64,000 nucleotides of DNA from an uncultured Acidimicrobiia bacterium. Its GTDB lineage: Bacteria; Actinomycetota; Acidimicrobiia; IMCC26256; JAENVU01. The notes under the pieces are model-generated. The model was given only the letters and a program-made list of their open reading frames with translations, was not told where the DNA came from and did not search any database. This document shows, in pieces, positions 1 to 64,000 of this stretch (its first letter is position 1; the number at the start of each line of letters is the position of its first letter). A program made the translations under genes and the position numbers. The DNA lies in contig CAWIEA010000009.1 of assembly GCA_963835005.1 (NCBI GenBank), forward strand, positions 444,435-508,434, read 5' to 3'.

Positions 1-81
1 GTAGGCCTTCGTGCGGTCGGCCTCGACCTTGAAGTCGGGACCCTCCGTCCACTGCCCCAGCTTGTCGATCGCGAACCCCAT
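1..81 (-). CDS. 5' end of a CDS running off the left edge (27 codons visible); product unknown, possibly a hotdog-fold/MaoC-like dehydratase
   Basis: ATG at 81-79 is preceded by a GGAAGGAG Shine-Dalgarno. The visible translation is MGFAIDKLGQWTEGPDFKVEADRTKAY. It is too short for a firm product call. Confidence 0.35.
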   Translation of the reverse strand, partial: MGFAIDKLGQWTEGPDFKVEADRTKAY

Positions 82-145
82 GACGTGCTCCTTCCGGTCG
101 GCCGCCGGATCGTATCCGCGGCGGCGGGCCGGCTGGCCGGGGCGC

Positions 146-502
146 CTAGCCCTGCGGCGGAGGGGCGGTGTCGACGTTCGTGCGGGCGACCGGGACGGCC
201 TCGAGCCGGGCGGGGTCGATCGGCGCGCCGGTGACCTCGTCGACGCCGTACGTCCCGTTCTCGATCCGCTCGATCGCGGCCTCGATCTCGGCCAGCTCGG
301 CCTCGAGGTCGTCGAGGATCCCGAGGTCCTTCTCGCGCTCGAACGTGTCGGTCGCGCTGTCGGCGGGGTGCTGGTCGTAGTTGCTCAGCTCCGCGTCATC
401 GCTCTCGACCTCGTCGTCGAGCTCACCGTGCAGCTCGCGGATCAGACCGGTGACCCGGTTGCGTTCCGAGTCGAGCCGCTTGCGTGCCTCTTCGGGATCC
501 AT
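146..502 (-). CDS. TraR/DksA family transcriptional regulator (Cys-free actinobacterial form)
   Basis: Track ORF of 118 aa. It has an acidic coiled-coil N-terminal half. The C-terminal NGTYGVDEVTGAPIDPARLEAVP segment corresponds to the DksA/TraR finger region. Confidence 0.8.
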   Translation of the reverse strand: MDPEEARKRLDSERNRVTGLIRELHGELDDEVESDDAELSNYDQHPADSATDTFEREKDLGILDDLEAELAEIEAAIERIENGTYGVDEVTGAPIDPARLEAVPVARTNVDTAPPPQG

Positions 503-626
503 GCGTGCAGGCTAGTCATCACGTCCTGAGCGGCCCCGGCTGGTCTCGGGGCGAGCGGGAGGCCGGCACGAACGGGCCGCTCCGGTCCACGCGAACGCAG
601 CCGCTCAGCTCACCGCGAGCAGCCGC

Positions 627-1258
627 TCAGCCGCCGGAGAGGCGGAGCTCCAGGAGCTCGGCGAGGTCGTCGAGATGCACGGCGAGCTGGTCGAGTCGGA
701 CCCGAGGATCGTCGAGCGAAAGGAGCTGCTGGGCGTCGAAGGGTCCGAGCGGCGCGACCGCGCACGCCTCGAAGCCGGCGCGCACCGGGTCCGCGTCGCA
801 GGCGTCACGTCCGTCCGCACCGCCGCACCCAGCTCGGACGCGAGTCCGAGGACGCGCCGGAGCCGCTGCTCGACGAGCACGATCGCGTCGGTCGCGTCGG
901 TCGCGTCGCCCGCCGGCTCCTCGAGCTCCTCGATCACGGCCTGCGGGTACGGGTCGTCCGGCAACCACCGGAGCACCCGCAGCCGGCGGGTGCCGACGGT
1001 CGCGAGCGCGTACCGGCCGTCGTCGAACGCGCTCGCATCCACGATGCGCGCCACCGTGCCGACGTCGAACCGCGTGTCGCCGCCGCCGACCTCCGACCCC
1101 CGTTCGATGAGCACCACTCCGAACTCCGGCCCGTCCGGCGCGGCGAGGCAGTCGGCGACCAGCGCGCGGTAGCGGGGCTCGAAGACGTGCAGCGGCAGGA
1201 CGCCGTACGGGAACAGCACCGTCCCGAGCGGGAACATCGGCAGCGTCCGCCCGGTCAC
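627..1258 (-). pseudogene. LON N-terminal substrate-binding domain protein, frame broken near 800-812
   Basis: MFPLGTVLFPYGVLPLHVFEPRYRALV... (ORF 605..1258) is a LON/PUA-like domain. The expected C-terminus DADPVRAGFEACAVAPLGPFDAQQLLSLDDP... is in the frame of ORF 627..1460. Confidence 0.75.
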
Positions 1259-1264
1259 GCCGGC

Positions 1265-2077
1265 TCAGTTCTCCCGCGCCCGCAGCGCCCGGGCCTCGGC
1301 CGCGACCGTCGCGGCTTCGGGTTCGTCGAGACCGTCCGCGAGCGCCTCGAGCGCCGCCGCGGCTTCGCGGAATCGGCCGAGCGAGCCGAGCACTCCTGCG
1401 GTCCGCCGCCGTTCCGCGACCGACAGCTCCTGAAACCGGAGCCTCAGCCGCGCGACCCACGCGGCGTCCCCGGCGTTGCGCTCGAGGTAGGACTGCTGCA
1501 GGTTGTTCAGCACACGCAGCAGGATCGCCCGGGTGCCCGTCGCCGCGAGGTACCGCGGTGAGAACGGCGCCTCGGGACCCTGCAGGGTGGCGAACACCTC
1601 GCGACAGCCTTCGACGTCGAGCACGCGACCCTGGTGGAAGGGATCGACGAACGCCCCCGGGTCTCCGTCCACTCCCACGACGAAGTGACCGGGCATGCCG
1701 ACGCCGTGCAGCGCGACGCCGGTGCGCCGGCCGACCTCGATCATCAGGACGCTGAGCGTGATCGGGATGCCGAGGCGGCGGTCGATGACGTCGTCGAGCA
1801 GCGAGTTGCGCGGATCCGAGTAGTCGGACGTGTTCCCCGAGAACGCCTCGTCGGTGAACAGGCGAGTGCCCAGCGTCCCCGCGTCACGTGCGTCGACGCA
1901 ACGCTCTGCGAGCTCGTCCAGCCGGAGCAGCCAGCCGTCGACGTCGAGACCGGGATGCGCGTGCGCAGCCACGAGGAAGGCACCCTCGTCGAGCGGCAGG
2001 TCGTCCTCCGGGAGTCCGAGCAGCGCGGTGAACCGATCGGTCGCGTCGCTCCAGGCCGCATCGGACGGGCGCGCCAC
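1265..2077 (-). CDS. SirB1/UPF0162-type transglutaminase-like plus TPR protein
   Basis: 270-aa ORF. It has a transglutaminase-like core (GIPITLSVLMIEVGRRTG, GMPGHFVV) followed by helical TPR-like repeats. Confidence 0.7.
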   Translation of the reverse strand: MARPSDAAWSDATDRFTALLGLPEDDLPLDEGAFLVAAHAHPGLDVDGWLLRLDELAERCVDARDAGTLGTRLFTDEAFSGNTSDYSDPRNSLLDDVIDRRLGIPITLSVLMIEVGRRTGVALHGVGMPGHFVVGVDGDPGAFVDPFHQGRVLDVEGCREVFATLQGPEAPFSPRYLAATGTRAILLRVLNNLQQSYLERNAGDAAWVARLRLRFQELSVAERRRTAGVLGSLGRFREAAAALEALADGLDEPEAATVAAEARALRAREN

Positions 2078-2086
2078 GGCGCCGGC

Positions 2087-2860
2087 TCAGGCGTTCGCGG
2101 CGTCGGAGACGGCCTGCTGGAAGGCCTGCGGGTCGGCGAGCTGCTCGGCGGACATCTGCGTGGTGTTCCCATTCGGGCCGGTGATGAACAGCGTCGGCGT
2201 GGAATTCACACCCCGCTTCGACGCGTTCTCCGCCGACTTTCGCACGAAGCCCTCGTACCGGTTGCTGCGCACGCACTCCTCGAACCGGTCGAACGCCTTG
2301 CCGGTGATCCCGGCCTGGCGGCCGAAGTCCACGAGGCGGTCGGTGGTGAGGAAGCCGGAGTTCTCCGAGGCCTGGTTCGTGTACAGCAGGTCCTGGTACG
2401 GGAAGAACTTGTCCTCGTCGCCGGCGCACACCGCGGCCGCGGCGGCGCGCACCGACTCCTCACCGATGAACGGGAAGTACGTGTACGCGTAGCGGATCTT
2501 CCCCTGCTGCACGAGGTCGTCGACCGTCGAGCCGAAGATGTCGTGGAAGCGCTTGCACGACGGGCACTGGAGGTCGGCGTACTCCTGGACGAGCACGGGG
2601 GCGGACGACTCGCCCTCGATCTCGGAGTCGTTCGGGCCCAGCTGGTGCTTCGGTACGACCACGGGGCTGTTCTCCGTCTTCGATCGGGATGCCTGCACGA
2701 CGATGCCCACCACGAGCGCGATGACAACCACGCCGATCACGATCCACCACTGCATCGCGATCCCGAAGGGCCCCGCCTTCGCGGCCGGGCGCTTCGCCGG
2801 TCCCTTCTTCGGGCCGGGCGACGACGGTCGCTTCGCGGGTCGCTTGCTGCCGGACGCCAT
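2087..2860 (-). CDS. DsbA-family thioredoxin-domain protein, membrane anchored
   Basis: Start chosen at MASGSK. It has a Lys/Pro-rich tail, one TM helix and a thioredoxin fold with a CPSC active site (ADLQCPSCKRF). The ATG overlaps the stop of the MauE/DoxX gene (TGATG). Confidence 0.85.
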   Translation of the reverse strand: MASGSKRPAKRPSSPGPKKGPAKRPAAKAGPFGIAMQWWIVIGVVVIALVVGIVVQASRSKTENSPVVVPKHQLGPNDSEIEGESSAPVLVQEYADLQCPSCKRFHDIFGSTVDDLVQQGKIRYAYTYFPFIGEESVRAAAAAVCAGDEDKFFPYQDLLYTNQASENSGFLTTDRLVDFGRQAGITGKAFDRFEECVRSNRYEGFVRKSAENASKRGVNSTPTLFITGPNGNTTQMSAEQLADPQAFQQAVSDAANA

Positions 2861-3318
2861 CAGGTGCTCATCCTCTCGTCCAGGGAGAGCGCCGAGCGCG
2901 GACCGATCGCGATGAACACCGACAAGCCCAGCAGCACGACGTCCCGCACGATCTCCTCTGCGTACTTGGCGGCGTCGAGGCGGTTCGTGACGCCACCGCC
3001 GCCGAAGCATCCGCAATCGATCGCCAGCCCGCGTGCCCAGGCCGAGCCGATCATCACGATGAACGCGACGAACAGTACCGCCGACACCCAGGCCGCCGGT
3101 CGCGTGGCCAACCCCACCAGGAGCAGGACGGCGAGCGCGAGCTCGACGAACGGGAGGCCCCACGCGATCGGCTTGATCAGTGCCTCGGGGAAGAGCTCAT
3201 AGGCACGGACCGCCCGGGTCGCCGCATCCGGGTCCGAGATCTTCGCGAGCCCGGCCCACGTCCATACGACGGCGAGCGCGAGCCGGGCTGCAAAGGAGAT
3301 CCACCGCCACGCCCTCAC
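2860..3318 (-). CDS. MauE/DoxX family redox-associated membrane protein
   Basis: 152 aa with four hydrophobic helices and a CGCFGG motif typical of the family. It is coupled to the DsbA-like gene. Confidence 0.8.
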   Translation of the reverse strand: MRAWRWISFAARLALAVVWTWAGLAKISDPDAATRAVRAYELFPEALIKPIAWGLPFVELALAVLLLVGLATRPAAWVSAVLFVAFIVMIGSAWARGLAIDCGCFGGGGVTNRLDAAKYAEEIVRDVVLLGLSVFIAIGPRSALSLDERMST

Positions 3319-3334
3319 AGTGTGGCGTCGTTCG

Positions 3335-4006
3335 TCACGCGGTCGGCGTCTTCGAGCGCCGGGCGCGCATCACGAGGAAGACGATGACTCCGAGGACGAC
3401 GATCACACCGATGACGATGGCGATGATCACGCCCGTCGACGAGCTGTCGTCGTGGGATCCGCTGTCGGAGTGCGCCGTCGTCGTGGCCGTGGACGCCGCG
3501 TCGTCTTCGTGCGGGGCATCGCCCTTGACGTAGAGCACGGGGGCCGGGTGCTCCGGCTCCTCGCCGCCCGCGGGCGTGGGCTCGATCCAACGCACGACCG
3601 TGGCGTCGTCGTAGGTCTGGAGCGCCTTGAACTCGACGGTCCGCGTGTCGCCCGGGAAGTCGCCCATCGTGACGGGGAACTCGACCTCGTCGTCACCGAC
3701 GATCGTCCCGCCCGTCCAGGTGATCGACTCGACGTCGCCTGCAGCGTCCTTCTTCACCGCCGCGGTGAAGCCGTTCGCGTCCTCGGCCGTCGCGTCGGTC
3801 AGCTTCGGCGACGCCGGGAAGACGAGCTCGATGCTCGTCGTCTTCGCGGTCTTCGACTCGTTCGGAACCGAGAGCGACGCGTTCACGACGCCCTGCGCGG
3901 TGACCTCCCCCTCGCGCGCGATCTCGACGTGAGCGAACGCCGCCCCTGCCCACAGCATGACCACCCCGGTCACGATGACGCCCACCACTGTCAGCTTGCG
4001 GATCAT
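3335..4006 (-). CDS. ycnI: YcnI family (DUF1775) copper-binding protein
   Basis: Signal peptide ...AGAAFA/HVEI leaves an N-terminal His. The body is YcnI-like, followed by a Ser/Thr/Asp-rich linker and a C-terminal TM anchor. Confidence 0.85.
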   Translation of the reverse strand: MIRKLTVVGVIVTGVVMLWAGAAFAHVEIAREGEVTAQGVVNASLSVPNESKTAKTTSIELVFPASPKLTDATAEDANGFTAAVKKDAAGDVESITWTGGTIVGDDEVEFPVTMGDFPGDTRTVEFKALQTYDDATVVRWIEPTPAGGEEPEHPAPVLYVKGDAPHEDDAASTATTTAHSDSGSHDDSSSTGVIIAIVIGVIVVLGVIVFLVMRARRSKTPTA

Positions 4007-4045
4007 GATGCTCCTGTCTCTCGGTTGTGCTCAGGAACTGTGTGC

Positions 4046-5953
4046 TCAGGAACTGAAGGACACCGTCGTCGTGGCCGCCGACTCGTCGACGTCGCCGAGC
4101 ACGGCCTTCACCGTGAGCTTCCAGTCACCCGCGAACGGGACCGTCAAGCCGGCCGACGTGTAGTGCCCGGGCGCGAGCCGGATCAGCTTCACCTCGATCG
4201 GGGCGATGTCGTTGTCCGGCTGGCTCATCTCGGCGGAGACCTCGGTCGCGTCGACGGTGGTGCCGGTGCCGGTCGGATCCAGCGTGAAGAGGTGCATCTC
4301 GTTCGCACCCCGTGTCGCGGGCGTGATGGTGATGTCGAACGAGACCTTCTCCGTCTTCAAGGTGGCGGTGTACGGCCCGGAGTCCTGGCCGCGAGCCGGA
4401 GCGGCGTTCACGAGCAGCGCGGTGACCGCGAGGATGATCACGCCGAGGATGACCTCGAAGAGGAGCCCGCGACGCAGGCGGCGCTCGGCGGTCGGCTCGT
4501 CGAGCACGTAGCCCTCGGGATATCCCTCGTCCTCGTCGTCGGGAGAGAGCGGGAGACCGCCCCCGCCGGGCGCGACGGGCGGGAGCGTCGCCGTCCCGCC
4601 ACCGCCACCGCCGCTGCCGCCGCCGGACATGGCCGCGGCACCGGCGCCCACCACCGCGCCCGCACCCACGGAGACGGGGGTGTCGAGCTCGTCCTCGGGA
4701 ATCCGCCAGCGCCGGTTCACGACGTCGCGGCTCACCGCGGCTGCGACCATCAAGAAGAGGAAGAAGCCCAGCTTCACGAGCAGGATCCGCCCGTAATCGG
4801 TGTCGACCAGCGCGCCGAAGCTGTCGATCTGGCGGAACGCCTGGAACGTGCCGGTCACCACGATCACACCCATCGACACGAGCGCGTACGCGGAGTACCT
4901 GGGCACGACGTCGCGCAGCGACGGCTCGTCGGCCCTCGGCATGAAGGCGGAGAAGAGCATCACCAGGCCGCCGAGCCAGAGGCCGACGCCGTAGATGTGC
5001 AGCGTGTCGGCCGGGATCGCGATCGACACGAGCGGACCGGTCGACGCGTGGCCGGCCAGCCCGGGAGTCGCGCTGAGCGCGAGCCCGAGCACGCCCGCGG
5101 CCCACGGCCACCACGACGGCAGCGGGTGCTCGATCTCGGGGCCGCGGCTCGGGAGGAGCCGGAGCAGCAACGGCAACGCGAGCAGCAGGAGCACCACGCG
5201 GGCGATGAGGACCCGCCCGTAGCGGGTCGAGAGGACCTGGGACCAGAGGCTCGGGTCGACCACCTTCTCCAGTCCGAGCGCCGCCCCGTAGGGGCCCTCG
5301 AGCGCGAAGGCGAGGAGGGTGAAGCCGACGGTGCAGCCCCACGCCGTCCACACCAGGCGGCGGGCCCGGCGATCGGACCGGCCGCGCCTCCACACCCAGG
5401 CGAGGAACGCGCCGCCGCCGATGAGTCCGGCGAGGCCGAGGAACGCCCCGAAGCGAGCGATGGCGAACACGATGCCGACGATCGAGCTGCCGCCCTGGTC
5501 GGTCAGCAGGCGGTTGGCCAGGCCCTGCGCCTGCTTCGACGTGGTGTTCGAGGAGCCGACGGTGAAGGTGTACGCACCCTGGATCGGGTGCGAGTCCGCG
5601 GAGATCACCCGCCAGGTGACGACGTAGAGGCCGTCGTCCAGCTTCGGGACGGAGACTGCGACCTCGCTGGCCTTGCCGTTCGGATGGTGGGCTTCGCCGA
5701 CATCGACCCGGTCGGCGCGGGAGTCGAACATCCGGACGGCACCGAGCGACGCCTCGACCGGCTCGCTGTACGAGAGCCTGATCTGGGCCGGCGAGCGCCG
5801 CACGGTCGCGCCGGCCCCGGGATCGGTGCCCTCGAGAGTGGCGTGGGCGAACGCAGGGACCGCAGTCAGCCCGATGACGGCGAACACGAGCGCACAGAAG
5901 ACCAGCAGACGACGCACCGTTCGACCCCCCGTCGTTCCCCCCATGGGGGTCAT
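4046..5953 (-). CDS. CopC-CopD fusion copper resistance/uptake protein (YcnJ-like architecture)
   Basis: Signal peptide ...VPAFA/HATLEGTDP precedes the CopC domain. This is followed by a multi-TM CopD domain, a Gly-rich insert (GGGSGGGGGG) and a C-terminal beta domain. My start choice is 5953 (MTPMGG), which forms an ATGA overlap with the anti-sigma stop. The maximal ORF starts at 6013. Confidence 0.85.
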   Translation of the reverse strand: MTPMGGTTGGRTVRRLLVFCALVFAVIGLTAVPAFAHATLEGTDPGAGATVRRSPAQIRLSYSEPVEASLGAVRMFDSRADRVDVGEAHHPNGKASEVAVSVPKLDDGLYVVTWRVISADSHPIQGAYTFTVGSSNTTSKQAQGLANRLLTDQGGSSIVGIVFAIARFGAFLGLAGLIGGGAFLAWVWRRGRSDRRARRLVWTAWGCTVGFTLLAFALEGPYGAALGLEKVVDPSLWSQVLSTRYGRVLIARVVLLLLALPLLLRLLPSRGPEIEHPLPSWWPWAAGVLGLALSATPGLAGHASTGPLVSIAIPADTLHIYGVGLWLGGLVMLFSAFMPRADEPSLRDVVPRYSAYALVSMGVIVVTGTFQAFRQIDSFGALVDTDYGRILLVKLGFFLFLMVAAAVSRDVVNRRWRIPEDELDTPVSVGAGAVVGAGAAAMSGGGSGGGGGGTATLPPVAPGGGGLPLSPDDEDEGYPEGYVLDEPTAERRLRRGLLFEVILGVIILAVTALLVNAAPARGQDSGPYTATLKTEKVSFDITITPATRGANEMHLFTLDPTGTGTTVDATEVSAEMSQPDNDIAPIEVKLIRLAPGHYTSAGLTVPFAGDWKLTVKAVLGDVDESAATTTVSFSS

Positions 5954-6612
5954 CCCAGCACGGGACGATGGCGAGAGGGTGCCACCGGAGATTCGGTCCG
6001 GGCGAGGAGCCACACCGCCACGAGGCCGACGAGCTCGGTGGCGTGGCTCACCTCACCGCTCGGAGCCGCCCGACCCTGGGCGATGTCGAGCACGGAGCTG
6101 GCGACCAGGCAGATGACCACCGCCGCCACCACCGGCAACATCCCGGCCGCCCGCTCCGGCTTCCAGGCCACGAACAGGAGGCCGATGCCCAACGCCACCG
6201 CGAACGACCCGAGATGCCGGGCCACGTGGGTCGGGAGCCCGGCGTCGTCGCCGAGGATCAGGGCGGGGACCGCCATCGTCAGCTGGATCACGGCCACGAT
6301 CGCGAGCGCGAGGCGCAGGAAGTCGGTGCGGTCGTCGCGTGTCACCACCGCGGGTTCGTCGCCGATCGACCGCAGGATCGCGTCGGTGAGGTCGGGGACG
6401 GGCGTGGCCGGCGTGATCCGGGCCGTCCGGTGCAGGGCGGTGGCGTCGGTCGAGAAGGACCGGCACTCGGCGCAGCCGTCGAGGTGCGTCCGCACCACCT
6501 CCTCGGGGAGCCCGGGGTCCTCCCCGTCGAGGGAGGCGGAGATCGCGTCACGGCATCGCTCGCAGTCCATGGAGGGGTAGTCGTCCGTCGGGCCCGTCTG
6601 GTTCCCGGTCAC
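5950..6612 (-). CDS. zf-HC2 anti-sigma factor, membrane spanning
   Basis: MDCERCRDAISASLDGE...HLDGCAECRSF is the zinc-finger anti-sigma N-domain. It is followed by several TM helices. The start is GTG 6612 or ATG 6570. Confidence 0.8.
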   Translation of the reverse strand: MTGNQTGPTDDYPSMDCERCRDAISASLDGEDPGLPEEVVRTHLDGCAECRSFSTDATALHRTARITPATPVPDLTDAILRSIGDEPAVVTRDDRTDFLRLALAIVAVIQLTMAVPALILGDDAGLPTHVARHLGSFAVALGIGLLFVAWKPERAAGMLPVVAAVVICLVASSVLDIAQGRAAPSGEVSHATELVGLVAVWLLARTESPVAPSRHRPVLG

Positions 6613-6630
6613 GCGTCACGATCGCGAGCC

Positions 6631-7204
6631 GTGTCCCGACCGGCGGTCGCCGGGGACCGGCCGGTAACGTCGGCCACCGTGGACGAGCTCACGCGGCTCC
6701 TGCTCGCGGGGCGAGACGGCGACCGCGGTGCGTTGACCGCCGCGATCCGCCGGGCCCAGCCCGACGTCTGGCGGCTGGCCGCGCATCTCGTGGGCCGGTC
6801 CGACGCCGACGACGTCACCCAGGACGTGTTCCTCCGTGCCCACCGCTCCCTGCCGCGGTTCCGGGCCGAGGCGAGCGCCCGTACCTGGCTCCTCACCATC
6901 ACCCGGTGCGCCTGCGCGGACTTCGTGCGCAGCGCGAAGCGACGGCGACGGCTGCACGAGCGCCTCACGACGCAACCCGACGCGACGACCGAGTCCGCGG
7001 CCGACGGCGTGATCGGCATCGACGACCTCGTCGACACGCTCGACAGCGACCGCCGGGCCGCGTTCGTCCTGACGCAGGTGCTCGGCTGCTCGTACGCGGA
7101 GGCAGCCGAGATCTGCGAGACGGCGATCGGCACCATCCGGTCGCACGTCGCGCGCGGCACGCGCGGATCTGCTCGACCAGCTGCGCGCCGCCGACACCGC
7201 GTGA
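6631..7204 (+). pseudogene. ECF-type RNA polymerase sigma-70 factor, frame broken near 7155
   Basis: Region 2 (DVTQDVFLRAHRSLPRF) and region 4 (SYAEAAEICETAIGTIRS) are both present. The natural tail ARADLLDQLRAADTA-stop (TGA 7202-7204) lies in another frame. The start is GTG 6631 or GTG 6679. Confidence 0.8.
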
Positions 7205-8273
7205 CGAGCAACCTGCGGCGCGCGCCCTGGCCGGGGCGGCGATCGTCGTGGGGCTCCTCGTCGTCACCGCCACCCCCGCATCTGCGCACGGCGTCGGTGG
7301 GCTGCAGCCCACGAATTACGTGACGACCGTCGACGGCATCCGCCCCCCGCTTCCGGGCGTCCGGGTGCAGGCGATCGACCTCGGGACGAAGATCGAGCTC
7401 CGCAACCACAGCCGCCGCGTCGTCACCGTGATCGGCTACCAGGGCGAGCCCTACCTGCGGGTCGGGCCGCGCGGCGTCTGGCAGAACGACCGCTCGCCCG
7501 CGGTCTTCCTCAACCGGAGCCAGATCCCGACCCAGGAGGCGCCGGGCGACGAGTACGACGCGAAGGCGAAGCCCCACTGGGTGAAGATCTCCGACACTCC
7601 GGTCGCGACTTGGCACGACCACCGCACGCACCTGATGACGAGCGAGGATCCGCAGTCGGTGCAGCGCGATCCCGGCCGCCGCCGCGTCGTGATCGCGAGC
7701 TGGAGGATCCCACTGCGCGACGAGGCGCGGCGATACGCCGTCGTCGGCGACGCGACGTACATCCCGCCGCCTTCGCCGTGGCCCTGGATCATCGGCGCGG
7801 TGATGCTCGTCGCCGGCACCGTGGTCCTGTGCCGGACCAGGCGTTGGTCGGCGGTCATGCAGGTGGCGCTCGACGATCCTCGTGGTGAGCGAGACGATCC
7901 ACGTCGTCGGCGCCTGGCAGGCGTCGACCGCATCGATCGGCAGCCGCCTGCTCGCGAGCATCTACTCCATCGGCGGGATCGCGGTGTGCGTGCTCGCACT
8001 GTGGTGGCTGCGGCACCGTGACGCGTGGGCCGCGCGCCTGCGGTCCTGGTCGCGGGACTCTTCGTCTTCGTCGCCGGCGGCCTGGCCGACTTCACCACGC
8101 TCACGCGGTCGCAGGTCCCGACCACCCTGCCGGACGTGATCGCGAGGCTCACGGTGACGATCGCACTCGGCCTCGGCCTCGGTCTGGTGATCGCCGCCGG
8201 CATGCGGCTGCGCGCTCCGCCGCCGCCCCGGCGGACCCAGGCCGCGGCACCGGTCCGCACCCTCGTCCCCTGA
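7201..8273 (+). pseudogene. Uncharacterised secreted/membrane protein with predicted N-terminal His; frame broken about 3 times
   Basis: Best reconstruction starts at GTG 7201, which forms a GTGA overlap with the sigma stop. It reads VTSNLRRA, shifts frame, then continues LAGAAIVVGLLVVTATPASA/HGVGG. A His-rich soluble domain follows (HWVKISDTPVATWHDHRTH). TM helices are then split over ORFs 7882..8139 and 8025..8273. The frame changes are near 7224, 7869 and 8035. Confidence 0.55.
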
Positions 8274-8290
8274 CGCGCCAGGCTGGGGGC

Positions 8291-8715
8291 ATGCCGACCA
8301 TCTTCACCCGCATCATCGAGGGCGATCTCCCCGGCACGTTCGTCTGGCGCGACGACGTCTGCGTGGCGTTCATGTCGATCGCGCCGATCCACCCGGGGCA
8401 CACGCTCGTGGTCCCCCGGGCGGAGGTCGACCACTGGATCGACCTCGAGCCGGACGTCAACGCCCACCTGATGCGCGTCGCCCAGGAGATCGCCGCGCGC
8501 AGCAGGCCGCGTTCGAGCCGGTGCGCATCGGGCTGATCATCGCCGGCCTCGAAGTGCCCCACACGCACGTGCACGTGATCCCGATCGACGGGATGGAGGA
8601 CCTGGACTTCGGCCGGGCCGATGCCGCCACGCCGGCGGACGCGATCGACGACACGGCGGCGCGGTTACGGGTGGCGTTGCGCGACCGGGACGCCACGGGC
8701 GTCCCGGACGAGTGA
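8291..8715 (+). pseudogene. HIT family (histidine triad) protein, frame broken near 8497
   Basis: The gene opens with MPTIFTRIIEGDLPGTFVW. The triad HTHVHVIP is in the second ORF, 8521..8715. Confidence 0.85.
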
Positions 8716-8729
8716 CGGGCGGGGGATCG

Positions 8730-9503
8730 ATGCGACTCGCCGGCGAGCGCGCGCTCGTCACCGGATCGACGTCCGGCATCGGCCGCACGATCGCGACGCG
8801 CTTCGCGGCCGAGGGTGCGGCAGTCGTCGTGCACGGTCGCAACCAGGAGCGCGGCGACGCCGTCGTGCAGGAGATCCGCCACGCCGGTGGCGAGGCGATG
8901 TTCGTGGCCGCGGACCTCTCCGACGAGACCGCCTGCACTGACCTGGTCGGTGCCGCCGCGCTCGCGCTCGGCGGGCTCTCGGTGCTGGTGAACAACGCGG
9001 TCGCGAGCACGGTGGACGAGACCGACGGTCCGGTCGGCGACCTCTCGACCCCGGCGTGGGAGACGAGCCTCCGGGTGAACCTCACCGCGCCGATGTGGCT
9101 GTGTCGAGCGGCGATCCCGCACCTCGTCGCGACCGGTCACGGAACGATCGTGAACGTCTCGAGCCGTGCGGCGGAGCGGTCGTCGCCGGGGCTGACCGCG
9201 TACGCGGCATCGAAGTCGGGGCTCAACGGGCTCACCCGCACGATCGCGGTCGACTATGCGGCCGCCGGCATCCGCTGCAACACGATCAGCCCCGGCTACG
9301 TCGTCAACGAACGACGCGACGGGTCGATGGACCCAACGACCCGACGGCGCCGCGAGGCGCAGCACCTCACGAGGCTCGGCGCCGCCGACGACGTCGCCTA
9401 CGCGGCCGTCTATCTCGCGAGCCGCGAGAGCGAGTACCTCACCGGGATCAACCTCGCGCTCGACGGCGGGAGCAGCGCCGCCCGCGGCGCGGTGCTGGGA
9501 TGA
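8730..9503 (+). CDS. SDR family oxidoreductase
   Basis: It has the TGSTSGIGR, NNAV and YAASK motifs. ATG 8730, with a GGGGGA Shine-Dalgarno, is preferred over GTG 8712. Confidence 0.85.
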   Translation: MRLAGERALVTGSTSGIGRTIATRFAAEGAAVVVHGRNQERGDAVVQEIRHAGGEAMFVAADLSDETACTDLVGAAALALGGLSVLVNNAVASTVDETDGPVGDLSTPAWETSLRVNLTAPMWLCRAAIPHLVATGHGTIVNVSSRAAERSSPGLTAYAASKSGLNGLTRTIAVDYAAAGIRCNTISPGYVVNERRDGSMDPTTRRRREAQHLTRLGAADDVAYAAVYLASRESEYLTGINLALDGGSSAARGAVLG

Positions 9504-10324
9504 ACGGAGCCGGAGCGGATCGGCCGCGTGTGTCGGTCAGCGCGATCTGCACGTACGACTGGTCGCTCGAGCAGGACCTCGCCTTCTACGCCGAGCACGA
9601 CATCGGGGCCGTCGGTGTCTCGCTGGCGAAGCTCGAGCGGCACGGGGTCGAGAACGGTGCCGCACACGTCCGCGACGCCGGGCTGGAGGTCACGAACCTC
9701 ATCGGGCTGGGGCCGTTCCACCTCGCCGCGCCCGAGCAGTGGGACGCGCAGCGCGCCAGGCTGCTCCGCGCGCTCGAAGCCGGCGCGACGGTCGGCGCCG
9801 AGTGCATGGTGTTGACCACGGGTCCGGCCGGAACGCTGAGCTGGGAGGACGCCGCCGACCGCCTCGCCGACGCGCTCGCGCCGGTGCTCGACGGTTCCCG
9901 CGCGGCAGGCATCCCGATCGCGTTGGAGCACACGAACTCGCTGCGTGTCGATGTCGGGTTCGTCCACACGCTGCATGACGCGATCGACCTCGCACGCCGG
10001 CTCGACATCGGCGTGTGCATGGAGATCAACGCGTGCTGGGCCGAGCGCGGCCTCGGTGCGACGATCGCCGGCGGCATCGACCGGATCCGGCTCGTGCAGG
10101 TCAGCGACTACGCGATCGGGACGCTCAGCACTCCGGCCCGGCTCGTGCCGGGCGACGGTGACATCCCGATCGAGCGCATCCTCGGCCAGGTGCGGGACGC
10201 GGGCTACCGGGGCTGCCTCGACCTCGAGCTCATCGGGCCGGCGATCGAGGCCGAGGGCTACGAGTGCGCGGTCCCGCGGGCGCTGGCGGCGGTCGAGGCG
10301 CTGCTCGACCCGCCGGTCAGCTGA
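9500..10324 (+). CDS. Sugar phosphate isomerase/epimerase (xylose-isomerase-like TIM barrel)
   Basis: ATGA overlap with the SDR stop. The 274-aa sequence is TIM-barrel-like (IALEHTN, LDLELIGP). Confidence 0.7.
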   Translation: MNGAGADRPRVSVSAICTYDWSLEQDLAFYAEHDIGAVGVSLAKLERHGVENGAAHVRDAGLEVTNLIGLGPFHLAAPEQWDAQRARLLRALEAGATVGAECMVLTTGPAGTLSWEDAADRLADALAPVLDGSRAAGIPIALEHTNSLRVDVGFVHTLHDAIDLARRLDIGVCMEINACWAERGLGATIAGGIDRIRLVQVSDYAIGTLSTPARLVPGDGDIPIERILGQVRDAGYRGCLDLELIGPAIEAEGYECAVPRALAAVEALLDPPVS

Positions 10325-12494
10325 TCGTCCTGGATGAGCCCGTAGGTCCCGAAGCACATCTCGTCCTCCGTGCCCTCGGCGAAGATGATGTACTTCGGCG
10401 GTCGGTTCGGCTCGCGGCTCCGATCCCAGCTGCACTCCATCCGCAGCGTCTCGCCCACGGTCACGTGGACCGGCTTCGCCAACCCGTAATTCATCTGCCA
10501 GTCGAAGTTCCAGTTCGGGATGTCGAGCAGCACCTTGGAGCTCGGGGTGTCGGGATCCAGCGTGTAGCGGAACGACTGGCCCAGCGTGTGCATGTGCCCG
10601 AGCACACCGACGATCAGACCGTCCGCGGGAACGCGGTAGTCGCAGCTCGTGTGCGCGACACCGTTGCTGTAGCGCGCGGCAAGCGCCTCCTTGGTCTGCC
10701 CGCACAGCCCGAGTAGGCCGGACTCCGTGGCGGCGCCGAACGGTCCGTACTGGCGCGCGGCGTCTCGGACGGCGGCGTCACGGTCGCAGAGCGGCGCCGT
10801 CTGGCCCGGTTCGCACGGGATCTCGACCGGTGCGATCGGGTTGACGATGTCGAGGTGCTTGACCGGCGCGGTCCCGGGGTCGAGCTGGAGCGCCACCGTG
10901 GTCCGGTCGGGCACCGGGGTGAAGTTGTAGTGGTAGTGCACCTGCAGCACGAGCGCGTCGCCGGGCTGCAGCAGGATCCCCGACTGCAGCGGGAAGATCA
11001 CCGGGTCCTGACCGGGGACCCAGCCGGCGACGAGACCGGCCTGACCGTTGAAGCCGTGCAGCCGCGGCCGCCGCGCCGTCTTGTCGCGCGCGAGCTCGGC
11101 AGGGTCGGACCCGAGTAGCAGCTCCACCCCGGCTTGCCGTCCTTGCCGGCGATCGCCTTGCTCGCCTCCACCTGCGACGAGTCGATCTGGAAGATCTGCG
11201 CGTGGTGGATCTCGGCCCGGTTGCCCGGCGTCACCTCGTAGCCGGTCATGAACGTGGGCTTCGTGATGTGCGGGTCGAGCACGAAGCAGCGGTAGTCGTT
11301 CGGGACGCTCAGCGAGCCCGTGTACCCCTGCGGCATCTTCATCGTGACGTCGTGACGCGGGCCCGCGCCCTCGGGGCCCCGCCGCGTCTCCAGCGGCGTC
11401 GAACGGTCCTCGTCGAGCGGCCCACCTGCCCGCGACCAGGCGAGGATCGCGTTCATCGACTTGTCGTCGAGACGCTTCGAGTCCGCGAGCGGCACCCCGA
11501 CGTCCGAGGCCGGCCACGGCGGCATGTACCGCCCCCGGACGACGGTGCCGATGCCGTCGGCGATGTCCTGCGCGTCGCCGGCGTTCTTCACCGTCCAGTG
11601 CGAGGCGCCGACCTGGCCGGCTTCGTGGCACGAGACGCAGTGGGTCTCGAGGATCGGCTGGACGACCTTGCTGAACGAAGGGCTGTCGTCGCTGCGCGGC
11701 GCCGAAGCAGGCGCCTTGATCGCGGTCGGAACCGCGAAGCGGGCGGGATCGACCGCGGTGAGGTTCATCGTGAGGGCAACGTCGTCCGACGTGCTCACGA
11801 GCCCGGCGGTCGAGATCGGCCCGATCCCGAAGGTCGACATCTTCACGTCCGCCTTTGCGGAAGCGTGCAGCTTGCCGTCGCGCAGTGACGCGGTCACGTC
11901 CCACACCACGGCTGCGGGCGTGTCGCGCACCGTCAGCTGGCTCGGCATCTTGAAGTGGTAGTCGCGGCCCGGCTCGATCTGTGCGGGCATGCCGCTCAGA
12001 TCGCCGGCCGTCAGGTACGCGAGCGGGTGGTCGTGCGAATCGAGGTTGCCCTGGCGCAGCTGCGCGTCCCGCAGGTTGTTGTCCGAGTGGAGCTGCTCGA
12101 CGTTGACGACGATCTCACCGACCCGGCTCTTCGGCGGGTTGGTCGCGTTGATCGCGAGGTCGCCGGAGATCCCGTTCGTGGAGCCGATCGCGCGGTTGGC
12201 GTCCTGGCCGAACAGCTTCTCGTCCACCGCGTAGGTGAGGCGCGACGCGGTGGGGTCGATGCGGTACACGGTCTCGCCGGACTCCGCGACGAGCGGGCTC
12301 GACCTCGGCACGGTGTAGTCGACGACCTGGTACTCGGCCGACGTGAGCGTCCGGTACCGGCGCCACGTGTAGTAGCCGGCGCCGGCCACCACCACGAGGA
12401 CGGCGGCCATCGTCCACCACAGCCACCGCAGCCGACGGCGACGCGAAGGTTGCTCGACGGGTGCAACTTCTTCGGGCGTGACCGACGACGTCAT
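10258..12494 (-). pseudogene. Membrane-anchored YceI-like + c-type haem (CXXCH) + PHM/DBH-like copper monooxygenase fusion, frame broken near 11112
   Basis: The start MTSSV at 12494 is followed by a TM helix and a YceI-like domain. HCVSCHE lies at 11625-11639. Copper monooxygenase motifs follow: IHHAQIF, LQVHYHY, GHMHTLG and EMCFGT. The two halves are in ORFs 10998..12956 and 10258..11904. Confidence 0.7.
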
Positions 12495-12599
12495 CGCGAC
12501 CCAACCTCTCGCGGCACCATCCGGTCCCCCCGGTCGCCATCGGAACTGCCTCAGGCTATCGACACCCATGCGCCGGGGACCAGCCATAGGCTCCTGCCG

Positions 12600-13007
12600 A
12601 TGCTGCGTGATCGCCGCCTGCTGAGTCCGATCGCCGCGCTCGTCGTGATCGCGGGGCTGCTCACCGCCTGCGGCGGAGCATCGGACGGACGGCCGACCAC
12701 GCACGCCACCATCCGGTTCGTGAGCCCCGAACCGAACGCGGTGAGCGGCAGCGATGTCACGGTGCGCGTCCACCTGGGGGGCGCCCGGATCGTTCCGTCG
12801 ACCCAGGTCGGAGGGAAGCCGCGCGCGGACCGTGGCCACATCCACGTCTCGCTCGACGGCCAGCTCGTCGCCATGGCGTACGGCGACGACCAGGTCCTGC
12901 CGAACGTCACTCCCGGCCGGCACACCCTGCAGGCCGAGTTCGTCGCCAGCGACCATCTGCCGTTCGCGAACCGGGTCATCGCGGCCGTGACCTTCACCGT
13001 CCGATGA
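12600..13007 (+). CDS. Putative lipoprotein (possibly DUF4399-like)
   Basis: It has a LLTAC lipobox and is about 135 aa. The segment DRGHIHVSLDG...GRHTLQAEF is present. The family assignment is low confidence. Confidence 0.55.
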   Translation: MLRDRRLLSPIAALVVIAGLLTACGGASDGRPTTHATIRFVSPEPNAVSGSDVTVRVHLGGARIVPSTQVGGKPRADRGHIHVSLDGQLVAMAYGDDQVLPNVTPGRHTLQAEFVASDHLPFANRVIAAVTFTVR

Positions 13008-13582
13008 CCGTGGTCACGCGCACCGCGACCCCGGTGCGCAGCGTCCGCGCCACAACCGTGGTCACGCTGGTGATCGGCACCGGTCTGCTGGCGGCACGGC
13101 CCGCCCTCGTCGCGGGCTCGGACCGACCGGACCTCGTGCTGACCGCGCTGTTCATCGCCGTGCTGCTCGGCGGCGCACTGCTCCCGCTCCCGATCGCGAC
13201 GACCCGCGCGCCCAGAGCGGTCCGCGCCCTTGCGCTCTGCGTCGGCGTCGCCGGGTTCGCCGCCGGCCGCCTGGCCGTGGGCGGCTCGCCGCCGTTCGCA
13301 CCGACCGTCCTGATCGTCGTGGCGAACACGCTGGCTGCCGTCGCCGAGGAGGCGTGGTTCCGGCGACTCTGCTTCGGGCTGCTGGCGCCCGGCGGGACGG
13401 TCTTCGCGGTCGTCGGCTCGGCGGTGCTGTTCGCGCTGGTGCACGTCGCGATCTACGGACCCTGGGTCCTCCCGCTGGATCTCGCGGCAGGGCTGATCCT
13501 CGGTTGGCAGCGCGCGGTCACCGGCTCGTGGCACGTCCCCGCGCTCACGCACGCGCTCGCGAACCTGCTGGTCGTGATCTGA
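13004..13582 (+). CDS. CPBP family intramembrane glutamic endopeptidase (CAAX protease-like)
   Basis: ATGA overlap with the upstream gene. It has the EEAWFR and FALVH motifs and is polytopic. Confidence 0.8.
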   Translation: MTVVTRTATPVRSVRATTVVTLVIGTGLLAARPALVAGSDRPDLVLTALFIAVLLGGALLPLPIATTRAPRAVRALALCVGVAGFAAGRLAVGGSPPFAPTVLIVVANTLAAVAEEAWFRRLCFGLLAPGGTVFAVVGSAVLFALVHVAIYGPWVLPLDLAAGLILGWQRAVTGSWHVPALTHALANLLVVI

Positions 13583-13583
13583 C

Positions 13584-14336
13584 GTGCGGCGCCGGACGGT
13601 CGGGATCGGGCTCGCGCTCGTCGCGATCTATGCGGTCGTCCTCGCGGCCACCCTCGCCGGGCACGACGGTGTGCGACCGCTGTACGACGGCTTCGCGCCA
13701 CCGGCCCGCTACCGCTTCGTCGACCCACCGCCGTTCTTCGCCGCCGGGAACGAGACGCCGGACGGAGCGACGGCGACGGTGGCGCTGCACCGGAGCGGGT
13801 CCGCGCCCGTCAGCCTGTCGACCGGAGATGGTCAGGTGTCGCTCAACCTCGCCCCCGGCGCGATTCCCGCGCACGGGTCCGATCGCCACGTGCGGATCTC
13901 GATCACCCCCGAGCCCTCCAAGGGGTTCGGGGCGCTCCCCGGCGGTTTGCGGGCGAACGGGAACGTCTACCGCATCGGCCTGCGCGCCGAGCCCTCCGGG
14001 ACCCGGATCACGGAGGTGACCCGGCCGGGGACGCTCCTCGTGGCGTTGCCCGAGGTGGGTCAGTCGTTCCTCCGGTCGGCGTCGGGACAGGTGTGGTCCC
14101 CCGTCGACGCCAGCACGGTTCCTCCCCGCAATCTGAGCGTCACCACCCCGTTCGCGCGAGCCGGGCTCTACGTCTCCGGCACGCACCTCCCGCTCCTGTC
14201 CGCCCCACCGGGCGAAGGATCGTCGTCGCCGCCCGTCGCGGCGCTCGTCGGAGCCGGGGTCGGGATCGTCGCGCTCGGGCTCGTGATCTGGGCGATCGTC
14301 CGACGCCGCCGGCGGCGACGACCCACCGCGGCCTGA
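13584..14336 (+). CDS. Hypothetical bitopic membrane protein
   Basis: The GTG start lies 1 nt after the CPBP stop. It has an N-terminal TM helix, a roughly 190-aa soluble region, a C-terminal TM helix and an RRRRRR tail. I recognise no family. Confidence 0.5.
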   Translation: MRRRTVGIGLALVAIYAVVLAATLAGHDGVRPLYDGFAPPARYRFVDPPPFFAAGNETPDGATATVALHRSGSAPVSLSTGDGQVSLNLAPGAIPAHGSDRHVRISITPEPSKGFGALPGGLRANGNVYRIGLRAEPSGTRITEVTRPGTLLVALPEVGQSFLRSASGQVWSPVDASTVPPRNLSVTTPFARAGLYVSGTHLPLLSAPPGEGSSSPPVAALVGAGVGIVALGLVIWAIVRRRRRRRPTAA

Positions 14337-14414
14337 CCCCGCACGGCCCGGTCACCGCACCGGTCCGAGGACGATCACGGGAACCACGCACCGTTCGGCG
14401 ACGACCAATCTCTC

Positions 14415-14915
14415 GTGCATCGCGATTCCACGAGCGCTCTCGCGGGCTCTGGTCCTGGGGGTCGGGACCGCGACCCGGCCCCGACGAGGAGCCGGCGACT
14501 CGCCCGCGGCTCTCGGCGCGGACTGCGACGACCCTCCGGTGGAAGGGTCGTTCGCATCGTCGCCACGGTCTGCCTCGGCGTCGTGATCGCCGCCGCGTGC
14601 TCCTCCGGCTCCGGGTCGTCGTCCACCGCTTCCGCGCCGGAGCCGACCGGTGCCGCCGCGAACGATCCGCGTGTCGTGAGCGGTCGGTCCGTCTACACCG
14701 CGAACTGCGCCCGGTGTCATGGCGTCGACGGTGGGGGCGGTGTCGGTCCGAGCTTCCAGGATGGCGTGCTGCTCCGGAAGTTCGCGACGGTCGAAGACCA
14801 GATCAAGTTCGTCGGTCAGGGCCGCGGGATCATGCCTGCCTTCGGCGGCTCGCTGTCCAAGGCGAAGATCGACGCGGTCGTTCGGTACGAGCGCGAGGTC
14901 CTCTCCCGGCGATGA
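14415..14915 (+). CDS. Class I c-type cytochrome, probable lipoprotein
   Basis: It has a VIAAAC lipobox-like site, the CARCHG haem motif and a distal Met in GIMPAF. The exact start is uncertain. Confidence 0.8.
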   Translation: MHRDSTSALAGSGPGGRDRDPAPTRSRRLARGSRRGLRRPSGGRVVRIVATVCLGVVIAAACSSGSGSSSTASAPEPTGAAANDPRVVSGRSVYTANCARCHGVDGGGGVGPSFQDGVLLRKFATVEDQIKFVGQGRGIMPAFGGSLSKAKIDAVVRYEREVLSRR

Positions 14916-14949
14916 GCGTCGGGCACCGGACTGAGCGGTCGCGCGGTGG

Positions 14950-16020
14950 TCAGGCGAGCCAGGTCACCGGGCCGAGGTGGAAGCCGCACGTCGCGAGCCG
15001 CCGGCCGCCCCGAGCGGTGTCGGTGCCGGGCCAGGTCGTGAGCTTGAGCTCCGCGGGGAAGTAGGTCTCGGGCGTGGGCTCGAGCCGGAGGTAGGCGAGG
15101 GGCGCGTCGTCGGTCGCGCGGCCGCCGGCCTCGTCGAGCGTCGCGAGCACGAGCTCGCGCGTCGCGTCGGGCAGGTACTGCCACACGACCGAGTGGAACA
15201 CGACCGTCGCGACTCCAGGCTGCGCGTGCGCGAGCTGGCGCGGCAGCCACTCCTCGATCGTCGCCCGGGCGATGTCGACCGGTGTGACCGCGGCGACCTC
15301 GAGCGCGGCGCGGATGACCCGGAGGCGTTCGGCCTGATCGGGCCAGACATACGACAGAAGCGTGAGGGCCTCGTCCGGGTCGGAAGCGTCGATCGGGTCG
15401 CGGTCGCACCCGGCGCGCGACGCGATGACGCCGGGCACGTCGAGGGGCGGCGTGGCATCGGCCCAGAAGTCGACGAAGCGGACCGCCGAACCGGGATCGC
15501 CGAAGCCCTCCCCGCCCTGCTCGTACCAGTAGTGGTCGGCCCGGAGGTTGAGGCCCGCGCTCGCACCGAGCTCGAGGATGCGCAGCGGGAGCCCGGTCTG
15601 AGCGGCGACGGTGAGGAAGCCGGGGACCAGCGCAGCCGAGCGCCCGACCTCGTTGGTCTGCGGGGGCCGGGTGAGCGCGTCCAGCAGCTCGGGTGGGCGG
15701 CGGGCCATGAGCGCGTGCAGGTGCGGCCAGGCCGCGACCGCGTTGCCGTCGCCACCGACCGACGGGTAGTGCGAGACGAGCTCGGGGGCACGGCCGGCGA
15801 GGACCATGCGGTGCACGCCGCCGAGCAGTCGCAGCAGCACCGCGTCGCCCGTCGGCGCGTTGGCCTGCGGCGCGAGCAGGTCCCAGGCGGGACCGCCGGT
15901 CTCGACGTCGTCGGCGATGCGGCGCTCGAACTCGCCGTACATCGGCGAGCCGACCTCCTCGAGCCCCACCGACTCGACGCGGAACCACTCCGCGAGCGCG
16001 CTGCGGTCGGCCTGGGTCAT
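14950..16020 (-). CDS. DUF2332 family protein
   Basis: The start MTQADRS forms an ATGA overlap with the upstream SDR stop. It is 356 aa, and the overall sequence pattern fits DUF2332. Confidence 0.55.
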   Translation of the reverse strand: MTQADRSALAEWFRVESVGLEEVGSPMYGEFERRIADDVETGGPAWDLLAPQANAPTGDAVLLRLLGGVHRMVLAGRAPELVSHYPSVGGDGNAVAAWPHLHALMARRPPELLDALTRPPQTNEVGRSAALVPGFLTVAAQTGLPLRILELGASAGLNLRADHYWYEQGGEGFGDPGSAVRFVDFWADATPPLDVPGVIASRAGCDRDPIDASDPDEALTLLSYVWPDQAERLRVIRAALEVAAVTPVDIARATIEEWLPRQLAHAQPGVATVVFHSVVWQYLPDATRELVLATLDEAGGRATDDAPLAYLRLEPTPETYFPAELKLTTWPGTDTARGGRRLATCGFHLGPVTWLA

Positions 16021-16811
16021 GCCCACATGAACGCGCCACCGTCGGCCATGAAGGTGTGGCCGGTGAGGTAGCGACACGCGTCCGAGCAGAGGAACCACGC
16101 GAGCGGACCGATGTCGAGCTCGGGGTCGCCCTGGCGTCCCATCGGGCAGCTGTCCACGAAGATCCGGTAGCCCTCGCTCTGCTTGGCGGCATCGCCGTGA
16201 TGGTCGGCGGCCGCGGGCGCGATGCAGTTCACGACGACACCGTCGGGCGCCCACTCGCGTGCCGCGGTGCGGGTGAGCGCGCGCACCGCCTCCTTCGACG
16301 CGTTGTACGCCGCGAAGCCGGTGCCGCCGGTGATGCCCATCGACGAGGCGAAGTTGACGATGCGGCCCCAGCCCTGGTCGCGCATGTGCGGGTACACCGC
16401 CTGCATCGACCAGAGGGTGCCCTTGACCCCCGAGTCGTAGAAGACGTCGATGTCACCCTCGACGACGTCGGCGACGGGGGAGAGGGGCCGGAACGTCTGC
16501 GCGTTGTTGATCAGCCCGTCGACGCGCCCGAAGCGCTCCACCGTCGCCGCGACCATGCCGTCGATCTCGGCCTTGTCCATCACATTGCACGGGACGCCGA
16601 GCGCCTCGACCCCCAGCCCCTGGAGCTCGGCGACGGTGTCGGCCATCAGGTCGGGCTTCCACTCGGCGACGACGACGCGCGCGCCGCCCTTGCCGAGGTG
16701 AACGGCCATGCCCTTGCCCACGCCCCGGCCGCTGCCGGTGACGATGATCACCTTCCCGGCGACCGAGTGCATGGCCACCGCGTCCGTCGTGCCGTCTCCG
16801 CCGGGGCTCAT
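16017..16811 (-). CDS. SDR family oxidoreductase
   Basis: It has the TGSGRGVGK, NNAQ and YNASK motifs. Confidence 0.85.
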   Translation of the reverse strand: MSPGGDGTTDAVAMHSVAGKVIIVTGSGRGVGKGMAVHLGKGGARVVVAEWKPDLMADTVAELQGLGVEALGVPCNVMDKAEIDGMVAATVERFGRVDGLINNAQTFRPLSPVADVVEGDIDVFYDSGVKGTLWSMQAVYPHMRDQGWGRIVNFASSMGITGGTGFAAYNASKEAVRALTRTAAREWAPDGVVVNCIAPAAADHHGDAAKQSEGYRIFVDSCPMGRQGDPELDIGPLAWFLCSDACRYLTGHTFMADGGAFMWA

Positions 16812-16837
16812 CGGACGGTCACGCTACCGTCCCTCCC

Positions 16838-17611
16838 GTGACCACGGATCTGAGCGGACGGGTGGTGCTCGTCACCGGGGCGGCGAGCGGGATCGGGCAG
16901 GCCACGGCGGTCGAGGTGGCGGACGCGGGGGGCTCGGTGCTCGCGCTGGACCGGGCCGCCGACGGGCTCGCGGTCACGGGCGACCGCGTGCGCGCGGCCG
17001 GCGGAGCGATCGAGGTCTCGCTCGGCGACGTCGGCGACGACGACGCAGTCGGCGCGGCCGTCGAACGGGCCGTCGGCGCGTTCGGGCGCCTCGACGGGGT
17101 CGTCACCTGCGCGGGCATCTTCGCGCCCGACGACCTGCTGCCGCTCGAGGACGTCACCTTCGACACGTTCATGAACGTCCTGCGGGTCAACCTCGCGGGC
17201 ACCTTCCTCGCGGTGAAGCACGCGATGCCACACCTCCGCCGGGCCGCGGACACGCCGACGAGCAGCGTCGTCACGATCGCGTCGACCGCGGCGCTGCGCG
17301 GCCACGGGTTCGGAGCGGGCTACACCGCGAGCAAGGGCGGGGTCGCCGCGTTCACCCGGCTCGCCGCGGTCCAGGGCGGTCCGAAGGGCGTCCGCGCCAA
17401 CTGCATCTGCCCCGGCGCGGTCGACACGCCCATGGCCGGCGGCGCCTGGGACGGCCCCGAGGCGGAGGCCCGCATGCGGAAGGCCATCCCGCTCGGCAAG
17501 GTCGCGCAGCCCGAGGAGGTCGGGAGCGTCGCCGCGTTCCTGCTCTCCGACGACGCCCGCCACGTGACCGGCCAGGTCATCGCGGTCGACGGCGGCTCCA
17601 CCGCCCTGTGA
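16838..17611 (+). CDS. SDR family oxidoreductase
   Basis: It has the TGAASGIGQ motif and the YTASK catalytic motif. It is divergent from the previous SDR gene. Confidence 0.85.
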   Translation: MTTDLSGRVVLVTGAASGIGQATAVEVADAGGSVLALDRAADGLAVTGDRVRAAGGAIEVSLGDVGDDDAVGAAVERAVGAFGRLDGVVTCAGIFAPDDLLPLEDVTFDTFMNVLRVNLAGTFLAVKHAMPHLRRAADTPTSSVVTIASTAALRGHGFGAGYTASKGGVAAFTRLAAVQGGPKGVRANCICPGAVDTPMAGGAWDGPEAEARMRKAIPLGKVAQPEEVGSVAAFLLSDDARHVTGQVIAVDGGSTAL

Positions 17612-17633
17612 CCGACGCAAGGCCCGGCCCCGA

Positions 17634-17720
17634 GAGCGAAGCGGGAGCCACGAACGCCGTCGGCCGCGCGGCCAGCGGAGCGGGGCCCACGCGGCCCGGC
17701 CCGGAGGGTCGAGAGCGGGA
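17634..17720 (+). repeat. Intercistronic repeat element, copy A (SDR to LLM gap)
   Basis: GAGCGAAGCGG...AGCGGAGCGGGGCCCACGCGGCCCGGCCCGGAGGGTCGAGAGCGGGA ends directly at ATG 17721. It aligns over its full length with copy B at 32704-32793. Confidence 0.85.
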
Positions 17721-18602
17721 ATGTTGGTTCGGGCTGTTCCTCCCCCAGCTGAGAATGTCGTTCGCCACGATCCTCGAACGCACGCTCGCGGCCGAGGCCG
17801 CCGGCTTCGACTCGGTGTGGCTGATGGACCACCTCGCGGCACCGGCCCTCCCCGAGACCGACACGCTCGAGGGCTGGACGCTCGCGTCGGCACTCGCGGT
17901 GCGGACGTCGAGCATCCGGATCGGCCACCTCGTGACCTGCGATCCGTTCCGGCACCCCGCGGTGCTGGCGAAGATGGCCGCCACCGTCGACGTCCTCTCC
18001 GACGGCCGCCTCGAGCTCGGGCTCGGGTGGGGATCGGTCGAGCGCGAGCTCGAGACCTTCGGGTTCGGGAACGCGTGCCGCCGCCGCGGGCGAGGCGGAT
18101 GCGGGAGACGATCGAGATCCTCGATCTGATGTTCACGGGGGAGCCGTTCGACCACGACGGCGAGCACACGCTCCGCGGCGCGATCGGTCGTCCCCGCCCG
18201 GTGCAGCAGCCGCGCCCGCCACTGCACATCGGCGGGGCCGGGCCCAAGCTCACGATGCCGATGGTGCGCGACCACGCGGACTGGTGGAACTGCCCGACCT
18301 ACGCGGTCGACCGGCTGGACGAGCTGCGGCCGCTCGCCGGCGACGCGCGCGTCTCGGTGCAGCACCCGATCGGCCTCGCACCGAACGACGGGAGGCGCGA
18401 CGAGACGGTCGCGCTCGCCGAGCGGCGGTTCGGCCCCTGGGGCGGGCTCGTCGCGGGCACGGGCACCGAAGTCGCGGACGCGCTCGCGGCCGAGGCCGCG
18501 TCCGTCGTCGAGGGCTTCGTGATCCAGCTCACCGACTTCGGCGAACCCGAGACCATCGCCCGCTTCATGGCCGACGTCGCTCCGACCGTCCGCTCCGCCT
18601 GA
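17721..18602 (+). pseudogene. LLM class (luciferase-like) flavin/F420-dependent oxidoreductase, frame broken near 17724 and 18075
   Basis: WFGLFLPQ...FDSVWLMDHL is in the frame of ORF 16708..18129. The C-terminal half (MRETIEILDLMFTGEPFDHDG...) is in ORF 17721..18602. ATG 17721 is one base out of frame with the N-terminal half. Confidence 0.8.
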
Positions 18603-18609
18603 CCACGCC

Positions 18610-18660
18610 CGCTTTGGCGTCACGTACCCGGGATAATTCCGGGTGGGCGACGCCAAAGCG
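18610..18660. terminator. Long hairpin between convergent genes (bidirectional terminator candidate)
   Basis: CGCTTTGGCGTC (18610-18621) pairs with GACGCCAAAGCG (18649-18660). An inner ACCCGG/CCGGGT stem encloses an AT-rich loop, GGATAATTCC. There is no U-tract. Confidence 0.5.
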
Positions 18661-18666
18661 TGTGGG

Positions 18667-20161
18667 TCAGTGGGTGCGGGGGAAGCCGAGGTCGGGGCCC
18701 CGGCGGTCGTCGGCCGGGTCGGTCCAGCGGCTCGTGATCACCTTGCCCCGCGTGTAGAAGTGCACGCCCTCGGTCCCGTGCACGTGCGTGTCACCGAACA
18801 GGCTCTGCTTCCAGCCGCCGAACGAGTAGTAGGCCATCGGCACCGGGATCGGGACGTTGATCCCGACCATCCCCGCGTCGACCTCGCGCTCGAACCGCCT
18901 CGCCGCGCCACCGTCGCGGGTGAAGATCGCGACGCCGTTGCCGTACGGGTTGTCGGACACGAGCCGGACCGCGTCCTCGTAGGTGTCGACCCGGACGACC
19001 GAGAGGACCGGGCCGAAGATCTCGTCGCGGTACAGGTCCATCGCCGGCGTCACCCGGTCGAACAGGCACGGTCCGAGGAAGAACCCACCGTCGGGAACGT
19101 CCGCGGCGCGCCCGTCCACCACGAGCTCGGCGCCCGCGGCCACTCCGCCGTCCACGTAGCCGCGCACCCGGTCGCGGTGTACGGCGGTGACGAGCGGGCC
19201 CATCTCCGCGTCGGGGTCGTTGCCCGCGCCGACGCGCACGTCGCGCGTCTTCGTCGCGATCTGCCGCGACGAGTGGATCGGCCACGTCGCCGACGGCCAC
19301 CACCACCGAGATCGCCATGCACCGCTCACCCGCGGAGCCGTAACCCGCGCTCACCGCGGCGTCGACGGCCTGCTCCAGGTCCGCGTCGGGCAGCACCACC
19401 ATGTGGTTCTTCGCACCACCGAGCGCCTGCACCCGCTTCCCGCTCGCGGCTGCGGTCTCGTACACGTACCGGGCGATCGGCGTGGAGCCCACGAAGCTGA
19501 CCGCGCGCACGTCCGGGTGCGTGAGCAGGCCGTCGACCGCCTCCTTGTCGCCCTGGAGCACGGTGAACACGCCGGCGGGGAGCCCGGCCTCGGCCCACAG
19601 GTCGGCGAGCACGAGCGACGCGGACGGGTCGCGGTCGGACGGCTTCAGCACGAACGCGTTCCCGCAGGCGATCGCCACCGGGAACATCCACATCGGGACC
19701 ATCGCCGGGAAGTTGAACGGCGTGATGCCCGCGACCACGCCGAGGGGCTGGCGGATCGAGTGGACGTCGGTGCCGGTCGAGACCGCCTCCGAGTAACCCC
19801 CCTTCAGCAGGTGCGGGATGCCGCACGCGAATTCGACGACCTCCTGCCCCCGGCCGACCTCGCCCAGCGCGTCACTCAGCACCTTCCCGTGCTCGGCGCT
19901 GACTGCGGCGGCGACCTCCTGCTTACGCCGCTCGAGCGCCTCCCGGAACGCGAAGAGGATCCGCACCCGGCGGGAGAGTGGGACGTCTCGCCACTCTGCG
20001 AACGCGGCCTTCGCGCTCTCGACCGCGGCGTCGATCTCGGCCCGCCCCGCGAGCGCGACCTGCGCCGCGACCTCGCCGGTGGCCGGGTCGAAGACGTCAC
20101 CCGTGCGCGCGGGGGTGGCGTCCCAGGCCTTGCCGTCGATCCAGTGCTGGACGGTCCGCAT
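18667..20161 (-). pseudogene. mmsA: CoA-acylating methylmalonate/malonate-semialdehyde dehydrogenase, frame broken near 19265
   Basis: The N-terminal 300 aa are in ORF 18791..20161 ([19 protein letters not shown]). The C-terminus is in ORF 18667..19329 ([25 protein letters not shown]). Confidence 0.85.
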
Positions 20162-20162
20162 C

Positions 20163-21017
20163 TCAGGGCGCCGCGTTCAGTCGGCGCTCGCGGCGCTGCC
20201 CGAAGTAGGTCGCGATCACGAGCACGATGATGCTGCCGAACAGGATCATCGACGCGAGGACGTTGATCTGCGGTGGGGTCGCGGTCCGGGACTGCCCGAA
20301 GATCCGAACCGGGAACGTCGTGGTGCTCGGGCCCGAGACGAAGTACGTGATGATGAAGTCGTCGATCGACAGGGCGAACGACAGCAGGAACGCGGCGAGG
20401 ATGCCGGGGATGATGAGCGGCAGCGTCACCTTGAGGAACGTCCTGGTCGGGTTCGCGCCGAGGTCCATCGCCGCGTCCTCGAGCGTCCAGTCGAAGCCGC
20501 GCAATCGCGCCTTGACCGTCAACGCGACGTAGCTCACGCAGAACATGATGTGCGCGAGGAGGATCGTCGCGAACCCGAGCTGGAAGTTGTGGTTCAGCAG
20601 GATGAGGTGCGGCTCGAGGAACAGCGTCAGCAGCGACGCGCCGAGCACGATCTCGGGCGCCGTGAGCGGGAGCACGAGCAGGAAGTTCACCCCGCTCCCA
20701 CCCCGGAAGCGGTAGCGCACCAGGGCGATCGCCACGAACGTGCCGATGATCGTGGCGATCGTCGCCGCGATCAGCGCGATCTCGAGGCTGAGCACCAGCG
20801 CCTTCACCAGCTCCTGGTCGGCGAACGGGTGCAGCCAGTTCTCGAACGTGAACTTCTCCCACACCGCGTTGAAGCGCCCGGACGGCTGGTTGAAGCTGAA
20901 CGCGACGATCACGAAGATCGGCAGGAACAGGTAGAGCAGCGCCGCGCCCGCGGCGACGTTGATCAGGGCGCGCCCGATCCGCCCGAGCGGCGAGGTGACG
21001 GTCCCGCTCACGTTCAT
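20163..21017 (-). CDS. potC: Spermidine/putrescine-type ABC transporter permease
   Basis: The start is MNVSG. It has six TM helices and an EAA-like loop ([16 protein letters not shown]). Confidence 0.85.
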
Positions 21018-21108
21018 CTTGTCCGCTCCTGGCCCTGCGGGCCGGGCCGCTCGGGCCACGCCCCGCTTTCACGACGGTCGAGCGCGGCGAACGCGCCCCG
21101 CGGCGCTC
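21018..21108 (-). repeat. Intercistronic repeat element, copy E (potB to potC gap)
   Basis: Read on the minus strand: GAGCGCCGCGG...GCGTGGCCCGAGCGGCCCGGCCCGCAGGGCCAGGAGCGGACAAG then ATG. A 31-nt core is identical to copy B. The element begins inside the potB stop (GTGAGCG). Confidence 0.8.
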
Positions 21109-21985
21109 ACGTGAGGTCCTCGGTGCCGAGGATCATGGCGTAGACGACCACGACCACCATCACGATCGCCATGAACACGAACGAGAGCGCGGCGGCGACG
21201 GGATAGTCGACCTGCACCAGGAACTGGTTCTGGACGACGTTCCCGATCATCGTGTTCTTCGCGCTGCCCAGGTAGTACGCGTTCACGAAGTCGCCGGCAG
21301 CCGGGATGAACACGAGCAGGCTTCCGGCGAAGACGCCGGGCAGCGAGAGCGGGAAGACCACCTTGCGGAACGCGCGCCAGGTGTTCGAGTAGAGGTCACG
21401 CGCCGCGTCGATGAGGCGCGGGTCGATCTTCTCGAGCGCGACGTAGATCGGCAGCACCATGAACGGCAGGAAGTTGTAGGTGATGCCGCCGATGACGGCC
21501 CACTGGGTGCGCAGCAACGTGCCGTTCGGTCCGAGGATCCCGATGTCGCGCAGGATCCCGACGACGGCGCCCTGATCGCCGAGGATCGTCTTCCACGCGA
21601 GCGTGCGGATGAGGAAGTTCGTGAAGAACGGGACGACCACGAGGCCGAGCAGGATGTTCTTGAACCGTCCGCCCCGGAACGCGATGACGTACGCGAGCGG
21701 GTACGCGATGACGAGCGCGAGCAGCGTGGCGATGAGTGCGTACTGGAACGACCGGTAGAACTGGTCGCCGTACGAAGAGAACGCACTCGAGTAGTTGTCC
21801 CAGTGCCAGTCGAAGACCGGGTCCGAGAAGCGGGTCGGCGCGGCCGACAGCGACATCCGGAACAGGGTGTAGAGCGGGAAGAAGAAGAAGATGAACAGGA
21901 AGATCAGGCCCGGGCCGAGGAGCAGCCACGGCGCCCACCGGGCGCGCTTGCGGCCCTGATCGTCCCGCTCGACCGTGTTCGGCAT
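21107..21985 (-). CDS. potB: Spermidine/putrescine-type ABC transporter permease
   Basis: 292 aa and polytopic, with an EAA-like loop (LIDAARDLYSNTWRAF). Confidence 0.85.
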   Translation of the reverse strand: MPNTVERDDQGRKRARWAPWLLLGPGLIFLFIFFFFPLYTLFRMSLSAAPTRFSDPVFDWHWDNYSSAFSSYGDQFYRSFQYALIATLLALVIAYPLAYVIAFRGGRFKNILLGLVVVPFFTNFLIRTLAWKTILGDQGAVVGILRDIGILGPNGTLLRTQWAVIGGITYNFLPFMVLPIYVALEKIDPRLIDAARDLYSNTWRAFRKVVFPLSLPGVFAGSLLVFIPAAGDFVNAYYLGSAKNTMIGNVVQNQFLVQVDYPVAAALSFVFMAIVMVVVVVYAMILGTEDLT

Positions 21986-23181
21986 CAGCCGGAGCCGGTG
22001 ATCTCCGCGAAGCGCTTGTCGAACTCCTCTTCTTCCTTCGGGTCGAGCGGCCCGAAGATCGCGAGCGTCGACAGGTACTCGTCGGTCGGGTTCACGAGCG
22101 GGTTGTCAACGAGCTTCGCGGCCTTCCCGCCCATCTTCGTCCACTCCTCGGCCACGCCCACGACCGGCGAGATGTACTGGATGTACGCCATGAGCGTGGC
22201 CGCGTTCGCGGGCTCGTAGAAGTAGTTGATGAACTTGCTCGCGAGGTCGGCCTTGTCGCTCGTGTACGGGATCATGAAGTTGTCCGACCAGAGCATCCCG
22301 CCCGAGTCCGGCACCGCGAAGCGCACGTCGGGGTTGGAGAGCGTGATCTCCGCGACGTCGCCCGACCACGCGAACGCGGCGGCGAGGTTGCCGTTGCCGA
22401 GGTCGTTCACGTACTCGTTCCCGTTGGTACCGTCGATCTTGTTGTCGTCGAACGCCTTCTGGAGCTTGTCGAACGCGGGCTCCGCGTTCGAGTAGGTCGG
22501 CTTCGCGGTGTCGATGTTCAGGGACCGCATGAAGAGCCCGACGGTGTCGCGCATCTCGTCGAGCACCGTCGTCGTGCCCTTGACCGCGAGGAAGTCGTCG
22601 ATCGTCTTGACCTCCTTGCCCGTGATCCCGATGTTGTAGGCGATGCCGGTCACGCCGCTCGCCCAGGGTGCGCTGTAGGAGCGTGTGGGATCGAAGCCCG
22701 GCGACTTCAGCGCGGAGCGCAGGTTCGCCTTGTTCGGGAACGCGGCCTCGTCGAACTTCTGGACCCACTTCACCTGGTTGATGAGCCGGTTCGCCATCCA
22801 GTCCGTGAGCACGAACCCGTCGCGATCGATGCTCTGGTCCTTGCTCAGGTTCGGGCGGATCTTGGCGAAGTACTCGTTGTTCGAGTTGATGTCCTCGGTG
22901 TACGTGAGCCCGATGCCCGTGTCCTTCGGGAACGCCTTCTTCAGCGACGGGTCCATGTAGCTCGTCCAGTTGGAGATCGAGACGGACTTGCCACCGCCGC
23001 CTCCACCGCCGCCGCCCCCGCTCTTCGAGTCGCTCCCGCCCCCGCACGCGGCGAGGATCGCGGGCGCGACCGTGAGCCCGCCGAGCAGGGCGCCGCCGCG
23101 CCCGAGGAACTGGCGCCGGGACATGCCCGCTCGCGCGAGTTGCGCCTGCTGGCGACGGCGACGGTCATCACGGTTGCTCAT
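21985..23181 (-). CDS. potD: Polyamine ABC transporter substrate-binding lipoprotein
   Basis: The start [12 protein letters not shown] is followed by a Tat-like RRQFL motif, a lipobox (ILAAC) and a poly-Gly linker. The body is PotD/PotF-like. Confidence 0.85.
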
Positions 23182-24313
23182 GCGGGGCTCCTGTGGTCGC
23201 GGGGTTGAGTGACGCGATCTCCTGGGCGGACGGGTCCGGGCCGAAGGCAACATGCTCGCCGCGGCGGCGAAGGAAGCGCGCCGCCTCCGGCTCCCAGCAC
23301 ACCGACACCTTGTCGCCGGGCCGCAGCAGCGGCAGGTCGTCCTCGGGACCGACGTGGGCGACGATCGGGCTGCCGTCGGTCGCCCGCAGGTCGAAGCGCA
23401 CGACGGGGCCCTGGAACACCAGGTCGACGACCTCGGCCGGGATCGAGACGAACTCGGACGGCGGGTCGTCGACTCGCAGGTGCATCCGCTCGGGGCGGAT
23501 CATCAACGTGCCCGGATCGTCGACCTGGAGGCCTTCGACCGCCGGAGCACGCAACAGCCGGTCACCGGCGACGCGCGCCACCGCATGGCCGCCCTCGAGC
23601 CGCTCGATCACGGCCGGGAGCAGGTTTGCCGCGCCGATGAACCCGGCGACGAACTCCGTCTCCGGCTCGTGGTAGATCTCCTCGGGCGAGCCGATCTGCT
23701 CGACCCGACCCTCGCTCATCACCGCGATGCGGTCGCTCATCGTGAGCGCCTCTTCCTGGTCGTGGGTCACGAAGATGAACGTGATCCCGACCTCGCGCTG
23801 GATGCGCTTGAGCTCGAGCTGCATCGCCTGGCGCAGCTTCAGGTCGAGTGCGCCGAGCGGCTCGTCGAGGAGCAGCGCGCTCGGGTAGTTCACGAGCGCG
23901 CGGGCGAGCGCGACGCGCTGCTGCTGTCCGCCGGAGAGCTGCGAGGGCTTGCGATTCTTGAAATCGCTCAGGCGCACGATCTCGAGGAGGTCGTCGACGC
24001 GCTTGCCGATCTCGGACTTCGCGACCTTGCGGGCCTTGAGGCCGAACGCCACGTTGTCGGCCACCGACATGTGGGGGAACAGCGTGTACTGCTGGAAGAC
24101 GGTGTTGACGTTGCGCTTGTAGGGCGGGACCTTCGACACGTCCTTGCCCTCGAGCTTGATCTGGCCGTCGCTCGGCTGCTCGAACCCGGCGATCATGCGC
24201 AGGGTGGTGGTCTTGCCACAGCCGGACGGGCCGAGCATCGAGAAGAACTCGCCCTGGCGGATGTCGAAGTGCGCATCGTCCACGGCCACGAACGCGCCGA
24301 AGCGCTTGGTCAC
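23168..24313 (-). CDS. potA: Polyamine ABC transporter ATP-binding protein
   Basis: It has Walker A (GPSGCGKTT), the signature LSGGQQQRV and Walker B. The first beta-strand (VVIAIDHV) lies upstream of GTG 24313 with no canonical start. An out-of-frame ATG at 24404 suggests a further indel near 24385-24400. Confidence 0.85.
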
Positions 24314-24450
24314 GTGGTCGATCGCGATGACGACGGCCGAGTCGGTGCTGCCAGCGGTCAGCGCTTCGCCCCCCGTCCGGTCAGGTGCCCGTCGGTACGG
24401 TCATGGAGCCCCTCTTGAGGGTGGCAGAGTCGCAGATGGCCCCGGGTGAT

Positions 24451-24508
24451 GCAAGGATTCCTGACGGATTCCGTCACGTGGAAACACAATTGCAACGGAA
24501 TCCCTTGC
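24451..24508. promoter_or_regulatory. Candidate operator cluster with three GGATTCC/GGAATCC cores in the potA / aldehyde dehydrogenase divergent region
   Basis: GCAAGGATTCC lies at 24451-24461. The palindrome GACGGA-T-TCCGTC lies at 24463-24475. GGAATCCCTTGC lies at 24497-24508. The 10-mer GACGGATTCC recurs at 30618-30627. Confidence 0.45.
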
Positions 24509-24572
24509 GCGACCGGCGGGTGGGGCGCGCAACATCGTGGTCCAAGGCACGGAGACAAAGGGAGCCTGCCCG

Positions 24573-25993
24573 ATGCCCGACCAGAATTTCATCGCCGGGA
24601 CCTGGCGCGACGCCCGGGACGGGGCGACCGACGAGGTCCTGAACCCGGCCACCGGTGAGGTCCTGGCCAAGGTTCCGGCCAGCGGGGCGACCGAGGTCGA
24701 CGAGGCGGTCGACGCCGCGGCGGGCGCGTTCGGCGAGTGGAGCACGATGACGCCCCGGGGGCGCAGCGAGATCCTCCACCAGGTCGCGAACGCCATCGAG
24801 GCCGACCTCGAGAACATCAAGCGGATCGAGATGGAGAACTGCGGCAAGCCCGCCTCCATCATCGAGTTCGAGCTCGACCTGACCCTCGACAACTGGCGAT
24901 TCTTCGCCGGCGGGGCGCGGTTCCTCGAAGGCCGGGCCGCGGGCGAGTACCTCGACGACCACACGAGCTACGTCCGCCGCGACGCGCTCGGCGTGATCGG
25001 GTCGATCGCACCCTGGAACTACCCGCTGAACATGGCCACCTGGAAGCTCGGTCCCGCGCTCGCGGCGGGCAACACGGTGGTGCTGAAGCCGTCGGAGCTG
25101 ACGCCGCTCAGCGCGCTGCGGCTGGCCGAGATCACCGCCGACATCCTCCCGACCGGCGTCCTCAACGTCGTCACCGGCCAGGGCGAGACCGCGGGTGACG
25201 CGCTGTGCGGCACCCGAAGGTGGCGATGGTGTCGCTGACCGGCAGCGTCGAGACCGGGAAGCTCATCGCGAAGACCGCGGCCGAGACCCTGAAGCGCGTC
25301 CACCTCGAGCTCGGCGGGAAGGCCCCCGTCGTGATCTTCGACGACGCCGACCTCGAGCTCGCGATCTCGACCCTCACCGAGATGGCCTATTACAACTCGG
25401 GTCAGGACTGCACCGCGCCGTGCCGCCTGATGGCCGGCCCCAAGGTCTACGACGATCTGGTGAGCGGGCTGTCCGAGTCCGTCGGCCAGATCGCCACCGG
25501 CGACCCGTTCGACGAGGCCACGGCCATGGGCCCGGTCATCTCGGCCGACCAGCTCGACCGCGTGTCGGGCATGGTGGCCCGGGCGGCCGAGGCCGGCGCC
25601 GAGGTCACGGTCGGCGGCCACGCGATCGACCGGCCCGGCTTCTTCTACGAGCCGTCGGTCGTCGCCAACCCCGCGCAGGACAGCGAGATCGTGCAGCGCG
25701 AGGTCTTCGGCCCGGTCGTGTCGGTCCAGCGCTTCAGCGACGAGGAGCAGGCGATCGCCTGGGCCAACGACGTCGACTACGGCCTGTCGTCGAGCGTGTG
25801 GACGAACGACGTGGGCCGCGCGATGCGCATGAGCTCGGCGCTGCACTTCGGCTGCGTCTGGGTGAACGACCACATCCCGATCGTGTCGGAGATGCCGCAC
25901 GGAGGGTTCAAGCACTCGGGCTACGGCAAGGACATGTCGATCTACGCGATCGAGGCCTACACCGAGCTCAAGCACGTGATGATCAAGCACTGA
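24573..25993 (+). pseudogene. patD: Gamma-aminobutyraldehyde dehydrogenase-like NAD(P) aldehyde dehydrogenase, frame broken near 25204
   Basis: The sequence runs MPDQNFIAG...IAPWNYPLNMATWKLGPALAAGNTVVLKPSE, and then ORF 25205..25993 supplies ELGGKAP...GQDCTA. There is an AAAGGGAG Shine-Dalgarno. Confidence 0.8.
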
Positions 25994-26008
25994 CCTGAGG
26001 GACGCACG

Positions 26009-27362
26009 ATGCCTGGACTGAACGAACGCGCCGCCGAGATCACCGACGCGGAGAACAAGCTGCTGTGGGAGCGGACGCCCGGCTCGAAGAGCCTGTTCGA
26101 GCGCGCCCTGAGGTCGATGCCTCAGGGCGTGCCGTCGTCCTTCCAGGCGTGGGAGCCGTACCCCGTGTACCTGCGCGAGGGGAAGGGCAGCCACGTCTGG
26201 GACGTCGACGGGAACGAGTACGCCGACTTCCACAACGGCTTCGGCTCGATGGTCGTCGGCCACGCGGACCCGAAGGTCGCCGAGGCGATCGAGAGGGCCG
26301 CACGGACCGGCACCCACTTCGCCGCGCCGACCGAGGGAACGGTGCTCTACGCCGAGGAGCTGTGCCGGCGCTTCCAGGCCGAGAAGGTCCGGTTCTGCAA
26401 CTCGGGCACCGAGGCGACGATGAGCGCGATCCGAGTCGCGGCGCGCGGCGACCGGTCGGGAGCACATCGTCAAGATCGAGGGCTCGTACCACGGCCATCA
26501 CGACGCGGTGATGTTCTCGGTCGTCCCCAACTCCGACCTCATGGGCGGACGCGAGGCGCCCGCCACGACCCCCATGTCCAAGGGCATTCCCGCGGTGATG
26601 GCCGAGTACACCCACGTCGTCCCGTTCAACGACCTCGAGGTGCTGTCCGCGCTGCTCGACGAGCGGGGCGACGAGATCGCCTGCCTCATCCTCGAGCCGG
26701 TGATGATGAACATCGGGATCTGCCAGCCCGACCCCGGCTACCTCCAGGGCCTGGCGGACCTCCTGCACAAGCACGGCGCGCTCCTCGTGTTCGACGAGGT
26801 GAAGAGCGGCGCGACCGTCGCCTACGGCGGCGCGGTCGAGCGGTACGGCACCGTGCCCGACCTGGCGTGCTGGGCCAAGGCGATCGGTGGGGGCACACCG
26901 GCGGCCGCGTTCGGCGGCCGGGCCGAGGTCATGGATGCCATCGACCACGGCGCCGCGCAGCAGGGCACGTTCAACGGCAACCCGCTCGTCGCCGCGGCCG
27001 GGCTCGCGGCGCTGACCGAGGTGCTGACGCCGGACGCGTACGACGAGCTGGCCAAGCTCGGCACCCGGCTCGCCGAGGGCTGCGCGCGTGCGCTGGCCGA
27101 GAACTCGATCCCCGGCCACGCGGTCGATCTCGGTGCCAAGGGCTGCGTGTCCTACCGGCCCGAGCCGCTCCACAGCTACCGCGACTTCCTCGAGACGAAT
27201 CCCGACCTCTACCTCGCGTCGTACCCGTGGGCGATGAACCGCGGGACGTTCATGACGCCGGGTGACGAGGAGCAGTGGACGATCTCGGTCCAGCACACCG
27301 AGGCCGACATCGACGGCTACGTCGACCAGTTCGCCGACTTCTGCGCCGCGCTCCGGGCCTGA
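26009..27362 (+). pseudogene. Class III aminotransferase (glutamate-1-semialdehyde aminomutase-like), frame broken near 26445
   Basis: The N-terminal part runs to FCNSGTEATMSAIRVA in ORF 26009. It then continues as TGREHIVKIEGSYHGHHD...FDEVKSG in the frame of ORF 26508..27362. Confidence 0.8.
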
Positions 27363-27490
27363 CACAGCCCCGACCAGCTCAACGCCCGGCTCCCGGACGC
27401 TCGCTCCTCGGCCGCGTTCGTCGCGCTTCCGGCGTCATGGCGCGCTTCTGCAACCGACGGCAGGGCAGGGTGGGTCGTAGCATCGCCCGT

Positions 27491-28798
27491 GTGGGTCAGC
27501 ACGACGAGTGGGTGGCGCGTGACGCGGCCGTGGTGTGGCACGGGTTCACGCAGATGTCGGCGTACGCGGACAACGCGCCCGTCGTCGTCGACCACGCGGA
27601 GGGTCACGAGGTCGTCGATGTCGACGGCCGCCGCTACCTCGACGCGATCTCTTCCCTGTGGGTCACCACCCTGGGCCACCGGGTCCCGGAGCTGGACGAG
27701 GCCCTGACCGCGCAGCTCGCTCGCGGCGCGCACACGACGTTGCTCGGCAACGGCAACCGGGTGGTCGTCGAGCTCTCGGAGGCGCTGGCCCGGCTCGTGC
27801 CGGTCGACGAGCCCCACTTCCTCTACGCGTCGGATGGCGCGTGTGCGGTCGAGCAGGCGCTGAAGATCGTGTTCCAGCACTGGTGGAACCGAGGCATCGA
27901 GGGCAAGACGAAGTTCCTCGCGTTCGGTGGCGCCTACCACGGCGACACGATCGGGGCCCTGTCCGTCGGCGCCGGCGGGTTCGGCACGGCGCTCTTCGAT
28001 CCGCTGCGCTTCCCGGTGCTGCGCGCGCCGGAGTTCGCCGATCCGGAGTGCTTCGCGACCGCGTGCCGGATGGTCGCCGAGCACGCGTCCGAGCTCGCGG
28101 CCGTCATCGTCGAGCCACTCGTCCAGGGCGCGGCCGGGATGCAGCTCGCCGACCCCGAGGACCTCGCCCGGCTCGCGGCGGCGTGTCGCGAGCACGACGT
28201 GCTCCTGATCTGCGACGAGGTCGCGACCGGGTTCGGGAGGACCGGGACGCTCTTCGCGTCCGAGCAGGCGGGGATCCGGCCCGACCTGATGTGTCTGGGC
28301 AAGGGCCTCACCGCCGGGTACCTGGCGATGTCGGCGACGGTCGCGTCCGGTCCGGTGTTCGACGCGTTCCTCGGCCCCGACCTCAGCGAGCGGACGTTGT
28401 ACCACGGCCATTCGTACAGCGGGAACACGCTCGCGGCGGCCGTCGCGCTCCGCCACCTCGAGCTGCTCGACGCCTACGACGTGCTCGCCAACGTGCGCGA
28501 GCGGTCGGCGGAGCTGCGCGACCTGCTCGACGACCGCGTCGTGTCGCTCCCCGAGGTGGCCGACGTCCGCTTGCGCGGCCTGATGGGGGGCATCGAGCTC
28601 GCCCCGCCGCGCGACGGGTTGCGCTGGGGTCGCCGCGTGTCCGCCGCGGCCGTCGAGCGCGGCGTGCTCATCCGGCCGCTCGGCGACGTCGTCGTGCTGA
28701 TGCCTCCGCTCACCGTCACGTCCGAGGAGATCCACCGCATCGTCCACGCCATCGCCGAGTCGATCGACGAGGTCACCACGACCGAGCAAGCGCCGTGA
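27491..28798 (+). CDS. bioA: Adenosylmethionine-8-amino-7-oxononanoate aminotransferase
   Basis: VWHGFTQM, SSLWVTTLGH, CDEVATGFGRTG and LGKGLTAGY are BioA hallmarks. The start is GTG 27491. Confidence 0.85.
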   Translation: MGQHDEWVARDAAVVWHGFTQMSAYADNAPVVVDHAEGHEVVDVDGRRYLDAISSLWVTTLGHRVPELDEALTAQLARGAHTTLLGNGNRVVVELSEALARLVPVDEPHFLYASDGACAVEQALKIVFQHWWNRGIEGKTKFLAFGGAYHGDTIGALSVGAGGFGTALFDPLRFPVLRAPEFADPECFATACRMVAEHASELAAVIVEPLVQGAAGMQLADPEDLARLAAACREHDVLLICDEVATGFGRTGTLFASEQAGIRPDLMCLGKGLTAGYLAMSATVASGPVFDAFLGPDLSERTLYHGHSYSGNTLAAAVALRHLELLDAYDVLANVRERSAELRDLLDDRVVSLPEVADVRLRGLMGGIELAPPRDGLRWGRRVSAAAVERGVLIRPLGDVVVLMPPLTVTSEEIHRIVHAIAESIDEVTTTEQAP

Positions 28799-29910
28799 GC
28801 TGGGCGGAGTGGGTCGACGAGACGACCACCGCGATCCGCGACGCGGGGCAGTGGCGTGCCCCGGTCGACTTCGACGCCACGGGCGTCGAGGGGAAGCTCG
28901 GGCCCGACGGGCGGGCCGTCGTCGCGTTCGCGTCGAACGACTACCTGGGGCTGTCCCAGCACCCGGCCGTCGTTGCCGCCGCGGACGTGGCCCTGGACCG
29001 CTGGGGCGCGGGCTCGGGTGCGGCCCGGCTCATCGTCGGCTCCCGGCCCGTCCACACCGAACTCGAGCGCGCGCTGGCGGACTGGAAGCACACCGACGCC
29101 GCGGTGCTGTTCCCGACCGGCTTCGCCGCGAACCTCGGCGTCATCACGACGTTCGGTGGGCCGGGGACCCTCATCTGCTCGGACGAGCTGAACCACGCGT
29201 CGATCATCGACGGCACCCGCCTCGCCCGGGGTGAGGTCGCGGTGTTCGGCCACCGGAACCTGGACGCACTCGACGCGCTGCTGCGCGATCGGGCGGTCGG
29301 GCGACGGGCGATCGTGGTGAGCGACACCGTCTTCTCGATGGACGGTGACCTCGCGGACGTCGACGGGCTCGTCGCCATCTGTCGCGACCACGACGCCCTG
29401 CTCGTCCTCGACGAGGCGCACGCCGTGCTCGGACCCGACCTCCCCGACCCGTCGGCGCACGTGCTCCGGATCGGCACGCTGTCGAAGACGCTGGGCGCGC
29501 TGGGCGGGTTCGTCGCGGCGTCGCGCCCACTCGCGGACCTGGTCGTGAACCGGGCCCGGTCGTACATCTTCACCACCGCGACCACGCCCGCCGATGCTGC
29601 GGCCGCGCTCGCGGCCGTGGAGGTCGTCGCCGGCTCGGAGGGTGACGATCTCCGCGCCCGCCTGCGCCGGAACATCGACGCGCTGCGGCCCGGCCACCCG
29701 TCACCGATCGTTCCCGTCGTGTGCGGCGAGGAAGCGCGCACCCTCGCGGCGGCCCGGACCCTGCTCGACCAGGGTCTGCTCGTCCCCGCGATCCGGCCGC
29801 CCACGGTCGCGCCCGGGACGTCGCGGCTGCGCGTGGCGCTGTCCGCCGCGCATTCCGTCGAGCAGGTCCGCACGCTCGCCGACGCCCTCGACCGCCTCGA
29901 GCTCACGTGA
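28795..29910 (+). CDS. bioF: 8-amino-7-oxononanoate synthase
   Basis: GTGA overlap with bioA. It has SNDYLGL, DELNHASIIDG and a SKTLG PLP-lysine region. Confidence 0.85.
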   Translation: MSWAEWVDETTTAIRDAGQWRAPVDFDATGVEGKLGPDGRAVVAFASNDYLGLSQHPAVVAAADVALDRWGAGSGAARLIVGSRPVHTELERALADWKHTDAAVLFPTGFAANLGVITTFGGPGTLICSDELNHASIIDGTRLARGEVAVFGHRNLDALDALLRDRAVGRRAIVVSDTVFSMDGDLADVDGLVAICRDHDALLVLDEAHAVLGPDLPDPSAHVLRIGTLSKTLGALGGFVAASRPLADLVVNRARSYIFTTATTPADAAAALAAVEVVAGSEGDDLRARLRRNIDALRPGHPSPIVPVVCGEEARTLAAARTLLDQGLLVPAIRPPTVAPGTSRLRVALSAAHSVEQVRTLADALDRLELT

Positions 29911-30569
29911 CCGTCGCGCTCGTCACCGGCACCGGCACCGAGGTCGGCAAGACCTGGTGGGCACGCGCCACGCTCGACCTGCTCCGCGCCGACGGTATCG
30001 CCGTCGCGGCCCGGAAGCCTGCGCAGTCGTACGAGTCGGACGAGCTCGGGGCCACCGACGCCGAGCTGCTCGGGCGGGCGAGCGGCGAGGACCCGAAGAC
30101 GGTGTGCCCGGCCCACCGCTGGTACCCGGTGGCGATGGCTCCACCCATGGCCGCGGACGTCCTCGGGCTCGCGCGCTTCACGATCGGGGAGCTCGCCGGG
30201 GAGGTCGTGCCGGCTCCCAACGCCGCGGTCATGCTCGTCGAGGGCGCCGGCGGGCCGTGCTCGCCCCTTGCGTTCGACGGCGACAGCGTCGCCCTCGGCC
30301 GGGCCCTCACCGTCGACACGGTCGTCCTCGTGGCACCCGCCGGGTTGGGGACGATCAACGCGGTGCGGCTGTCCGCCGCGGCATTCGCCCCCGGCACCGA
30401 CGGCGCGCCCCGGTTGCTCGTCTGCCTGAACCGGTTCGACGGCGACGACGACCTGCACCGCCGGAACCACGGCTGGCTCGCCGCCGACGGGTTCCACCTG
30501 GTGACCGACCCGGCCGAGCTGGCCGAGGAGCTGGTCCGCGACCACCCGACCGGGCCACGGATCTCGTAG
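29907..30569 (+). CDS. bioD: Dethiobiotin synthase
   Basis: GTGA overlap with bioF. It has the GTGTEVGKT P-loop and LVEGAGG. Confidence 0.85.
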   Translation: MTVALVTGTGTEVGKTWWARATLDLLRADGIAVAARKPAQSYESDELGATDAELLGRASGEDPKTVCPAHRWYPVAMAPPMAADVLGLARFTIGELAGEVVPAPNAAVMLVEGAGGPCSPLAFDGDSVALGRALTVDTVVLVAPAGLGTINAVRLSAAAFAPGTDGAPRLLVCLNRFDGDDDLHRRNHGWLAADGFHLVTDPAELAEELVRDHPTGPRIS

Positions 30570-30587
30570 TCGCAGCCGGGTCAGAAG

Positions 30588-30632
30588 CCGGAATCCGCAA
30601 TGTCGCCCGTTGTTTGCGACGGATTCCCTTGC
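30588..30632. promoter_or_regulatory. Candidate operator upstream of the Lrp regulator/aminotransferase pair
   Basis: CCGGAATCCGCAA (30588-30600) faces TTGCGACGGATTCCCTTGC (30614-30632). This is an imperfect inverted repeat sharing GACGGATTCC and GGA(A/T)TCCCTTGC with 24451-24508. Confidence 0.45.
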
Positions 30633-30677
30633 TTCGCTCGTCACCGTCACGCAAGACTCGGGCGACCGGGAGGGCCG

Positions 30678-31172
30678 ATGACCACCAGCCGACGGAGTGG
30701 CGAGCGTACCGGGACCGAGCGTGCGGTGGTCATCGACGACGTCGACAAGGCGATCATCGAGCAGCTCCAGCAGGACGGTCGCCTGCCGTACACGAAGCTC
30801 GGCGCCGCGGTCGGGCTGTCGGAGGCCGCGGTCCGCCAGCGCGTGCAGCGCCTCGTCGAGTCCGGGGTCGTGCAGATCGTCGCGGTGACCGATCCGCTCA
30901 CGCTCGGGTTCCGGCGCGAGGCGATGATCGGCCTGAAGATCGAGGGCGACCTCCGCGGTGTCGCCGACACGATCGCCTCCATCCCCGAGGTCTCCTACGT
31001 CGTCGTGGTCAGCGGCTCGTTCGACCTCCTCATGGAGGTGGTCTGCGAGGACGACGACCACCTGCTCGCGCTGCTGAACGACAAGGTGCGCTCGATCCCG
31101 GGCGTGCGCAGCACCGAGACCTTCACCTATCTCCGTCTCTACAAGCAGACCTACGCATGGGGTACCCGATAG
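30678..31172 (+). CDS. Lrp/AsnC family transcriptional regulator
   Basis: It has a helix-turn-helix (IIEQLQQDGRLPYTKLGAAVGLSEAAVRQRVQRL) followed by a RAM/AsnC_trans_reg domain. Confidence 0.85.
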   Translation: MTTSRRSGERTGTERAVVIDDVDKAIIEQLQQDGRLPYTKLGAAVGLSEAAVRQRVQRLVESGVVQIVAVTDPLTLGFRREAMIGLKIEGDLRGVADTIASIPEVSYVVVVSGSFDLLMEVVCEDDDHLLALLNDKVRSIPGVRSTETFTYLRLYKQTYAWGTR

Positions 31173-32563
31173 TGGACGCACACCCGAAGCACACGTACGA
31201 CAGCGACCGCCTCCACGAGCAGGCGCGCCGCCACCTCTGGATGCACTTCAGCCGGCTCGGCTCGTTCGACGCGACCGACGTGCCGATCATGGCCGAGGGC
31301 GAGGGCTGCTTCCTCTGGGACGCGAAGGGCAACCGCTACCTCGACGCGCTGTCCGGTCTGTTCACCGTGCAGCTCGGCCACGGGCGGGAGGACCTGGCCG
31401 AGACGGCACGCGAGCAGGCGAGCACGCTCGAGTACTTCCCGATCTGGAACTACGCGCACCCGCCCGCGATCGAGCTCGCGGCCAAGCTCGCGGACCTCGC
31501 GCCCGGCGACCTCAACCGCGTGTTCTTCACCACCGGTGGGTCCGAGGCCGTCGAGTCCGCGTGGAAGCTCGCGCGGCAGTACTTCCGCGCGGTCGGTCAG
31601 CCCGGCCGCTACAAGGTCATCGCCCGCGAGACCGCGTACCACGGCACGACGATGGGCGCGCTCGCGATCACCGGCGTCCCGGCGCTGCGCGAGGCGTTCG
31701 AGCCGCTGACGCCCGGCACCTCGCACGTGATGAACACGAACCGCTTCCGGCACCGCCTCGAGGACGACGAGGCGGCGTTCTCCGAGGTCGCCACCGACGC
31801 CATCGAGGCGCGCATCCTGGCGGAGGGACCGGAGACCGTGGCGGCGGTGTACCTCGAGCCCGTGCAGAACGCGGGCGGGTGCTTCGTGCCACCGGCCGGC
31901 TACTTCCAGCGCGTGCGCGAGATCTGCGACCGCCACGGCGTGCTGCTCGTCTCCGACGAGGTCATCTGCGCGTTCGGCCGGCTCGGGTCGATGTTCGGGG
32001 CCGAGCGCTACGGCTACCAGCCCGACATGATCACGTGTGCGAAGGGGCTCACCAGCGGCTACTCGCCGCTCGGCGCGGTGATCTGTCGCGACTTCCTCGC
32101 CGAGCCCTTCCTCTCGGGGACCGAGACCTTCCTGCACGGCCTCACGTTCGGCGGCCACCCGGTCAGCTGCGCGGTCGGGCTGCGCAACCTCGAGCTGTTC
32201 GAGGAGGAGGGGATCCTCGAGCACGTCCGGGCCAACGAAGCCGAGTTCCGCGGCCGGATCGAGAGCCTGCGCGAGGTTCCCATCGTGGGCGACGTCCGCG
32301 GCGCGGGCTACTTCCTCGCGCTCGAGCTGGTGGCGGACCCCGACACCCGCGCCCGGTTCACCAAGGAGCAGGCCTCCGACCTGCTGCGCGGCTTCCTCGC
32401 GCCGCGCCTCTACGAGGCCGGACTCATCGCCCGCACCGACGACCGCGGCGACCCGGTGGTGCAGCTCTCGCCCCCGTTGATCGCCGGGCCCGAGGAGTTC
32501 GCGACCATCGAGACCACGTTGCGCACCTGCCTCACCGAGGCCTGGAAGCGCTCCCAGGCGTGA
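31157..32563 (+). CDS. Omega-amino acid/polyamine:pyruvate-type class III aminotransferase
   Basis: 468 aa, with FLWDAKGNRYLDALSGLFTVQLGHGR, SDEVICAFGRLG and CAKGLTSGY. It overlaps the Lrp gene by 16 nt. Confidence 0.8.
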   Translation: MGYPIVDAHPKHTYDSDRLHEQARRHLWMHFSRLGSFDATDVPIMAEGEGCFLWDAKGNRYLDALSGLFTVQLGHGREDLAETAREQASTLEYFPIWNYAHPPAIELAAKLADLAPGDLNRVFFTTGGSEAVESAWKLARQYFRAVGQPGRYKVIARETAYHGTTMGALAITGVPALREAFEPLTPGTSHVMNTNRFRHRLEDDEAAFSEVATDAIEARILAEGPETVAAVYLEPVQNAGGCFVPPAGYFQRVREICDRHGVLLVSDEVICAFGRLGSMFGAERYGYQPDMITCAKGLTSGYSPLGAVICRDFLAEPFLSGTETFLHGLTFGGHPVSCAVGLRNLELFEEEGILEHVRANEAEFRGRIESLREVPIVGDVRGAGYFLALELVADPDTRARFTKEQASDLLRGFLAPRLYEAGLIARTDDRGDPVVQLSPPLIAGPEEFATIETTLRTCLTEAWKRSQA

Positions 32564-32651
32564 GCGCAGCGGAACGTCGTCGCGCTCGCAGCCGATCAAT
32601 GAGCGAGCGGGGCCCCAGCGGCCCGACCCGTCAGGACCGAGAGCGGGAAGG
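32562..32651 (+). repeat. Intercistronic repeat element, copy C (first unit upstream of ald)
   Basis: It starts inside the aminotransferase stop (GTGAGCGCAGCGG). It ends GAGAGCGGGAAGG, directly before CTG 32652, which corresponds to the ATG of the other copies. Confidence 0.85.
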
Positions 32652-32703
32652 CTGACCGTGCCGGACACCGCACCGGTTGTCGGCATCCCGCGTGCGCGTG
32701 CCA

Positions 32704-32793
32704 GAGCGAAGCGGCGATCGACGACGCCAACGGCCGCGCGGGGAGCGGAGCGTGGCCCGAGCGGCCCGGCCCGCAGGGCCGAGAGCGGGAGAG
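32704..32793 (+). repeat. Intercistronic repeat element, copy B (second unit, directly before ald ATG)
   Basis: GAGCGAAGCGG...GGAGCGGAGCGTGGCCCGAGCGGCCCGGCCCGCAGGGCCGAGAGCGGGAGAG then ATG 32794. It lies 142 nt downstream of the equivalent positions of copy C. Confidence 0.9.
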
Positions 32794-33934
32794 ATGACCT
32801 CCAGCAACCAAATGCTCGTTGTCGGCATCCCGCGTGAGACGAAGGACGGCGAGCACCGGGTCGCGATCACGCCGGACGGTGTGCACGAGCTGACGTCGCA
32901 CGGCGTGACCGTGCTCGTGGAGCACGACGCGGGCGCTGACTCCGCCATCACCGACGCCGAGTACCGAGCCGTCGGCGCCGAGATCGTCGGGGTGGCGGCC
33001 GACGTCTGGTCCCGCGCCGGCATGGTCTTGAAGGTCAAGGAGCCCCAGGGCGACGAGCTCGCGATGCTGCGGCCCGGTCTCGTCCTGTTCACCTACCTCC
33101 ACCTGGCCGCGTACCCCGAGGTCGCCGACGCGCTGCTCGAGCACGACGTCACCGGCATCGCGTACGAGACCGTGCAGCCCGACGACAGCTCGCTGCCGCT
33201 GCTCGCGCCGATGAGCGAGGTCGCGGGACGCATGGCCACCCAGGTCGGTGCCCGGTTCCTCGAACGCGAGCTGGGCGGACGGGGCGTGCTGCTCGGCGGC
33301 GTCCCCGGTGTCCGCCCGGCGCGGCGTCGTCGTGCTCGGCGCGGGCAACGTCGGATGGAACTCGGCCTGGATCGCGCAGGGCATGGAAGCCGAGGTCCTC
33401 CTGCTGGACAAGAACCTCGACCGGCTGCGCTTCGTCGATCAGATCCACCAGGGCCGCATCGTGACGCTCGCGAGCAACCGCGGCGCGGTGGCGCGCGCCG
33501 TGGCGGACGCCGATCTGGTGATCGGGGCGGTGCTGGTGCCGGCCGGACGCGCGCCGGTCGTCGTCACCGAGGACATGGTACGGACGATGAAGCCGGGTGC
33601 GGTGATCGTCGACGTCGCGGTCGACCAGGGCGGGTGCATCGCGACCACGCACGAGACGACGCACCACGACCCGGTGTACGAGCACTACGGCGTCGTTCAC
33701 TACGCGGTCGGCAACATGCCGGGCGCGGTGCCGTTCACGTCGACCTACGCGCTCACGAACGCGACGCTCCCGTACGCGCTCAATCTGGCGACGCACGGGC
33801 TGCGCGACGCGGTCGCGACCGATCCTGCGCTCGCGCTCGGGGTCAACACCGTGACCGGGTCGGTGGTCCACCCGATCGTGGCCGACGCCCTCGACCGGCC
33901 GCACGTCCCGCTCGCCGAGGCGCTCGGCTCCTGA
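32794..33934 (+). pseudogene. ald: Alanine dehydrogenase, frame broken near 33321
   Basis: The N-terminal half reads MLVVGIPRETKDGEHRVAITP...PLLAPMSEVAGRMA. The C-terminal half reads VVVLGAGNVGWNSA...HYAVGNMPGAVP and is in ORF 33248..33934. An alternative start is ATG 32812. Confidence 0.85.
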
Positions 33935-33949
33935 CGCAGAGAACCGAGG

Positions 33950-33990
33950 GGCGGTGGGCCCGACCGGGGGGATTGGCCGGCCCCACCGCC
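33950..33990 (+). terminator. Hairpin after ald (terminator candidate)
   Basis: GGCGGTGGG (33950-33958) pairs with CCCACCGCC (33982-33990). There is no U-tract. Confidence 0.4.
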
Positions 33991-34111
33991 GCTCGGCGGA
34001 ACGTGTGCGAGGCCATCGTCGCCGCGCGAGGTCACGGCGACGCGACGGCTCCGTGAACGCAGCGCGAACGGAACCGGATGGGACGGCGTGGTCAGGCAGC
34101 CGTCAGGGGGC

Positions 34112-34294
34112 TTACTTCGAGGGCGGCGCTTCCGACTCGTGGAGCGCGTCGAAGACCTCTTCGCGATGCACTTCGACCTCGCGAGGGGCCTTGATGCCGA
34201 TGCGAACCTGCTCGCCTCGCACCTCGAGGACGGTCACCACGATGTCGGTCCCGATCATGATGCTCTGGTTGGATCGCCGTGTGAGCACGAGCAC
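34112..34294 (-). CDS. csrA: Carbon storage regulator CsrA
   Basis: 60 aa: (V)[47 protein letters not shown], which is canonical CsrA. It has a GTG start and a GGAAGGAG Shine-Dalgarno. Confidence 0.9.
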
Positions 34295-34398
34295 CCGGGA
34301 TACTCCTTCCGTGGAACGAAGTTCCGCCCGCCGGTCAGCATAAAGCCGCCGTCCTGCGGTGACGCGGATGTCAGTCCGTCCGCTTGCGCCCAGTTGCG

Positions 34399-35079
34399 CT
34401 AGAGCAAACCGCCCGCAACGGCGCGACCGAGTGCCTCGTTGCGGTTCTTCGCACCGAGCTTGGCGTAGATGTGCGCGAGGTGCGTCTTCACCGTCGGCAA
34501 CGACACGAACAGCGACGACGCGATCTCGCGGTTCGAGTGACCTTCCGCGAGGAGCACGAGCACTTCGCGTTCGCGATCGGTCAGCGCGCTCGCAGCCTCG
34601 GTCGGATCCTCCGCCTCGCCGTCGCCGGTGAGCACGGCAGGGTCGACGACGCGCTCGCCCGCGCCGACCCTCCGCACCGCGGCGACGAGTCCGACACCAT
34701 CGGTCGACCGCGGGACGAGCGCTTCGACGTCGAGGCTCAGCAGCTCCGCGATCGCCTCCGGCGCGGCGCGGCCGAGCAGGACGACCAGTCGCGGCGGCTC
34801 CGGGCGCGCCCGCAGACGGCGCACCACCTCGACGAGCGGCAGGTCCGGCAGCGACCCCAGCACGACGACCCCCGGCTCGTGGCGAGCGGCGAGCTCCGTG
34901 AGCTCGGTCCCGTCGCCGGTCTCGGCCCGCACCTCGAGCTCCGCGCCCTGCAACACCGCCACGACCCCGGCCCGCAGCAACGGCGTCCCGTCCGCGACGA
35001 CGCAGACCAGCGGATCCGGGGGCACCCGCGGATCGTACCTACGCGCCTTCGTTCCCCCGCGCCGTTCGCGTTCGTCCAC
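34399..35079 (-). CDS. NarL/LuxR-family response-regulator-like protein with degenerate receiver domain
   Basis: The C-terminal LuxR helix-turn-helix is [40 protein letters not shown]. In the receiver-like N-domain, the expected phospho-Asp position reads [11 protein letters not shown]. The start is GTG 35079 or GTG 35025. Confidence 0.8.
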
Positions 35080-35127
35080 CTGTCGGTCACTGTGACCGGG
35101 AAGTGGACGAATGCGGGTGGACGTTGG

Positions 35128-35200
35128 TGGGCCGCCCGGGACTCGAACCCGGAACCAACGGGTTAAAAGCCCGCTGCTCTGCCAGTTGAGCTAGCGACCC
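35128..35200 (-). tRNA. tRNA-Lys (anticodon TTT)
   Basis: A 73-nt cloverleaf. The acceptor GGGTCGC pairs with GCGGCCC, the anticodon loop is CTTTTAA and the T-loop is TTCGAGT. CCA is not encoded. Confidence 0.9.
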
Positions 35201-35229
35201 GCACCGGTCGCGGAAGCGACCGCATCAGG

Positions 35230-36426
35230 CTAGGTGGTGCCGAGCGCCTCGCGTGCGAGAACGCCGGCGCTCGGTTTCACGCACCGGTCGCGGTCGAGGA
35301 TGCCGAACGCGACGTCGTAGCCGTGGAGCCACTCGTAGTTGTCCACCGCGGTCCAGTGGAAGAAGCCGCGCACGTCGACGCCGCGGGCGATCGTGTCGTG
35401 GACGACGGCGAGCCCGCGCTCGATGTACTCGGCGCGCTCGGCGTCGTCGTCGGTGCCGATGCCGTACTCGGCGACGAGCAGCGGCGTGCCCGGAAGCTCC
35501 TGGTGCAAGCGGTCGAGGACCACACCGACACCTTCGGCCCAGATGCCGTAGCCGAGCGGCGACCGTGGGGCGCCCGGCGGGTGGATCGCGAGCTGCCCGC
35601 CCGCCACACCCATTCCCGCGTAGTACGAGAAGCCGATCAGGTCGAACGCGCCGGCGAGGTCGGGCCGCTCCACCGGCTCGCGCCCCCGGACCTGCAGCAC
35701 GCCGTCCCGGAACAGGCCGAGTCCGGGCGCCCAGAACAGCTCGTGCAGCACGGATGCGAACGAAGTCGTCGCCGGGTCGTCGTCCTGCTCGACGATCGCG
35801 GACAACCCGAAGATCGACGACACCGGCGCACCCGTCCCTCGCAGCCGTCTCGCGGCTTCGGCGCTCGCGAGCTGGATCGCCTCGTCCGCGGCGGCGAGCT
35901 CCGCACGGTCGTCGTGGTTCGGCGGGAAGCCACCGCCGCCGTAGTGGAGCCGGGCGTAGTAGTTCGTCTCGTTCACCGGCTGCCAGCCGCCCACGAGGTC
36001 ACCGAACGTCTCGGCGACGAAGTCCACGTGCCGCGCCCAGAGGTCGTGCGCGTCGGCGGCGAGGAAGCCACCCCGGTCCGCGAACCAGCGGGGGAGCGTG
36101 AAGTGGTGCAGCGACACCCACGGGGTGACCCCTGCGTCGCGCGCCGCCGCGAGCACGTCTCGGGAGTGGGCGACCACACCCGCGTCGTGCTCGCCCTCGG
36201 CCGGCTCGATCCGCGCCCACTCGATCGACAGCCGGTGCTGGGTCAGGCCCAGCCCGGCGAGGATCCCGAAGTCCTCGGCGTACCGGGTGGAGAACCCGTT
36301 CCCGTCGCCCGAGATCGGGGCACGGCCGGCCCGCTCCCAGTCCCACCAGTCCGAGGCCGGCGCGGCGCCCTCGCACTGCGTCGACGACGCCCCGGTGCCC
36401 CACAGGAACCCGTCCGGCCAGCGCAC
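35230..36426 (-). CDS. Glycoside hydrolase family 1 beta-glucosidase
   Basis: It has FLWGTGASSTQCEG, WQPVNETN (acid/base), LVAEYGIG (nucleophile region) and AVDNYEW. Confidence 0.85.
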   Translation of the reverse strand: MRWPDGFLWGTGASSTQCEGAAPASDWWDWERAGRAPISGDGNGFSTRYAEDFGILAGLGLTQHRLSIEWARIEPAEGEHDAGVVAHSRDVLAAARDAGVTPWVSLHHFTLPRWFADRGGFLAADAHDLWARHVDFVAETFGDLVGGWQPVNETNYYARLHYGGGGFPPNHDDRAELAAADEAIQLASAEAARRLRGTGAPVSSIFGLSAIVEQDDDPATTSFASVLHELFWAPGLGLFRDGVLQVRGREPVERPDLAGAFDLIGFSYYAGMGVAGGQLAIHPPGAPRSPLGYGIWAEGVGVVLDRLHQELPGTPLLVAEYGIGTDDDAERAEYIERGLAVVHDTIARGVDVRGFFHWTAVDNYEWLHGYDVAFGILDRDRCVKPSAGVLAREALGTT

Positions 36427-36478
36427 GGCCCGAGCATGACACCTCTCCTAACCTTGCGGCCGGAAGGGGAATCGCTTC

Positions 36479-38095
36479 GTGGCCACGACATCCAACGCAG
36501 GGGTGACACGCGCGGCCACGCGCATGGGTGCCGCGACCGCGCTCTCCCGCACCATCGGCTTCGCCCGGGTGTGGATGATCGCCACGATCCTCGGCACCAC
36601 CTACCTCGGGAACACCTACCAAGCGTCCAGCTCGGTCTCGAACGTCCTCTTCGAGCTGCTCGCAGCCGGCGCCCTGTCCGCCGTCCTCGTGCCGACGTTC
36701 GTCCACCACCTCGAGGCCGACGATCAGTCCGAGGCCGAGCGGCTGGCATCCGGCCTGCTCGGGGTCGCCCTCGTGGCGCTCGGCGTCGTCACCGTCATCT
36801 CGCTCTTCTTCGCGCCGCTGATCGCCGAGGCCCTCACGACCGGGGCGCCGAACGCCACCGTGCAGGCGCAGCAGGAGAGCCTCGCCACCTTCTTCCTCTG
36901 GTTCTTCATCCCCCAGGTCCTGCTCTACGGGTGGGGGACCGTCTCGACCGCGGTCCTCTACGCGCAGCGGCGGTTCGCGATCGCCGCCATCGCGCCCGTC
37001 GCCAACACGGTGGCGGTCGTCGCCTCACTCGTGATCTTCTGGCTGCTGCACGGCACGAACGGCGACCTCGACCTCACGCTGGCCGAGAAGCTGGTGCTGG
37101 CGGTCGGCGGGACGCTCGGCGTCGTCGGCTTCGTCGGCCTGCCGGCGGTCGCGGTGTGGCGGAGCGGCTTCAAGCTCCGGCCCCGGCTCATCCCGCGGGA
37201 CGACAAGCTGCGCGGCCTCATGCACCTCTCCGGGTGGGCGGTGCTGCAGCACGCCGGCATCGGCATCCTGCTCGCCGCCGCGCTCGTGCTCGGCAACCGC
37301 GTCGAGGGCGGCGTCGTCGCCTACCAGTTCGCGTTCGTGCTGTTCCTGGCGCCGTACACGATCTTCGCCCACCCGGTGCAGACCACGATCCAGAACGAGC
37401 TCGCCATCGACGCGAAGCGGGACGACAAGCCCGCGTTCGCGAAGGGCGTGCGCTGGGCGATGGACAGCATGGCGCTCCTGCTCCTGCCGGTCTCGGCCGC
37501 GTTCGTGGCGCTCGCCGACCCGGCGATGCGCGCCATCACCGTCGACACGCACCACGGCGACGTCAACCTCCTCGCCGCCGCGATCGCCTCGCTCGGGATC
37601 GGACTGCTGCCGTACGGGCTCTTCCTGCTCCTCGCCCGCGCCCTCTACGCCCGCGACGACAGCCGCACCCCGGCGATCGTCGCGCTCATCACCGCGTGCT
37701 TCGGGGCGGCCTGCATGGTCGTGCTCAGCTTCGCGACCCACGGCACCGGGCGCGTCCTTGCGCTCGGCTTCGGGCACAGCCTCGCCTACCTGCTCGGCTG
37801 CCTCGTCCTCGTGGTCATCCTCCGGCGCCGGCTCCGCCAGCCGCTGTTCCCGACCGCGCTCCCGCTCGCGCTCGTCACGTCGACCGTGCTCGGTGTCGCC
37901 GCGTGGGGCCTGTTCGAGGTGATCGGCACGACCGGCCGCGTCGTCACGATCCTCCTGCTCGTGGCAGTCGGCGTCGTCGGAGCGGCGATCTACATCGGGG
38001 TGCTGCGACTGGTCCGGGGTCAGGGGCTCCCGGTCGTACGAGCGTCCGCGGCCGCGACCCAGGCGGGGAGCGAGAACCCCGCACCGCGCAGCTGA
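36479..38095 (+). CDS. murJ: Lipid II flippase MurJ (MviN)
   Basis: 538 aa and polytopic. The MviN-type N-terminus reads AATALSRTIGFARVWMIATILGTTYLGNTYQ. Confidence 0.85.
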   Translation: MATTSNAGVTRAATRMGAATALSRTIGFARVWMIATILGTTYLGNTYQASSSVSNVLFELLAAGALSAVLVPTFVHHLEADDQSEAERLASGLLGVALVALGVVTVISLFFAPLIAEALTTGAPNATVQAQQESLATFFLWFFIPQVLLYGWGTVSTAVLYAQRRFAIAAIAPVANTVAVVASLVIFWLLHGTNGDLDLTLAEKLVLAVGGTLGVVGFVGLPAVAVWRSGFKLRPRLIPRDDKLRGLMHLSGWAVLQHAGIGILLAAALVLGNRVEGGVVAYQFAFVLFLAPYTIFAHPVQTTIQNELAIDAKRDDKPAFAKGVRWAMDSMALLLLPVSAAFVALADPAMRAITVDTHHGDVNLLAAAIASLGIGLLPYGLFLLLARALYARDDSRTPAIVALITACFGAACMVVLSFATHGTGRVLALGFGHSLAYLLGCLVLVVILRRRLRQPLFPTALPLALVTSTVLGVAAWGLFEVIGTTGRVVTILLLVAVGVVGAAIYIGVLRLVRGQGLPVVRASAAATQAGSENPAPRS

Positions 38096-38983
38096 TCCGC
38101 GAGCACCTGGTTCGGTCCGCGGAACCGTGCCGCGAGGTCGTCGCGCACGGCGTCGCTGATCCGGCTGCCCGGAGCCACACCGTTCAGCTTGAAGTAGAGA
38201 CCCCGCATCCGTCGCTTGACGCCCGGGAAGCGGCGGAACACCCGCTCGAAGCGATCGTTGACGCCGAGCGCGACACGCTGCCGCGCGCTTGCTCTTGTAC
38301 GCCATCGTCCGGTTCTCGGACGACAGCGCGTCGACCGGCAGCAGGAGCGGGTCGATCCCCATCCACGTCGCGGTGTCACGCAGCACACGTCCCGCGTCGC
38401 GCGTCAGATCGTCGAAGTCGATGATGAGCAATCGCTCGGAGCCGAACACCTCGAGCCATGCCGGCAGGAAGTCCGCGTACGTGCTGCCGCCCACGCCGAA
38501 CCAGCGCTCGTTCGCGGGGTCCCGGAAGTCCGCCTCGGTCAGCGAGTCCACGTGCGCGAGGTAGTCCTCGATCGGGAGATCGGACGGGATGCGCAGCCGC
38601 GCCTTCTGGTACTGGAAGAACGAGATGGTGCGCGCGACGGGCTCCCGGAGGACGAGGACGATGCGGGCACCGGGCAGCATCTCGTCCACCGCCCGGGCCA
38701 GCGACGCACCGCCGTAGAAGTGCGACGGCGTCGCCTCCAGCCGGACCGAGGTCGCGGGGGTGACGGTGAAGTAGCTGTCGTAGACGTCGGCCGGCGGGAT
38801 CGGCTTCCCGTACCGGGCCGGGAGGAAGAAGCGCGTCTCCTTCACCGCCGACGGCGCGACCCGGGGATGCTCCGAGAGCGAGACGAACAGCGAGGTGGTC
38901 CCGGCTTTGTTGACGCCGGCGATGAGGACGTCGGTCGGACGATCGGCCACGGACGCAGTTTCGCATCCGCACGTCAAGAACAT
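38020..38983 (-). pseudogene. Sulfotransferase family protein, frame broken near 38285
   Basis: It has a PAPS-binding GVNKAGTTSL motif and RIVLVLREPVAR. The C-terminus (RQRVALGVNDRFERVF...) is in ORF 38020..38388. The 3' end overlaps convergent murJ by 76 nt. Confidence 0.7.
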
Positions 38984-39070
38984 GTGAGGAAACGCCGCGG
39001 GCGGTCGCCGGACCGGCCCCGGGGCGCCGGGAAGGCGACTGCTAGGATGCGTTGCTTCTCAGAGGAGCGA

Positions 39071-39143
39071 GCCCCCATCGTCTAGTGGCCCAGGACGCCG
39101 CCCTTTCAAGGCGGTAACGGGGATTCGAACTCCCCTGGGGGCA
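39071..39143 (+). tRNA. tRNA-Glu (anticodon TTC)
   Basis: 73 nt, GCCCCCATCGTCTAGTGG...TGGGGGCA, with anticodon loop CTTTCAA. Confidence 0.9.
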
Positions 39144-39180
39144 CAGGCCACGGCATCGGTTCGCCGATGAGGTGGTGCAA

Positions 39181-39255
39181 GGTCCTGTGGTGCAGTTAGG
39201 AGTGCACGCCGCCCTGTCAAGGCGGAGGCCGCGGGTTCAAATCCCGTCAGGACCG
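39181..39255 (+). tRNA. tRNA-Asp (anticodon GTC)
   Basis: 75 nt. The acceptor GGTCCTG pairs with CAGGACC. The anticodon loop is CTGTCAA and the T-loop is TTCAAAT. Confidence 0.9.
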
Positions 39256-39281
39256 CAGAGCGAGCCGGTGCTCGCTCGCCC

Positions 39282-39354
39282 GGCCGGGTAGCTCAGTTGG
39301 CAGAGCACACGCCTGAAAAGCGTGGGGTCACCGGATCGACGCCGGTCCCGGCCA
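39282..39354 (+). tRNA. tRNA-Phe (anticodon GAA)
   Basis: 73 nt. The acceptor GGCCGGG pairs with CCCGGCC and the anticodon loop is CTGAAAA. The T-loop reads ATCGACG, with A at the usual T54 position. Confidence 0.85.
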
Positions 39355-39384
39355 CAGCGCAACACGGCAAGGCCGCACAGCGAG

Positions 39385-39409
39385 AGGCCCGGTCCTGCGG
39401 ACCGGGCCT
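39385..39409. terminator. Perfect 11-bp hairpin between the tRNA cluster and the convergent bldC-like gene
   Basis: AGGCCCGGTCC, loop TGC, GGACCGGGCCT. Confidence 0.55.
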
Positions 39410-39470
39410 CGATCGTTGGCGCTGTCGATCGACGTCGCGCGGCGCGTGGGTTCGCGCGACGCACCGTCGG

Positions 39471-39671
39471 TCACGTCTCTTCGTGCTCCTCGACCTGCTC
39501 GAGGAACCGTCGGATCTCGGAGGCGCGGAACCGGCGGTGACCGCCGAGCGTCCGGATCGCCGAGATCTTGCCTGCACGCGCCCACCGGGTCACGGTCTTG
39601 GGGTTGACGCGAAACATGGCAGCCACTTCGGACGGCGTGAGGAGCGCGTCGTTGTCGGGCTGTCCCTGCAT
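39471..39671 (-). CDS. bldC: BldC-family (MerR/excisionase-like) small DNA-binding protein
   Basis: 66 aa, with LLTPSEVAAMFRVNPKTVTRWARAGKISAIRTLGGHRRFR. It has a GGAGGAA Shine-Dalgarno. Confidence 0.85.
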   Translation of the reverse strand: MQGQPDNDALLTPSEVAAMFRVNPKTVTRWARAGKISAIRTLGGHRRFRASEIRRFLEQVEEHEET

Positions 39672-39952
39672 GGTTCCTCCAGTCGACCGGTCGAGCGAAT
39701 CTTCGAGCGGCGGGGTGTGACGCACGTTGCTGCTGTCCGATTGCTCCCGGGAGCGTAACGTCTCGCGCGTTCCAGGTGGTGTATTCGAATCTAGCACCGT
39801 CCTCGCGAAACCGAAATGGGGGACGAGTCCGTCTTTTCCCCGAACGCGCTCCGCGTCAACACCACTGCGAGTTGTTCGTTTTCCGCGCGCAACGCGCTCG
39901 GCGTGGCGCGCGGCCTGACCCCCGATCGCGGCCCCGTCGTACACTCCGCGCC

Positions 39953-40716
39953 GTGGCGCAGGTGCTCGCGATTGCGAACCAGAAGGGCGGTGTCGGAAAG
40001 ACGACAACCGTGCACACGCTCGGTGCTGCGCTCGGCGCGCACCGAGGCGCGCGTCCTGCTCGTCGATCTCGACCCCCAGGCCTGCCTCACCTACTCGGTC
40101 GGTCTCGACCCCGAGGAGCTGCCGCACTCGCTGCACGACGTGCTCGTCGGCCGGCAGAAAGACGGCTGACACCCTCGTCAGGGTGGGCGACCTCGCGATC
40201 GTGCCCGCGGCGATCGACCTGGCCGGCTCGGAGGTGCACCTCGTGGGGCGGGTGGGGCGAGAGCACGCCGTTGCACGCGCGCTGGCACCGGTGAGGGACG
40301 ACTTCGACGTGGTGCTGCTCGACTGCCCGCCGTCGCTCGGCATCCTCACGATCAACGGGCTCACCGCGGCGGACTTCGTCGTGATCCCCCTCCAGTGCGA
40401 GACGCTGAGCCACCGGGGAGTCGGCCAGCTCCTGGAGACCGTCGCGGACGTCCGTGCGTATACACAGCCGGAGCTGAGCGTCCTCGGCGCGGTGGCCACG
40501 ATGTTCGACGGCCGGACCCGCCACACGCGTGAGGTCCTGGCCGACGTCGAGGCCCGGTACGCACTCCCCGTGCTCGAGCCGATGATCCCCCGGTCGATCC
40601 GGTTCGCGGAGGCACCCGCCACCGGGAGGTCGATCCTCGACCACGCTCCGACGGCGACCGGTGCGGTCGCCTACCAGGAGCTGGCCCGGACCGTCCGGAC
40701 GATGCTCGCACCGTGA
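39953..40716 (+). pseudogene. ParA/Soj-like P-loop ATPase, frame broken near 40034 and 40159
   Basis: KGGVGKTT is in the first frame and RVLLVDLDPQ in the second. ORF 40183..40716 supplies the rest (DCPPSLG, IPRSIRFAEAP). The second break falls in an AAA run. Confidence 0.8.
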
Positions 40717-41003
40717 GCGCGAAGCCTGGGCCGAGCGGAGTGCCGGAGCGGGCGCGAACTGCGAAGGCCGAAGCGACCAGAGCTGACGGAAAGGCGGCGC
40801 TGTTCTCGGCCGCGTCCCGCAAGCCGGGGACGCTCGTCGTCGAGTGCTCGCGCTGCCACGGCCGGACACGCGTCAGCTACGTCGAGTTCGGCCGCCGTCA
40901 CCTGCCGTACTGGGCGTGGACGCCGTGGCGCCGCCACTCGCGCTACGTCGTGTGCCCCGCGTGCGGCGAGCGGTCGTGGGTGTCCGCCCGCTGGTTCGAG
41001 TAG
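40713..41003 (+). CDS. Hypothetical small zinc-ribbon protein
   Basis: GTGA overlap with the ParA-like gene. It is 96 aa, with CSRCHG...CPACGE cysteine pairs. Confidence 0.5.
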   Translation: MSAKPGPSGVPERARTAKAEATRADGKAALFSAASRKPGTLVVECSRCHGRTRVSYVEFGRRHLPYWAWTPWRRHSRYVVCPACGERSWVSARWFE

Positions 41004-41025
41004 CGGAGCGCAGGGCCGCAGCTGG

Positions 41026-42090
41026 TCAGCCCGCGCGCTCGACGAGCGCCCGACCGTGGCCGGCGACGACCTCGCCGACGGTCCAGGCGTCGACGCCCGC
41101 TTCGCGCAGCACCTCGACCGCCCTCGCGTCCTCACCCTCGGGGACGATCGCGAGCATCCCGAGGCCGAGGTTGAAGACGTGCTCCATCTCGTCGTCGTCG
41201 ATGTCGCCCGCGACCTGGATCTCGGAGAAGATCCGCGGCTCCGGCCACGAGCCGCGCCTCACGATCCCGTCGCAGTCGTCGGGGAGCGCGCGATTGAGGT
41301 TTCCGGGGACGCCTCCGCCGGTGATGTGCGCGAAGCCGTGCACCGTGCTCGCGGCGCGGAGCGCCGCCATGAACGGGGCGTAGATCACACTCGGGGTCAG
41401 CAGCTCCGCACCGAGCGACCGCGCCGCGCCTTCCCACGCGGGCTCGTCGACGGCACGGCCGCTCCGGTCGAGCAGCGCGCGGCGGGCGAGCGAGTATCCG
41501 TTGCAGCGGAGCCCCGGGCTGGCGAGGCCGACGACGCGGTCACCGGGTGCGACGTCGCGTGGCAGGATCTCGGCCCGCTCGACGACCCCCACCGCGAAGC
41601 CGACGAGATCGAACTCGCCCGGCTCCATGAGGTCGGGGTGCTCGGAGATCTCGCCGCCGCTCAGCGCGGCGCCGGCCTGCCGGCAGCCCTCGGCGACCCC
41701 GCTCACGATCTCCTCGACCGTCTCGGGGACGACCTTGCCGACCGACAGGTAGTCGAGGAACGCGAGCGGCTCCGCTCCCTGCACTGCGATGTCGTCGACG
41801 CTCATGGCGACGACGTCGAGGCCGATCGTGTCGTAGCGACCGACGAGTCGGGCGATCGCGGACTTCGTCCCGACGCCGTCCGTCGACAGCACCATCACCG
41901 GATCGCGGTAGGGGAGGTTGCCGAGCGCGAACAGGCCGCCGAAGCCGCCGACGTCGCCGAGGACCTCGGGCCGGTACGTCGACCGCACGTGCGCCTTGAT
42001 GAGCTCGACGGCCTTGTCGCCCGCGGAGATGTCGACACCCGCGCCCGTGTAGGTCAGGCGCTCGCCCGGCGCCGACGCCCCCTCGTTCAT
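41026..42090 (-). CDS. purM: Phosphoribosylformylglycinamidine cyclo-ligase (AIR synthetase)
   Basis: Full-length PurM-like sequence. ATG 42090 is preferred because it is in phase with the repeat element. GTG 42093 is also possible. Confidence 0.9.
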   Translation of the reverse strand: MNEGASAPGERLTYTGAGVDISAGDKAVELIKAHVRSTYRPEVLGDVGGFGGLFALGNLPYRDPVMVLSTDGVGTKSAIARLVGRYDTIGLDVVAMSVDDIAVQGAEPLAFLDYLSVGKVVPETVEEIVSGVAEGCRQAGAALSGGEISEHPDLMEPGEFDLVGFAVGVVERAEILPRDVAPGDRVVGLASPGLRCNGYSLARRALLDRSGRAVDEPAWEGAARSLGAELLTPSVIYAPFMAALRAASTVHGFAHITGGGVPGNLNRALPDDCDGIVRRGSWPEPRIFSEIQVAGDIDDDEMEHVFNLGLGMLAIVPEGEDARAVEVLREAGVDAWTVGEVVAGHGRALVERAG

Positions 42091-42183
42091 CACACCCGCT
42101 CTCGGCGTCGCCGGGCCGCTTGGGCCCCGCTCCGCTCGCTCGTCGGCGGCGGCGGCGAAGCAGGCGAGCTGTCGGCTTCGCTC
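42091..42183 (-). repeat. Intercistronic repeat element, copy D (purF to purM gap)
   Basis: Read on the minus strand: GAGCGAAGCCG...GAGCGGAGCGGGGCCCAAGCGGCCCGGCGACGCCGAGAGCGGGTGTG then ATG. It starts inside the purF stop (GTGAGCG). Confidence 0.85.
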
Positions 42184-43729
42184 ACGGGATGTGGGTCGCG
42201 CCGGTCTCGGTGAGGTCGAGGACCGGGGCCTCGAGGAGGAGCTTGGAGTCGGCCCCGGTCAGCGCGACCGGCACCGGGTACTCCTTCGAGAGGCATGCCG
42301 TGCAGAACGACTCGGGCGGGGCGCCGGTGGCGTGACGCAGCCGGTCGAGCTCGAGGTACGCGAGCGAGTCGACGTCGAGGTACTCACGGATCTCGCCCAC
42401 CGACAGGTCGGCGGCGAGGAGCTCACCTCGGCGGCCGGTGTCCATGCCGTAGAAGCACGGCCAGCGGTAGGGCGGCGAGGAGACCCGGAAGTGGACCTCG
42501 GACGCGCCGGCTTCGCGCAGCATCTTGATGACCTCGCGCGTCGTGGTTCCCCGCACGATCGAGTCGTCGACGACGACCAGCCGCTTGCCCCGGATCGACT
42601 CGGGCAGCGGGTTGAGCTTCATGCGCACGCCCGCGCCCCGCATCTGCTGGTTGGGCTGGATGAACGTGCGGCCGACGTAGCGATTCTTCACCAGGCCGTC
42701 GCCGTAGGGGATGCCCGAACCGCGGGCGTAGCCCTGGGCGGCCGGGATGCCGGACTCGGGCACCGGCATCACCATGTCGGCAATGGCCGGGGCCTGGTCC
42801 GCGAGCGCCTCGCCCATGCGGGTGCGTGCCGCATGCACGCTCTGGCCGTAGAGCCGCGTGTCGGGGCGGGCGAAGTAGACGAACTCGAAGAGGCAGAGGG
42901 TCGGGTCGGGCTCGGCGTAGCGGTGCTCGCGCCGCAGGCCGGACGCGTCGATCACCACCATCTCGCCGGGCTGGACGTCGCGCACGTAGTGGGCGCCGAC
43001 GATGTCGAGCGCCGCGGTCTCGCTCGCGAGCACCCAGCCACCGCCCTCGAGCCGGCCGAGGACCAGCGGCCAGAACCCGTGCGGGTCACGGACGCCGATG
43101 AGCCGGGCGTCGTCCATGAGCACCAGCGAGAAGCCACCCTCCAGCCGGGGCAGCACCTTCTCCAGCGCGAGCTCCAGCTCCTTGCCATCGGAGCGGGGCT
43201 CGTCCGGCCACTCGCGGGCGACGAGCTCGGCGATCAGCGCCGAGTCGGTGGTCGAGTCGAAGCTCGTCTCGTCCGGGGTCATGCCCGGGAGCATCCCGAG
43301 GCCGGAGGCGAGCTCGGCGGTGTTCGTGAGGTTGCCGTTGTGGCCGAGCGCGAAGCCGGCGTCTCCGACCGAGCGGTAGACGGGCTGCGCGTTCTGCCAG
43401 GACGACGAGCCGGTGGTCGAGTAGCGGTTGTGGCCGATCGCGAGGTGGCCCTGGAGCGGCGCGAGGCGGCGCTCGTCGAACACCTGGGTGACGAGGCCCA
43501 TGTCCTTGGCGACCGTGATCGTCTCGCCGTCGCTCACCGCGATGCCGGCCGACTCCTGGCCGCGGTGCTGGAGCGCGAAGAGCCCCAGGTAGGTCAGGTG
43601 CGAGACCGACTGCCCCGGCCCGTACACGCCGAAGACGCCACAGGCGTGCCCGGGCGTCTCGTCGCGCGTGAGATCAGCCGCAGGATCGGAGGGATCGTGC
43701 CGGGAGAGCACGTCTCCATCATCCCACAT
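42182..43729 (-). CDS. purF: Amidophosphoribosyltransferase
   Basis: It has the CGVFGV N-terminal nucleophile and a PRTase motif (VVVDDSIVRGTT). Confidence 0.9.
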   Translation of the reverse strand: MWDDGDVLSRHDPSDPAADLTRDETPGHACGVFGVYGPGQSVSHLTYLGLFALQHRGQESAGIAVSDGETITVAKDMGLVTQVFDERRLAPLQGHLAIGHNRYSTTGSSSWQNAQPVYRSVGDAGFALGHNGNLTNTAELASGLGMLPGMTPDETSFDSTTDSALIAELVAREWPDEPRSDGKELELALEKVLPRLEGGFSLVLMDDARLIGVRDPHGFWPLVLGRLEGGGWVLASETAALDIVGAHYVRDVQPGEMVVIDASGLRREHRYAEPDPTLCLFEFVYFARPDTRLYGQSVHAARTRMGEALADQAPAIADMVMPVPESGIPAAQGYARGSGIPYGDGLVKNRYVGRTFIQPNQQMRGAGVRMKLNPLPESIRGKRLVVVDDSIVRGTTTREVIKMLREAGASEVHFRVSSPPYRWPCFYGMDTGRRGELLAADLSVGEIREYLDVDSLAYLELDRLRHATGAPPESFCTACLSKEYPVPVALTGADSKLLLEAPVLDLTETGATHIP

Positions 43730-46006
43730 CGACGACGGCGGCCATGATCCGCGGTATCGCCTCGCGCCAGGCCTGCTCGGCGTCCGCGAGCGGCACCCGG
43801 AACGCGCCGTCGGCCTGCAGGTCCCGCCCGTCCGCGTCGCCCGCGATCATCGCCGGGAGGCCGGCCGAGCTGGCCCGGCCGAGGACCTCGTTCAGGCGGT
43901 CGGACGCGACGGAGAGCACGACCCGGGACGTCGACTCCGAGAAGCACATGCGCGCGTCGCCGATCGAGACGCGGAACCCGACGCGGCCCGCGATGGCCAT
44001 CTCGCACAGCGCCACCGCGAGGCCGCCGTCGGAGCAGTCGTGGATGCCGCCGACGAGTCGGTCGACGACGAGCCCGGCGACGAGGTCGTGCAGCCGCTTC
44101 GCGACCTCGAGGTCCACCGCGGGGGACGGCCGTCGCGCAGGCCGTGCCGGGTGGCCCACTCGGAGCCGCCGAGCTCGGGCCGGGTCTGGCCCAGGACCAC
44201 GATGCGGTCGCCGGTGCGCAGCCCGATGCCGGGCGGCGGGGAGTCGAGCTGCTCGATGAGGCCGATGACGCCGACGACCGGCGTGGGATCGATGTCGACG
44301 CCGTGCGACTCGTTGTAGAAGCTCACGTTGCCGCCGACGACGGGAACCCCGAGCGCGGTGCAGGCCTCGGCCATCCCGTCGATCGACTCCGAGAACTGCC
44401 ACATCACCTCGGGGTGCTCGGGGTTGCCGAAGTTGAGGCAGTTGACGAGCGCCTTCGGTGCGGCGCCCGCGCACGCGACGTTGCGCGCCGCCTCGAGCAC
44501 CGCGAGCTGCGTGCCCGCGCGTGGGTCGAGCGCGCAGAACCGGCCCTTGCCGTCGACCGAGAGCGCGAGCGCCTTGCTGTTCGTCTCCTTGAGCCGCAGC
44601 ACGCTCGCGTCGCCCCCGGGACCGGCGACCGTGTTGAGGAACAGCTGGTGGTCGTACTGGCGCCAGACCCAGCTCTTGTCCGCGATGTTCGGCGCCGCGA
44701 GCAGCTCGAGCAGCTCGGCGGAGAGGTCCGCGCCCGGCGGGAACATCCCGAGCAGGTCGCGCGCCGGATCGACGCGCTGGCGTTCGGCCAGGTCCGCCGG
44801 CGGCGCGAGCGGACGGTGGTAGAGCGGGCCGTCACCGAGGCTGCCGATGGGGACGTCCGCCTCGGGCTGACGGTCCGACGAGATCTCCGGCGGTGCGTCG
44901 CCGATCGGCGGTGCCGGGTTCGTGCCCGGGACGCCGACGGCGTCGAACAGCCCGTCGTAGACGCGAAAGCGGGCGGACTCGGTGACGCGACCGACGACCG
45001 TCGCCCGGACCTCCCAGCGCTCGCAGAGCGCGAGCACCTCGTCGAGGCTCTCCGGCGTGACGATCGCCAGCATCCGCTCCTGGCTCTCGGACGTCAGGAC
45101 CTCGACCGGGTTCATCCCCGGCTCCCGCTTCGTCACGCGGGCCACGTCGACGTCCATGCCCGCGCCCGTCTTCGCGGCGGTCTCGGACGCCGCGCACGAC
45201 AGGCCGGCGGCGCCGAGGTCCTGCACCCCGACGGCGAGGCCGGCGTCGAGGAGCGCGAGGCACGCCTCGATGGCCTTCTTCTCCTCGAAGGGATCGCCGA
45301 CCTGGACCGACGGTCGCTTCGCCTCCGAGCCCTCCTCGAACCCTGCGGACGCGAGGACGCTCGCGCCCCCGATGCCGTCGCGGCCGGTCGACGAGCCGAG
45401 CAGCACCGCGAGGTTCCCGGCACCCTCGGCCCGGGCGAGGATCAGCCGCTCCTGCGGGAGCACGCCGAGGCAGAGCACGTTCACGAGCGGGTTGCCGGCG
45501 TAGCAGTCGTCGAACACGACCTCGCCGCCCACGGTGGGGACGCCGACCGCGTTGCCGTAGCCGCTGATGCCGCTCACCACTCCCTCGAAGAGGTAGCGCG
45601 TGCGCGGGTCGTCGAGCGTCCCGAAGCGCAGCGGGTCCATCAGCGCGATCGGGCGCGCGCCCATCGAGAAGATGTCGCGGATGATCCCGCCGACGCCGGT
45701 CGCCGCGCCCTGGTAGGGCTCGACCGCGGACGGGTGGTTGTGGCTCTCGATGCGGACCGCGACCGCGATGCCGTCGCCGACGTCGATGACGCCCGCGCCC
45801 TCACCGGGACCCACGAGCACCCACGGGGCCTCGGTCGGCAAGCGACCGAGGTGCGCGCGCGACGACTTGTAGGAGCAGTGCTCCGACCACATCACCGAGT
45901 ACATCGCGAGCTCGAGGTGGGTCGGCTCCCGCCCGAGCTCGTCGACGACGGCCGAGAGCTCGTCGTCGGTCATCCCGAGCTGGCGGTGAAGAGGCTGCTC
46001 GCTCAT
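43719..46006 (-). pseudogene. purL: Phosphoribosylformylglycinamidine synthase subunit PurL, frame broken near 44124 (in a G5/C5 run)
   Basis: About 620 aa are in ORF 43892..46006 (SEHCSYKSS, ESHNHPS). The C-terminus (AVDLEVAKRLHDLV...) is in ORF 43719..44474. Confidence 0.9.
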
Positions 46007-46016
46007 GCGTTCGCGC

Positions 46017-46565
46017 TCAGGACCCGAACTCGTAGCCGAGGTCGGGCGCGGTCAGCACCGGCACGTAGGGGATGCCGCGCGACGCGAGCTCTCCGGCGAG
46101 CGAGCCGCCCCGGTCGAGCAGCAGCGACGCGGCGACGATCTCGCACCCGAACTCGGCGATCGCGTCGACCGCCTTGAGCAGCGACGCACCGGTGGTCGCG
46201 GTGTCTTCGACCACGAGCACGCGGTCGGTCGGCTCGACCGGCCCGGCCATGCGACCGCCGACACCGTGGTCCTTCGCTTCCTTGCGCACCGCGAAGCCAC
46301 GCACACCGGTCGTGCGCGCCACCGCCACTGCGATCGGCACCGCGCCGAGCTCGAGCCCGCCCACCGCGTCGAACGACGGCGAGCCCGCGGCCTCGAGCGC
46401 CTCGACGATCGCGTCGCCGACGATCTCGACGCAGTCGCCTCGGAAGGACACCTGCCGTCCGTCGAGGTACCAGTTCGACGTTCCGCCGGCGGACAGCTGG
46501 AACTCACCCTCGCGGATCGCGTGCTCACGAAGCGCCGCGGCGAGTGCGGCCTGCGCGGGCCTCAC
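46017..46565 (-). CDS. pyrE: Orotate phosphoribosyltransferase-like PRTase
   Basis: GTGA overlap with purQ. It has GEFQLSAGGTSNWYLD, VRKEAKDHG and VLVVEDTATTGAS. Confidence 0.7.
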   Translation of the reverse strand: MRPAQAALAAALREHAIREGEFQLSAGGTSNWYLDGRQVSFRGDCVEIVGDAIVEALEAAGSPSFDAVGGLELGAVPIAVAVARTTGVRGFAVRKEAKDHGVGGRMAGPVEPTDRVLVVEDTATTGASLLKAVDAIAEFGCEIVAASLLLDRGGSLAGELASRGIPYVPVLTAPDLGYEFGS

Positions 46566-47248
46566 GCGACGAGCGCGGCGCGTTGGGTCGCCGCGTGGAG
46601 CAGCGACCGGAGCAGCACGATGCCGTCCGCGGACCCGAGCAGCGTGTCGCTCGCGCGCTCGGGGTGCGGCATCAGACCGACGACGTTGCCGGCGGCGTTC
46701 CGGATCCCGGCGATGTCGTCGAGGCTGCCGTTCGGGTTCTCGACGTAGCGGACGACCACGCGGTCCGAGGCAAGGAGCTCGGCGAGGGTCTCGGGCGAGC
46801 AGACGTAGTTGCCCTCGAAGTGGTTGATCGGTATGCGCAGGACCTCGCCGGAGCGGGCTTGGCTCGTGAGCACCGAGGCGGTCGTCTCGACCCGGAGGTC
46901 GACGGTCCGGCACACGAACTTCAGCCCCGCGTTCTTCTGGAGCGCGCCGGGCAGCAGCCCGGCTTCGCAGAGCACCTGGAAGCCGTTGCAGATGCCGACG
47001 ACGGGCCCGCCCGCGGCGGCGAACTCGGCGACCGAGTCCATCACCGGCGAGAACCGGGCGATCGCGCCGGTGCGCAGGTAGTCGCCGTGGGCGAAGCCGC
47101 CGGGGACGACCACCGCGTCGACACCGTGCACGTCCTGGTCGGCGTGGAAGAGGATCCGGACCGAACCGCCGAGCTGCTCGACCGCGTGCTCGACGTCCAG
47201 CTCGCAGTTGGTGCCCGGGAAGAGGACGACCCCGACGGTCGCGCTCAC
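46562..47248 (-). CDS. purQ: Phosphoribosylformylglycinamidine synthase subunit PurQ (glutaminase)
   Basis: The GTG start overlaps the purS stop. It has GICNGFQ and HPE catalytic motifs. Confidence 0.9.
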   Translation of the reverse strand: MSATVGVVLFPGTNCELDVEHAVEQLGGSVRILFHADQDVHGVDAVVVPGGFAHGDYLRTGAIARFSPVMDSVAEFAAAGGPVVGICNGFQVLCEAGLLPGALQKNAGLKFVCRTVDLRVETTASVLTSQARSGEVLRIPINHFEGNYVCSPETLAELLASDRVVVRYVENPNGSLDDIAGIRNAAGNVVGLMPHPERASDTLLGSADGIVLLRSLLHAATQRAALVA

Positions 47249-47505
47249 GCCACCAGCTCCGAGATTTCGATGGTGAACGCCTCGATCACCGGATTGGCGA
47301 GGAGGCGGTGGCACATCTCGTCGACCTGGGCGGCGGCCGCCGCCTCGGAGTCGGCCTCGACCACGAGCCGGATGCTCTTGCCGATCGACACCTGGGAGAC
47401 GTTCGTGTAGCCGAGCGCCGGGAGCGCCCGTTCGACCGTCGCGCCCTGCGGATCGAGGATGCCGGGGAGGTGGGTGACGTCGATGCGGGCCTCGTAGCGC
47501 GTCAT
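47245..47505 (-). CDS. purS: Phosphoribosylformylglycinamidine synthase subunit PurS
   Basis: 86 aa, with LPGILDPQG and NPVIE motifs. Confidence 0.85.
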   Translation of the reverse strand: MTRYEARIDVTHLPGILDPQGATVERALPALGYTNVSQVSIGKSIRLVVEADSEAAAAAQVDEMCHRLLANPVIEAFTIEISELVA

Positions 47506-47515
47506 CGGTCGGAGA

Positions 47516-48409
47516 CTATCGGCCCACCGAAGACTCTCCGCCGTACCAGTCCGCGAAGGACTTGCCGGTGAGCCGTTCGTACGCGTCGACGTAGCGCTCG
47601 CGCGTGCCTGCGATCACGTCCGCGGGGACCGGCGGCGCGGGTGGCGTCCGGTCCCAGTCGAGCGTCAGGTAGTAGTCGCGGACGTACTGCTTGTCGAACG
47701 ACGGCGGGGACCCGCCGGTGCGGTAGCCCTCCTTGGGCCAGTACCGCGACGAGTCCGGCGTGAGCACCTCGTCGATCAGCAACAGCTCGCCGTCAGGTGC
47801 GCGGCCGAACTCGAACTTGGTGTCGGAGAGGATGATCCCGCGGCCCGCGGCGTGCTCCGCGCCCCGGGCGTAGATCGCCAGCGCGACGTCGCGCAGCCGG
47901 GCGAACGTGTCGGCGCCGACCGCGGCGATCGCCTCCTCGTCGCTCATCGGGAGGTCGTGACCGCTGTCCGCCTTCGTCGTCGGCGTGAAGAGCGGCTCGG
48001 GGAGGGGCTCGGCCTGCTCCATGCCCGCCGGCATCGGGCGGCCCTGGACGGTGCCCTGCTCCCGGTACTCGGTCCACGCGCTGCCGAAGAGGTAGCCACG
48101 CGCGATGCACTCCATCGGGATCGGCTCCGTGCGGCGCACGAGCATCGCCCGGCCGTCGGCGTCGGGCCGGGCTCCGGGCGGGAAGTCGGCGGGGTCGACC
48201 GACAGGATGTGGTTCGGCAACAGGTCCGCCACGCGGTCGAACCAGAACGACGAGATCGCCGTGAGGACCCGGCCCTTGTCGGGGATCAGGTCCGGAAGGA
48301 CGACGTCGAACACCGAGACCCGGTCCGTCGCCACCATCAGCAGCCGGTCGTCACCGGCGTCGTAGAGGTCGCGGACCTTGCCCGAATAGAGGTGGGGCAG
48401 CTCGATCAT
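47516..48409 (-). CDS. purC: Phosphoribosylaminoimidazole-succinocarboxamide synthase
   Basis: It has LYSGKVRDLY and ATDRVSVFD motifs. Confidence 0.9.
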   Translation of the reverse strand: MIELPHLYSGKVRDLYDAGDDRLLMVATDRVSVFDVVLPDLIPDKGRVLTAISSFWFDRVADLLPNHILSVDPADFPPGARPDADGRAMLVRRTEPIPMECIARGYLFGSAWTEYREQGTVQGRPMPAGMEQAEPLPEPLFTPTTKADSGHDLPMSDEEAIAAVGADTFARLRDVALAIYARGAEHAAGRGIILSDTKFEFGRAPDGELLLIDEVLTPDSSRYWPKEGYRTGGSPPSFDKQYVRDYYLTLDWDRTPPAPPVPADVIAGTRERYVDAYERLTGKSFADWYGGESSVGR

Positions 48410-48428
48410 CTCTTCCTCTCCCCGTCGC

Positions 48429-49748
48429 TCATCGTGCGAATGCCGCGCCGATGGGCTCGTCGAGCACGGCGAACGTGCGGTCGATGTTGGCGATGGCCTT
48501 CTGCAGGTCGAAGCAGGCGACGAGCTGCTCGTCGGTCAGCGTCGCGGTGATGTCCGGGTCCTCACGGAGGACGTCGACGAACGGCCGGCGCTCGTCCCAG
48601 GTCTTCAGCGCGTTGCGCTGCACCATGCGGTACGCATCGTCTCGGGACTTGCCCGCCTCGACGAGCGCGAGCAGGACCGGCTGGCTGAAGACCAGGCCGT
48701 AGCTCGCGTCGAGGTTCTCGAGCATCCGCTCGGGATGGACGTGCATGCCCTCGACGATCGACCGGAACTTCACGAGCAGGTAGTAGGCGAGCGCGCAGGA
48801 GTCGGGGAGGATCACGCGCTCGACCGAGGAATGGGAGATGTCGCGCTCGTGCCACAGCGCGACGTTCTCGAGCCCGGCGCCGAGGTTGCCGCGCAGCACC
48901 CGGGCGAGGCCGCTCAGCTGCTCGCTCTTCACCGGGTTGCGCTTGTGCGGCATCGCCGACGAGCCCTTCTGCTTCCCGGCCCGGAACGGCTCCTCGACCT
49001 CGCGCACCTCGGTGCGCTGCAGATGACGGATCTCGGTCGCGAACATCTCGACGGTCGCGCCGACGCTCGCGCACGCGTACAGCAGCTCGGCGTGACGATC
49101 GCGGGCGAGCACCTGCGTCGCGGGGACCGGCGTGAGCCCGAGCTGCTCGCAGACGTGCTGCTCGACGAACGGGTCGACGTTCGAGTAGGTGCCGACCGCA
49201 CCGGAGAGCTTCCCGACCGCGATGCCGGCGCGCGCCCGGCGCAGCCGCTCGACGTCGCGCCGGATCTGCAGGGCCCACAGTGCCAGCTTCAGCCCGAACG
49301 TCGTCGGCTCCGCGTGGATGCCGTGCGTGCGTCCCACCATCGGTGTGTCGCGGTACGTGTGCGCCTGCTGCGTGATCGCGGCATCGAGGGAGACCCCGGC
49401 GTCGATCAGCAGGTCAGTGGCCCGGGTGAGCTGGAGGGCGAGCGCAGTGTCGACGACGTCGCTCGACGTCAACCCGTAGTGCACCCACGCACCCGCCGGC
49501 TGACCGATCGTCTCCTGCACGACATCGACGAACGCGGCCACGTCGTGCTCGGTGATCAGCTCGCGGGCCTCGATCGCGTCGACGTCGAAGCCGGCCCGCG
49601 CGCGCACAGCGGCGGCGTCGTCCTTCGGCACGACGCCGAGCTCGGCCCACGCCTCGGTGGCGAGGATCTCCACCTCGAGCCAAGCGCCGAACTTGGCCTG
49701 GTCGGTGAAGAGGTCCGTCATCTCGGGGAGGGAGTAGCGCGGGATCAT
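48429..49748 (-). CDS. purB: Adenylosuccinate lyase
   Basis: The start [10 protein letters not shown] forms an ATGA overlap with purD. It has the SSAMPHKRNP signature. Confidence 0.9.
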   Translation of the reverse strand: MIPRYSLPEMTDLFTDQAKFGAWLEVEILATEAWAELGVVPKDDAAAVRARAGFDVDAIEARELITEHDVAAFVDVVQETIGQPAGAWVHYGLTSSDVVDTALALQLTRATDLLIDAGVSLDAAITQQAHTYRDTPMVGRTHGIHAEPTTFGLKLALWALQIRRDVERLRRARAGIAVGKLSGAVGTYSNVDPFVEQHVCEQLGLTPVPATQVLARDRHAELLYACASVGATVEMFATEIRHLQRTEVREVEEPFRAGKQKGSSAMPHKRNPVKSEQLSGLARVLRGNLGAGLENVALWHERDISHSSVERVILPDSCALAYYLLVKFRSIVEGMHVHPERMLENLDASYGLVFSQPVLLALVEAGKSRDDAYRMVQRNALKTWDERRPFVDVLREDPDITATLTDEQLVACFDLQKAIANIDRTFAVLDEPIGAAFAR

Positions 49749-51001
49749 GGGAGCTCCGTCATGCCGGCGATGTCGTGGCGGTGCTGCATTCCGGGCCACG
49801 AGATGAGGTCGACCGCCTGGTAGGCGCGGTCGCGGGCCCGACCGATCGTCGGCCCGACCGCGGTGACGTCCAGGACGCGCCCGCCCGCGGTGCGGATCAC
49901 GTCGCCGTCGGCCACGGTCCCCGCGTGGAAGATGTGGACGCCCTCGAGCGCGGCGGCAGCCTCGAGGCCGGAGATCACGTCGCCGGTGCGCGGGGCCACG
50001 GGGTAGTCCTCGGTCGCGAGCACGACCGTGACGCACGCGTCGTCGTGGAACTCGACCGGCGTCGTGAGCTTCCCCGTCGCGGCCTCCGAGCAGTGCGCGG
50101 CGAGATCGCTCGCGAGGCGGGGGATCACGACCTGCGTCTCGGGGTCGCCGAAGCGGATGTTGTACTCGAGCACCTTCGTGCCCTCGGGCGTGAGCATCAG
50201 ACCGGCGTAGAGGACGCCCCGGTACTCGATGCCGCGGTCGGCCAGCGCGACGAGCGTCGGCTCGATCGCGTCGACCATCACCTGGTCGACCATCGCGTCG
50301 GTCGCGTCCGGCACCGGCGAGTACGCACCCATGCCGCCGGTGTTGGGACCGGTGTCGCCGTCGCCGATGCGCTTGAAGTCCTGCGCCGGTGCCATCGGGA
50401 TGCCGCGGGTGGACCCGTCGCAGAGGACGAGCAGCGACACCTCGGGCCCGCTCAACCCTTCCTCGATCACGAGCCGCCGACCCGCATCACCGAACGCGGC
50501 ACCGGAGAGGTAGGAGCGCACCGCGTCGCGCGCTTCGGCGATCGACTCGGTGACGACGACGCCCTTGCCCGCGGCGAGACCGTCGGTCTTCACCACGTAG
50601 AGCCCCGGCATCGTCTCGAGGTACGCGAGCGCCTCGGCCTCCTGGGTGCTGTGGAAGGCGGCGTGACGCGCCGTCGGGACACCCGCGTCCGCGAGCACCT
50701 GCTTCATCCACGCCTTCGAGCCCTCGAGCCGCGCCGCGGCGCCGGACGGGCCGAAGACCGCAGCACCGCTGGCTCGAAGGTCGTCGACCAGGCCGTCGAC
50801 CAGCGGCTGCTCGGGACCCACCACGACGAGCTCGAAGCCGTCGAGGTTCTCGAGTGCGAGATCCAGGTCCATGCACGGGCCGAGCTGGGCCATCCCCGGG
50901 TTGCCCGGAGCGCAGACGACCGCGTCGACGACCGAGGACCGGCTGAGGCCCCAGGCGAGGGCGTGCTCCCGGCCGCCGGATCCGACGACGAGGACGTTCA
51001 C
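49745..51001 (-). CDS. purD: Phosphoribosylamine-glycine ligase
   Basis: It opens [17 protein letters not shown] and has an ATP-grasp body. Confidence 0.9.
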
Positions 51002-52290
51002 GCGGCGCGGGGGAGCACGACCGTCTGGTCGCGGGCGGGCCCGACCGACACGAAGCTCACGTGCACACCGGTGAACTGCTCGATGAAGTGGACGTAGTCG
51101 CGGGCCGCGGGCGGGAGGTCCTCGATGCGCTCGGCGCGCTCGACGTCCACCTGCCAGCCCGGCAACGTCTCGTAGATCGGTCGGACCTTGTGCAGCACCG
51201 ACTGGTGGTACGGCACGTGGTCGTAGCGCGTCCCGGAGTCATCCTCGTAGCCGACGCACAGCTTCAGCTCGGGGAGCGGTGACAGCACGTCGAGCTTCGT
51301 GATCGCGAGCTCGGTGCAGGTGTTGAGGCGCGTCGCGTGCTTGAGCATCACGAGGTCGAGCCAGCCCGGGCGGCGCTTGCGCCCGGTGTTCGTGCCGAAC
51401 TCGCGCCCGCGCTCGACGAGCAGGTCCGCGACCTCGTCACCCTCGAAGAGCTCGGTCGGGAACGGTCCGCTTCCGACCCGGGTCGTGTACGCCTTCACCA
51501 CACCGACGATCCGCTCGATCGCCTTCGGCCCGACGCCGGCGCCGGCGCACACGCCGCCCGACACCGGGTTGCTCGACGTCACGAACGGATACGTGCCGTG
51601 GTCGAGGTCGAGGTACGTGGCCTGCGCCCCCTCGAAGAGGACCCACTGGCCCGCGTCGAGGGCGTCGTGGACGAGGTGGACGGTGTCGTCGATCAAGGGC
51701 GACAGGCGCTCGACGTAGCCCATGTACTGCTCGGCGATGTCGGCCGCGTCCATCGGGAGACGGTTGTAGACCTTGGTGAGGAGGCCGTTCTTCTCCCGCA
51801 GGACCAGGTCGAGCTTCTCCCGGAAGATCTTCGGGTCGAGCAGGTCCTGGACCCGCAGGCCGACGCGCAGCGCCTTGTCCGCGTACGTCGGTCCGATGCC
51901 GCGCTTGGTGGTCCCGAGCTTGTTCTTGCCCAGGTACCGCTCGGTCACCCGGTCGAGCTCCTGGTGGTACGGCATGATCAGGTGCGCGTTGCCCGACACC
52001 CGGATCCGGCGGCTGTCGATGCCCTTGGCCTCGAGCATGTCGAGCTCATCGAGGAGCACCGCGGGGTCGACGACCACGCCGTTGCCGATGACCGGCACGA
52101 CCCAGGGATAGAGGACCCCGCTCGGGACGAGCTGCAGCTTGAACACCTCGCCGTCCACGACGAGGGTGTGGCCCGCGTTGTGGCCACCCTGATACCGCAC
52201 GCACAGCGAGGCTTCCTTCGCGAGGTAGTCGGTGAACCGACCCTTGCCCTCGTCGCCCCACTGGGTGCCGACGATCACCGTGCCCGGCAC
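50998..52290 (-). CDS. purA: Adenylosuccinate synthase
   Basis: It has [10 protein letters not shown] and GIGPTYADK motifs and a GTG start. Confidence 0.9.
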
Positions 52291-52414
52291 GCGGCGCTCC
52301 TGCTGTCGACTGCGCTCACGTTGGGTACAGGCTAGTCGGAGTCCCGCACACCACGTCGAGAGATGCGCGCGACCGCACTCACGTCGGCTCCAGGCTCGTC
52401 GGCCGACGCGGGAC

Positions 52415-52442
52415 GACGCCGGGAGATCCCTCTCCCGGCGTC
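52415..52442 (-). terminator. Strong 12-bp hairpin 29 nt after the clpB stop
   Basis: GACGCCGGGAGA, loop TCCC, TCTCCCGGCGTC. Confidence 0.6.
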
Positions 52443-52470
52443 ACCCTCGCACTTCGGTGCCGATCGACGG

Positions 52471-55045
52471 TCAGCTGCCGACGGGGGCGGTGCGCAGGAA
52501 GACGAGGCCGTCCGGTGATGCGTCCACCGTGATCGTGTCGCCTTCCTTGTACTCACCTTGCAGCACCGACAGCGCGATCGGGTCGGCGAGCTCACGCTGG
52601 ATGACCCGCTTGAGCGGCCGGGCCCCGAAGTCCGGGTCGTAGCCGGCGCGGGAGATGTGCTGGCGGGCCGACTCGCTCAGCACCAGCCCGAGGCCGCGCT
52701 GGGCCAGCCGGCCGGCGAGCTGCTCGACCTGGATGTCGACGATCTCGGCGATGTGGCGCTCGTCGAGGCGGTGGAACACCACCAGCTCGTCGATGCGGTT
52801 CACGAACTCCGGCTTGAAGTGGTTGCGCACCGCGGCCATGACCATGGCCTCGTCGCCGCCGCGGCCGAGGTTGCTCGTCATGATGAGGACGGTGTTCGTG
52901 AAGTCGACCGTCCGACCCTGGCCGTCGGTCAGGCGACCGTCGTCCATGAGCTGCAGCAGCACGTTGAAGACGTCCGGGTGCGCCTTCTCCACCTCGTCGA
53001 GGAGGATCACCGCGTACGGGCGCCGACGGACCGCCTCGGTCAGCTGGCCGCCCTCGTCGTAGCCGACGTAGCCCGGGGGCGCGCCGACCAGGCGCGACAC
53101 CGAGTGCTTCTCCATGTACTCGGACATGTCGATGCGGACCATCGCCCGCTCGTCGTCGAACAGGAAGTCCGCGAGCGTGCGCGCGAGCTCGGTCTTGCCG
53201 ACGCCCGTCGGGCCGAGGAACAGGAACGAGCCGATCGGCCGGTTCGGGTCCGAGAGGCCGGCGCGCGACCGGCGGATCGCGTTCGCGACCGCGGTCACCG
53301 CCGCGTCCTGGCCGATGACCCGGCTGTGCAGCTCGTCCTCCATGCGGACGAGCTTCTGCATCTCGCCCTCCATGAGCCGGCTGACCGGCACCCCGGTCCA
53401 CTTCGCCACGATCTCGGCGACGTCCTCCTCGTCGACCTCTTCCTTCAGCATCTGCTCGGTGCTCTGCAGCTCCTCGAGGCGGGCGCGCTTCGACTCGATC
53501 GTCTGCTCGAGCTCGCGCATCGTGCCGTAGCGGAGCGCGGCCGCCTGCTCGAGGTCGCCGTCGCGCTCGGCCTTCTCGGCCTCGGTGCGCGCCTGCTCGA
53601 GCTGCTCCATCAGCTCGCGGATCTCCGCGATCGTGTCGCGCTCGGACTGCCAGTGCGCGACCATCCCGTCGCGCTGCTCGGCCAGCTCGGCCAGCTCGGC
53701 CTCGAGCGCGGCGAGCCGCTGCTTCGAGGCGTCGTCGGTCTCCTTCGCCAGCGCGGCCTTCTCGATCTCGAGCTGACGGATTCGCCGCTCGACCACGTCG
53801 ATCTCGAACGGCATCGAGTCGATCTCGATGCGCAGCCGCGACGCGGCCTCGTCGATCAGGTCGATGGCCTTGTCCGGCAGCTGGCGGCTCGGGATGTAGC
53901 GGTCCGACAGGACGGCGGCGCCGACGAGCGCGGCGTCCTGGATCCGCACGCCGTGATGGACCTCGTAGCGCTCCTTCAGGCCGCGCAGGATCGCGATCGT
54001 GTCCTCGACCGACGGCTCACCCACGTACACCTGCTGGAAGCGGCGCTCGAGCGCGGGGTCCTTCTCGATGTGCTTGCGGTACTCGTCGAGCGTCGTCGCG
54101 CCGATCATGCGCAGCTCGCCGCGCGCCAGCATCGGCTTGATCATGTTGCCGGCGTCGACGGCGCCTTCGGCGCCACCCGCGCCGACGATCGTGTGCAGCT
54201 CGTCGATGAAGGTGACGACCTCGCCGTCGGAGTCGCTGATCTCCTTGAGGACGGCCTTCAGCCGCTCCTCGAACTCACCGCGGTACTTCGCGCCGGCGAC
54301 CATCGAGCCGATGTCGAGCGAGATCAGCCGCTTGTCGCGCAGGCCGTCGGGGACGTCGCCCTCGACGATGCGACGCGCCAGGCCCTCGGCGATCGCGGTC
54401 TTGCCGACACCGGGCTCGCCGATCAGCACCGGGTTGTTCTTCGTGCGCCGGCTGAGCACCTGGATGACGCGCCTGATCTCCTCGTCGCGCCCGATGACCG
54501 GGTCGAGCTTCCCGCGGCGCGCGTCCTCGGTGAGGTCGCGGCCGTAGCGCTCGAGCGCCTGGTACTGCTCCTCGGGGTTCTCGCTCGTGACCCGGTGCGA
54601 CCCGCGCACCTTCTTCAGCGCCTCGAGCACCTGGTCCGTGGTGACGCCCTGGGCGCGCAGCAGGTCGCCGACCCCACCGGGGACCTTCGTCATCGCGAGC
54701 AGCAGGTGCTCGGTCGAGAGGAACTCGTCGGAGAGGTCCTGGCGCTCCTCGTCCGCGGCCTCGAGCAGCTTGTACGCCGGCTGGCTGATCTGCGGCGCCG
54801 AGGTCGTCTCCCCGAAGACCTGCGGGACCTTCGCCAGCGCCGCGTCCACCTGGTCGGAGATGCTCTTCGGTGAGACCCCGACGCCTTCGAGCACCCCGAG
54901 CACGACGCCCTCGGGCTGGCCGATCAGGGCGCTGAGCAGGTGCTCCGGCCCCACCTGGGCGTGGTGCTTCTCACCGCGCGAGGGCCTGGGCGGCTCCGAT
55001 GGCCTCCTGGCTCTTCCGGGTGAACTTGTTGGGGTCGAGCGGCAT
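52471..55045 (-). pseudogene. clpB: ATP-dependent chaperone ClpB, frame broken near 54975
   Basis: [24 protein letters not shown] is in one frame, starting at ATG 55045. The remaining roughly 840 aa, with two AAA+ modules and a middle coiled coil, are in ORF 52471..55125. Confidence 0.9.
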
Positions 55046-55082
55046 GGACAGAACCTCGGCTGTCGCGGGACAGATACGGTGA

Positions 55083-55105
55083 AGTTGACAACGGCGCTGT
55101 CAACT
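55083..55105. promoter_or_regulatory. Perfect inverted repeat upstream of clpB (candidate HspR/HAIR-like operator, also carries TTGACA)
   Basis: AGTTGACA-N7-TGTCAACT lies 38 nt upstream of the clpB ATG. hspR is present in the window at 60005-60385. Confidence 0.45.
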
Positions 55106-55302
55106 ATCGCATTCCCATTCTGCACCCGATCTCGCCCGCCGCAGCAAGCAGTTCGAGCCGACCTCCAGGCCGCGAGGACAGCGGCAGGGACGGGGGCGTC
55201 GTCCGAAGGCGAGTTCCCGGAGCGGAGCCCCTGGCGGAGCGGAGGGGTGTCTGAGCAATGAGGATGCGCGCCCCCGGCCCTGGCGCGGGGGACATCCGAG
55301 AC

Positions 55303-57576
55303 TCAGGAGGTCGTCTCGAACTCGCGGTCGAGGATGGCGATCGGCTCGTTCTCCCAGATCCCGTACCGCAGGTGCCACCGCCGCAGCCAGTTCGGCGACC
55401 ACCAGTTGGCCCGGCCGGCGAGGCGCATGAACGCGGGCACGAGCGTCGCCCGGATGAGGAAGGCGTCGACGAGGACGGCGAGCGAGAGGCCGACCCCGAA
55501 GAGCTGGACGATCGAGACCGACGACGTCGCGATCCCGATGAAGACGATCGTCAGCAGCAGGGCCGCGGCGGTGACGATGCGCCCGGTCTTCTGCAGGCCG
55601 ACCTCGACGGCGTGCTCGTTGTCGCGCTCGAGGTCGTACTCCTCCTTGATCCGCGACAGGAGGAAGACCTCGTAGTCCATCGACAGTCCGAACGCGATGC
55701 AGAACATGAGGATCGGCGTGAAGATGTCGATGCTGCCGGTCGGCGTGAACCCCAGGAGATCGGAGAAGTGACCCTCCTGGAAGATCCAGACCATGGCACC
55801 GAACGTCGCGGTGAGGCTGAGCACGTTCAGGAGCAGTGCCTTGATCGGCACGAGCAGGCTGCCGGTCATCAGGAAGAGGAGCACGAACGTCGCGAGGGCG
55901 ATGATCCCGAGCGTCCAGGGGAGCGTGCTCAGCACCGACTCCTTGGTGTCGACGAGCGTGGCGGACACGCCTGCGACCGTGAACGCGAACGGCGCCCTGG
56001 TCGCGCGGATGTCCTTCACCTGCTGCTCGCCCGCGGCCGAGTGGGGCTCGATGTCCGGCACGACCGAGAGCCAGGTGCCGCTCTCGCCCTGGTCCGGGGT
56101 GAACCGGCGGGCCAGCTCGGTCGGCGGGACGACGGTGATCTCACCGTTGGTCAGCAGGTAGGAACCGGTGCCGGCGTCGACGCGGGACACCCCGGGAACC
56201 CGGGCGAGCCTGCGGGCGAACGCGTCGATCTGCGTCTTGTCGGTCGGGAGGTCGGCGCTGGGCACCAGCACCTGCAGCGCGTCGGCTTCGCGGCTCGCGA
56301 AGTTCTCGCGGATCTGGTCGGTGGTCGCCCGGCTCGACACGCTCTCGGGGACCACCCGGTCGTCGATCGTCCCGGCGTTGAAATTGAAGAACGGGATCGC
56401 GAGCACGAGCAGCACGAGCGTCACGCCGACCGCGTACGGCACGGGGTGCTTCATGACCCGGCGGGCCTGGCGGCCCCAGAACCCGTCCCCCGAGCTCTCC
56501 TTGGGCTTGAAGATGCGCAGCGCCTCCACCCGGTGCCCGAGCACGGCGAGGATCGCGGGCAGCACGATGATCGAGGCCACTGCGGCGAGGAAGACCACCG
56601 CGACACCGGCGTACGCGAACGAGCGCAGGTAGGTCACGGGGAAGAGCAGCAGCGCGGCCAGCGAGATCATCACCGTCCCCGCACTGAACGCGACGGTGCG
56701 TCCGGCGGTCTGCATGGTCCGTCCGATCGCGACGTTCTTGGACGCGCCGGCCGCGAGCTCCTCGCGGTAGCGGGAGACGACGAACAGGCTGTAGTCGATC
56801 GCGAGGCCGAGCCCGAGGCCCGTGGTGAGGTTGAGCGCGAAGACCGACACGTCGGTGAACCCGACGAGGATCGTCAGCGCGAGCAGGGTGGCGATGACGG
56901 CGAGGACACCGACGGCGAGGGGCAGCAACGCCGCGACCACGCCACCGAAGACGAGGACGAGCGCGATGAACACCAGCGGCGCGGTGAGACCCTCGGAGCG
57001 CTGGAGGTCGTGCTCGGCCTGCTTGCTCACCTGGTGCGCGACCTGGGCCCGGCCGGTGACCGCGGTGACGACGCCGTCGCTGTCGATCGTGTAGGTGTCC
57101 GCGATCCGCTCCGCGACCTTCACCTTCTGGTCCAGGTCGCCACGGAGGGCGGCGAAGATCAGCGCCTGGCTCCCGTCACGGCTGCGCAGCGGGGGCAGGT
57201 TGCCCGACGTCCAGTAGGACGATGCCTGGACGACGCCGTCCTCCTTCGCCAGCGCGGCGGTGATCGCCTTGCCCTGCGCCGCGACGCCGTCGACCGCGAA
57301 GGTGCCCGCGGCGCCCTTTCGGGCGTCCGCGTCCTTCACGGTGACCAGCACCACGAAGTCCGACTGGCCCGCGCGGCTGAAGCTCGCGCTGATCGCCTCC
57401 GCAGTCTTCGCGGATTCTGACCCCGGGTCCTCGAGACCACCGACGGTGAGGCTCTTCGCGACGCCACCCCCCAGAAGGGCGGCGATCGGCACGAAGAGCG
57501 CGGCGACGATGATCACGATCCACCGGTGGTGGACCACGAACAGCGCGAGTCGACGCACGAGCAACTCCCTCGACAA
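55303..57576 (-). CDS. MMPL family (RND superfamily) transporter
   Basis: 757 aa. It has two blocks of six TM helices separated by periplasmic domains, which is the typical MMPL layout. Confidence 0.85.
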   Translation of the reverse strand: MSRELLVRRLALFVVHHRWIVIIVAALFVPIAALLGGGVAKSLTVGGLEDPGSESAKTAEAISASFSRAGQSDFVVLVTVKDADARKGAAGTFAVDGVAAQGKAITAALAKEDGVVQASSYWTSGNLPPLRSRDGSQALIFAALRGDLDQKVKVAERIADTYTIDSDGVVTAVTGRAQVAHQVSKQAEHDLQRSEGLTAPLVFIALVLVFGGVVAALLPLAVGVLAVIATLLALTILVGFTDVSVFALNLTTGLGLGLAIDYSLFVVSRYREELAAGASKNVAIGRTMQTAGRTVAFSAGTVMISLAALLLFPVTYLRSFAYAGVAVVFLAAVASIIVLPAILAVLGHRVEALRIFKPKESSGDGFWGRQARRVMKHPVPYAVGVTLVLLVLAIPFFNFNAGTIDDRVVPESVSSRATTDQIRENFASREADALQVLVPSADLPTDKTQIDAFARRLARVPGVSRVDAGTGSYLLTNGEITVVPPTELARRFTPDQGESGTWLSVVPDIEPHSAAGEQQVKDIRATRAPFAFTVAGVSATLVDTKESVLSTLPWTLGIIALATFVLLFLMTGSLLVPIKALLLNVLSLTATFGAMVWIFQEGHFSDLLGFTPTGSIDIFTPILMFCIAFGLSMDYEVFLLSRIKEEYDLERDNEHAVEVGLQKTGRIVTAAALLLTIVFIGIATSSVSIVQLFGVGLSLAVLVDAFLIRATLVPAFMRLAGRANWWSPNWLRRWHLRYGIWENEPIAILDREFETTS

Positions 57577-57698
57577 CGCGCCGCACCCGTCGGGTGCCCT
57601 CCCGTCGCGTCACCACTACGCTACGACGCACCGCGGGCGCGACGCACGTGGACACCTCTCGGCGGGGAGCCGGGGACGAGAGGCGGAGGGCATTCGTC

Positions 57699-58144
57699 GT
57701 GAGCGCGAAGCAGGACCTGGCCGAGCTGCTCACCGAGGTCGGCCTGTTCTCGCGTTGCACCAAGCGCGAGCGCCAGACGATCGCCCGTCACGCGCAGGCG
57801 GCCGAGCTCCCGGCCGGCACCGACCTCGTCCGCGAGGGCGAACCGGGTGACGCGCTGTTCCTGATCCTCGAGGGTGAGGCGGTCGTGCGGCGCGAGGGAC
57901 ACGACGTCGGGCACGTCGGACCGGGCTCGTACTTCGGCGAGCTCGCGATCCTCGACGGCGCGCCCGCAGCGCGACCGTCGTCGCCGAGACGGACGTGCGC
58001 GTCGCGGTGCTCGGCATCCGGATGTTCCGCACCCTGCTGCGTGAGTTCCCGGAGCTGGCCGAGCAGCTGTTGATCGGCCTGGCAGGCGAGCTGCGCAAGA
58101 GCCAGGCCCTCGTCCAAGAGGCCCAACATCCACACACGGCCTGA
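57699..58144 (+). pseudogene. Small cyclic-nucleotide-binding domain protein, frame broken near 57965
   Basis: GTG 57699 follows GAGGCGGAGGG. The sequence reads FGELAILDGAP, shifts frame, then reads RSATVVAETDV. The stop is at 58142-58144. Confidence 0.75.
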
Positions 58145-58183
58145 CCGGGACTTCGAGGCAGGGCAGATGAGCGAGCCGGCGAG

Positions 58184-59985
58184 ATGACGGCGATCACCAC
58201 CGACGAGCTGGATCGCCTGGTCCAGGAGAACACCGTCCTCGGGACGATGGACCCGGACGCCCGGGCCCAGCTGCGCGACGCGCTCGAGCCGGTCGCGGTC
58301 CCGGCCGGCACGGTGCTGCTGCGGGAGGGGGACCCGGCCGATTGCCTGTTCCTCGTCGCGGCCGGACGCCTCCGCGTCGTCACCACCGACGCGGCCGGCG
58401 AGGAGGTCCAGCTCGCAGAGATCGGGCGGGGTGGGCTCGTCGGCGAGATGGCCCTGATCACCAACCGCCCGCGCACCGCGACCGTCCGCGTGCTTCGCGA
58501 CGCGCACCTGCTGAAGCTGTCGACATCCGCGTTCAGCCAGCTCATCGCGAGCCACCCCGAGTCCGCGCGACGGATCAGCACCGAGATGGTCGACCGGCTG
58601 CTGCGCTCACGGCTCGTCGGCCGACCCAGCACGCCGGTCGTCAGCATCTGCCTGCTGCCGCTCGACGCGGGGCCCGCGGTGGACGCATTCGGAGAGCAGT
58701 TCGAGCGCGCGCTCACCCGGCTCACCGGCGCCGCGCGAAGTCGACGCCCGAGCCGCGATCGAGGCAGTCGGCGACGACCTGGACCCGGGCCGCTTCGCGA
58801 GTGGTCGAGTGATCTCGAGACCGAGCACGAGGTCGTCGTGTACCACGCGGATCCGGAGCCGACGCCGTGGACGCTCGCGTGCATCCGGCAGGCCGACCTG
58901 CTGCTCCTCGTCGCCGACGCGACGGCCACCCCGAGCCTCCGACCCGTCGAGCGCGTCGCGCTGCAGGCGCGCGACACCGAGCACATCCGGGTCGAGCTGG
59001 TGCTGGCGCACCCGCCCTGGACGGAGGACCCCCGCGGCACGTCGCGTTGGCTCACCCACCGGCGCATCCACCGCCATCACCACGTGCGCACCGATCGGCC
59101 CGGCGACACTCACCGCGTGGCGCGACTCGTCCTCAGCCGGGGAGTCGGCATCGTCTACAGCGGCGGCGGGGCGCGGGGGATCGCCGAGCTGGGGGTGCTC
59201 AAGGCCCTCCGCGAGGCGAACATCCCCATCGACGCGGCCGGCGGCACGAGCATCGGCTCGATCCTCGCCGGCGCGACGTCGAGCGCGATGGATCTCGACG
59301 CCACCGAGCAGCTCCTGCGCGAGGCTCTGGTCGACGGGAAGTCGCCGGTCGACTTCACCCTGCCGATCGTGTCGCTCGCGGCGGGCGCGCGTGTGTCGCA
59401 GCGCATGCGCGAGGCCGCGCGGCCTCGACTACGAGGACTCGTGGATCAACGGCTTCTGCGTGTCGACCAACCTGACCCGCGGTGAGGTCGAGGTGCACGA
59501 CACCGGCCCGGCCTGGCTCGGGCTGCGCGCCAGCTTCTCGATCCCCGGGGTCTTCCCCCCGATGCGCACGGTCGACGGCGACGTCCTCGTCGACGGCGGC
59601 GTGCTCGACAACATGCCGGTCGGCGTCATGCGGGCCCTGCACGACGGCATCCGGGTGATCGCGGTCGACGTCGGCAGCAAGCGCGACATCCGCGCCGGCG
59701 AGCTGCCGGACTCGGGCGTGGTCTCGGGCTGGCGGTGGCTGATGCAGCGCGTGGACCCGCGCGCCGACGCCGGAGATGGCCGGGATCATCCGCGTGATCA
59801 TGCGGATCACCGAGCTCGGCGGAACGGGTTCGGCCGATCTCGGCGACCTCTACATCCGCCCGCCGGTCGACGGCATCGCGATGCTCGACTTCGGAGCGTT
59901 CGACCGGCTCGTCGAGCTCGGGTACGCGACCGCGAGCGAACGGATCGCCGAGTGGCTCGCGTCCGAGGACCCGCCGGTCTTCTGA
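58184..59985 (+). pseudogene. cNMP-binding domain + patatin-like phospholipase, frame broken near 58735, 58799, 59418 and 59760
   Basis: The cNMP domain has GEMALITNRPRTATV. The patatin domain has GGGARG and GTSIG (Ser), plus VDGGVLDNMPV (Asp). The pieces lie in ORFs 58184.., 58809.. and 59776..59985. Confidence 0.75.
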
Positions 59986-60004
59986 CGCCTGGGCCCGAGT
60001 CCGG

Positions 60005-60385
60005 TCAGACGGCGCGGCACGGCCGGCGGGTCGCGACCACCGACGGCGGCACCGGCACCAGATCCCGCCGGTAGGTGCGGTGGACACGCTCGACCGCGTC
60101 GCGGGCCTCGCGACGCGCCCGCTCGAGGTCGCCGCGCAGCCGGTCGACCTCCTGCTCGAGCTCCAGGATCCGCGCCACGCCCGGGAGACCGACGCCCTGG
60201 GTGGTCAGCTCCTGGATCCGGCGGAGCAGTGCGATGTCGCGGTCCGAGTACCGACGGCTGCGGCCGACGGTGCGGGCGGGCTCGATGAGCCCCTTGCGCT
60301 CGTAGATGCGCAGCGTCTGCGGGTGCACGCCCGCGAGCTCGGCCGCCACCGAGATGATGTACAGCGCGCGTTCGTCGTTCGCCAT
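60005..60385 (-). CDS. hspR: Heat-shock repressor HspR (MerR family)
   Basis: It has YIISVAAELAGVHPQTLRIYERKGLIEP...RRYSDRDI and is the last gene of the dnaK operon. Confidence 0.9.
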   Translation of the reverse strand: MANDERALYIISVAAELAGVHPQTLRIYERKGLIEPARTVGRSRRYSDRDIALLRRIQELTTQGVGLPGVARILELEQEVDRLRGDLERARREARDAVERVHRTYRRDLVPVPPSVVATRRPCRAV

Positions 60386-60390
60386 CGTGG

Positions 60391-61575
60391 CTACACCTCC
60401 AGGTGCTCGCGCGGGTTCTCCGGGAACGCCGCGGCGAGCGCTTCGAGCGCGTGTCGCTGCTCGTCGTTGACCTTCTTCGGGACGTCGATGTCGAACGTGA
60501 CGTAGAGGTCGCCGGCCGAGCCCTTCGCCGGCGTGATGCCGCGGCCCTTGACCTTCTGGGTCGTGCCGCCCGGCGTCGGTCCCTTCACCTTCAGCGTGAC
60601 GGGATCGGTGAGCGTCGGCACCGTCACCTTGGTGCCGAGCGCGGCCTCGGTGACCGTGAGCGGGACGTGCACGGTCAGGTCGAGCTTGCCGCGCCGTCCG
60701 AAGATCGGGTGCGCCTTCACGTGCACGATCACGTAGAGGTCGCCCGACTGCCCACCGTTCGCGCCCGCGCCGCCGCGACCCTTCACGCGGATGCGCTGGC
60801 CGTCGTCGACGCCGGCGGGGATCTTCACCTTGACGTCGCGCGGCCGGACCTCGACGCCCGTGCCGCGGCAGTGCTTGCACGGCGACGAGATGATCGTGCC
60901 GCGCCCACCGCACGTCGGGCAGACCTGCGAGAACGAGAACGGGCCCTGGTCCACCGCGATCTGCCCGGAGCCGCCGCAGTCGGGGCACGGCTGGGGCACG
61001 GTCCCCGGCTCGGCGCCGTTGCCGTGGCACACCGAGCAGGTCGCGTCCGCGGTGAACGACACCGTCGTCGTGACGCCGTGGACTGCATCGAGGAAGTCGA
61101 GGTGCAGCTCGGTCTCGAGGTCCGCGCCGCGCTGGGGTGCCGAGCGCGCGTTGCGACCGCCGCGGTTGCGACCGAAGCCGAAACCACCGCCACCGCCGCC
61201 GCGCCCGCCGCCGCCGCCGTTGCCGAACAGCCCGCCGAGGAGGTCGGAGAAGTCGACACCCTCCTCGAACGTGAAGCCACCGCCACCACCGCCGGGCCCG
61301 CCGAAGCCGCTCGGACCCTGGGTGTACGCGCCCGACGCGACCATGCGCCGGACCTCGTCGTACTCCTTGCGCTTGGCGGCGTCACCGAGGACGTCGTTGG
61401 CCGCGGCGACCTCCTTGAACCTCTCCTCGGCCTCCTTGTTCCCCGGGTTCGCGTCGGGGTGGTACTGCTTCGCGAGCTTGCGGTAGGCGCGCGTGATGTC
61501 CTTCTCGGACGCGCCTTGCGGCACGCCGAGCACGGCGTAGTAGTCGGTGTCGAACCACTCGCGCTGAGGCGCCAT
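60391..61575 (-). CDS. dnaJ: Molecular chaperone DnaJ
   Basis: It has a J domain with HPD, a G/F region, four CxxCxGxG zinc motifs and a C-terminal domain. Confidence 0.9.
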
Positions 61576-61580
61576 CGTTG

Positions 61581-62118
61581 CTATCTCGTGACCTTGACCA
61601 TGGCGGGCCGCAGCACGCGACCCTTCATGCGGTACCCGGTGCGGAGGATGTCGGAGACGACGGGCTCGCCGTCGCCGTCCTCCTGGAGCACGGCATCGTG
61701 CTCGTTCGGGTCGAACGGCTGGCCGCCGGCGTCGATGCGCTCGAGGCCGGCGCTCTCCAGCACCCCGACCAGCTCCGCGAACACGAGCTCGACGCCCTTG
61801 CGGACGCCGTCGCCCGCGTCGTCGAGCGAGTTCATCGCGAGCTCGAATGAGTCGAGCACCGGCAGGAGCTGCTCGACCAGGCCCTCCGTGGCCCGCTCGA
61901 GGTGCTCCGTCTGCCGACGGATCATCTGCTTCTTGTAGTTCTCGAAGTCGGCCTGCACCTGCTGGGCGAGCGCGCGCATCTGGTCGCGCTCGTCCGACAG
62001 GCGCGGCGAGATCCGCCTCGAGCACCGCGCCGGCCGCAGCCGCCGCGGGATCGTCGACGCCTTCGTCGTGTCCCGCGTCGGCTGCTGCCGTCGCCTCGTC
62101 TCCGGTCCGGGGCTCCAT
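61581..62118 (-). pseudogene. grpE: Nucleotide exchange factor GrpE, frame broken near 62005
   Basis: The C-terminal 132 aa are in ORF 61581..61979 (QADFENYKK...). The acidic N-terminus [14 protein letters not shown]... is in the frame of ORF 60391..62118. Confidence 0.85.
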
Positions 62119-62120
62119 GG

Positions 62121-63978
62121 TCAGGCGCCCTTCGCCTCGCCCTCGTCGACGATCTCGGCCTCGGCGACCTCGTCGTCGTCCGGAGCGGAGCCGGTCGCAC
62201 CCGCATCGGGACCCGCACCCGCGTCACCCGCGTTCTGCTGGGCCGACGCCGCTGCGTAGAGCCGCTGCGCGAACTCCTGGCTCGCGGCCACGAGCGCCTC
62301 GTGCGCCCGCTTGACCGCCTCGATGTCCGTGCCCGCAAGCGCGTCCTTGAGCGCCTTGAGCTCGGTCTCGATCTTCTCGCGCTCCGTGGGCTCGACCTTG
62401 TCGCCGTTCTCCTTCAACAGCTTCTCGGTCTGGAAGACGAGGTTGTCCGCGTTGTTGCGGACCTCGGCCTCCTCGCGCCGCTGACGGTCCTCCTCGGCGT
62501 GCGCCTCGGCGTCCTTCATCATTCGCTCGATCTCGTCCTTGCCGAGCGCGGTGCCGCCGGTGATCGTCATCTGCTGCTCCCGGCCGGTGCCGAGATCCTT
62601 CGCGGAGACGTTCACGATGCCGTTGGCGTCGATGTCGAACGTGACCTCGACCTGCGGGACGCCCCGCGGGGCCGGCGGGATGCCGACCAGCTGGAACGTG
62701 CCGAGCGTGTGGTTGCGGTAGGCCATCTCGCTCTCGCCCTGCAGCACCTTGATCTCCACCGACGGCTGGTTGTCGTCGGCCGTCGTGAAGACCTCCGACC
62801 GCTTGGTCGGGATCGTGGTGTTGCGGTCGATGAGCTTCGTCATGATCTGGCCCTTGGTCTCGATGCCGAGGGACAGCGGCGTGACGTCGAGGAGCAGGAC
62901 GTCCTTGACGTCGCCCTTCAGCACGCCGGCCTGGATGGCGGCACCGACCGCGACGGCCTCGTCGGGGTTGATGCCCTTGTCGCCGTCCTTGCCGGTGAGC
63001 TCGCGGACGAGCTCGGCCACCGCCGGCATGCGGGTCGAGCCACCGACGAGCAGGACCCGGTCGATCTGGTCCTTCGTCAGACCTGCGTCGCGGATCGCCT
63101 GCTCGAACGGGCCGCGGCACGCCTCGAGGAGATCGTGGGTCAGCTCCTGGAACTTCGAGCGGGAGAGCGAGAGCTCCAGGTGCAGCGGGCCGTCGGAGGT
63201 CGCGGTGATGAACGGCAGGTTGATGCTGGTCTCGGCCAGGCTCGACAGCTCGATCTTCGCCTTCTCGGCCGCCTCCTTGAGGCGCTGGGTGGCCATGCGG
63301 TCCACGCCGAGGTCGACGCCGTGCGCGTTCTTGAACTCGGCGACCATCCAGTCGATGACCCGCTGGTCCCAGTCGTCACCGCCGAGGTGGGTGTTGCCGG
63401 CGGTCGACTTGACCTCGAACACGCCCTCGCCGAGCTCGAGCACCGACACGTCGAACGTGCCGCCGCCGAGGTCGAAGACGAGGACCGTGACGTCGTTGTC
63501 CTTCTCGAGGCCGTAGGCCAGGGACGCGGCCGTCGGCTCGTTGATGATGCGCAGGACCTCGAGGCCCGCGATCTCGCCGGCCTCCTTCGTGGCCTGGCGC
63601 TCGGCGTCGCCGAAGTACGCGGGCACGGTGACGACGGCCTGGGTGACCGTGTCGCCGAAGTACGCCTCGGCGTCGCGCTTCAACTTCTGCAGGATGCGCG
63701 GCGGAGATCTCCTGCGCGTTGTACTGCTTGCCGTCGATGTCGATCGTCCAGGGCGTACCGATGTGGCGCTTCACGGACCGGATCGTTCGGTCGGGGTTCG
63801 TGATCGCCTGGCGCTTCGCGACCTCGCCGACGAGCACCTCGCCGGCCTTCGAGAACGCGACGACGGACGGAGTCGTCCGGTTCCCCTCGGCGTTGGGGAT
63901 GACCACGGGCTCGCCGCCCTCCAGGGCGGACACGACGGAGTTCGTGGTGCCGAGGTCGATTCCTACGGCCTTGGGCAT
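62121..63978 (-). pseudogene. dnaK: Molecular chaperone DnaK, frame broken near 63700
   Basis: GIDLGTTNS...KQYNAQEIS is in ORF 63376..63978. [14 protein letters not shown] through to the C-terminus is in ORF 62121..63683. There is one extra base in a GCCGCGC run. Confidence 0.95.
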
Positions 63979-64000
63979 GGGTGGGGACCTTTCCGGTTCA

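Follow-up and report, generated by a model that had tools for sequence, protein, structure and literature searches.

The cluster at positions 2087-8273 of the window (the whole 64-kb stretch of DNA analyzed) is read here, with a probability of roughly 0.6, as a sigma/anti-sigma module of the SigC type (ECF36-like) governing the extracytoplasmic capture and import of copper, and to which the membrane protein P7 would contribute a new copper-binding component. Its relevance lies in the question of how SigC-type factors sense copper shortage. The minus strand carries five intact genes, for a ZAS anti-sigma factor, a YcnJ-like CopC-CopD-YtkA fusion, YcnI, a MauE/DoxX protein and a DsbA-like protein (open reading frames 5950-6612, 4046-5953, 3335-4006, 2860-3318 and 2087-2860, respectively). 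On the plus strand, the sigma factor gene (6679-7204) is followed by that of P7 (7201-8273), and both are broken by frameshifts as deposited.

The arrangement is beyond chance: the N-terminal His of P7 is conserved in 79 of 80 related loci, the promoter motif described below would be expected 0.02 times per window, and the gene order recurs in dozens of genomes. The first-pass annotation had already proposed a copper-handling cluster, a proposal upheld both by the Pfam copper domains and by the neighborhoods of P7 in related loci, where CopCD and/or YcnI were located within 10 kb of P7 in 46 of 62 testable cases. According to their annotation, the neighbors on both sides of the cluster (605-2077 and 8291-10324) carry no copper-related domain.

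Copper-capture and thiol-redox genes

The domain calls made earlier for the minus strand agreed with Pfam throughout (Thioredoxin_4/DSBA, MauE/DoxX, DUF1775, CopC plus CopD with a weak YtkA, and zf-HC2). The YcnJ-like fusion (4046-5953, minus strand; 635 residues) comprises CopC (1.7e-23), CopD (8.4e-17) and a C-terminal YtkA-like domain, the latter scoring 1e-4, below the cutoff. The CopC domain follows the cleavage context AFA/HATLE, which leaves His as residue 1, and carries D-S-H ligands; its best PDB match is the CopC domain of B. subtilis YcnJ (9C14), the alignment starting at His1 and taking in the D-x-H ligands. The domain, with one Met and no Met-rich motif, belongs to the Cu(II)-only type. 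YcnI (DUF1775; 3335-4006, minus strand; 223 residues, Pfam 2.6e-24) has a C-terminal transmembrane (TM) helix and a signal peptide with the cleavage context AFA/HVEI, such that the mature protein also begins with His. Its best PDB match is 3ESM (6.7e-17), in which VPNES/VVRW align with VPTES/VVAW, and the PxE and W positions are retained. YcnJ and YcnI bind Cu(II) via an N-terminal His and aid growth under copper limitation (PMC12362106); the fusion described here shares the architecture of B. subtilis YcnJ, whose type of CopC aids copper-limited growth in that bacterium.

The remaining two minus-strand genes encode a MauE/DoxX membrane protein (2860-3318; 152 residues, CGC motif, Pfam MauE 2.5e-32) and a DsbA-like protein of the thioredoxin fold (2087-2860; 257 residues, N-terminal TM anchor, CPSC motif, Thioredoxin_4 1.9e-30, DSBA 1.7e-7), the former probably serving the latter as its redox partner. 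In locus L083, a DsbB and an AhpC/TSA-redoxin occupy the position of this pair, and among the related loci only the closest ones (L001, L002, L003, L009 and L078) possess the DsbA-like gene. Two overlaps reported previously were verified: the DsbA-like gene starts within the stop of the MauE gene, sharing 1 nt with it (TGATG at 2860), and an ATGA at 5950-5953 links the fusion gene to the stop of the anti-sigma gene.

SigC-like sigma factor, anti-sigma factor and promoters

The two regulators are encoded head to head, with 108 nt from the anti-sigma ATG (6570) to the sigma GTG (6679). This divergent pairing of an ECF sigma factor with a zf-HC2 anti-sigma factor, as first annotated, was confirmed, and it recurs in 26 of the 62 related loci with enough flanking sequence. 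The sigma factor (6679-7204, plus strand; 174 residues once one base is removed near 7150-7158) contains the Pfam domains Sigma70_r2 and r4_2. Judged by sequence, its closest counterpart is SigC of M. tuberculosis (ECF36), although its NCBIfam SigC score lies below the curated cutoff (PRK09649, 124.5 bits, 4e-36, cutoff 219), as does its score for PRK12535 (152.9 bits) with respect to the cutoff of that family. The best PDB matches are M. tuberculosis SigC's sigma-2 domain (2O7G, 72.9 bits) and its sigma-4 domain (2O8X, 47.1 bits); the best other ECF factor attained about 55 bits across its whole length. The kinship with SigC had been missed in the earlier annotation.

The anti-sigma factor (5950-6570, minus strand; 206 residues from ATG 6570) is a membrane protein with four TM helices and a zf-HC2 domain (4.7e-8) bearing the ZAS residues C3 and H29-x3-C33-x2-C36. 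ATG 6570 is a better choice of start than GTG 6612, because alignments with homologues begin at its Met and a conserved promoter occupies 6578-6606. In an alignment of 30 sequences from related loci, the two outer loops displayed conserved D109/H115/R118/H119 and D162/E173/H176, and we infer that the Asp, His and Glu residues among them form a candidate copper-sensing site.

The promoter of the anti-sigma/copCD operon (6578-6606, minus strand) consists of a -35 element GGGAAC (6601-6606), a 17-nt spacer and a -10 element CGACTA (6578-6583), and is an exact match to the sigma-C consensus of C. glutamicum, GGGAACT / CGACTA (PMC5483222). GGGAAC-N17-CGACTA was matched only once in the 64 kb, versus 0.02 matches expected. 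Of 32 related loci, 23 have the motif, by a strict pattern, at -36 to -8 relative to the ATG of the anti-sigma gene. In the two closest relatives, L001 and L002, the sigma and anti-sigma genes have been deleted, leaving the promoters and about 10 sigma codons, and the motif still lies upstream of copCD. With 7 nt between the end of the promoter and the ATG of the anti-sigma gene, the operon probably gives a leaderless transcript.

A look between the regulators (6570-6680) for a self-similar ECF promoter pair had been suggested; no such pair is present, a sigma-C-type promoter existing on the anti-sigma side only. The sigma side bears a different, conserved -10-like element, TAACGTCG (6665-6672, plus strand), for which the consensus in the family is GTAnCGTCG. 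The end of the element lies 6 nt ahead of the sigma GTG, and that of its TANNNT hexamer (6665-6670) 8 nt ahead; no sigma-C -35 was present at the right spacing from this element. The element occurs at the same distance from the sigma start in 23 of 32 loci, and is kept in front of P7 where loci have lost the sigma gene.

P7, a membrane protein with an N-terminal histidine

Neither plus-strand gene model of the first-pass annotation holds as given: neither is a single open reading frame, four frameshifts having been overlooked. Intact sigma and P7 frames joined by a GTGA could not be sustained either: GTG 7201 is out of frame with ...PASA/HGVGG, and the sigma frame from 6679 has no stop at 7202-7204 and continues to 7323 unless one base is dropped near 7150-7158. 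The HGVGG frame of P7 meets a stop at 8019-8021 as deposited, and a protein of 356-357 residues emerges once a single base is corrected at each of three places, about 7215-7225, 7870-7875 and 8025-8032. Corrected P7 aligns end to end with homologues of ~350-375 residues at up to 79% identity, and its length is typical of the family (mostly 343-375 residues).

The four frameshifts are most likely assembly errors, because frameshifts are common across the window, with at least nine in its first 22 kb, unrelated genes included. Alternatively, they may be real, with the sigma factor and P7 being decaying pseudogenes of a module in the course of being lost from this genome, which we consider unlikely. 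Decay would be consistent with the density of four indels in 0.9 kb (7150-8032), where the window as a whole averages about one per 2.5 kb, with the prior loss of both regulators in L001 and L002, and with the matching truncated public gene call (P0053, a fragment of 233 residues that shares 99.6% identity with positions 7320-8018 of the window), which places the indels in the deposited record. However, unrelated neighbors are also interrupted, among them a LON-domain gene, a HIT gene, a monooxygenase-like gene and others near 18.1 and 19.3 kb. Each of the four sites is a change of a single base within a GC-rich run (mostly GCGC), and the related long-contig MAG L078 exhibits similar anomalies. 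Moreover, corrected P7 retains all 41 invariant positions of its family and is 78-79% identical to its nearest homologues over the whole length.

P7 is a member of a large, unannotated actinobacterial family that was previously undescribed, with more than 484 homologous proteins, no fewer than 556 genome loci and, at 50% identity, 3,066 sequence clusters; it matched nothing in Pfam or NCBIfam, and nothing in the PDB by sequence or fold. The protein (7201-8273, plus strand) has a signal peptide that precedes His1 (codon 7287-7289), and it combines a beta-sandwich ectodomain with five TM helices. Of 80 related loci, 79 preserve the AxA/His1 context, as do all the full-length homologues examined; the earlier claim of three exported proteins with His as mature residue 1 thus held for CopC, YcnI and P7. 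Also invariant are H30, W138, H139, H141, H144 and H234 (W138/H139/H141/H144 in 108-109 aligned homologues), and the WHDHxxH stretch W138-H139-D140-H141-R142-T143-H144 (codons 7611-7631) is a candidate for the other part of a metal site. The AF2 models reached pLDDT values of 91.9 and 90.2, with the first five mature residues below 50. Most likely, P7 binds Cu(II) via its N-terminal His and acts alongside CopCD and YcnI to acquire or deliver copper.

A metal enzyme (of copper or another metal), with a membrane histidine brace like that of PmoB/AmoB CuB or an LPMO and a small-molecule or envelope substrate, is a very unlikely alternative for P7. The resemblance lies in the spacing of motifs, since P7 has HG... 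followed 109 residues on by WHDH, and PmoB (its sequence checked against PDB chains) has HGE... followed 104 residues on by WHVH. Although the four best Foldseek matches of the ectodomain were PmoB/AmoB chains, and hhalign selected exactly the WHxH stretch, none of these resemblances was significant (Foldseek E 0.03-0.16, TM 0.21-0.25, rmsd 15-17 A; hhalign probability 0.1% over 10 columns). The Pfam monooxygenase-B domain was absent from P7 even at E up to 10, partner subunits are not encoded nearby, and the consistent neighbors of P7 are copper carriers, rather than substrates or reductases.

The neighborhoods of P7 also bear on its relation to the regulators. A divergent CopCD is present in 40 of the 62 testable loci, and neither cop genes nor regulators were located within 10 kb in 16. 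In 39 of 75 loci P7 has the sigma gene directly upstream, and in L083 the sigma stop and P7 start share the same 4-nt GTGA overlap as in the window. Such linkage would suit a P7 that serves not in trafficking but as the extracytoplasmic copper sensor, a membrane-anchored metal-binding protein made in fixed ratio with the sigma factor and signaling, inside the membrane, to the anti-sigma factor with its four TM helices; the logic would be like that of CnrX acting on CnrY in the nickel/cobalt system CnrYXH. On its outer side the anti-sigma factor has no more than short loops, and in the predicted topology the conserved E231, H234, D297 and R316 of P7 all face the outer side, with none lining the inner half, and hence fit a site better than a pore. 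Nevertheless, a sensor role is unlikely: P7 stays with CopCD and/or YcnI where regulators are not nearby (directly divergent from CopCD in 13 of 62 loci, and adjoining DUF1775 alone in L081), L001 and L002 retained the promoters of both P7 and copCD after losing both regulators, and the anti-sigma factor has conserved outer-face His, Asp and Glu of its own.

Proposed response to copper

In the copper-acquisition mechanism that we favor, the sigma gene would be transcribed from its conserved, non-sigma-C promoter, probably as a leaderless mRNA and together with P7, and the protein would be held by the divergently encoded four-TM ZAS anti-sigma factor. Once freed, it would use the GGGAAC-N17-CGACTA promoter abutting the anti-sigma start codon, thereby driving its own inhibitor (negative feedback), the YcnJ-like importer, the Cu(II) chaperone YcnI and the thiol-disulfide pair. 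The Asp, His and Glu of the anti-sigma outer loops would act as the sensor. The inducer is most likely copper limitation, by analogy with SigC of M. tuberculosis and C. glutamicum, which is tied to copper starvation (PMC7924339; PMC7337898), and with ycnJ/ycnI of B. subtilis. The known SigC regulons (nrp/ctpB, cydABDC) contain neither copCD nor ycnI, and the direction of regulation proposed here is therefore an analogy.

The opposite direction, a resistance response in which high copper frees the sigma factor, and CopC, CopD, YcnI and P7 sequester or handle the surplus, is improbable. CopC and CopD are indeed named as resistance proteins, in agreement with their NCBIfam and Pfam descriptions, and L081 and L083 have a gene for cation efflux (CDF) that comes after P7 or faces it. 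Furthermore, metal-sensing ECF systems have so far mostly been found to answer metal excess, as does CorE (PMC8999054). On the other hand, neither the cluster nor its flanks yielded a CopA-type ATPase, a multicopper oxidase or a CsoR-type repressor. Copper deprivation is what the SigC relatives respond to, and the Cu(II)-only CopC resides in an architecture that supports copper-limited growth in B. subtilis.

The copper operon and the frame of the plus-strand genes

What is out of the ordinary in this locus is a SigC-like sigma factor encoded head-to-head with its presumably cognate membrane anti-sigma factor, the placement of its promoter code directly on copper-capture genes, and P7, the unnamed exported protein encoded at 7201-8273. 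The minus-strand operon is in itself an ordinary YcnJ/YcnI-type copper system. The window has a G+C content of ~72% and is most closely related to metagenome-assembled genomes of Acidimicrobiia. ORF analysis with Pfam and NCBIfam searches confirmed the five minus-strand genes as intact and in the order claimed in the first-pass annotation: a zf-HC2 anti-sigma factor (5950-6612 as an ORF; Pfam E = 4.7e-8), a fusion of CopC (1.7e-23) and CopD (8.4e-17) with a weak YtkA-like C-terminus (4046-5953; YtkA 23.3 bits, under the Pfam cutoff of 25.9), a DUF1775/YcnI protein (3335-4006; 2.6e-24), a MauE/DoxX protein (2860-3318; 2.5e-32) and a Thioredoxin_4/DSBA-like protein with a CPSC motif (2087-2860; 1.9e-30). 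The proposed overlaps, ATGA at 5950-5953 and TGATG at 2860, are both present in the sequence. No RNA family was detected by Rfam in positions 1500-9000, and scans for terminators and sigma-70 promoters gave nothing useful.

The operon shares with Bacillus subtilis ycnKJI, whose YcnJ is a CopC-CopD-YtkA fusion, the CopC-CopD part of that architecture, a putative YtkA-like C-terminus, and the adjacency of YcnJ-type and YcnI genes in one operon. YcnJ binds Cu(II) via the His brace of its CopC domain, and this brace is required for growth when copper is limiting (PMC12362106). The best alignment of the window CopC is with the YcnJ CopC structure 9C14: as predicted for an exported protein with His as its first residue, the mature HATLE sequence aligns from residue 1, His1 included, and D-S-H falls over D-G-H. 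With its N-terminal His, D-x-H ligands, single Met and lack of a Met-rich Cu(I) site, the domain is of the Cu(II)-only (C0-1) type. The mature YcnI likewise begins with His (HVEI), as had been proposed, and like its B. subtilis counterpart (DUF1775) it carries a C-terminal transmembrane helix (residues about 192-214). The Glu and Trp positions that belong to the mono-histidine brace are retained, VPNES and VVRW aligning to the equivalent segments of 3ESM. In contrast to the ycn operon, which is regulated by the YcnK repressor, the window cluster has an ECF sigma/anti-sigma pair as regulator and adds a thiol-disulfide pair and P7.

The two plus-strand genes had been read through as if intact, a reading that did not hold: the sigma gene (6679-7204) needs one single-base correction and the P7 gene three. 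The sigma frame from GTG 6679 reads ...GTIRSHVARG and continues to 7323, while the expected C-terminus, ARADLLDQLRAADTA, ends at TGA 7202-7204 in a different frame. The two are offset by a single extra base near 7150-7158, and the sigma factor of the related locus L003 aligns with the first frame only as far as 7155. The P7 corrections fall at about 7215-7225 (between GTG 7201 and the signal peptide), about 7870-7875 and about 8025-8032; without them, the frame encoding HGVGG stops at 8019-8021. Corrected P7 has 356-357 residues and aligns end to end with homologues mostly of 343-375 residues, at up to 79% identity. The indels are present in the public record, since the deposited gene call (P0053) is a 233-residue fragment, 99.6% identical to window 7320-8018.

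Comparison with the ORFs of three related loci (L001, L002 and L003) revealed at least nine frame breaks in 22 kb. Those in unrelated genes include ~806 in a LON-domain gene, ~8494 in a HIT gene, ~18,075 and ~19,290 in two further genes, and ~11000-11900 in a monooxygenase-like minus-strand gene (10258-12956), which appears as two overlapping halves. The four indels in sigma and P7 are probably assembly errors, because such breaks hit unrelated genes, all four lie in GC-rich (mostly GCGC) runs, and corrected P7 has lost none of the residues that are invariant in its family. That four indels crowd into 0.9 kb leaves a smaller share of the probability to real gene decay. Programmed frameshifting was rejected in view of the four unrelated sites and of frameshifts of the same kind in unrelated neighbors. 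The assembly appears to be indel-prone throughout the window, and its gene calls are therefore not to be trusted. Long-contig assemblies of metagenomic genomes such as this one conceal genes like P7 behind frameshifts.

Two further ORFs lie near the cluster. The halves of the frameshifted gene at 10258-12956, 2 kb off, jointly encode a YceI domain, a CXXCH haem-c motif and a copper type II monooxygenase C-terminal domain (Cu2_monoox_C, Pfam 4.4e-6), and their product is a putative copper enzyme. A lipoprotein-like ORF on the plus strand (12300-13007; ...LLTACGG...), which encodes the stretch GHIHVSLDG, is without a match in Pfam.

The P7 family

A pattern scan of species-representative genomes detected at least 556 loci that encode P7 relatives, the best 80 of which were fetched; arrangements were counted in the 62 loci whose upstream sequence extends over 3.5 kb or more. 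The claim that P7 is exported with His as its first residue was borne out across the family: a predicted AxA/H cleavage site occurs in 79 of the 80 loci (the single exception looks frameshifted) and in every full-length member of a set of 120 homologues. P7 belongs to no NCBIfam family, Pfam gave no match with the E limit raised to 10, and a search of PDB sequences with its profile returned only noise (E above 1). A profile run against 1.84 billion representative sequences retrieved 3,066 clusters at E <= 1e-3, 995 of them at E <= 1e-30. The family is thus large and unannotated, and enlarges the small set of proteins built on an N-terminal His (LPMOs, CopC, YcnI, PmoB and the anglerases) by 3,000 or more sequence clusters. 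No description of P7, or of a link between SigC-type factors and copCD, was found in a literature search.

Among 108-109 aligned sequences, the invariant positions include H30 (residue 1 of the mature protein), W138, H139, H141, H144 and H234; E231, D297, Q305 and R316 are nearly invariant. The three invariant histidines H139, H141 and H144 are candidates for second ligands near His1. AlphaFold models were produced for P0001, a full-length homologue 79% identical to P7 (pLDDT 91.9, pTM 0.84), and for the window ectodomain from the in-frame stretch 7287-7787 (pLDDT 90.2, residues 1-5 being of low confidence). In the predicted fold, five transmembrane helices come after a beta-sandwich that spans about residues 36-187. 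Judging from the positive-inside pattern, the conserved Glu, His and Asp residues of the membrane domain would lie toward the outer face.

Neither the full-length model nor the ectodomain gave a Foldseek match at E <= 0.001. This confidently predicted fold, which matches nothing solved, is a target for metalloprotein biochemistry. Matches to Cys-loop receptors (TM about 0.2) were rejected, as they reflect the outline of a beta domain plus four helices. The four best matches of the ectodomain were PmoB/AmoB chains (E 0.03-0.16, TM 0.21-0.25). The sequences resemble each other around the CuB site of PmoB: P7 begins HGV... and has WHDH 109 residues on, and PmoB, its sequence checked against PDB chains, begins HGE... 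and has WHVH 104 residues on. However, hhalign aligned just a WHxH decapeptide, at a probability of 0.1%, and no Pfam match was obtained; homology was accordingly rejected as unsupported, and the resemblance is one at the level of motifs and not evidence of common descent. P7 also differs from PmoB/AmoB in its membrane domain and in the lack of PmoA/PmoC partners.

Similar in overall design are the "anglerase" domains Ang-1 and Ang-2, which are fused to HupE/UreJ-2 permeases and bind Cu(II) by a mono-histidine brace, Ang-2 being restricted to Actinomycetota (PMC12537917). P7 is built like these proteins: a single chain joins a beta-sandwich ectodomain, preceded by a signal peptide and an N-terminal His, to a polytopic membrane domain. 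In contrast, P7 has five helices and not eight, carries a WHDHxxH motif that is not described for Ang domains, and is encoded in the context of copCD, ycnI and the sigma factor. Neither its membrane half nor two distant homologues had a Pfam match to HupE/UreJ-2 (PF13795) at E up to 10.

Several members of the family (P0162, P0168, P0263 and P0135) are longer, 478-555 residues, owing to a C-terminal extension of about 150 residues, in which an extra transmembrane helix is combined with a helical domain that has a Cys on either side. That of P0135 contains an Ig-like domain as well as another AxA-H site. Pfam searches of the ~500-residue forms gave no match in the extensions and no informative fusion partner.

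A SigC-like factor, its anti-sigma factor and their promoters

The corrected sigma factor (174 residues) consists of regions 2 and 4 (Sigma70_r2, 7.5e-17, and Sigma70_r4_2, 2.6e-14, in Pfam), without region 3. Its first NCBIfam models are PRK12535 (152.9 bits, below the curated cutoff of 290), SigC PRK09649 (124.5 bits, E 4e-36, below the cutoff of 219) and SigM (93.8 bits). Among all solved structures, the best per-domain matches were the separately crystallised domains of Mycobacterium tuberculosis SigC: 2O7G for sigma-2 scored 72.9 bits across 89 residues at about 48% identity, and 2O8X for sigma-4 scored 47.1 bits across 58. For entire ECF sigma factors, RpoE among them, the score was about 55 bits. 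The window factor thus resembles SigC, the type member of group ECF36, in its best structural matches and in having the SigC model among its top NCBIfam hits; orthology is not established, because the score is under the curated SigC cutoff.

Alignments with anti-sigma homologues begin at Met 6570 and not at GTG 6612. The zinc motif (C3 and H29-x3-C33-x2-C36) and four transmembrane helices are common to 30 of them. Taking the N-terminal domain as cytoplasmic, the residues conserved in the same set are D109, H115, R118 and H119 in outer loop 1, and D162, E173 and H176 in outer loop 2. The head-to-head arrangement of sigma and anti-sigma genes noted in the first-pass annotation is not peculiar to the window, being found in 27 of the 62 loci with sufficient upstream flank, that is, in 27 of the 32 that carry a sigma gene. 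In contrast, sigC of M. tuberculosis is monocistronic, and an anti-sigma factor is not known for it (PMC7924339), whereas the window factor has a ZAS membrane anti-sigma factor encoded divergently. The ECF classification paper implies anti-sigma factors in ECF36 subgroups other than s4, so the pairing itself may already be catalogued for this group.

Within the 108-nt intergenic region, the minus strand has GGGAAC-N17-CGACTA at 6578-6606, its end 7 nt short of the anti-sigma ATG. This is the sole match in the 64 kb, versus 0.02 expected, and it agrees with the consensus of Corynebacterium glutamicum sigma-C promoters (-35 GGGAACT, -10 CGACTA; PMC5483222). By strict pattern, 23 of 32 related loci have the same motif at -36 to -8 from the anti-sigma ATG, and most of the remainder have a near-matching form. 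We infer that this is the promoter used by the window sigma factor. The known SigC regulons comprise nrp/ctpB and cydABDC; here the promoter lies instead on copCD/ycnI. A relaxed form (GGAAC-N16-18-CGAC) was not clearly enriched in the window (9 matches versus 4.9 expected).

The sigma side differs. Here a GTA-n-CGTCG element (TAACGTCG, 6665-6672, plus strand) ends 6 nt before the GTG, with a TANNNT hexamer ending 8 nt before it, and the element is conserved in 23 of 32 related loci. The self-similar promoter pair that had been suggested for 6570-6680 was not found, since the sigma side has this different element and no GGGAAC at a usable spacing; the nearest candidate, GGGGAC at 6652-6657, is just 10 nt from CGTC. 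Repeats in the intergenic region were limited to short pairs at chance level. In many relatives no more than 50-57 nt separate the two start codons, which suggests that both divergent transcripts are probably leaderless.

In one subgroup with long intergenic regions (L038, L048, L058 and L061), and in no other loci, a GAATACC/GAATTCC box is conserved ~30 nt ahead of the -10 element on the sigma side. The box might serve as a -35 element, or as an operator through which some other regulator acts on the sigma-P7 transcript.

Gene neighborhoods and the proposed response to copper shortage

The full arrangement of the window, with CopCD and anti-sigma factor divergent from sigma factor and P7, was found in 26 of the 62 loci. 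In 13 others CopCD is directly divergent from P7, without the regulators, while five have sigma only and 16 none of these genes. The neighborhood analysis proposed in the first-pass annotation supports a link of P7 with copper genes: CopCD and/or YcnI, a category that overlaps the preceding ones, are encoded within 10 kb in 46 of the 62. Two loci among the closest relatives (L001 and L002, with P7 identity of 69-70%) carry clean deletions of both regulators. There, at 9716-9950 and 9680-9950 respectively, the sigma-C-type promoter is kept before copCD, and the sigma-side promoter with about 10 sigma codons is kept before P7. L081 (7106-10051) pairs P7 divergently with nothing but a DUF1775 gene, the product of which has no N-terminal His; a CDF cation-efflux gene follows P7 with a 4-nt overlap. 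In L083 (3603-4945), a DsbB and AhpC/TSA-redoxin pair stands in place of MauE and the DsbA-like protein downstream of copCD; the thiol-disulfide pair is therefore a recurrent accessory, and a non-orthologous one.

In the circuit that we propose, the ZAS anti-sigma factor would sequester the sigma factor, which once released would fire the sigma-C-type promoter and yield more anti-sigma factor, YcnJ-like importer, YcnI and redox pair. Sigma and P7 would be expressed from one promoter of another type, and the anti-sigma factor with copCD-ycnI from the sigma-C-type promoter, an asymmetry that would result in negative feedback. By analogy, the signal is likely to be copper shortage. SigC protects M. 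tuberculosis from copper starvation (PMC7924339), copper deprivation switches on the sigma-C regulon of C. glutamicum (PMC7337898), and YcnJ and YcnI support growth at limiting copper (PMC12362106).

The simplest candidate for the sensor would be the His/Asp/Glu cluster in the outer loops of the anti-sigma factor. A dedicated sensory role for P7 has a parallel in CnrYXH of Cupriavidus metallidurans, a nickel/cobalt-sensing ECF system whose cnr genes form one operon and which answers to metal excess. As there, the genes for an ECF sigma factor and a membrane anti-sigma factor stand together with one for an extracytoplasmic metal-binding protein anchored in the membrane (here putatively P7). However, the window proteins are unrelated to the Cnr proteins, signaling from P7 to the anti-sigma factor is hypothetical, and P7 persists with CopCD and YcnI in loci that lack the regulators. 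For this last reason P7 is more likely to be a third Cu(II)-handling component, and the sensory role has a low probability.

These elements may be combined into a single evolutionary reading, which is tentative and to which we assign a probability of roughly 0.3. SigC-type sigma factors would originally have been direct sensors of copper shortage, the four-helix ZAS anti-sigma factor reading extracytoplasmic copper by the His/Asp/Glu residues of its outer loops and controlling a relay for Cu(II) capture. The relay of the Acidimicrobiia would include P7, founder of a family of copper proteins with an N-terminal His and a new fold, with a PmoB-CuB-like site (His1 and HxH) fused to a membrane domain of its own. 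Mycobacteria and corynebacteria would have kept the sigma factor and its promoter code, and lost the sensor. SigC is needed for the virulence of M. tuberculosis, in which the sensing of copper deficiency is an explicit open question (PMC7924339). By tying a SigC-like factor to a presumably cognate membrane anti-sigma factor and to copper-capture genes, the locus provides a concrete model for the missing sensor.

Minor variants were also observed among the related loci. YcnI follows P7 in some of them, and in L073 a plus-strand copy of GGGAAC-N17-CGACTA lies 36 nt upstream of P7 itself. In L068, L073 and L074 an anti-sigma-like gene is located downstream of P7 on the same strand, and in L068 and L074 this gene has a GGGAAC-N17-CGACTA promoter of its own.

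What the first reader, a model, noticed from the sequence alone, without database searches (positions are those of the whole stretch)
10258..12494. Single polypeptide combining YceI-like, haem c (CXXCH) and PHM/DBH-type dicopper monooxygenase domains
The repaired product is about 745 aa. It has an N-terminal TM anchor, a YceI-like lipid/polyisoprenoid-binding domain and one CXXCH motif (HCVSCHE, 11625-11639).

Both halves of a peptidylglycine/dopamine-beta-monooxygenase-like fold follow. All expected Cu ligands are present: HH (IHHAQ) and H (VHYH) for CuH, and HxH (HMH) and M (EMC) for CuM.

Eukaryotic members of this family are reduced by ascorbate. A fused c-type haem would provide a built-in electron entry point, which is an unusual arrangement.
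Basis: partly seen in the sequence, partly recalled or inferred. Interest (0 to 1): 0.65.

Follow-up and report, generated by a model that had tools for sequence, protein, structure and literature searches.

The report
Haem-fused bacterial PHM-like copper monooxygenase
This is one membrane-anchored bacterial gene that joins a lipid/quinone-binding YceI domain and a c-type cytochrome to a copper monooxygenase of the kind that makes noradrenaline and amidated peptides in animals; the family is widespread, has not been studied, and appears to carry its own electron supply in place of vitamin C.

Summary
The gene lies on the minus strand, 12494 to 10258. It is broken by a 2-bp (CG) insertion in a T(CG)4A run at 11084-11093. 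Four other genes in the 22 kb syntenic with a close relative are also frameshifted, so I read this as assembly error, not a pseudogene. The repaired product is 744 aa: TM anchor, YceI (Pfam E 1e-14), one-haem cytochrome c (CVSCH plus invariant Met in YMPPW), and a PHM/DBH-type double jelly roll.

The monooxygenase assignment holds. Profile alignment to rat PHM gives 98% probability, E 2e-13. A structure model of an 84%-identical intact homologue has DBH and PHM as its best PDB matches. All six Cu ligands align and are near-invariant in 112 diverse relatives. The PHM peptide-carboxylate binders are replaced by hydrophobic residues, so the substrate is probably not peptidylglycine.

Intact ~730-aa orthologues occur across Acidimicrobiia. 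A shorter cytochrome c + PHM-like form is the commonest architecture of the wider bacterial clade. I found no curated family model and no paper on it.

Best reading: an extracytoplasmic copper monooxygenase fed through its own haem c, with YceI probably holding an isoprenoid quinone or lipid. The substrate is unknown.

The parts
10258..12494 (-). Whole gene. The product is 744 aa after repair of one 2-bp insertion. Domain order: TM anchor, YceI, cytochrome c, PHM/DBH-like dicopper monooxygenase.
   Evidence: ORFs and translation. Full-length intact homologues of 55-84% identity.
12366..12428 (-). Single N-terminal transmembrane helix (aa 23-43), preceded by an RRRRLR tail. It would anchor the protein with the rest outside the cytoplasm.
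   Evidence: The sequence itself. The AlphaFold model of P0001 has a helix at 19-51. The N-in/C-out orientation is inferred from the need for external haem c attachment and from 8 conserved non-haem cysteines.
11754..12266 (-). YceI-like lipid/polyisoprenoid-binding beta-barrel domain (aa 77-247).
   Evidence: Pfam PF04264, E 1.1e-14, above threshold. Foldseek matches to YceI structures 3q34, 5ixh, 1wub, 1y0g, 3hpe and 2x32, with target TM-scores of 0.74-0.83.
11409..11693 (-). Mono-haem c-type cytochrome domain (aa 268-362).
   Evidence: CXXCH and MPPW are invariant in the alignments. The domain profile hits PDB cytochromes c: hydrazine synthase haem domain E 5e-6, PccH 7e-4, CcoP, QcrC. The Pfam Cytochrome_CBB3 hit is below threshold.
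11625..11639 (-). CVSCH haem c attachment motif (C286, C289, H290).
   Evidence: Present in 98 of 98 relatives that have this region.
11523..11525 (-). Met324 in YMPPWPAS, the candidate sixth (axial) haem ligand.
   Evidence: Invariant in A1, A2 and A4. Met in 99 of 101 relatives. The ligand role is inferred.
10873..11357 (-). N-terminal jelly roll of the monooxygenase (CuH domain, aa ~380-540). It contains the frameshift site.
   Evidence: Pfam Cu2_monooxygen, 19 bits, below threshold. hhalign to rat PHM. Foldseek to DBH and PHM.
11202..11207 (-). H430-H431 (IHHAQ), equivalent to PHM CuH ligands H107 and H108.
   Evidence: hhalign register. Conserved in 105/107 and 106/107 relatives.
11084..11093 (-). 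T(CG)4A run carrying a 2-bp insertion that breaks the reading frame. It lies in a variable-length surface loop.
   Evidence: DNA alignment with L001. Removing one CG restores a 744-aa ORF. Four other genes nearby are also frameshifted relative to L001.
10936..10938 (-). H519 (QVHYHY), equivalent to PHM CuH ligand H172.
   Evidence: hhalign aligns QVHY with QVHY. Conserved in 103 of 103 relatives.
10327..10872 (-). C-terminal jelly roll of the monooxygenase (CuM domain, aa 541-722).
   Evidence: Pfam Cu2_monoox_C, 26 bits against a cut-off of 23. hhalign. Foldseek.
10657..10839 (-). Helical insert of about 60 aa with four conserved cysteines (C560, C569, C597, C617). It is absent from PHM and sits at the start of the CuM domain.
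   Evidence: Gap opposite PHM in hhalign. Helices at 571-606 in the model. The cysteines are invariant or at least 90% conserved.
10588..10596 (-). H633-M-H635 (GHMH), equivalent to PHM CuM ligands H242 and H244.
   Evidence: hhalign. Each conserved in 95 of 97 relatives. The middle residue is M or E among orthologues.
10357..10359 (-). M712 (EDEMC), equivalent to PHM CuM ligand M314. The adjacent C713, with C687, matches the PHM disulfide C293-C315.
   Evidence: hhalign. Met in 94 of 95 relatives, Cys in 93 of 95.
10261..10326 (-). Non-conserved 22-aa C-terminal tail. It overlaps the 3' end of the convergent AP_endonuc_2 gene, which ends at 10324.
   Evidence: Alignment A1 shows most homologues end at ..IPDDQ. 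ORF list.

Best explanation
The gene encodes a membrane-anchored enzyme that faces outward from the cytoplasmic membrane. It is a non-coupled binuclear copper monooxygenase of the PHM/DBH type.

Proposed mechanism:
- O2 is activated at a His2Met copper (CuM: H633, H635, M712), which hydroxylates a C-H bond of the substrate.
- The second electron comes from a His3 copper (CuH: H430, H431, H519) about 11 A away, as in PHM.
- The eukaryotic enzymes reload these coppers with ascorbate. Here they would be reloaded by the covalently fused mono-haem cytochrome c (C286/C289/H290, with Met324 as axial ligand).
- The membrane-proximal YceI barrel most likely holds an isoprenoid quinol (menaquinol) and so links the haem to the respiratory quinone pool. 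Less likely, it presents an isoprenoid or lipid substrate.
- The substrate is probably hydrophobic and is not a peptidyl-glycine.

What is shown: domain identities, fold, ligand conservation, fusion as one ORF, and phylogenetic spread.

What is inferred: topology, haem-to-CuH electron transfer, the role of YceI, and the nature of the substrate.

The frameshift in the window is read as an assembly error.
For: One ORF, four modules.
- Intact orthologues of about 730 aa.
- 397 species-level genomes encode a relative. The 80 best are all Acidimicrobiia and include cultured Aquihabitans strains.

Fold.
- An AlphaFold model (pLDDT 83) has DBH 4zel (E 3e-13) and PHM (E ~1e-10, target TM-score up to 0.66) as best PDB matches.
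- Its YceI region matches solved YceI structures.

Ligands.
- hhalign to rat PHM gives probability 98.2%, E 2.4e-13, with all six Cu ligands and the C293-C315 disulfide in register.
- Ligand conservation is 94-100% over 112 relatives.

Haem.
- CXXCH is present in 98 of 98 relatives and Met in 99 of 101.
- The domain profile matches c-type cytochromes.
- Cytochrome c is fused in 81 of 100 representatives with a complete C-terminus in this clade. This argues that the haem is functionally coupled to the copper domain.

Substrate.
- The PHM carboxylate and backbone binders R240, N316 and Y318 are replaced by L/A/F, L/F/I and T/S/A.

YceI with haem as a redox module.
- Cellvibrio Cbp2D has YceI-like X158 (which binds ubiquinone-8) followed by cytochrome c X183, and X183 reduces copper LPMOs in vitro (PMC8981238).
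- BcnA (YceI family) is genetically linked, and sometimes fused, to cytochrome b561 LcoA. Homologues bind Ubi-8 (PMC9113575).

Context.
- Copper-handling genes lie nearby: CopCD, YcnI and DsbA in the window and in L001; PCuAC and Sco1 directly downstream in L003.

Assembly error.
- Five of about 23 genes are frameshifted relative to L001.
Against: - There are no biochemical data for any member.
- The Pfam N-domain and cytochrome hits are below threshold for this protein.
- A full-length profile found no PHM or DBH in the PDB at E<1. The link needed a trimmed, diversified profile or structure comparison.
- YceI domains have no demonstrated quinol-oxidising chemistry.
- Two-domain relatives work without YceI, so YceI is not needed for electron input in general.
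- No gene neighbour is conserved across the family, so context gives no hint of the substrate.
- The frameshift could be a real mutation in this strain. No reads were available.
Confidence: 0.65

Rival explanations
1. Lipid or isoprenoid carrier model. The YceI domain is not an electron module. It extracts a polyisoprenoid or lipid (menaquinone, carotenoid, polyprenyl phosphate or fatty amide) from the membrane and presents it to the copper site for hydroxylation. The haem c is reduced by an external donor, such as the small lipoprotein cytochrome c at 14415-14915.
For: - YceI proteins bind many hydrophobic ligands. The structural matches include polyisoprenoid-, erucamide- and antibiotic-binding members 1wub, 3hpe and 7bwl.
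- The substrate-pocket equivalents are hydrophobic.
- A separate cytochrome c gene lies beside the locus in the window, and a small cytochrome c gene lies about 2.5 kb upstream in about 12 loci of the Iamiaceae/Aquihabitans group.
- A fatty-acid desaturase gene is adjacent in 14 loci.
Against: - Both known YceI + haem pairings are interpreted as quinone-based redox modules.
- The YceI-then-cytochrome c order mirrors Cbp2D.
- The neighbouring cytochrome c and desaturase genes are lineage-specific.
Confidence: 0.2
2. Envelope antioxidant or oxidase. The protein is not a C-H hydroxylase. Like the BcnA-LcoA system, it would quench lipid peroxyl radicals or reduce O2 or peroxide at the copper site, using electrons from quinol passed through the haem.
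For: - The YceI family member BcnA with a cytochrome b561 protects against lipid peroxidation.
- Giant relatives fuse peroxiredoxin-like AhpC/TSA and thioredoxin domains to cytochrome c and Cu2_monoox_C (P0219).
Against: - The complete PHM ligand set, including the CuM Met that is specific to monooxygenase chemistry, is conserved.
- No known member of the PHM fold is a peroxidase or an oxidase (my own knowledge).
Confidence: 0.08
3. True peptide-modifying enzyme. It would hydroxylate or amidate a secreted or lipidated peptide, perhaps one processed by the divergently transcribed CPBP/Rce1-like intramembrane protease.
For: - PHM is the closest structurally characterised relative apart from DBH.
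- A DUF4399-like lipoprotein, a CPBP protease and a membrane protein form a divergent trio next to the gene in the window, in L001-L003, and in 13 of 80 species loci.
Against: - The PHM residues that clamp the glycine carboxylate (R240, Y318, N316) are not conserved.
- The trio is confined to one subclade, and no precursor-peptide gene was seen.
Confidence: 0.04
4. Decayed gene. The frameshift is real and the locus is a pseudogene, or it makes two separate products: a 498-aa YceI-cytochrome c protein and a truncated C-terminal piece.
For: - The public record annotates only the 498-aa ORF (P0036).
- The break is in the deposited sequence.
Against: - Both halves keep every catalytic residue, and tblastn identity to L001 is 83-87% on each side of the break.
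- The lesion is a CG-repeat indel.
- Four other syntenic genes (aldehyde dehydrogenase, luciferase-like, HIT, Lon-substrate-binding) are also frameshifted within 22 kb. This is typical of uncorrected long-read assemblies.
- The break cuts the CuH jelly roll in two, so the pieces could not fold.
Confidence: 0.03

Closest known systems
Peptidylglycine alpha-hydroxylating monooxygenase (PHM), dopamine beta-hydroxylase (DBH) and tyramine beta-monooxygenase: the eukaryotic non-coupled binuclear copper monooxygenases (Pfam Cu2_monooxygen + Cu2_monoox_C)
   Same: - Double jelly-roll fold.
- CuH His3 and CuM His2Met ligands in register.
- The C293-C315-type disulfide next to the Met ligand.
- Located outside the cytoplasm (lumenal in the eukaryotic enzymes).

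   Different: - Only 12-14% identical in the structural alignments and 20% in the hhalign.
- Below the Pfam threshold for the N domain.
- The PHM substrate binders R240, N316 and Y318 are absent.
- A Cys-rich helical insert of about 60 aa is added.
- A cytochrome c is fused in place of dependence on soluble ascorbate. DBH has an N-terminal DOMON domain in the same place.
- Bacterial, with a TM anchor and a YceI domain.
Cellvibrio japonicus Cbp2D / Saccharophagus Cbp2E (YceI-like X158 + cytochrome c X183/X132), proposed redox partners of copper LPMOs
   Same: - A YceI-like domain is followed by a c-type cytochrome in one secreted polypeptide.
- The YceI-like domain binds ubiquinone-8.
- The cytochrome reduces a copper monooxygenase.
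(structural match to 2x32/2x34)
   Different: - There the copper enzyme (an LPMO with a mononuclear histidine-brace site) is a separate protein, and the module carries CBM2 and FN3 domains.
- Here the copper enzyme is a PHM-type dicopper protein fused in cis, and the module is anchored by a TM helix.
BcnA-LcoA (YceI-family lipocalin + cytochrome b561) lipid-peroxidation defence of Burkholderia; the E. coli yceI-yceJ pair
   Same: - Recurrent pairing, and sometimes fusion, of a YceI domain with a haem protein at the outer face of the membrane.
- Isoprenoid quinone proposed as the bound cofactor.

   Different: - The haem there is b-type in a membrane bundle, not c-type.
- There is no copper domain.
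- The function there is radical quenching rather than hydroxylation.
Cytochrome c-tethered copper nitrite reductases (for example Ralstonia pickettii NirK); from my own knowledge, not tested here
   Same: A c-type cytochrome is fused to a copper enzyme as a built-in electron donor.
   Different: The copper fold (cupredoxin trimer) and the chemistry (nitrite reduction) are unrelated.

Membership tests
PHM/DBH-type non-coupled binuclear copper monooxygenase | Two consecutive jelly-roll (beta-sandwich) domains with the PHM topology | tested here: met
   Foldseek of the model of P0001 (84% identical): 4zel E 3.2e-13; PHM entries E about 1e-10, target TM-score 0.51-0.66.
PHM/DBH-type non-coupled binuclear copper monooxygenase | CuH site: three His (PHM H107, H108, H172) | tested here: met
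   IHH aligns with VHH and QVHY with QVHY in hhalign. Conserved in 105/107, 106/107 and 103/103 relatives.
PHM/DBH-type non-coupled binuclear copper monooxygenase | CuM site: HxH plus Met (PHM H242, H244, M314) | tested here: met
   GHMH aligns with VHTH and DEMC with DEMC. Conserved in 95/97, 95/97 and 94/95 relatives. A few distant members lack a CuM His (P0133, P0145, P0224).
PHM/DBH-type non-coupled binuclear copper monooxygenase | Scores above the Pfam gathering thresholds for both PF01082 and PF03712 | tested here: not met
   PF03712 scores 26.0 against 23 (passes). PF01082 scores 19.0 against 30 (fails). Of two-domain relatives, P0156 passes both and P0177 just misses PF01082 at 29.9.
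PHM/DBH-type non-coupled binuclear copper monooxygenase | Binds two Cu and carries out O2-dependent C-H hydroxylation with an external reductant (ascorbate in the known members) | not testable with these tools
   Requires purified protein.
Peptidylglycine alpha-hydroxylating monooxygenase (orthologue in function) | Residues that bind the peptidyl-glycine carboxylate and backbone (R240, N316, Y318) | tested here: not met
   The equivalents in the window protein are L, F and T. Across 112 relatives they are L/A/F/G/M, L/F/I and T/S/A.
YceI-like domain (PF04264) | Profile match above threshold and the eight-stranded lipocalin-like barrel | tested here: met
   E 1.1e-14, 55.5 bits against a cut-off of 23.7. 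Foldseek target TM-scores of 0.74-0.83 to 3q34, 5ixh, 1y0g, 1wub and 2x32.
YceI-like domain (PF04264) | Binds a polyisoprenoid, quinone or lipid ligand | not testable with these tools
   Needs a ligand analysis of purified protein.
Class I-type c cytochrome | CXXCH haem attachment motif and a distal Met ligand | tested here: met
   CVSCH is present and Met324 in MPPW is invariant. The axial role of the Met is inferred.
Class I-type c cytochrome | Sequence profile similarity to solved c-type cytochromes, or a Pfam score above threshold | tested here: inconclusive
   Pfam Cytochrome_CBB3 scores 18.7 against 27 (fails). The domain profile does hit PDB cytochromes c: 5c2v haem domain E 5e-6, PccH 4rlr E 7e-4, CcoP, QcrC.
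Cbp2D-like YceI + cytochrome c redox partner module | A YceI-like domain N-terminal to a mono-haem cytochrome c domain in one exported polypeptide | tested here: met
   Domain order. Cbp2D architecture from PMC8981238.
Cbp2D-like YceI + cytochrome c redox partner module | Carbohydrate-binding module, and action in trans on a separate LPMO | tested here: not met
   No CBM or FN3 hit. The copper enzyme is fused in cis and is of PHM type, not LPMO type.

The most novel reading that the evidence does not exclude
A self-contained 'quinol-to-copper' wire. The membrane-proximal YceI barrel holds menaquinol taken from the membrane. The fused haem c oxidises it one electron at a time and feeds CuH and then CuM. 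Respiratory quinol would then directly power extracytoplasmic C-H hydroxylation of an envelope lipid or isoprenoid in monoderm Actinobacteria, which have neither ascorbate nor a periplasmic cytochrome c pool. This would be the first natural PHM-type enzyme with a defined protein electron donor, and the first catalytic role assigned to a YceI domain.
Probability: 0.2. Interest if true: 0.8.

Novelty: new variant of a known kind. Interest (0 to 1): 0.62.

Why it matters
Known enzymes. PHM, DBH and TBM are the textbook non-coupled binuclear copper monooxygenases. They are known and studied only from eukaryotes. How CuH is reloaded, and how its electron crosses about 11 A of solvent to CuM, is still debated.

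What this family offers:
- A large bacterial clade with the full ligand set and, in most members, a covalently attached haem c.
- A natural system in which the donor is defined, optically visible and fixed in stoichiometry. That suits kinetic and structural study of the electron-transfer step.
- A second, independent case, after LPMOs with Cbp2D, in which bacteria couple a YceI + cytochrome c module to a copper oxygenase. This suggests a general solution to supplying electrons outside the cell.
- An unknown reaction of the Acidimicrobiia cell envelope. Public annotation currently names these proteins only 'YceI family protein', so the copper half goes unnoticed.

Tried and rejected
- First splice of the two frames at PGWSCYS|GSDPAELA. 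Rejected: frame A continues to match the consensus (GPxLPS) for about 8 more residues, and the DNA alignment puts the lesion in the CG repeat.
- Full-length family profile against PDB sequences. No PHM or DBH hit at E<1. The relation appeared only with a trimmed, diversified profile and by fold.
- Looking up the window's own annotated product P0036 among encoding contigs. Not on record.
- Searching for a universally conserved neighbour. None was found. The DUF4399-like/CPBP/membrane trio (13 of 80 loci), the FA desaturase (14 loci) and the small cytochrome c (12 loci) are each confined to a subclade, so I did not use them to assign a substrate.
- Seven of the nine full-text literature searches sought bacterial PHM/DBH homologues or cytochrome c fusions. 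Nothing on this family. One reference states only that PHM is widespread in eukaryotes.
- Megablast of the gene against plasmids. No match.
- Promoter and terminator scan of 10100-12750. Nothing above the shuffled background.
- Rfam scan of the window. Only four tRNAs, far from the locus.
- Model coordinates were not exposed, so the haem-to-CuH distance could not be measured.


Full report
**What is in the sequence**

The feature is a gene on the minus strand, from the ATG at 12494 to the stop at 10258-10260. It is read as two ORFs. The upstream one (12494 to 10998) is what the public record annotates (P0036, 498 aa, 100% identical). The downstream part lies in another frame.

Aligning the DNA with the intact orthologue in locus L001 (84% protein identity) shows two extra bases in the window inside a T(CG)4A run at 11084-11093. 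Deleting one CG gives an uninterrupted 744-aa product whose loop length equals that of the orthologue.

tblastn of the 23 proteins called in L001 against the window shows four more syntenic genes split between frames: an aldehyde dehydrogenase near 19267, a luciferase-like oxidoreductase near 18076, a HIT protein near 8500-8518, and a Lon-substrate-binding protein near 803. One frameshift per 4-5 kb, several in CG-rich repeats, is the signature of an uncorrected long-read assembly. Many relatives come from MAGs whose contigs are named 'contig_NNNN'. I therefore treat the gene as intact in the organism. This is an inference; no reads were available.

**Domain anatomy**

- Pfam finds YceI at residues 77-247 (E 1.1e-14) and Cu2_monoox_C (26 bits, cut-off 23). 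It finds sub-threshold Cu2_monooxygen (19 bits against 30) and Cytochrome_CBB3 (18.7 bits against 27).
- The N-terminus has an arginine-rich tail and one hydrophobic helix (aa 23-43).
- There are ten cysteines. Two are in CVSCH. The other eight are invariant or at least 90% conserved among orthologues.
- Covalent haem attachment and disulfides both require the body of the protein to lie outside the cytoplasmic membrane. This topology is inferred.

**Testing the copper monooxygenase assignment**

A full-length profile found no PHM or DBH among PDB sequences, so I tested the assignment in two other ways.

1. An AlphaFold2 model of P0001, built on 77 homologues (mean pLDDT 83.3), was searched against the PDB with Foldseek.
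- The top hits are human dopamine beta-hydroxylase 4zel (E 3e-13) and some thirty rat PHM entries (E about 1e-10, target TM-score up to 0.66).
- YceI structures follow, including the ubiquinone-binding X158 domain of Saccharophagus (2x32/2x34).

2. I verified the rat PHM catalytic-core sequence against PDB 4e4z. I then aligned to it a 44-sequence profile of the catalytic region with hhalign.
- Result: probability 98.2%, E 2.4e-13.
- In that alignment IHH pairs with VHH (H107/H108) and QVHY with QVHY (H172).
- GHMH pairs with VHTH (H242/H244) and DEMC with DEMC (M314 and C315).
- The cysteine equivalent to C293 also aligns.

Over 112 sequences (the window protein, P0001, and representatives at the 50% identity level), the six ligand positions hold His or Met in 94-100% of sequences that have the column.

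Two differences from PHM stand out.
- A helical insert of about 60 residues with four conserved cysteines follows the domain junction.
- The residues that clamp the glycine carboxylate and backbone in PHM (R240, N316, Y318) are replaced by hydrophobic or small residues throughout the family. That argues against peptidyl-glycine as substrate and for something hydrophobic.

**The haem domain**

- CXXCH is present in 98 of 98 relatives that have the region. The Met of an (Y)MPPW motif is present in 99 of 101.
- A 29-sequence profile of the roughly 100-residue domain hits c-type cytochromes in the PDB: the haem domain of hydrazine synthase alpha (E 5e-6), PccH (E 7e-4), CcoP, and actinobacterial QcrC.

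**How common it is**

- The word-indexed search found more than 100 full-length orthologues of 55-84% identity. They are named 'YceI family protein' or 'polyisoprenoid-binding protein YceI/mono/diheme cytochrome c family protein'.
- In one-genome-per-species GTDB contigs, 397 stretches encode a relative. The best 80 are all Acidimicrobiia: Microthrixaceae, Iamiaceae, Ilumatobacteraceae, and cultured Aquihabitans strains including A. daechungensis DSM 27986.
- An exhaustive profile search of 1.84 billion representatives gave 1780 hits at E<1e-30.
- Among the 150 best, I classified those with a complete C-terminus using sub-profiles. Sixty-four are cytochrome c + PHM-like, 17 are YceI + cytochrome c + PHM-like, and 18 are PHM-like only, of which about ten are full length.
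- Two-domain members P0156 and P0177 reach or nearly reach the Pfam thresholds for both copper domains.
- There are also giant fusions with AhpC/TSA, thioredoxin-like and haem-binding domains (P0219) or EF-hands (P0210).

The haem fusion is therefore the rule in this bacterial clade. The YceI addition is a derived form that I saw only in Acidimicrobiia among the loci fetched.

**Genomic context**

No neighbour is conserved across the family.
- In the window's subclade the gene is divergently adjacent to a DUF4399-like lipoprotein (12600-13004), a CPBP/Rce1-like protease (13004-13582) and a 250-aa membrane protein (13584-14336). This holds in the window, in L001-L003, and in 13 of 80 species loci.
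- Copper-handling genes are close. In the window and L001 there are an ECF sigma/anti-sigma pair, CopCD, YcnI/DUF1775, DoxX/MauE and a DsbA-like protein. In L003, PCuAC and Sco1 lie directly downstream.
- In the Iamiaceae/Aquihabitans group a soluble-type fatty-acid desaturase (14 loci) and a small cytochrome c (12 loci) are nearby.
- The window has an extra lipoprotein cytochrome c gene (14415-14915; Pfam E 3e-14) that L001 lacks.

These hints fit a secreted cuproenzyme. They do not identify the substrate.

**Mechanism proposed**

By homology with PHM and DBH (established knowledge), CuM activates O2 and abstracts a hydrogen atom from the substrate, and CuH supplies the second electron. Each turnover needs two electrons from outside, supplied by ascorbate in eukaryotes.

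Here the fused haem c is the obvious entry point. The grounds are its near-universal fusion in the clade and precedent. The isolated cytochrome c domain of Cellvibrio Cbp2D reduces copper LPMOs, and that protein also carries a YceI-like domain N-terminal to the cytochrome, a domain family shown to bind ubiquinone-8 (PMC8981238). A second YceI + haem pairing, BcnA with cytochrome b561 LcoA, is genetically linked and sometimes fused. It is interpreted as a quinone-based redox couple (PMC9113575).

I therefore favour YceI as a holder of menaquinol at the membrane surface that feeds the haem. The main rival is that YceI carries the lipid substrate. Both are inferences.

Further rivals, scored in the rivals section:
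- an antioxidant or oxidase role;
- a true peptide-modifying role linked to the CPBP operon;
- a real pseudogene.

**Comparison with what is known, and novelty**

- The catalytic core meets the structural and ligand criteria of the PHM/DBH family. It fails the Pfam threshold for the N domain and lacks the PHM substrate-binding residues. It works like a PHM-type enzyme but is not an orthologue of PHM, DBH or TBM.
- No NCBIfam model matches any member.
- Seven full-text searches found no study of bacterial PHM-like proteins or of their cytochrome c fusions. One paper describes PHM as widespread in eukaryotes (PMC8812541).
- The searchable library omits most subscription journals, so absence from it is not proof of absence.

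I rate this a new variant of a known kind: a bacterial, haem-fused and here YceI-fused branch of the non-coupled binuclear copper monooxygenases.

**Verdict**

The 'unusual arrangement' turns out to be a large unstudied family rather than a one-off. Interest is 0.62. A copper-enzyme specialist would want to see it, because it offers a defined intramolecular electron donor for a much-debated mechanism and points to an unknown envelope reaction. The components are all known kinds, and nothing about function has yet been demonstrated.

Noticed in passing
window ~803, ~8500-8518, ~11084-11093, ~18076, ~19267: Five of about 23 genes syntenic with locus L001 are split between reading frames in the window: Lon-substrate-binding, HIT, the target gene, luciferase-like oxidoreductase and aldehyde dehydrogenase. 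Several breaks lie in CG-rich repeats. This looks like systematic indel error in the assembly, so other ORF calls in this window should be treated with care.
   Followed up: partly
window 14415-14915 (+): A 166-aa lipoprotein-like mono-haem cytochrome c (CARCH; Pfam Cytochrome_CBB3 E 3e-14) sits between the 250-aa membrane protein gene and the DUF2332 gene. The close relative L001 has only 79 bp at this position. It is a possible external donor to the fused haem.
   Followed up: partly
window 12600-14336 (+): A divergently transcribed trio: a DUF4399-like lipoprotein with a GHIHVSLDG motif (weak Pfam hit, 20 bits), a CPBP/Rce1-like intramembrane protease, and a 250-aa membrane protein with no family. 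It is adjacent to the target gene in L001-L003 and in 13 of 80 species loci, all in one subclade. Its function and any link to the enzyme are unknown.
   Followed up: partly
window 2102-7158 (mostly -): A copper and disulfide handling cluster 3-8 kb from the target gene: ECF sigma (6679-7158) and zf-HC2 anti-sigma (5953-6570), a CopC-CopD fusion (4061-5917), YcnI/DUF1775 (3338-4006), MauE/DoxX (2866-3309) and a DsbA-like thioredoxin (2102-2860). It is syntenic with L001. In L003, PCuAC and Sco1 lie directly downstream of the orthologue.
   Followed up: partly
window 10258-10324: The target gene's last 22 codons are a non-conserved Ser/Ala-rich tail. They overlap by 66 nt the 3' end of the convergent xylose-isomerase-like TIM-barrel gene (9500-10324). 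Most homologues stop right after ..IPDDQ.
   Followed up: no
proteins P0133, P0145, P0224 (relatives, not in the window): A few family members have lost one or both CuM histidines (GLMH, PHLG, GYMQ in place of GHMH) while keeping the rest of the fold. They may be non-catalytic or differently metallated paralogues.
   Followed up: no
proteins P0219 (1251 aa) and P0210 (1064 aa): Giant relatives fuse the cytochrome c + PHM-like unit to other domains. P0219 adds AhpC/TSA peroxiredoxin-like, thioredoxin-like and Haem_bd domains. P0210 adds EF-hands. This hints at thiol- or peroxide-linked electron supply in other lineages.
   Followed up: no
L038 8290-9207 (-) and 3023-3460 (+), and equivalent loci: In the Iamiaceae/Aquihabitans subclade a soluble-type fatty-acid desaturase (FA_desaturase_2, E 1e-67) lies directly downstream (14 loci). 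A 145-aa cytochrome c lies about 2.5 kb upstream (12 loci).
   Followed up: partly
window 35128-35200 (-), 39071-39354 (+): Four tRNA genes, three of them in a tight cluster. They are unrelated to the finding.
   Followed up: no

What the first reader, a model, noticed from the sequence alone, without database searches (positions are those of the whole stretch)
32560..32845. Tandem 142-nt duplication of repeat element plus the ald translation start
Unit 1 (32562-32703) and unit 2 (32704-32845) each consist of the 90-nt element, a start codon position and about 16 codons.

The landmarks GAGCG.AGCGG, GAGAGCGGGA and the perfect 19-mer GTTGTCGGCATCCCGCGTG (32676-32694 and 32818-32836) are all offset by exactly 142 nt.

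In unit 1 the start position is CTG, and the remnant reads V-P-D-T-A-P-V-V-G-I-P-R. This is a decayed copy of the Ald N-terminus MLVVGIPRETK. Unit 2 carries the live ATG.

This looks like a VNTR-type expansion, or an element insertion that carried the ald ribosome-binding region and start codon.
Basis: seen in the sequence. Interest (0 to 1): 0.55.

Follow-up and report, generated by a model that had tools for sequence, protein, structure and literature searches.

The report
Two repeat elements rewrite ald start
Upstream of the alanine dehydrogenase gene of an uncultured Acidimicrobiia bacterium lie two separate copies of a small repeat that sits between operon genes, and the second copy landed inside the gene's first codons and apparently gave it a new start codon, so this is not one unit that was duplicated.

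Summary
The 142-nt periodicity is real: 79/142 identities at offset 142 against a window background of 39.5±5.9, plus a perfect 19-mer. It is not a diverged tandem duplication. The "90-nt element" belongs to an interspersed family of about 95 nt with five copies in this window. Each copy lies between co-oriented genes. Most start at the upstream TGA and end in a purine tract plus ATGA.

The two ald copies, B and C, are 70% identical, no closer than any two dispersed copies (66-78%). C groups with copy A. Similarity along the unit is patchy: 19/19 in the 19-mer but 3/18 in the adjacent spacer.

The closest relative found (Ald 94% identical) has one B-like unit running straight into ald, with N-terminus VPDAGDAALVVG. 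Unit 1's VPDTAPVVGIPR is therefore the ancestral start, not a decayed copy. More distant relatives have no element, only a GTGA stop/start overlap.

Best reading: element C arrived later inside the ald 5' codons, with a 19-nt target duplication, and supplies a new ATG at 32794.

The architecture resembles mycobacterial MIRUs. Sequence homology to MIRUs is only suggestive. The insertion mechanism is unresolved. Interest is moderate.

The parts
31172..32563 (+). Class-III aminotransferase gene (AT). It lies upstream of ald, and its TGA stop is at 32561-63.
   Evidence: Pfam Aminotran_3, E=4e-90. AT-ald synteny is conserved in the relatives inspected.
32560..32657 (+). Element copy B, the older copy. 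It begins with GTGA, which overlaps the AT stop. It ends ...GAGAGCGGGAAGGCTGACC, with CTG where other copies have ATG.
   Evidence: nhmmer E=2e-17. The orthologous B-like sequence lies upstream of ald in L089.
32560..32655 (+). A 31-codon short ORF inside B. Its GTG overlaps the AT TGA, and its stop TGA lies 2 nt before the old ald GTG.
   Evidence: Frame map. Equivalent ORFs occur in copy D and in the L020 copy.
32658..32694 (+). The ancestral ald start (GTG) plus 11 codons, VPDTAPVVGIPR, now cut off from ald.
   Evidence: With 32695-32836 removed, the window is colinear with L089. Relative P0001 starts VPDAGDAALVVGVPRETK.
32676..32694 (+). 19-nt direct repeat, left copy (GTTGTCGGCATCCCGCGTG).
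   Evidence: It carries the window-specific GTT codon, which is also present in the right copy.
32695..32703 (+). Junction filler CGCGTGCCA of unknown origin. Its first six bases repeat the preceding CGCGTG.
   Evidence: Read directly from the sequence. It has no counterpart in L089.
32702..32799 (+). Element copy C, the younger copy. It ends GAGAGCGGGAGAGATGACC.
   Evidence: nhmmer E=6e-19. It is closest to copy A (78% identity; 74% bootstrap) and shares a 31-mer with copy E.
32794..33934 (+). The present ald reading frame, starting MTSSNQMLVVGIPRETK. A second in-frame ATG lies at 32812. One extra G at 33323 shifts the frame.
   Evidence: Pfam AlaDh_PNT_N and AlaDh_PNT_C fall on the two halves. 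The single-base gap relative to L089 is shown. After removing that base, 63 codons differ synonymously and 18 non-synonymously from L089.
32800..32817 (+). An 18-nt new N-terminal spacer, TCCAGCAACCAAATGCTC. It is unrelated to the unit 1 spacer (3/18 identical) and its source is unknown.
32818..32836 (+). 19-nt direct repeat, right copy. It encodes VVGIPR of the live Ald.
32658..32837 (+). A 59-codon ORF opened by the old GTG start. It reads through C out of frame and stops 43 nt past the new ATG. It is a potential upstream ORF that overlaps the ald start.
   Evidence: Its existence is shown, but any function is inferred.
17632..17725 (+). Family copy A, between a short-chain dehydrogenase gene and a luciferase-like oxidoreductase gene.
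   Evidence: nhmmer E=5.5e-18. Flanking genes identified by Pfam.
21013..21110 (-). Family copy E, between two ABC permease genes. GTGAGCG flanks it on both sides.
   Evidence: The empty site in relative L171 has a single GTGAGCG with a GTGA overlap.
42086..42186 (-). Family copy D, between purF and purM. Its short ORF runs from the GTGA overlap to TGATGA at the purM ATG.

Best explanation
The locus holds two independently derived members of a lineage-restricted interspersed repeat of about 95 nt. This repeat lives between co-transcribed genes. It is not a duplicated unit.

**Family architecture.** The architecture is MIRU-like. The 5' end is (G/A)TGAGCG, which carries the stop of the upstream gene and the start of a roughly 30-codon short ORF. 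The 3' end is a purine tract (GAGAG/AGGAG) followed by ATGA(A/C)C.

**Inferred role.** Inserted at a GTGA stop/start overlap, the element could keep the downstream gene translated, either by coupling or from its own ATG. This is inferred, not shown.

**Proposed order of events at ald.**
1. The ancestor had the aminotransferase (AT) and ald overlapping at GTGA.
2. Element B inserted there before the split from the L089 lineage. Ald then began VPD...VVGIPRETK.
3. After that split, a second family member, C, entered 37 nt into the ald coding sequence. It came with 9 nt and 18 nt of extra sequence of unknown origin and with a 19-nt duplication of the VVGIPR codons.

**Result.** C's own ATG (32794) now heads an intact frame, MTSSNQML-VVGIPRETK. 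The old GTG opens a 59-codon ORF that overlaps the new start.

**Shown versus inferred.** The anatomy, the family, the order of events and the empty sites in relatives are shown. Use of the new ATG, translational coupling and the molecular insertion mechanism are inferred.
For: **A real family.**
- Five copies lie in this 64 kb, against about one good hit (L020) in 1.4 Mb of relatives' DNA.
- All copies are co-oriented with co-directional flanking genes.

**B and C are not sisters.**
- Pairwise identity of B and C is 0.70, within the family range of 0.66-0.78.
- C groups with A at 74% bootstrap.
- Within the element, 7 sites have B=L089≠C, and at 5 of them C matches the family consensus. No site has B=C differing from both L089 and the consensus.

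**Uneven similarity.** The 19-mer is 19/19 identical, the spacer 3/18 and the tail 1/9 (p=9e-8).

**The single-unit state exists.**
- L089 (Ald 94% identical) has B-like sequence followed directly by GTG CCG GAC ... ald.
- The window with 32695-32836 removed is colinear with L089.

**The 19-mer duplication is young.** Both copies carry GTT where L089 and every other relative inspected have GTC.

**Element-free ancestors.** L003, L002, L008, L170, P0002 and P0003 have AT and ald overlapping by 4 nt or separated by 3 nt.

**Independent filled and empty pair.** Copy E is flanked by GTGAGCG on both sides. Relative L171 has a single GTGAGCG at a GTGA overlap. E adds M-N in front of the native VSGTVTS.

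**ald remains under purifying selection.** 63 codons differ synonymously and 18 non-synonymously.
Against: - The exact phase is unexplained by an independent insertion and must be coincidence. Both units have 18 nt between TGACC and the 19-mer. I estimate roughly 1 in 10 given the in-frame constraint.
- A 19-nt target duplication is much longer than the roughly 7 nt seen at copy E.
- The 9-nt and 18-nt fillers have no identified source.
- No donor copy close to C lies in the window. The nearest, A, is only 78% identical.
- The same pattern would arise if the L089 lineage had deleted unit 2 by recombination between the 19-mers. That scenario needs one more event.
- Only one close relative is available, and only 70 nt of its upstream sequence.
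- Several genes in the window are split by frameshifts, including ald itself. Small indels in the elements may therefore be sequencing errors, and ald may be inactive.
- The SD-like tract is weak: GGAG lies only 2 nt from the ATG and GAGAG lies at -13..-9.
Confidence: 0.6

Rival explanations
1. In-situ tandem duplication. A single 142-nt unit (element plus ald 5' end) duplicated by slippage or unequal crossing-over. The two copies then diverged, and the L089 lineage either predates the event or lost one unit.
For: - The phase is exactly 142 nt across all landmarks, with equal 18-nt spacers.
- MIRU-type repeats are known to form VNTR arrays (PMC3184786).
- At 70% identity, a run of at least 19 matches occurs in 4% of simulations.
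Against: - B and C are no closer to each other than dispersed copies are, and C clusters with A.
- B and C share no derived sites, whereas 5-7 derived sites unite B with L089.
- Identity is 19/19 in the 19-mer, yet 3/18 and 1/9 in the flanking segments (p=9e-8).
- Both 19-mers share the window-specific GTT. The 19-mer duplication is therefore young, while the B/C divergence is old.
Confidence: 0.15
2. Junction of two diverged alleles. One lineage carried AT-B-GTG-ald and another carried AT-C-ATG-ald. The two were joined in tandem, either by real recombination after gene transfer or by a metagenome assembler merging two strain haplotypes.
For: - It would explain the conserved phase together with the deep divergence.
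- N-terminal tails of Ald are hypervariable among close relatives, while the VVGIPR codons are conserved.
- The window shows signs of an error-prone assembly.
Against: - No relative with a C-type allele or an MTSSNQ N-terminus appeared among the closest Ald homologs inspected.
- The left junction CGCGTGCCA|GAGCG does not match the end of AT, which should precede C in such an allele.
- The shared GTT in both 19-mers argues for one genome lineage.
Confidence: 0.12
3. A duplicated cis-regulatory RNA, such as a riboswitch, leader or attenuator, controls ald.
For: The position is immediately 5' of a metabolic gene, and a GGCC...GGCC hairpin is invariant in all copies.
Against: - Rfam gives no match at gathering thresholds or at E≤10.
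- Folding energies are no better than shuffled sequences (z from -1.1 to +0.9), and no base pairs covary.
- No promoter-like or terminator-like site was found.
- The same element sits before purM, an ABC permease gene and an oxidoreductase gene.
- The element is absent upstream of ald in all but one of the relatives inspected.
Confidence: 0.03

Closest known systems
MIRUs (mycobacterial interspersed repetitive units; Supply et al. 1997, as summarised in PMC12548453 and PMC3184786)
   Same: - The size fits the 40-100 bp range.
- Many dispersed copies lie between genes of one operon, in the gene orientation.
- Related genomes provide filled and empty sites, with short direct repeats at the filled sites.
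- Insertion is at start codons.
- An internal short ORF overlaps the upstream stop, and its own stop overlaps the downstream start (ATGA).
- The terminal blocks resemble the 53-bp MIRU292 unit: GCAGAGCGCAGCG ... AGGAGCGGCGCAGATGAC (PMC7977185).
   Different: - The host is Acidimicrobiia, not Mycobacterium.
- Whole-length sequence similarity to MIRU292 is not detectable.
- The central 40-50 nt, with the GGCC hairpin, has no counterpart in the 53-bp MIRU292 unit.
- The two ald copies are not head-to-tail units of a VNTR. They are separated by 47 nt, 37 nt of it the old ald 5' coding sequence.
- One copy sits inside a coding sequence.
REP/BIME and MITE-type small repeats of bacteria, including enterobacterial RU/ERIC elements that carry ORFs and occur within genes (PMC3184786, PMC2759123)
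   Same: It is a short, GC-rich, non-autonomous interspersed repeat with a hairpin. It is located between operon genes. One copy extends into a coding region and contributes codons.
   Different: No terminal inverted repeats were found. Orientation is strictly the same as the genes. The termini are a stop codon and a start codon rather than palindromes. No transposase or RAYT gene was seen nearby.
Translational coupling at overlapping ATGA/GTGA gene pairs (PMC6728339, PMC12548453)
   Same: The ancestral AT/ald and permease/permease junctions are 4-nt GTGA overlaps. The element recreates (G/A)TGA at its 5' end and ATGA at its 3' end.
   Different: At ald, the coupling chain now ends in a 59-codon ORF that overruns the new start. 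Coupling to the present ATG is therefore not in the canonical -4 form.

Membership tests
MIRU-like intercistronic repeat | Unit of about 40-100 bp present in many dispersed copies | tested here: met
   Copies are 94-101 nt. Five lie in this 64 kb at nhmmer E of 1e-14 to 1e-19.
MIRU-like intercistronic repeat | Lies between co-directional genes, in the same orientation as them | tested here: met
   All five window copies and the L020 copy meet this.
MIRU-like intercistronic repeat | Internal short ORF that overlaps the upstream stop and is coupled to the downstream start (-4 spacing) | tested here: inconclusive
   The ORF is complete in B, D and L020. It is frame-broken in E, has no start codon in C and is absent in A. 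Open frames are common by chance at 71% GC.
MIRU-like intercistronic repeat | Filled and empty sites in related genomes, with short direct repeats at filled sites | tested here: met
   Copy E has GTGAGCG on both sides, while L171 has a single copy. The AT/ald junction is empty in L003, L002, L008 and L170, and filled in L089 and the window.
MIRU-like intercistronic repeat | Sequence homology to mycobacterial MIRU units | tested here: inconclusive
   Against MIRU292 (PMC7977185), nhmmer finds no hit. Gapped alignment gives p=0.07-0.45. Position-weight-matrix (PWM) scores for the 5' and 3' terminal blocks were reached together by 0 of 5000 shuffles and 0 of 4996 natural 53-mers. Only one MIRU unit was available, and the strand was chosen after seeing the sequence.
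MIRU-like intercistronic repeat | Host is a Mycobacterium | tested here: not met
   All close relatives of the ald locus are Acidimicrobiia MAGs.
VNTR / tandem duplication | Adjacent units are each other's closest relatives | tested here: not met
   B and C are 70% identical, against 66-78% for dispersed pairs. C clusters with A, and B and C share no derived sites.
VNTR / tandem duplication | Head-to-tail units with roughly uniform divergence | tested here: not met
   Segment identities run from 1/9 and 3/18 up to 19/19. TRF does not call an array.
MITE | Terminal inverted repeats | tested here: not met
   No inverted repeat pairs the ends of B or C in 32300-33100.
Curated cis-regulatory RNA (Rfam) | Match to a covariance model, or a conserved structure with covariation | tested here: not met
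   Searches give no relevant match. No base pairs covary and fold z-scores are not significant.

The most novel reading that the evidence does not exclude
The family is a genuinely mobile relative of mycobacterial MIRUs in a different actinobacterial class. Under this reading it homes to GTGAGCG-type stop/start overlaps and duplicates about 7 nt of target. It carries its own stop, short ORF, SD-like tract and ATG, so operon translation survives the insertion. The ald locus would then show such an element replacing a gene's start codon and N-terminus after landing inside the coding sequence.
Probability: 0.3. Interest if true: 0.6.

Novelty: new member of a known kind. Interest (0 to 1): 0.4.

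Why it matters
- **Beyond mycobacteria.** If confirmed, MIRU-style repeats between operon genes would extend to an uncultured Acidimicrobiia lineage. The origin and mobility of MIRUs are still obscure.
- **Filled and empty sites.** Clean pairs point to a defined target, a GTGA stop/start overlap followed by GCG.
- **Start-codon donation.** The locus is a natural example of a small repeat giving a new start codon and N-terminal tail to a conserved enzyme.
- **Annotation.** The ald start in this genome should be placed at 32794. The upstream VPDTAPVVGIPR frame is a relic. The extra G at 33323 should be checked before ald is called a pseudogene.

Tried and rejected
- **TRF** at minimum score 30 did not call the repeat.
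- **Rfam**, both at gathering thresholds on the whole window and at E≤10 on 32450-32950, gave only tRNAs and a spurious miRNA hit.
- **RNA folding** of the six copies showed no fold stability beyond shuffles and no covariation.
- **Promoter and terminator scan** found nothing.
- **Exact-protein look-ups** of the window's aminotransferase, tried with two different start codons, found nothing.
- **The CsrA look-up** gave only short contigs that do not reach the ald 5' end.
- **JGI contigs** for P0002-P0005, P0007 and P0242 gave gene coordinates but no DNA.
- **Plasmid BLAST** with element C and with a MIRU292 dimer gave no match.
- **Literature searches** for MIRU-like elements outside mycobacteria, or for Acidimicrobiia repeats, found nothing relevant.
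- **A regulatory-RNA reading** was considered and rejected.
- **An artefact from collapsed or expanded repeats** was rejected, because the units are too divergent.
- **A classical MITE** was rejected, because there are no terminal inverted repeats.
Full report
**Observation**

- GAGCGNAGCGG lies at 32562 and 32704.
- GAGAGCGGGA lies at 32639 and 32781.
- The perfect 19-mer GTTGTCGGCATCCCGCGTG lies at 32676 and 32818.
- All three pairs are 142 nt apart.

Ungapped identity of the two units is 79/142. Windows sampled across the 64 kb at the same offset give 39.5±5.9, and no other offset between 100 and 199 exceeds 53. The 19-mer is the only exact direct repeat of at least 19 nt within 300 nt in the window. 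TRF does not call the array, because the similarity is low and patchy.

**The "90-nt element" is an interspersed family**

A profile built from the copies finds five members in the window:

| Copy | Coordinates | Strand | Flanking genes (Pfam) |
|---|---|---|---|
| A | 17632-17725 | + | short-chain dehydrogenase → luciferase-like oxidoreductase |
| B | 32560-32657 | + | class-III aminotransferase (AT) → ald |
| C | 32702-32799 | + | within the ald 5' region |
| D | 42086-42186 | - | purF → purM |
| E | 21013-21110 | - | ABC permease → ABC permease |

Each copy lies between two co-directional genes and points the same way as them. Copies B, D and E begin with GTGAGCG, whose TGA is the stop of the upstream gene. 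Most copies end in GAGAGCGGGA or AGGAGCGGA, a few bases, then ATGA(A/C)C.

In B, D and a copy in relative L020, a roughly 30-codon ORF starts at the (G/A)TG of the (G/A)TGA overlap. It stops at a TGA that overlaps or abuts the downstream start. In E this ORF is frame-broken, and in C it has no start codon.

Several alternative identities were checked.
- Rfam gives no match.
- Folding is no more stable than shuffled sequence, and no base pairs covary.
- There are no terminal inverted repeats.
- No promoter-like or terminator-like site was found.

**Organism and relatives**

The ald locus matches Acidimicrobiia MAGs at up to 88% Ald identity among GTDB species representatives. Metagenome proteins reach 94%.

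In 1.4 Mb of relatives' DNA the family profile finds one good copy. It lies in L020, between the Lrp-type regulator gene and AT. A few marginal hits also appear. The family therefore expanded in the window's own lineage.

**History of the ald locus**

In most relatives AT and ald are directly coupled. L003 reads GCGTGAGCGCGCTCGTCGTCGGCATCCCGCGCGAG, a GTGA overlap. L002 and L008 are similar, and L170 has a 3-nt gap. P0002 and P0003 (92-93% identical) overlap by 4 nt according to their gene coordinates.

The closest relative is P0001, on contig L089, at 94% amino-acid and 92.3% nucleotide identity. Its Ald starts VPDAGDAALVVGVPRETK. The 70 nt available upstream are a B-like element ending GCGCTGACC, followed by GTG CCG GAC. 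If 32695-32836 is removed from the window, the remainder is colinear with L089.

Unit 1's VPDTAPVVGIPR is therefore the ancestral start, and B predates the split between the window and L089 lineages.

**B and C are not copies of each other**

- B and C are 70% identical, within the range of 66-78% for all pairs. C is closest to A (78%; 74% bootstrap) and shares a perfect 31-mer with E.
- Within the element, 7 sites have B=L089≠C, and at 5 of them C matches the family consensus. No site has B=C differing from both L089 and the consensus.
- Segment identities between the units are 10/11, 13/32, 33/53, 3/18 (spacer), 19/19 (19-mer) and 1/9 (tail). Fisher's test of the 19-mer against the spacer gives p=9e-8.
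- Both 19-mers carry GTT where L089 and every other relative inspected have GTC. The 19-nt duplication is therefore young, whereas the B/C divergence is old.

The simplest history has three steps:
1. The ancestor had a GTGA overlap.
2. B inserted there.
3. Later, C arrived 37 nt into the coding sequence, together with 9 nt (CGCGTGCCA), 18 nt (TCCAGCAACCAAATGCTC) and a 19-nt duplication of the VVGIPR codons.

C's ATG at 32794 then heads MTSSNQMLVVGIPRETK. The old GTG at 32658 now opens a 59-codon ORF ending at 32837.

**An independent filled and empty pair**

Copy E has GTGAGCG on both sides. Relative L171, whose permease is 89% identical, has GACCTGGCGTGAGCGCGCCC: one GTGAGCG at a GTGA overlap. 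A 92% relative has only a 10-nt gap at this site. The native permease start is VSGTVTS, as in relatives, and E adds M-N in frame. This supports real insertion at stop/start overlaps, with about 7 nt of target duplicated.

**Weak points**

- The equal 18-nt spacers in both units have to be a coincidence under this model. I estimate about 1 in 10 once the frame is required.
- The 19-nt duplication is longer than the one at copy E.
- The fillers have no known source, and no near-identical donor of C is in the window.
- Loss of unit 2 in the L089 lineage cannot be excluded.
- Only one close relative, with 70 nt of upstream sequence, is available.
- The window carries several frame-split genes. These are ald (one extra G at 33323), an aldehyde dehydrogenase, another aminotransferase and the oxidoreductase after copy A. 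The assembly may therefore be prone to indel errors, or ald may be inactive.
- With that base removed, ald shows 63 synonymous and 18 non-synonymous codon differences from L089 and no internal stop.

**Comparison with known systems**

The architecture matches what is reported for MIRUs. They are 40-100 bp units between operon genes, with short direct repeats at filled sites. They insert at start codons, and an internal ORF is coupled at -4 nt (PMC12548453, PMC3184786, citing Supply 1997).

The one MIRU unit I could obtain is MIRU292, from PMC7977185. In reverse complement it reads GCAGAGCGCAGCGATGAGGAGGAGCGGCGCAGATGAC.... This resembles both terminal blocks of the family.
- A position-weight-matrix test of the two terminal blocks was matched jointly by 0 of 5000 shuffles and 0 of 4996 natural 53-mers.
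- Whole-length nhmmer and gapped alignment are not significant.

Homology therefore remains open. The host and the central segment differ from MIRUs, and the two ald copies are not a head-to-tail VNTR.

**Verdict**

The tandem-duplication reading is replaced by two successive insertions of a MIRU-like repeat, the second of which re-headed ald. It is a new member of a known kind and of moderate interest.

Noticed in passing
window 33318-33325: ald carries one extra G at 33323 (GGCGCGGCGTC, against GGCGCGCGTC in L089). This shifts the frame between the N-terminal and C-terminal domains. All relatives read GGVPGVRPARVVVLGAG across this point.
   Followed up: partly
window 24465-25993, about 26000-27362, and about 18100: Other genes are split between frames. 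The aldehyde dehydrogenase matches Pfam profile positions 1-204 and 201-461 on two ORFs. A class-III aminotransferase ORF starts at profile position 110. The luciferase-like oxidoreductase after copy A changes frame. This suggests an indel-prone (long-read?) assembly or a decaying genome.
   Followed up: partly
window 34112-34294 (-): A CsrA homolog (Pfam E=1e-25) lies next to ald, followed by a LuxR/GerE-type regulator gene. The ald-csrA-GerE-type regulator order is conserved in relatives' contigs, seen for P0004, P0006 and P0007. An identical CsrA occurs in several public metagenomes.
   Followed up: partly
L020 4464-4561: A relative (Ald 84% identical) carries a family copy at a different junction, between the Lrp/AsnC regulator gene and the aminotransferase gene. 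It has an intact 30-codon short ORF running from ATGA to TGATGA. The window has no element at that junction (TAGTG overlap).
   Followed up: yes
window about 540-680: There is a weak hit to the family profile (E=0.45) and a 24-nt-period repeat (569-631). GAGCTGAGCGG-type motifs and a GTGATGAC occur nearby on the minus strand. This may be a degenerate sixth copy.
   Followed up: no
window 31157-31175: The aminotransferase most likely starts at GTG 31172, overlapping the TAG stop of the Lrp/AsnC gene (TAGTG), rather than at the upstream ATG 31157.
   Followed up: partly
window 39071-39354 and 35128-35200: Three tRNA genes are clustered on the + strand, and one lies on the - strand. These are the only Rfam matches in the window.
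   Followed up: no
window 3127 and 3268: A 16-nt exact direct repeat, GACGGCGAGCGCGAGC, occurs 141 nt apart inside a minus-strand coding region. It is probably a chance or coding repeat.
   Followed up: no
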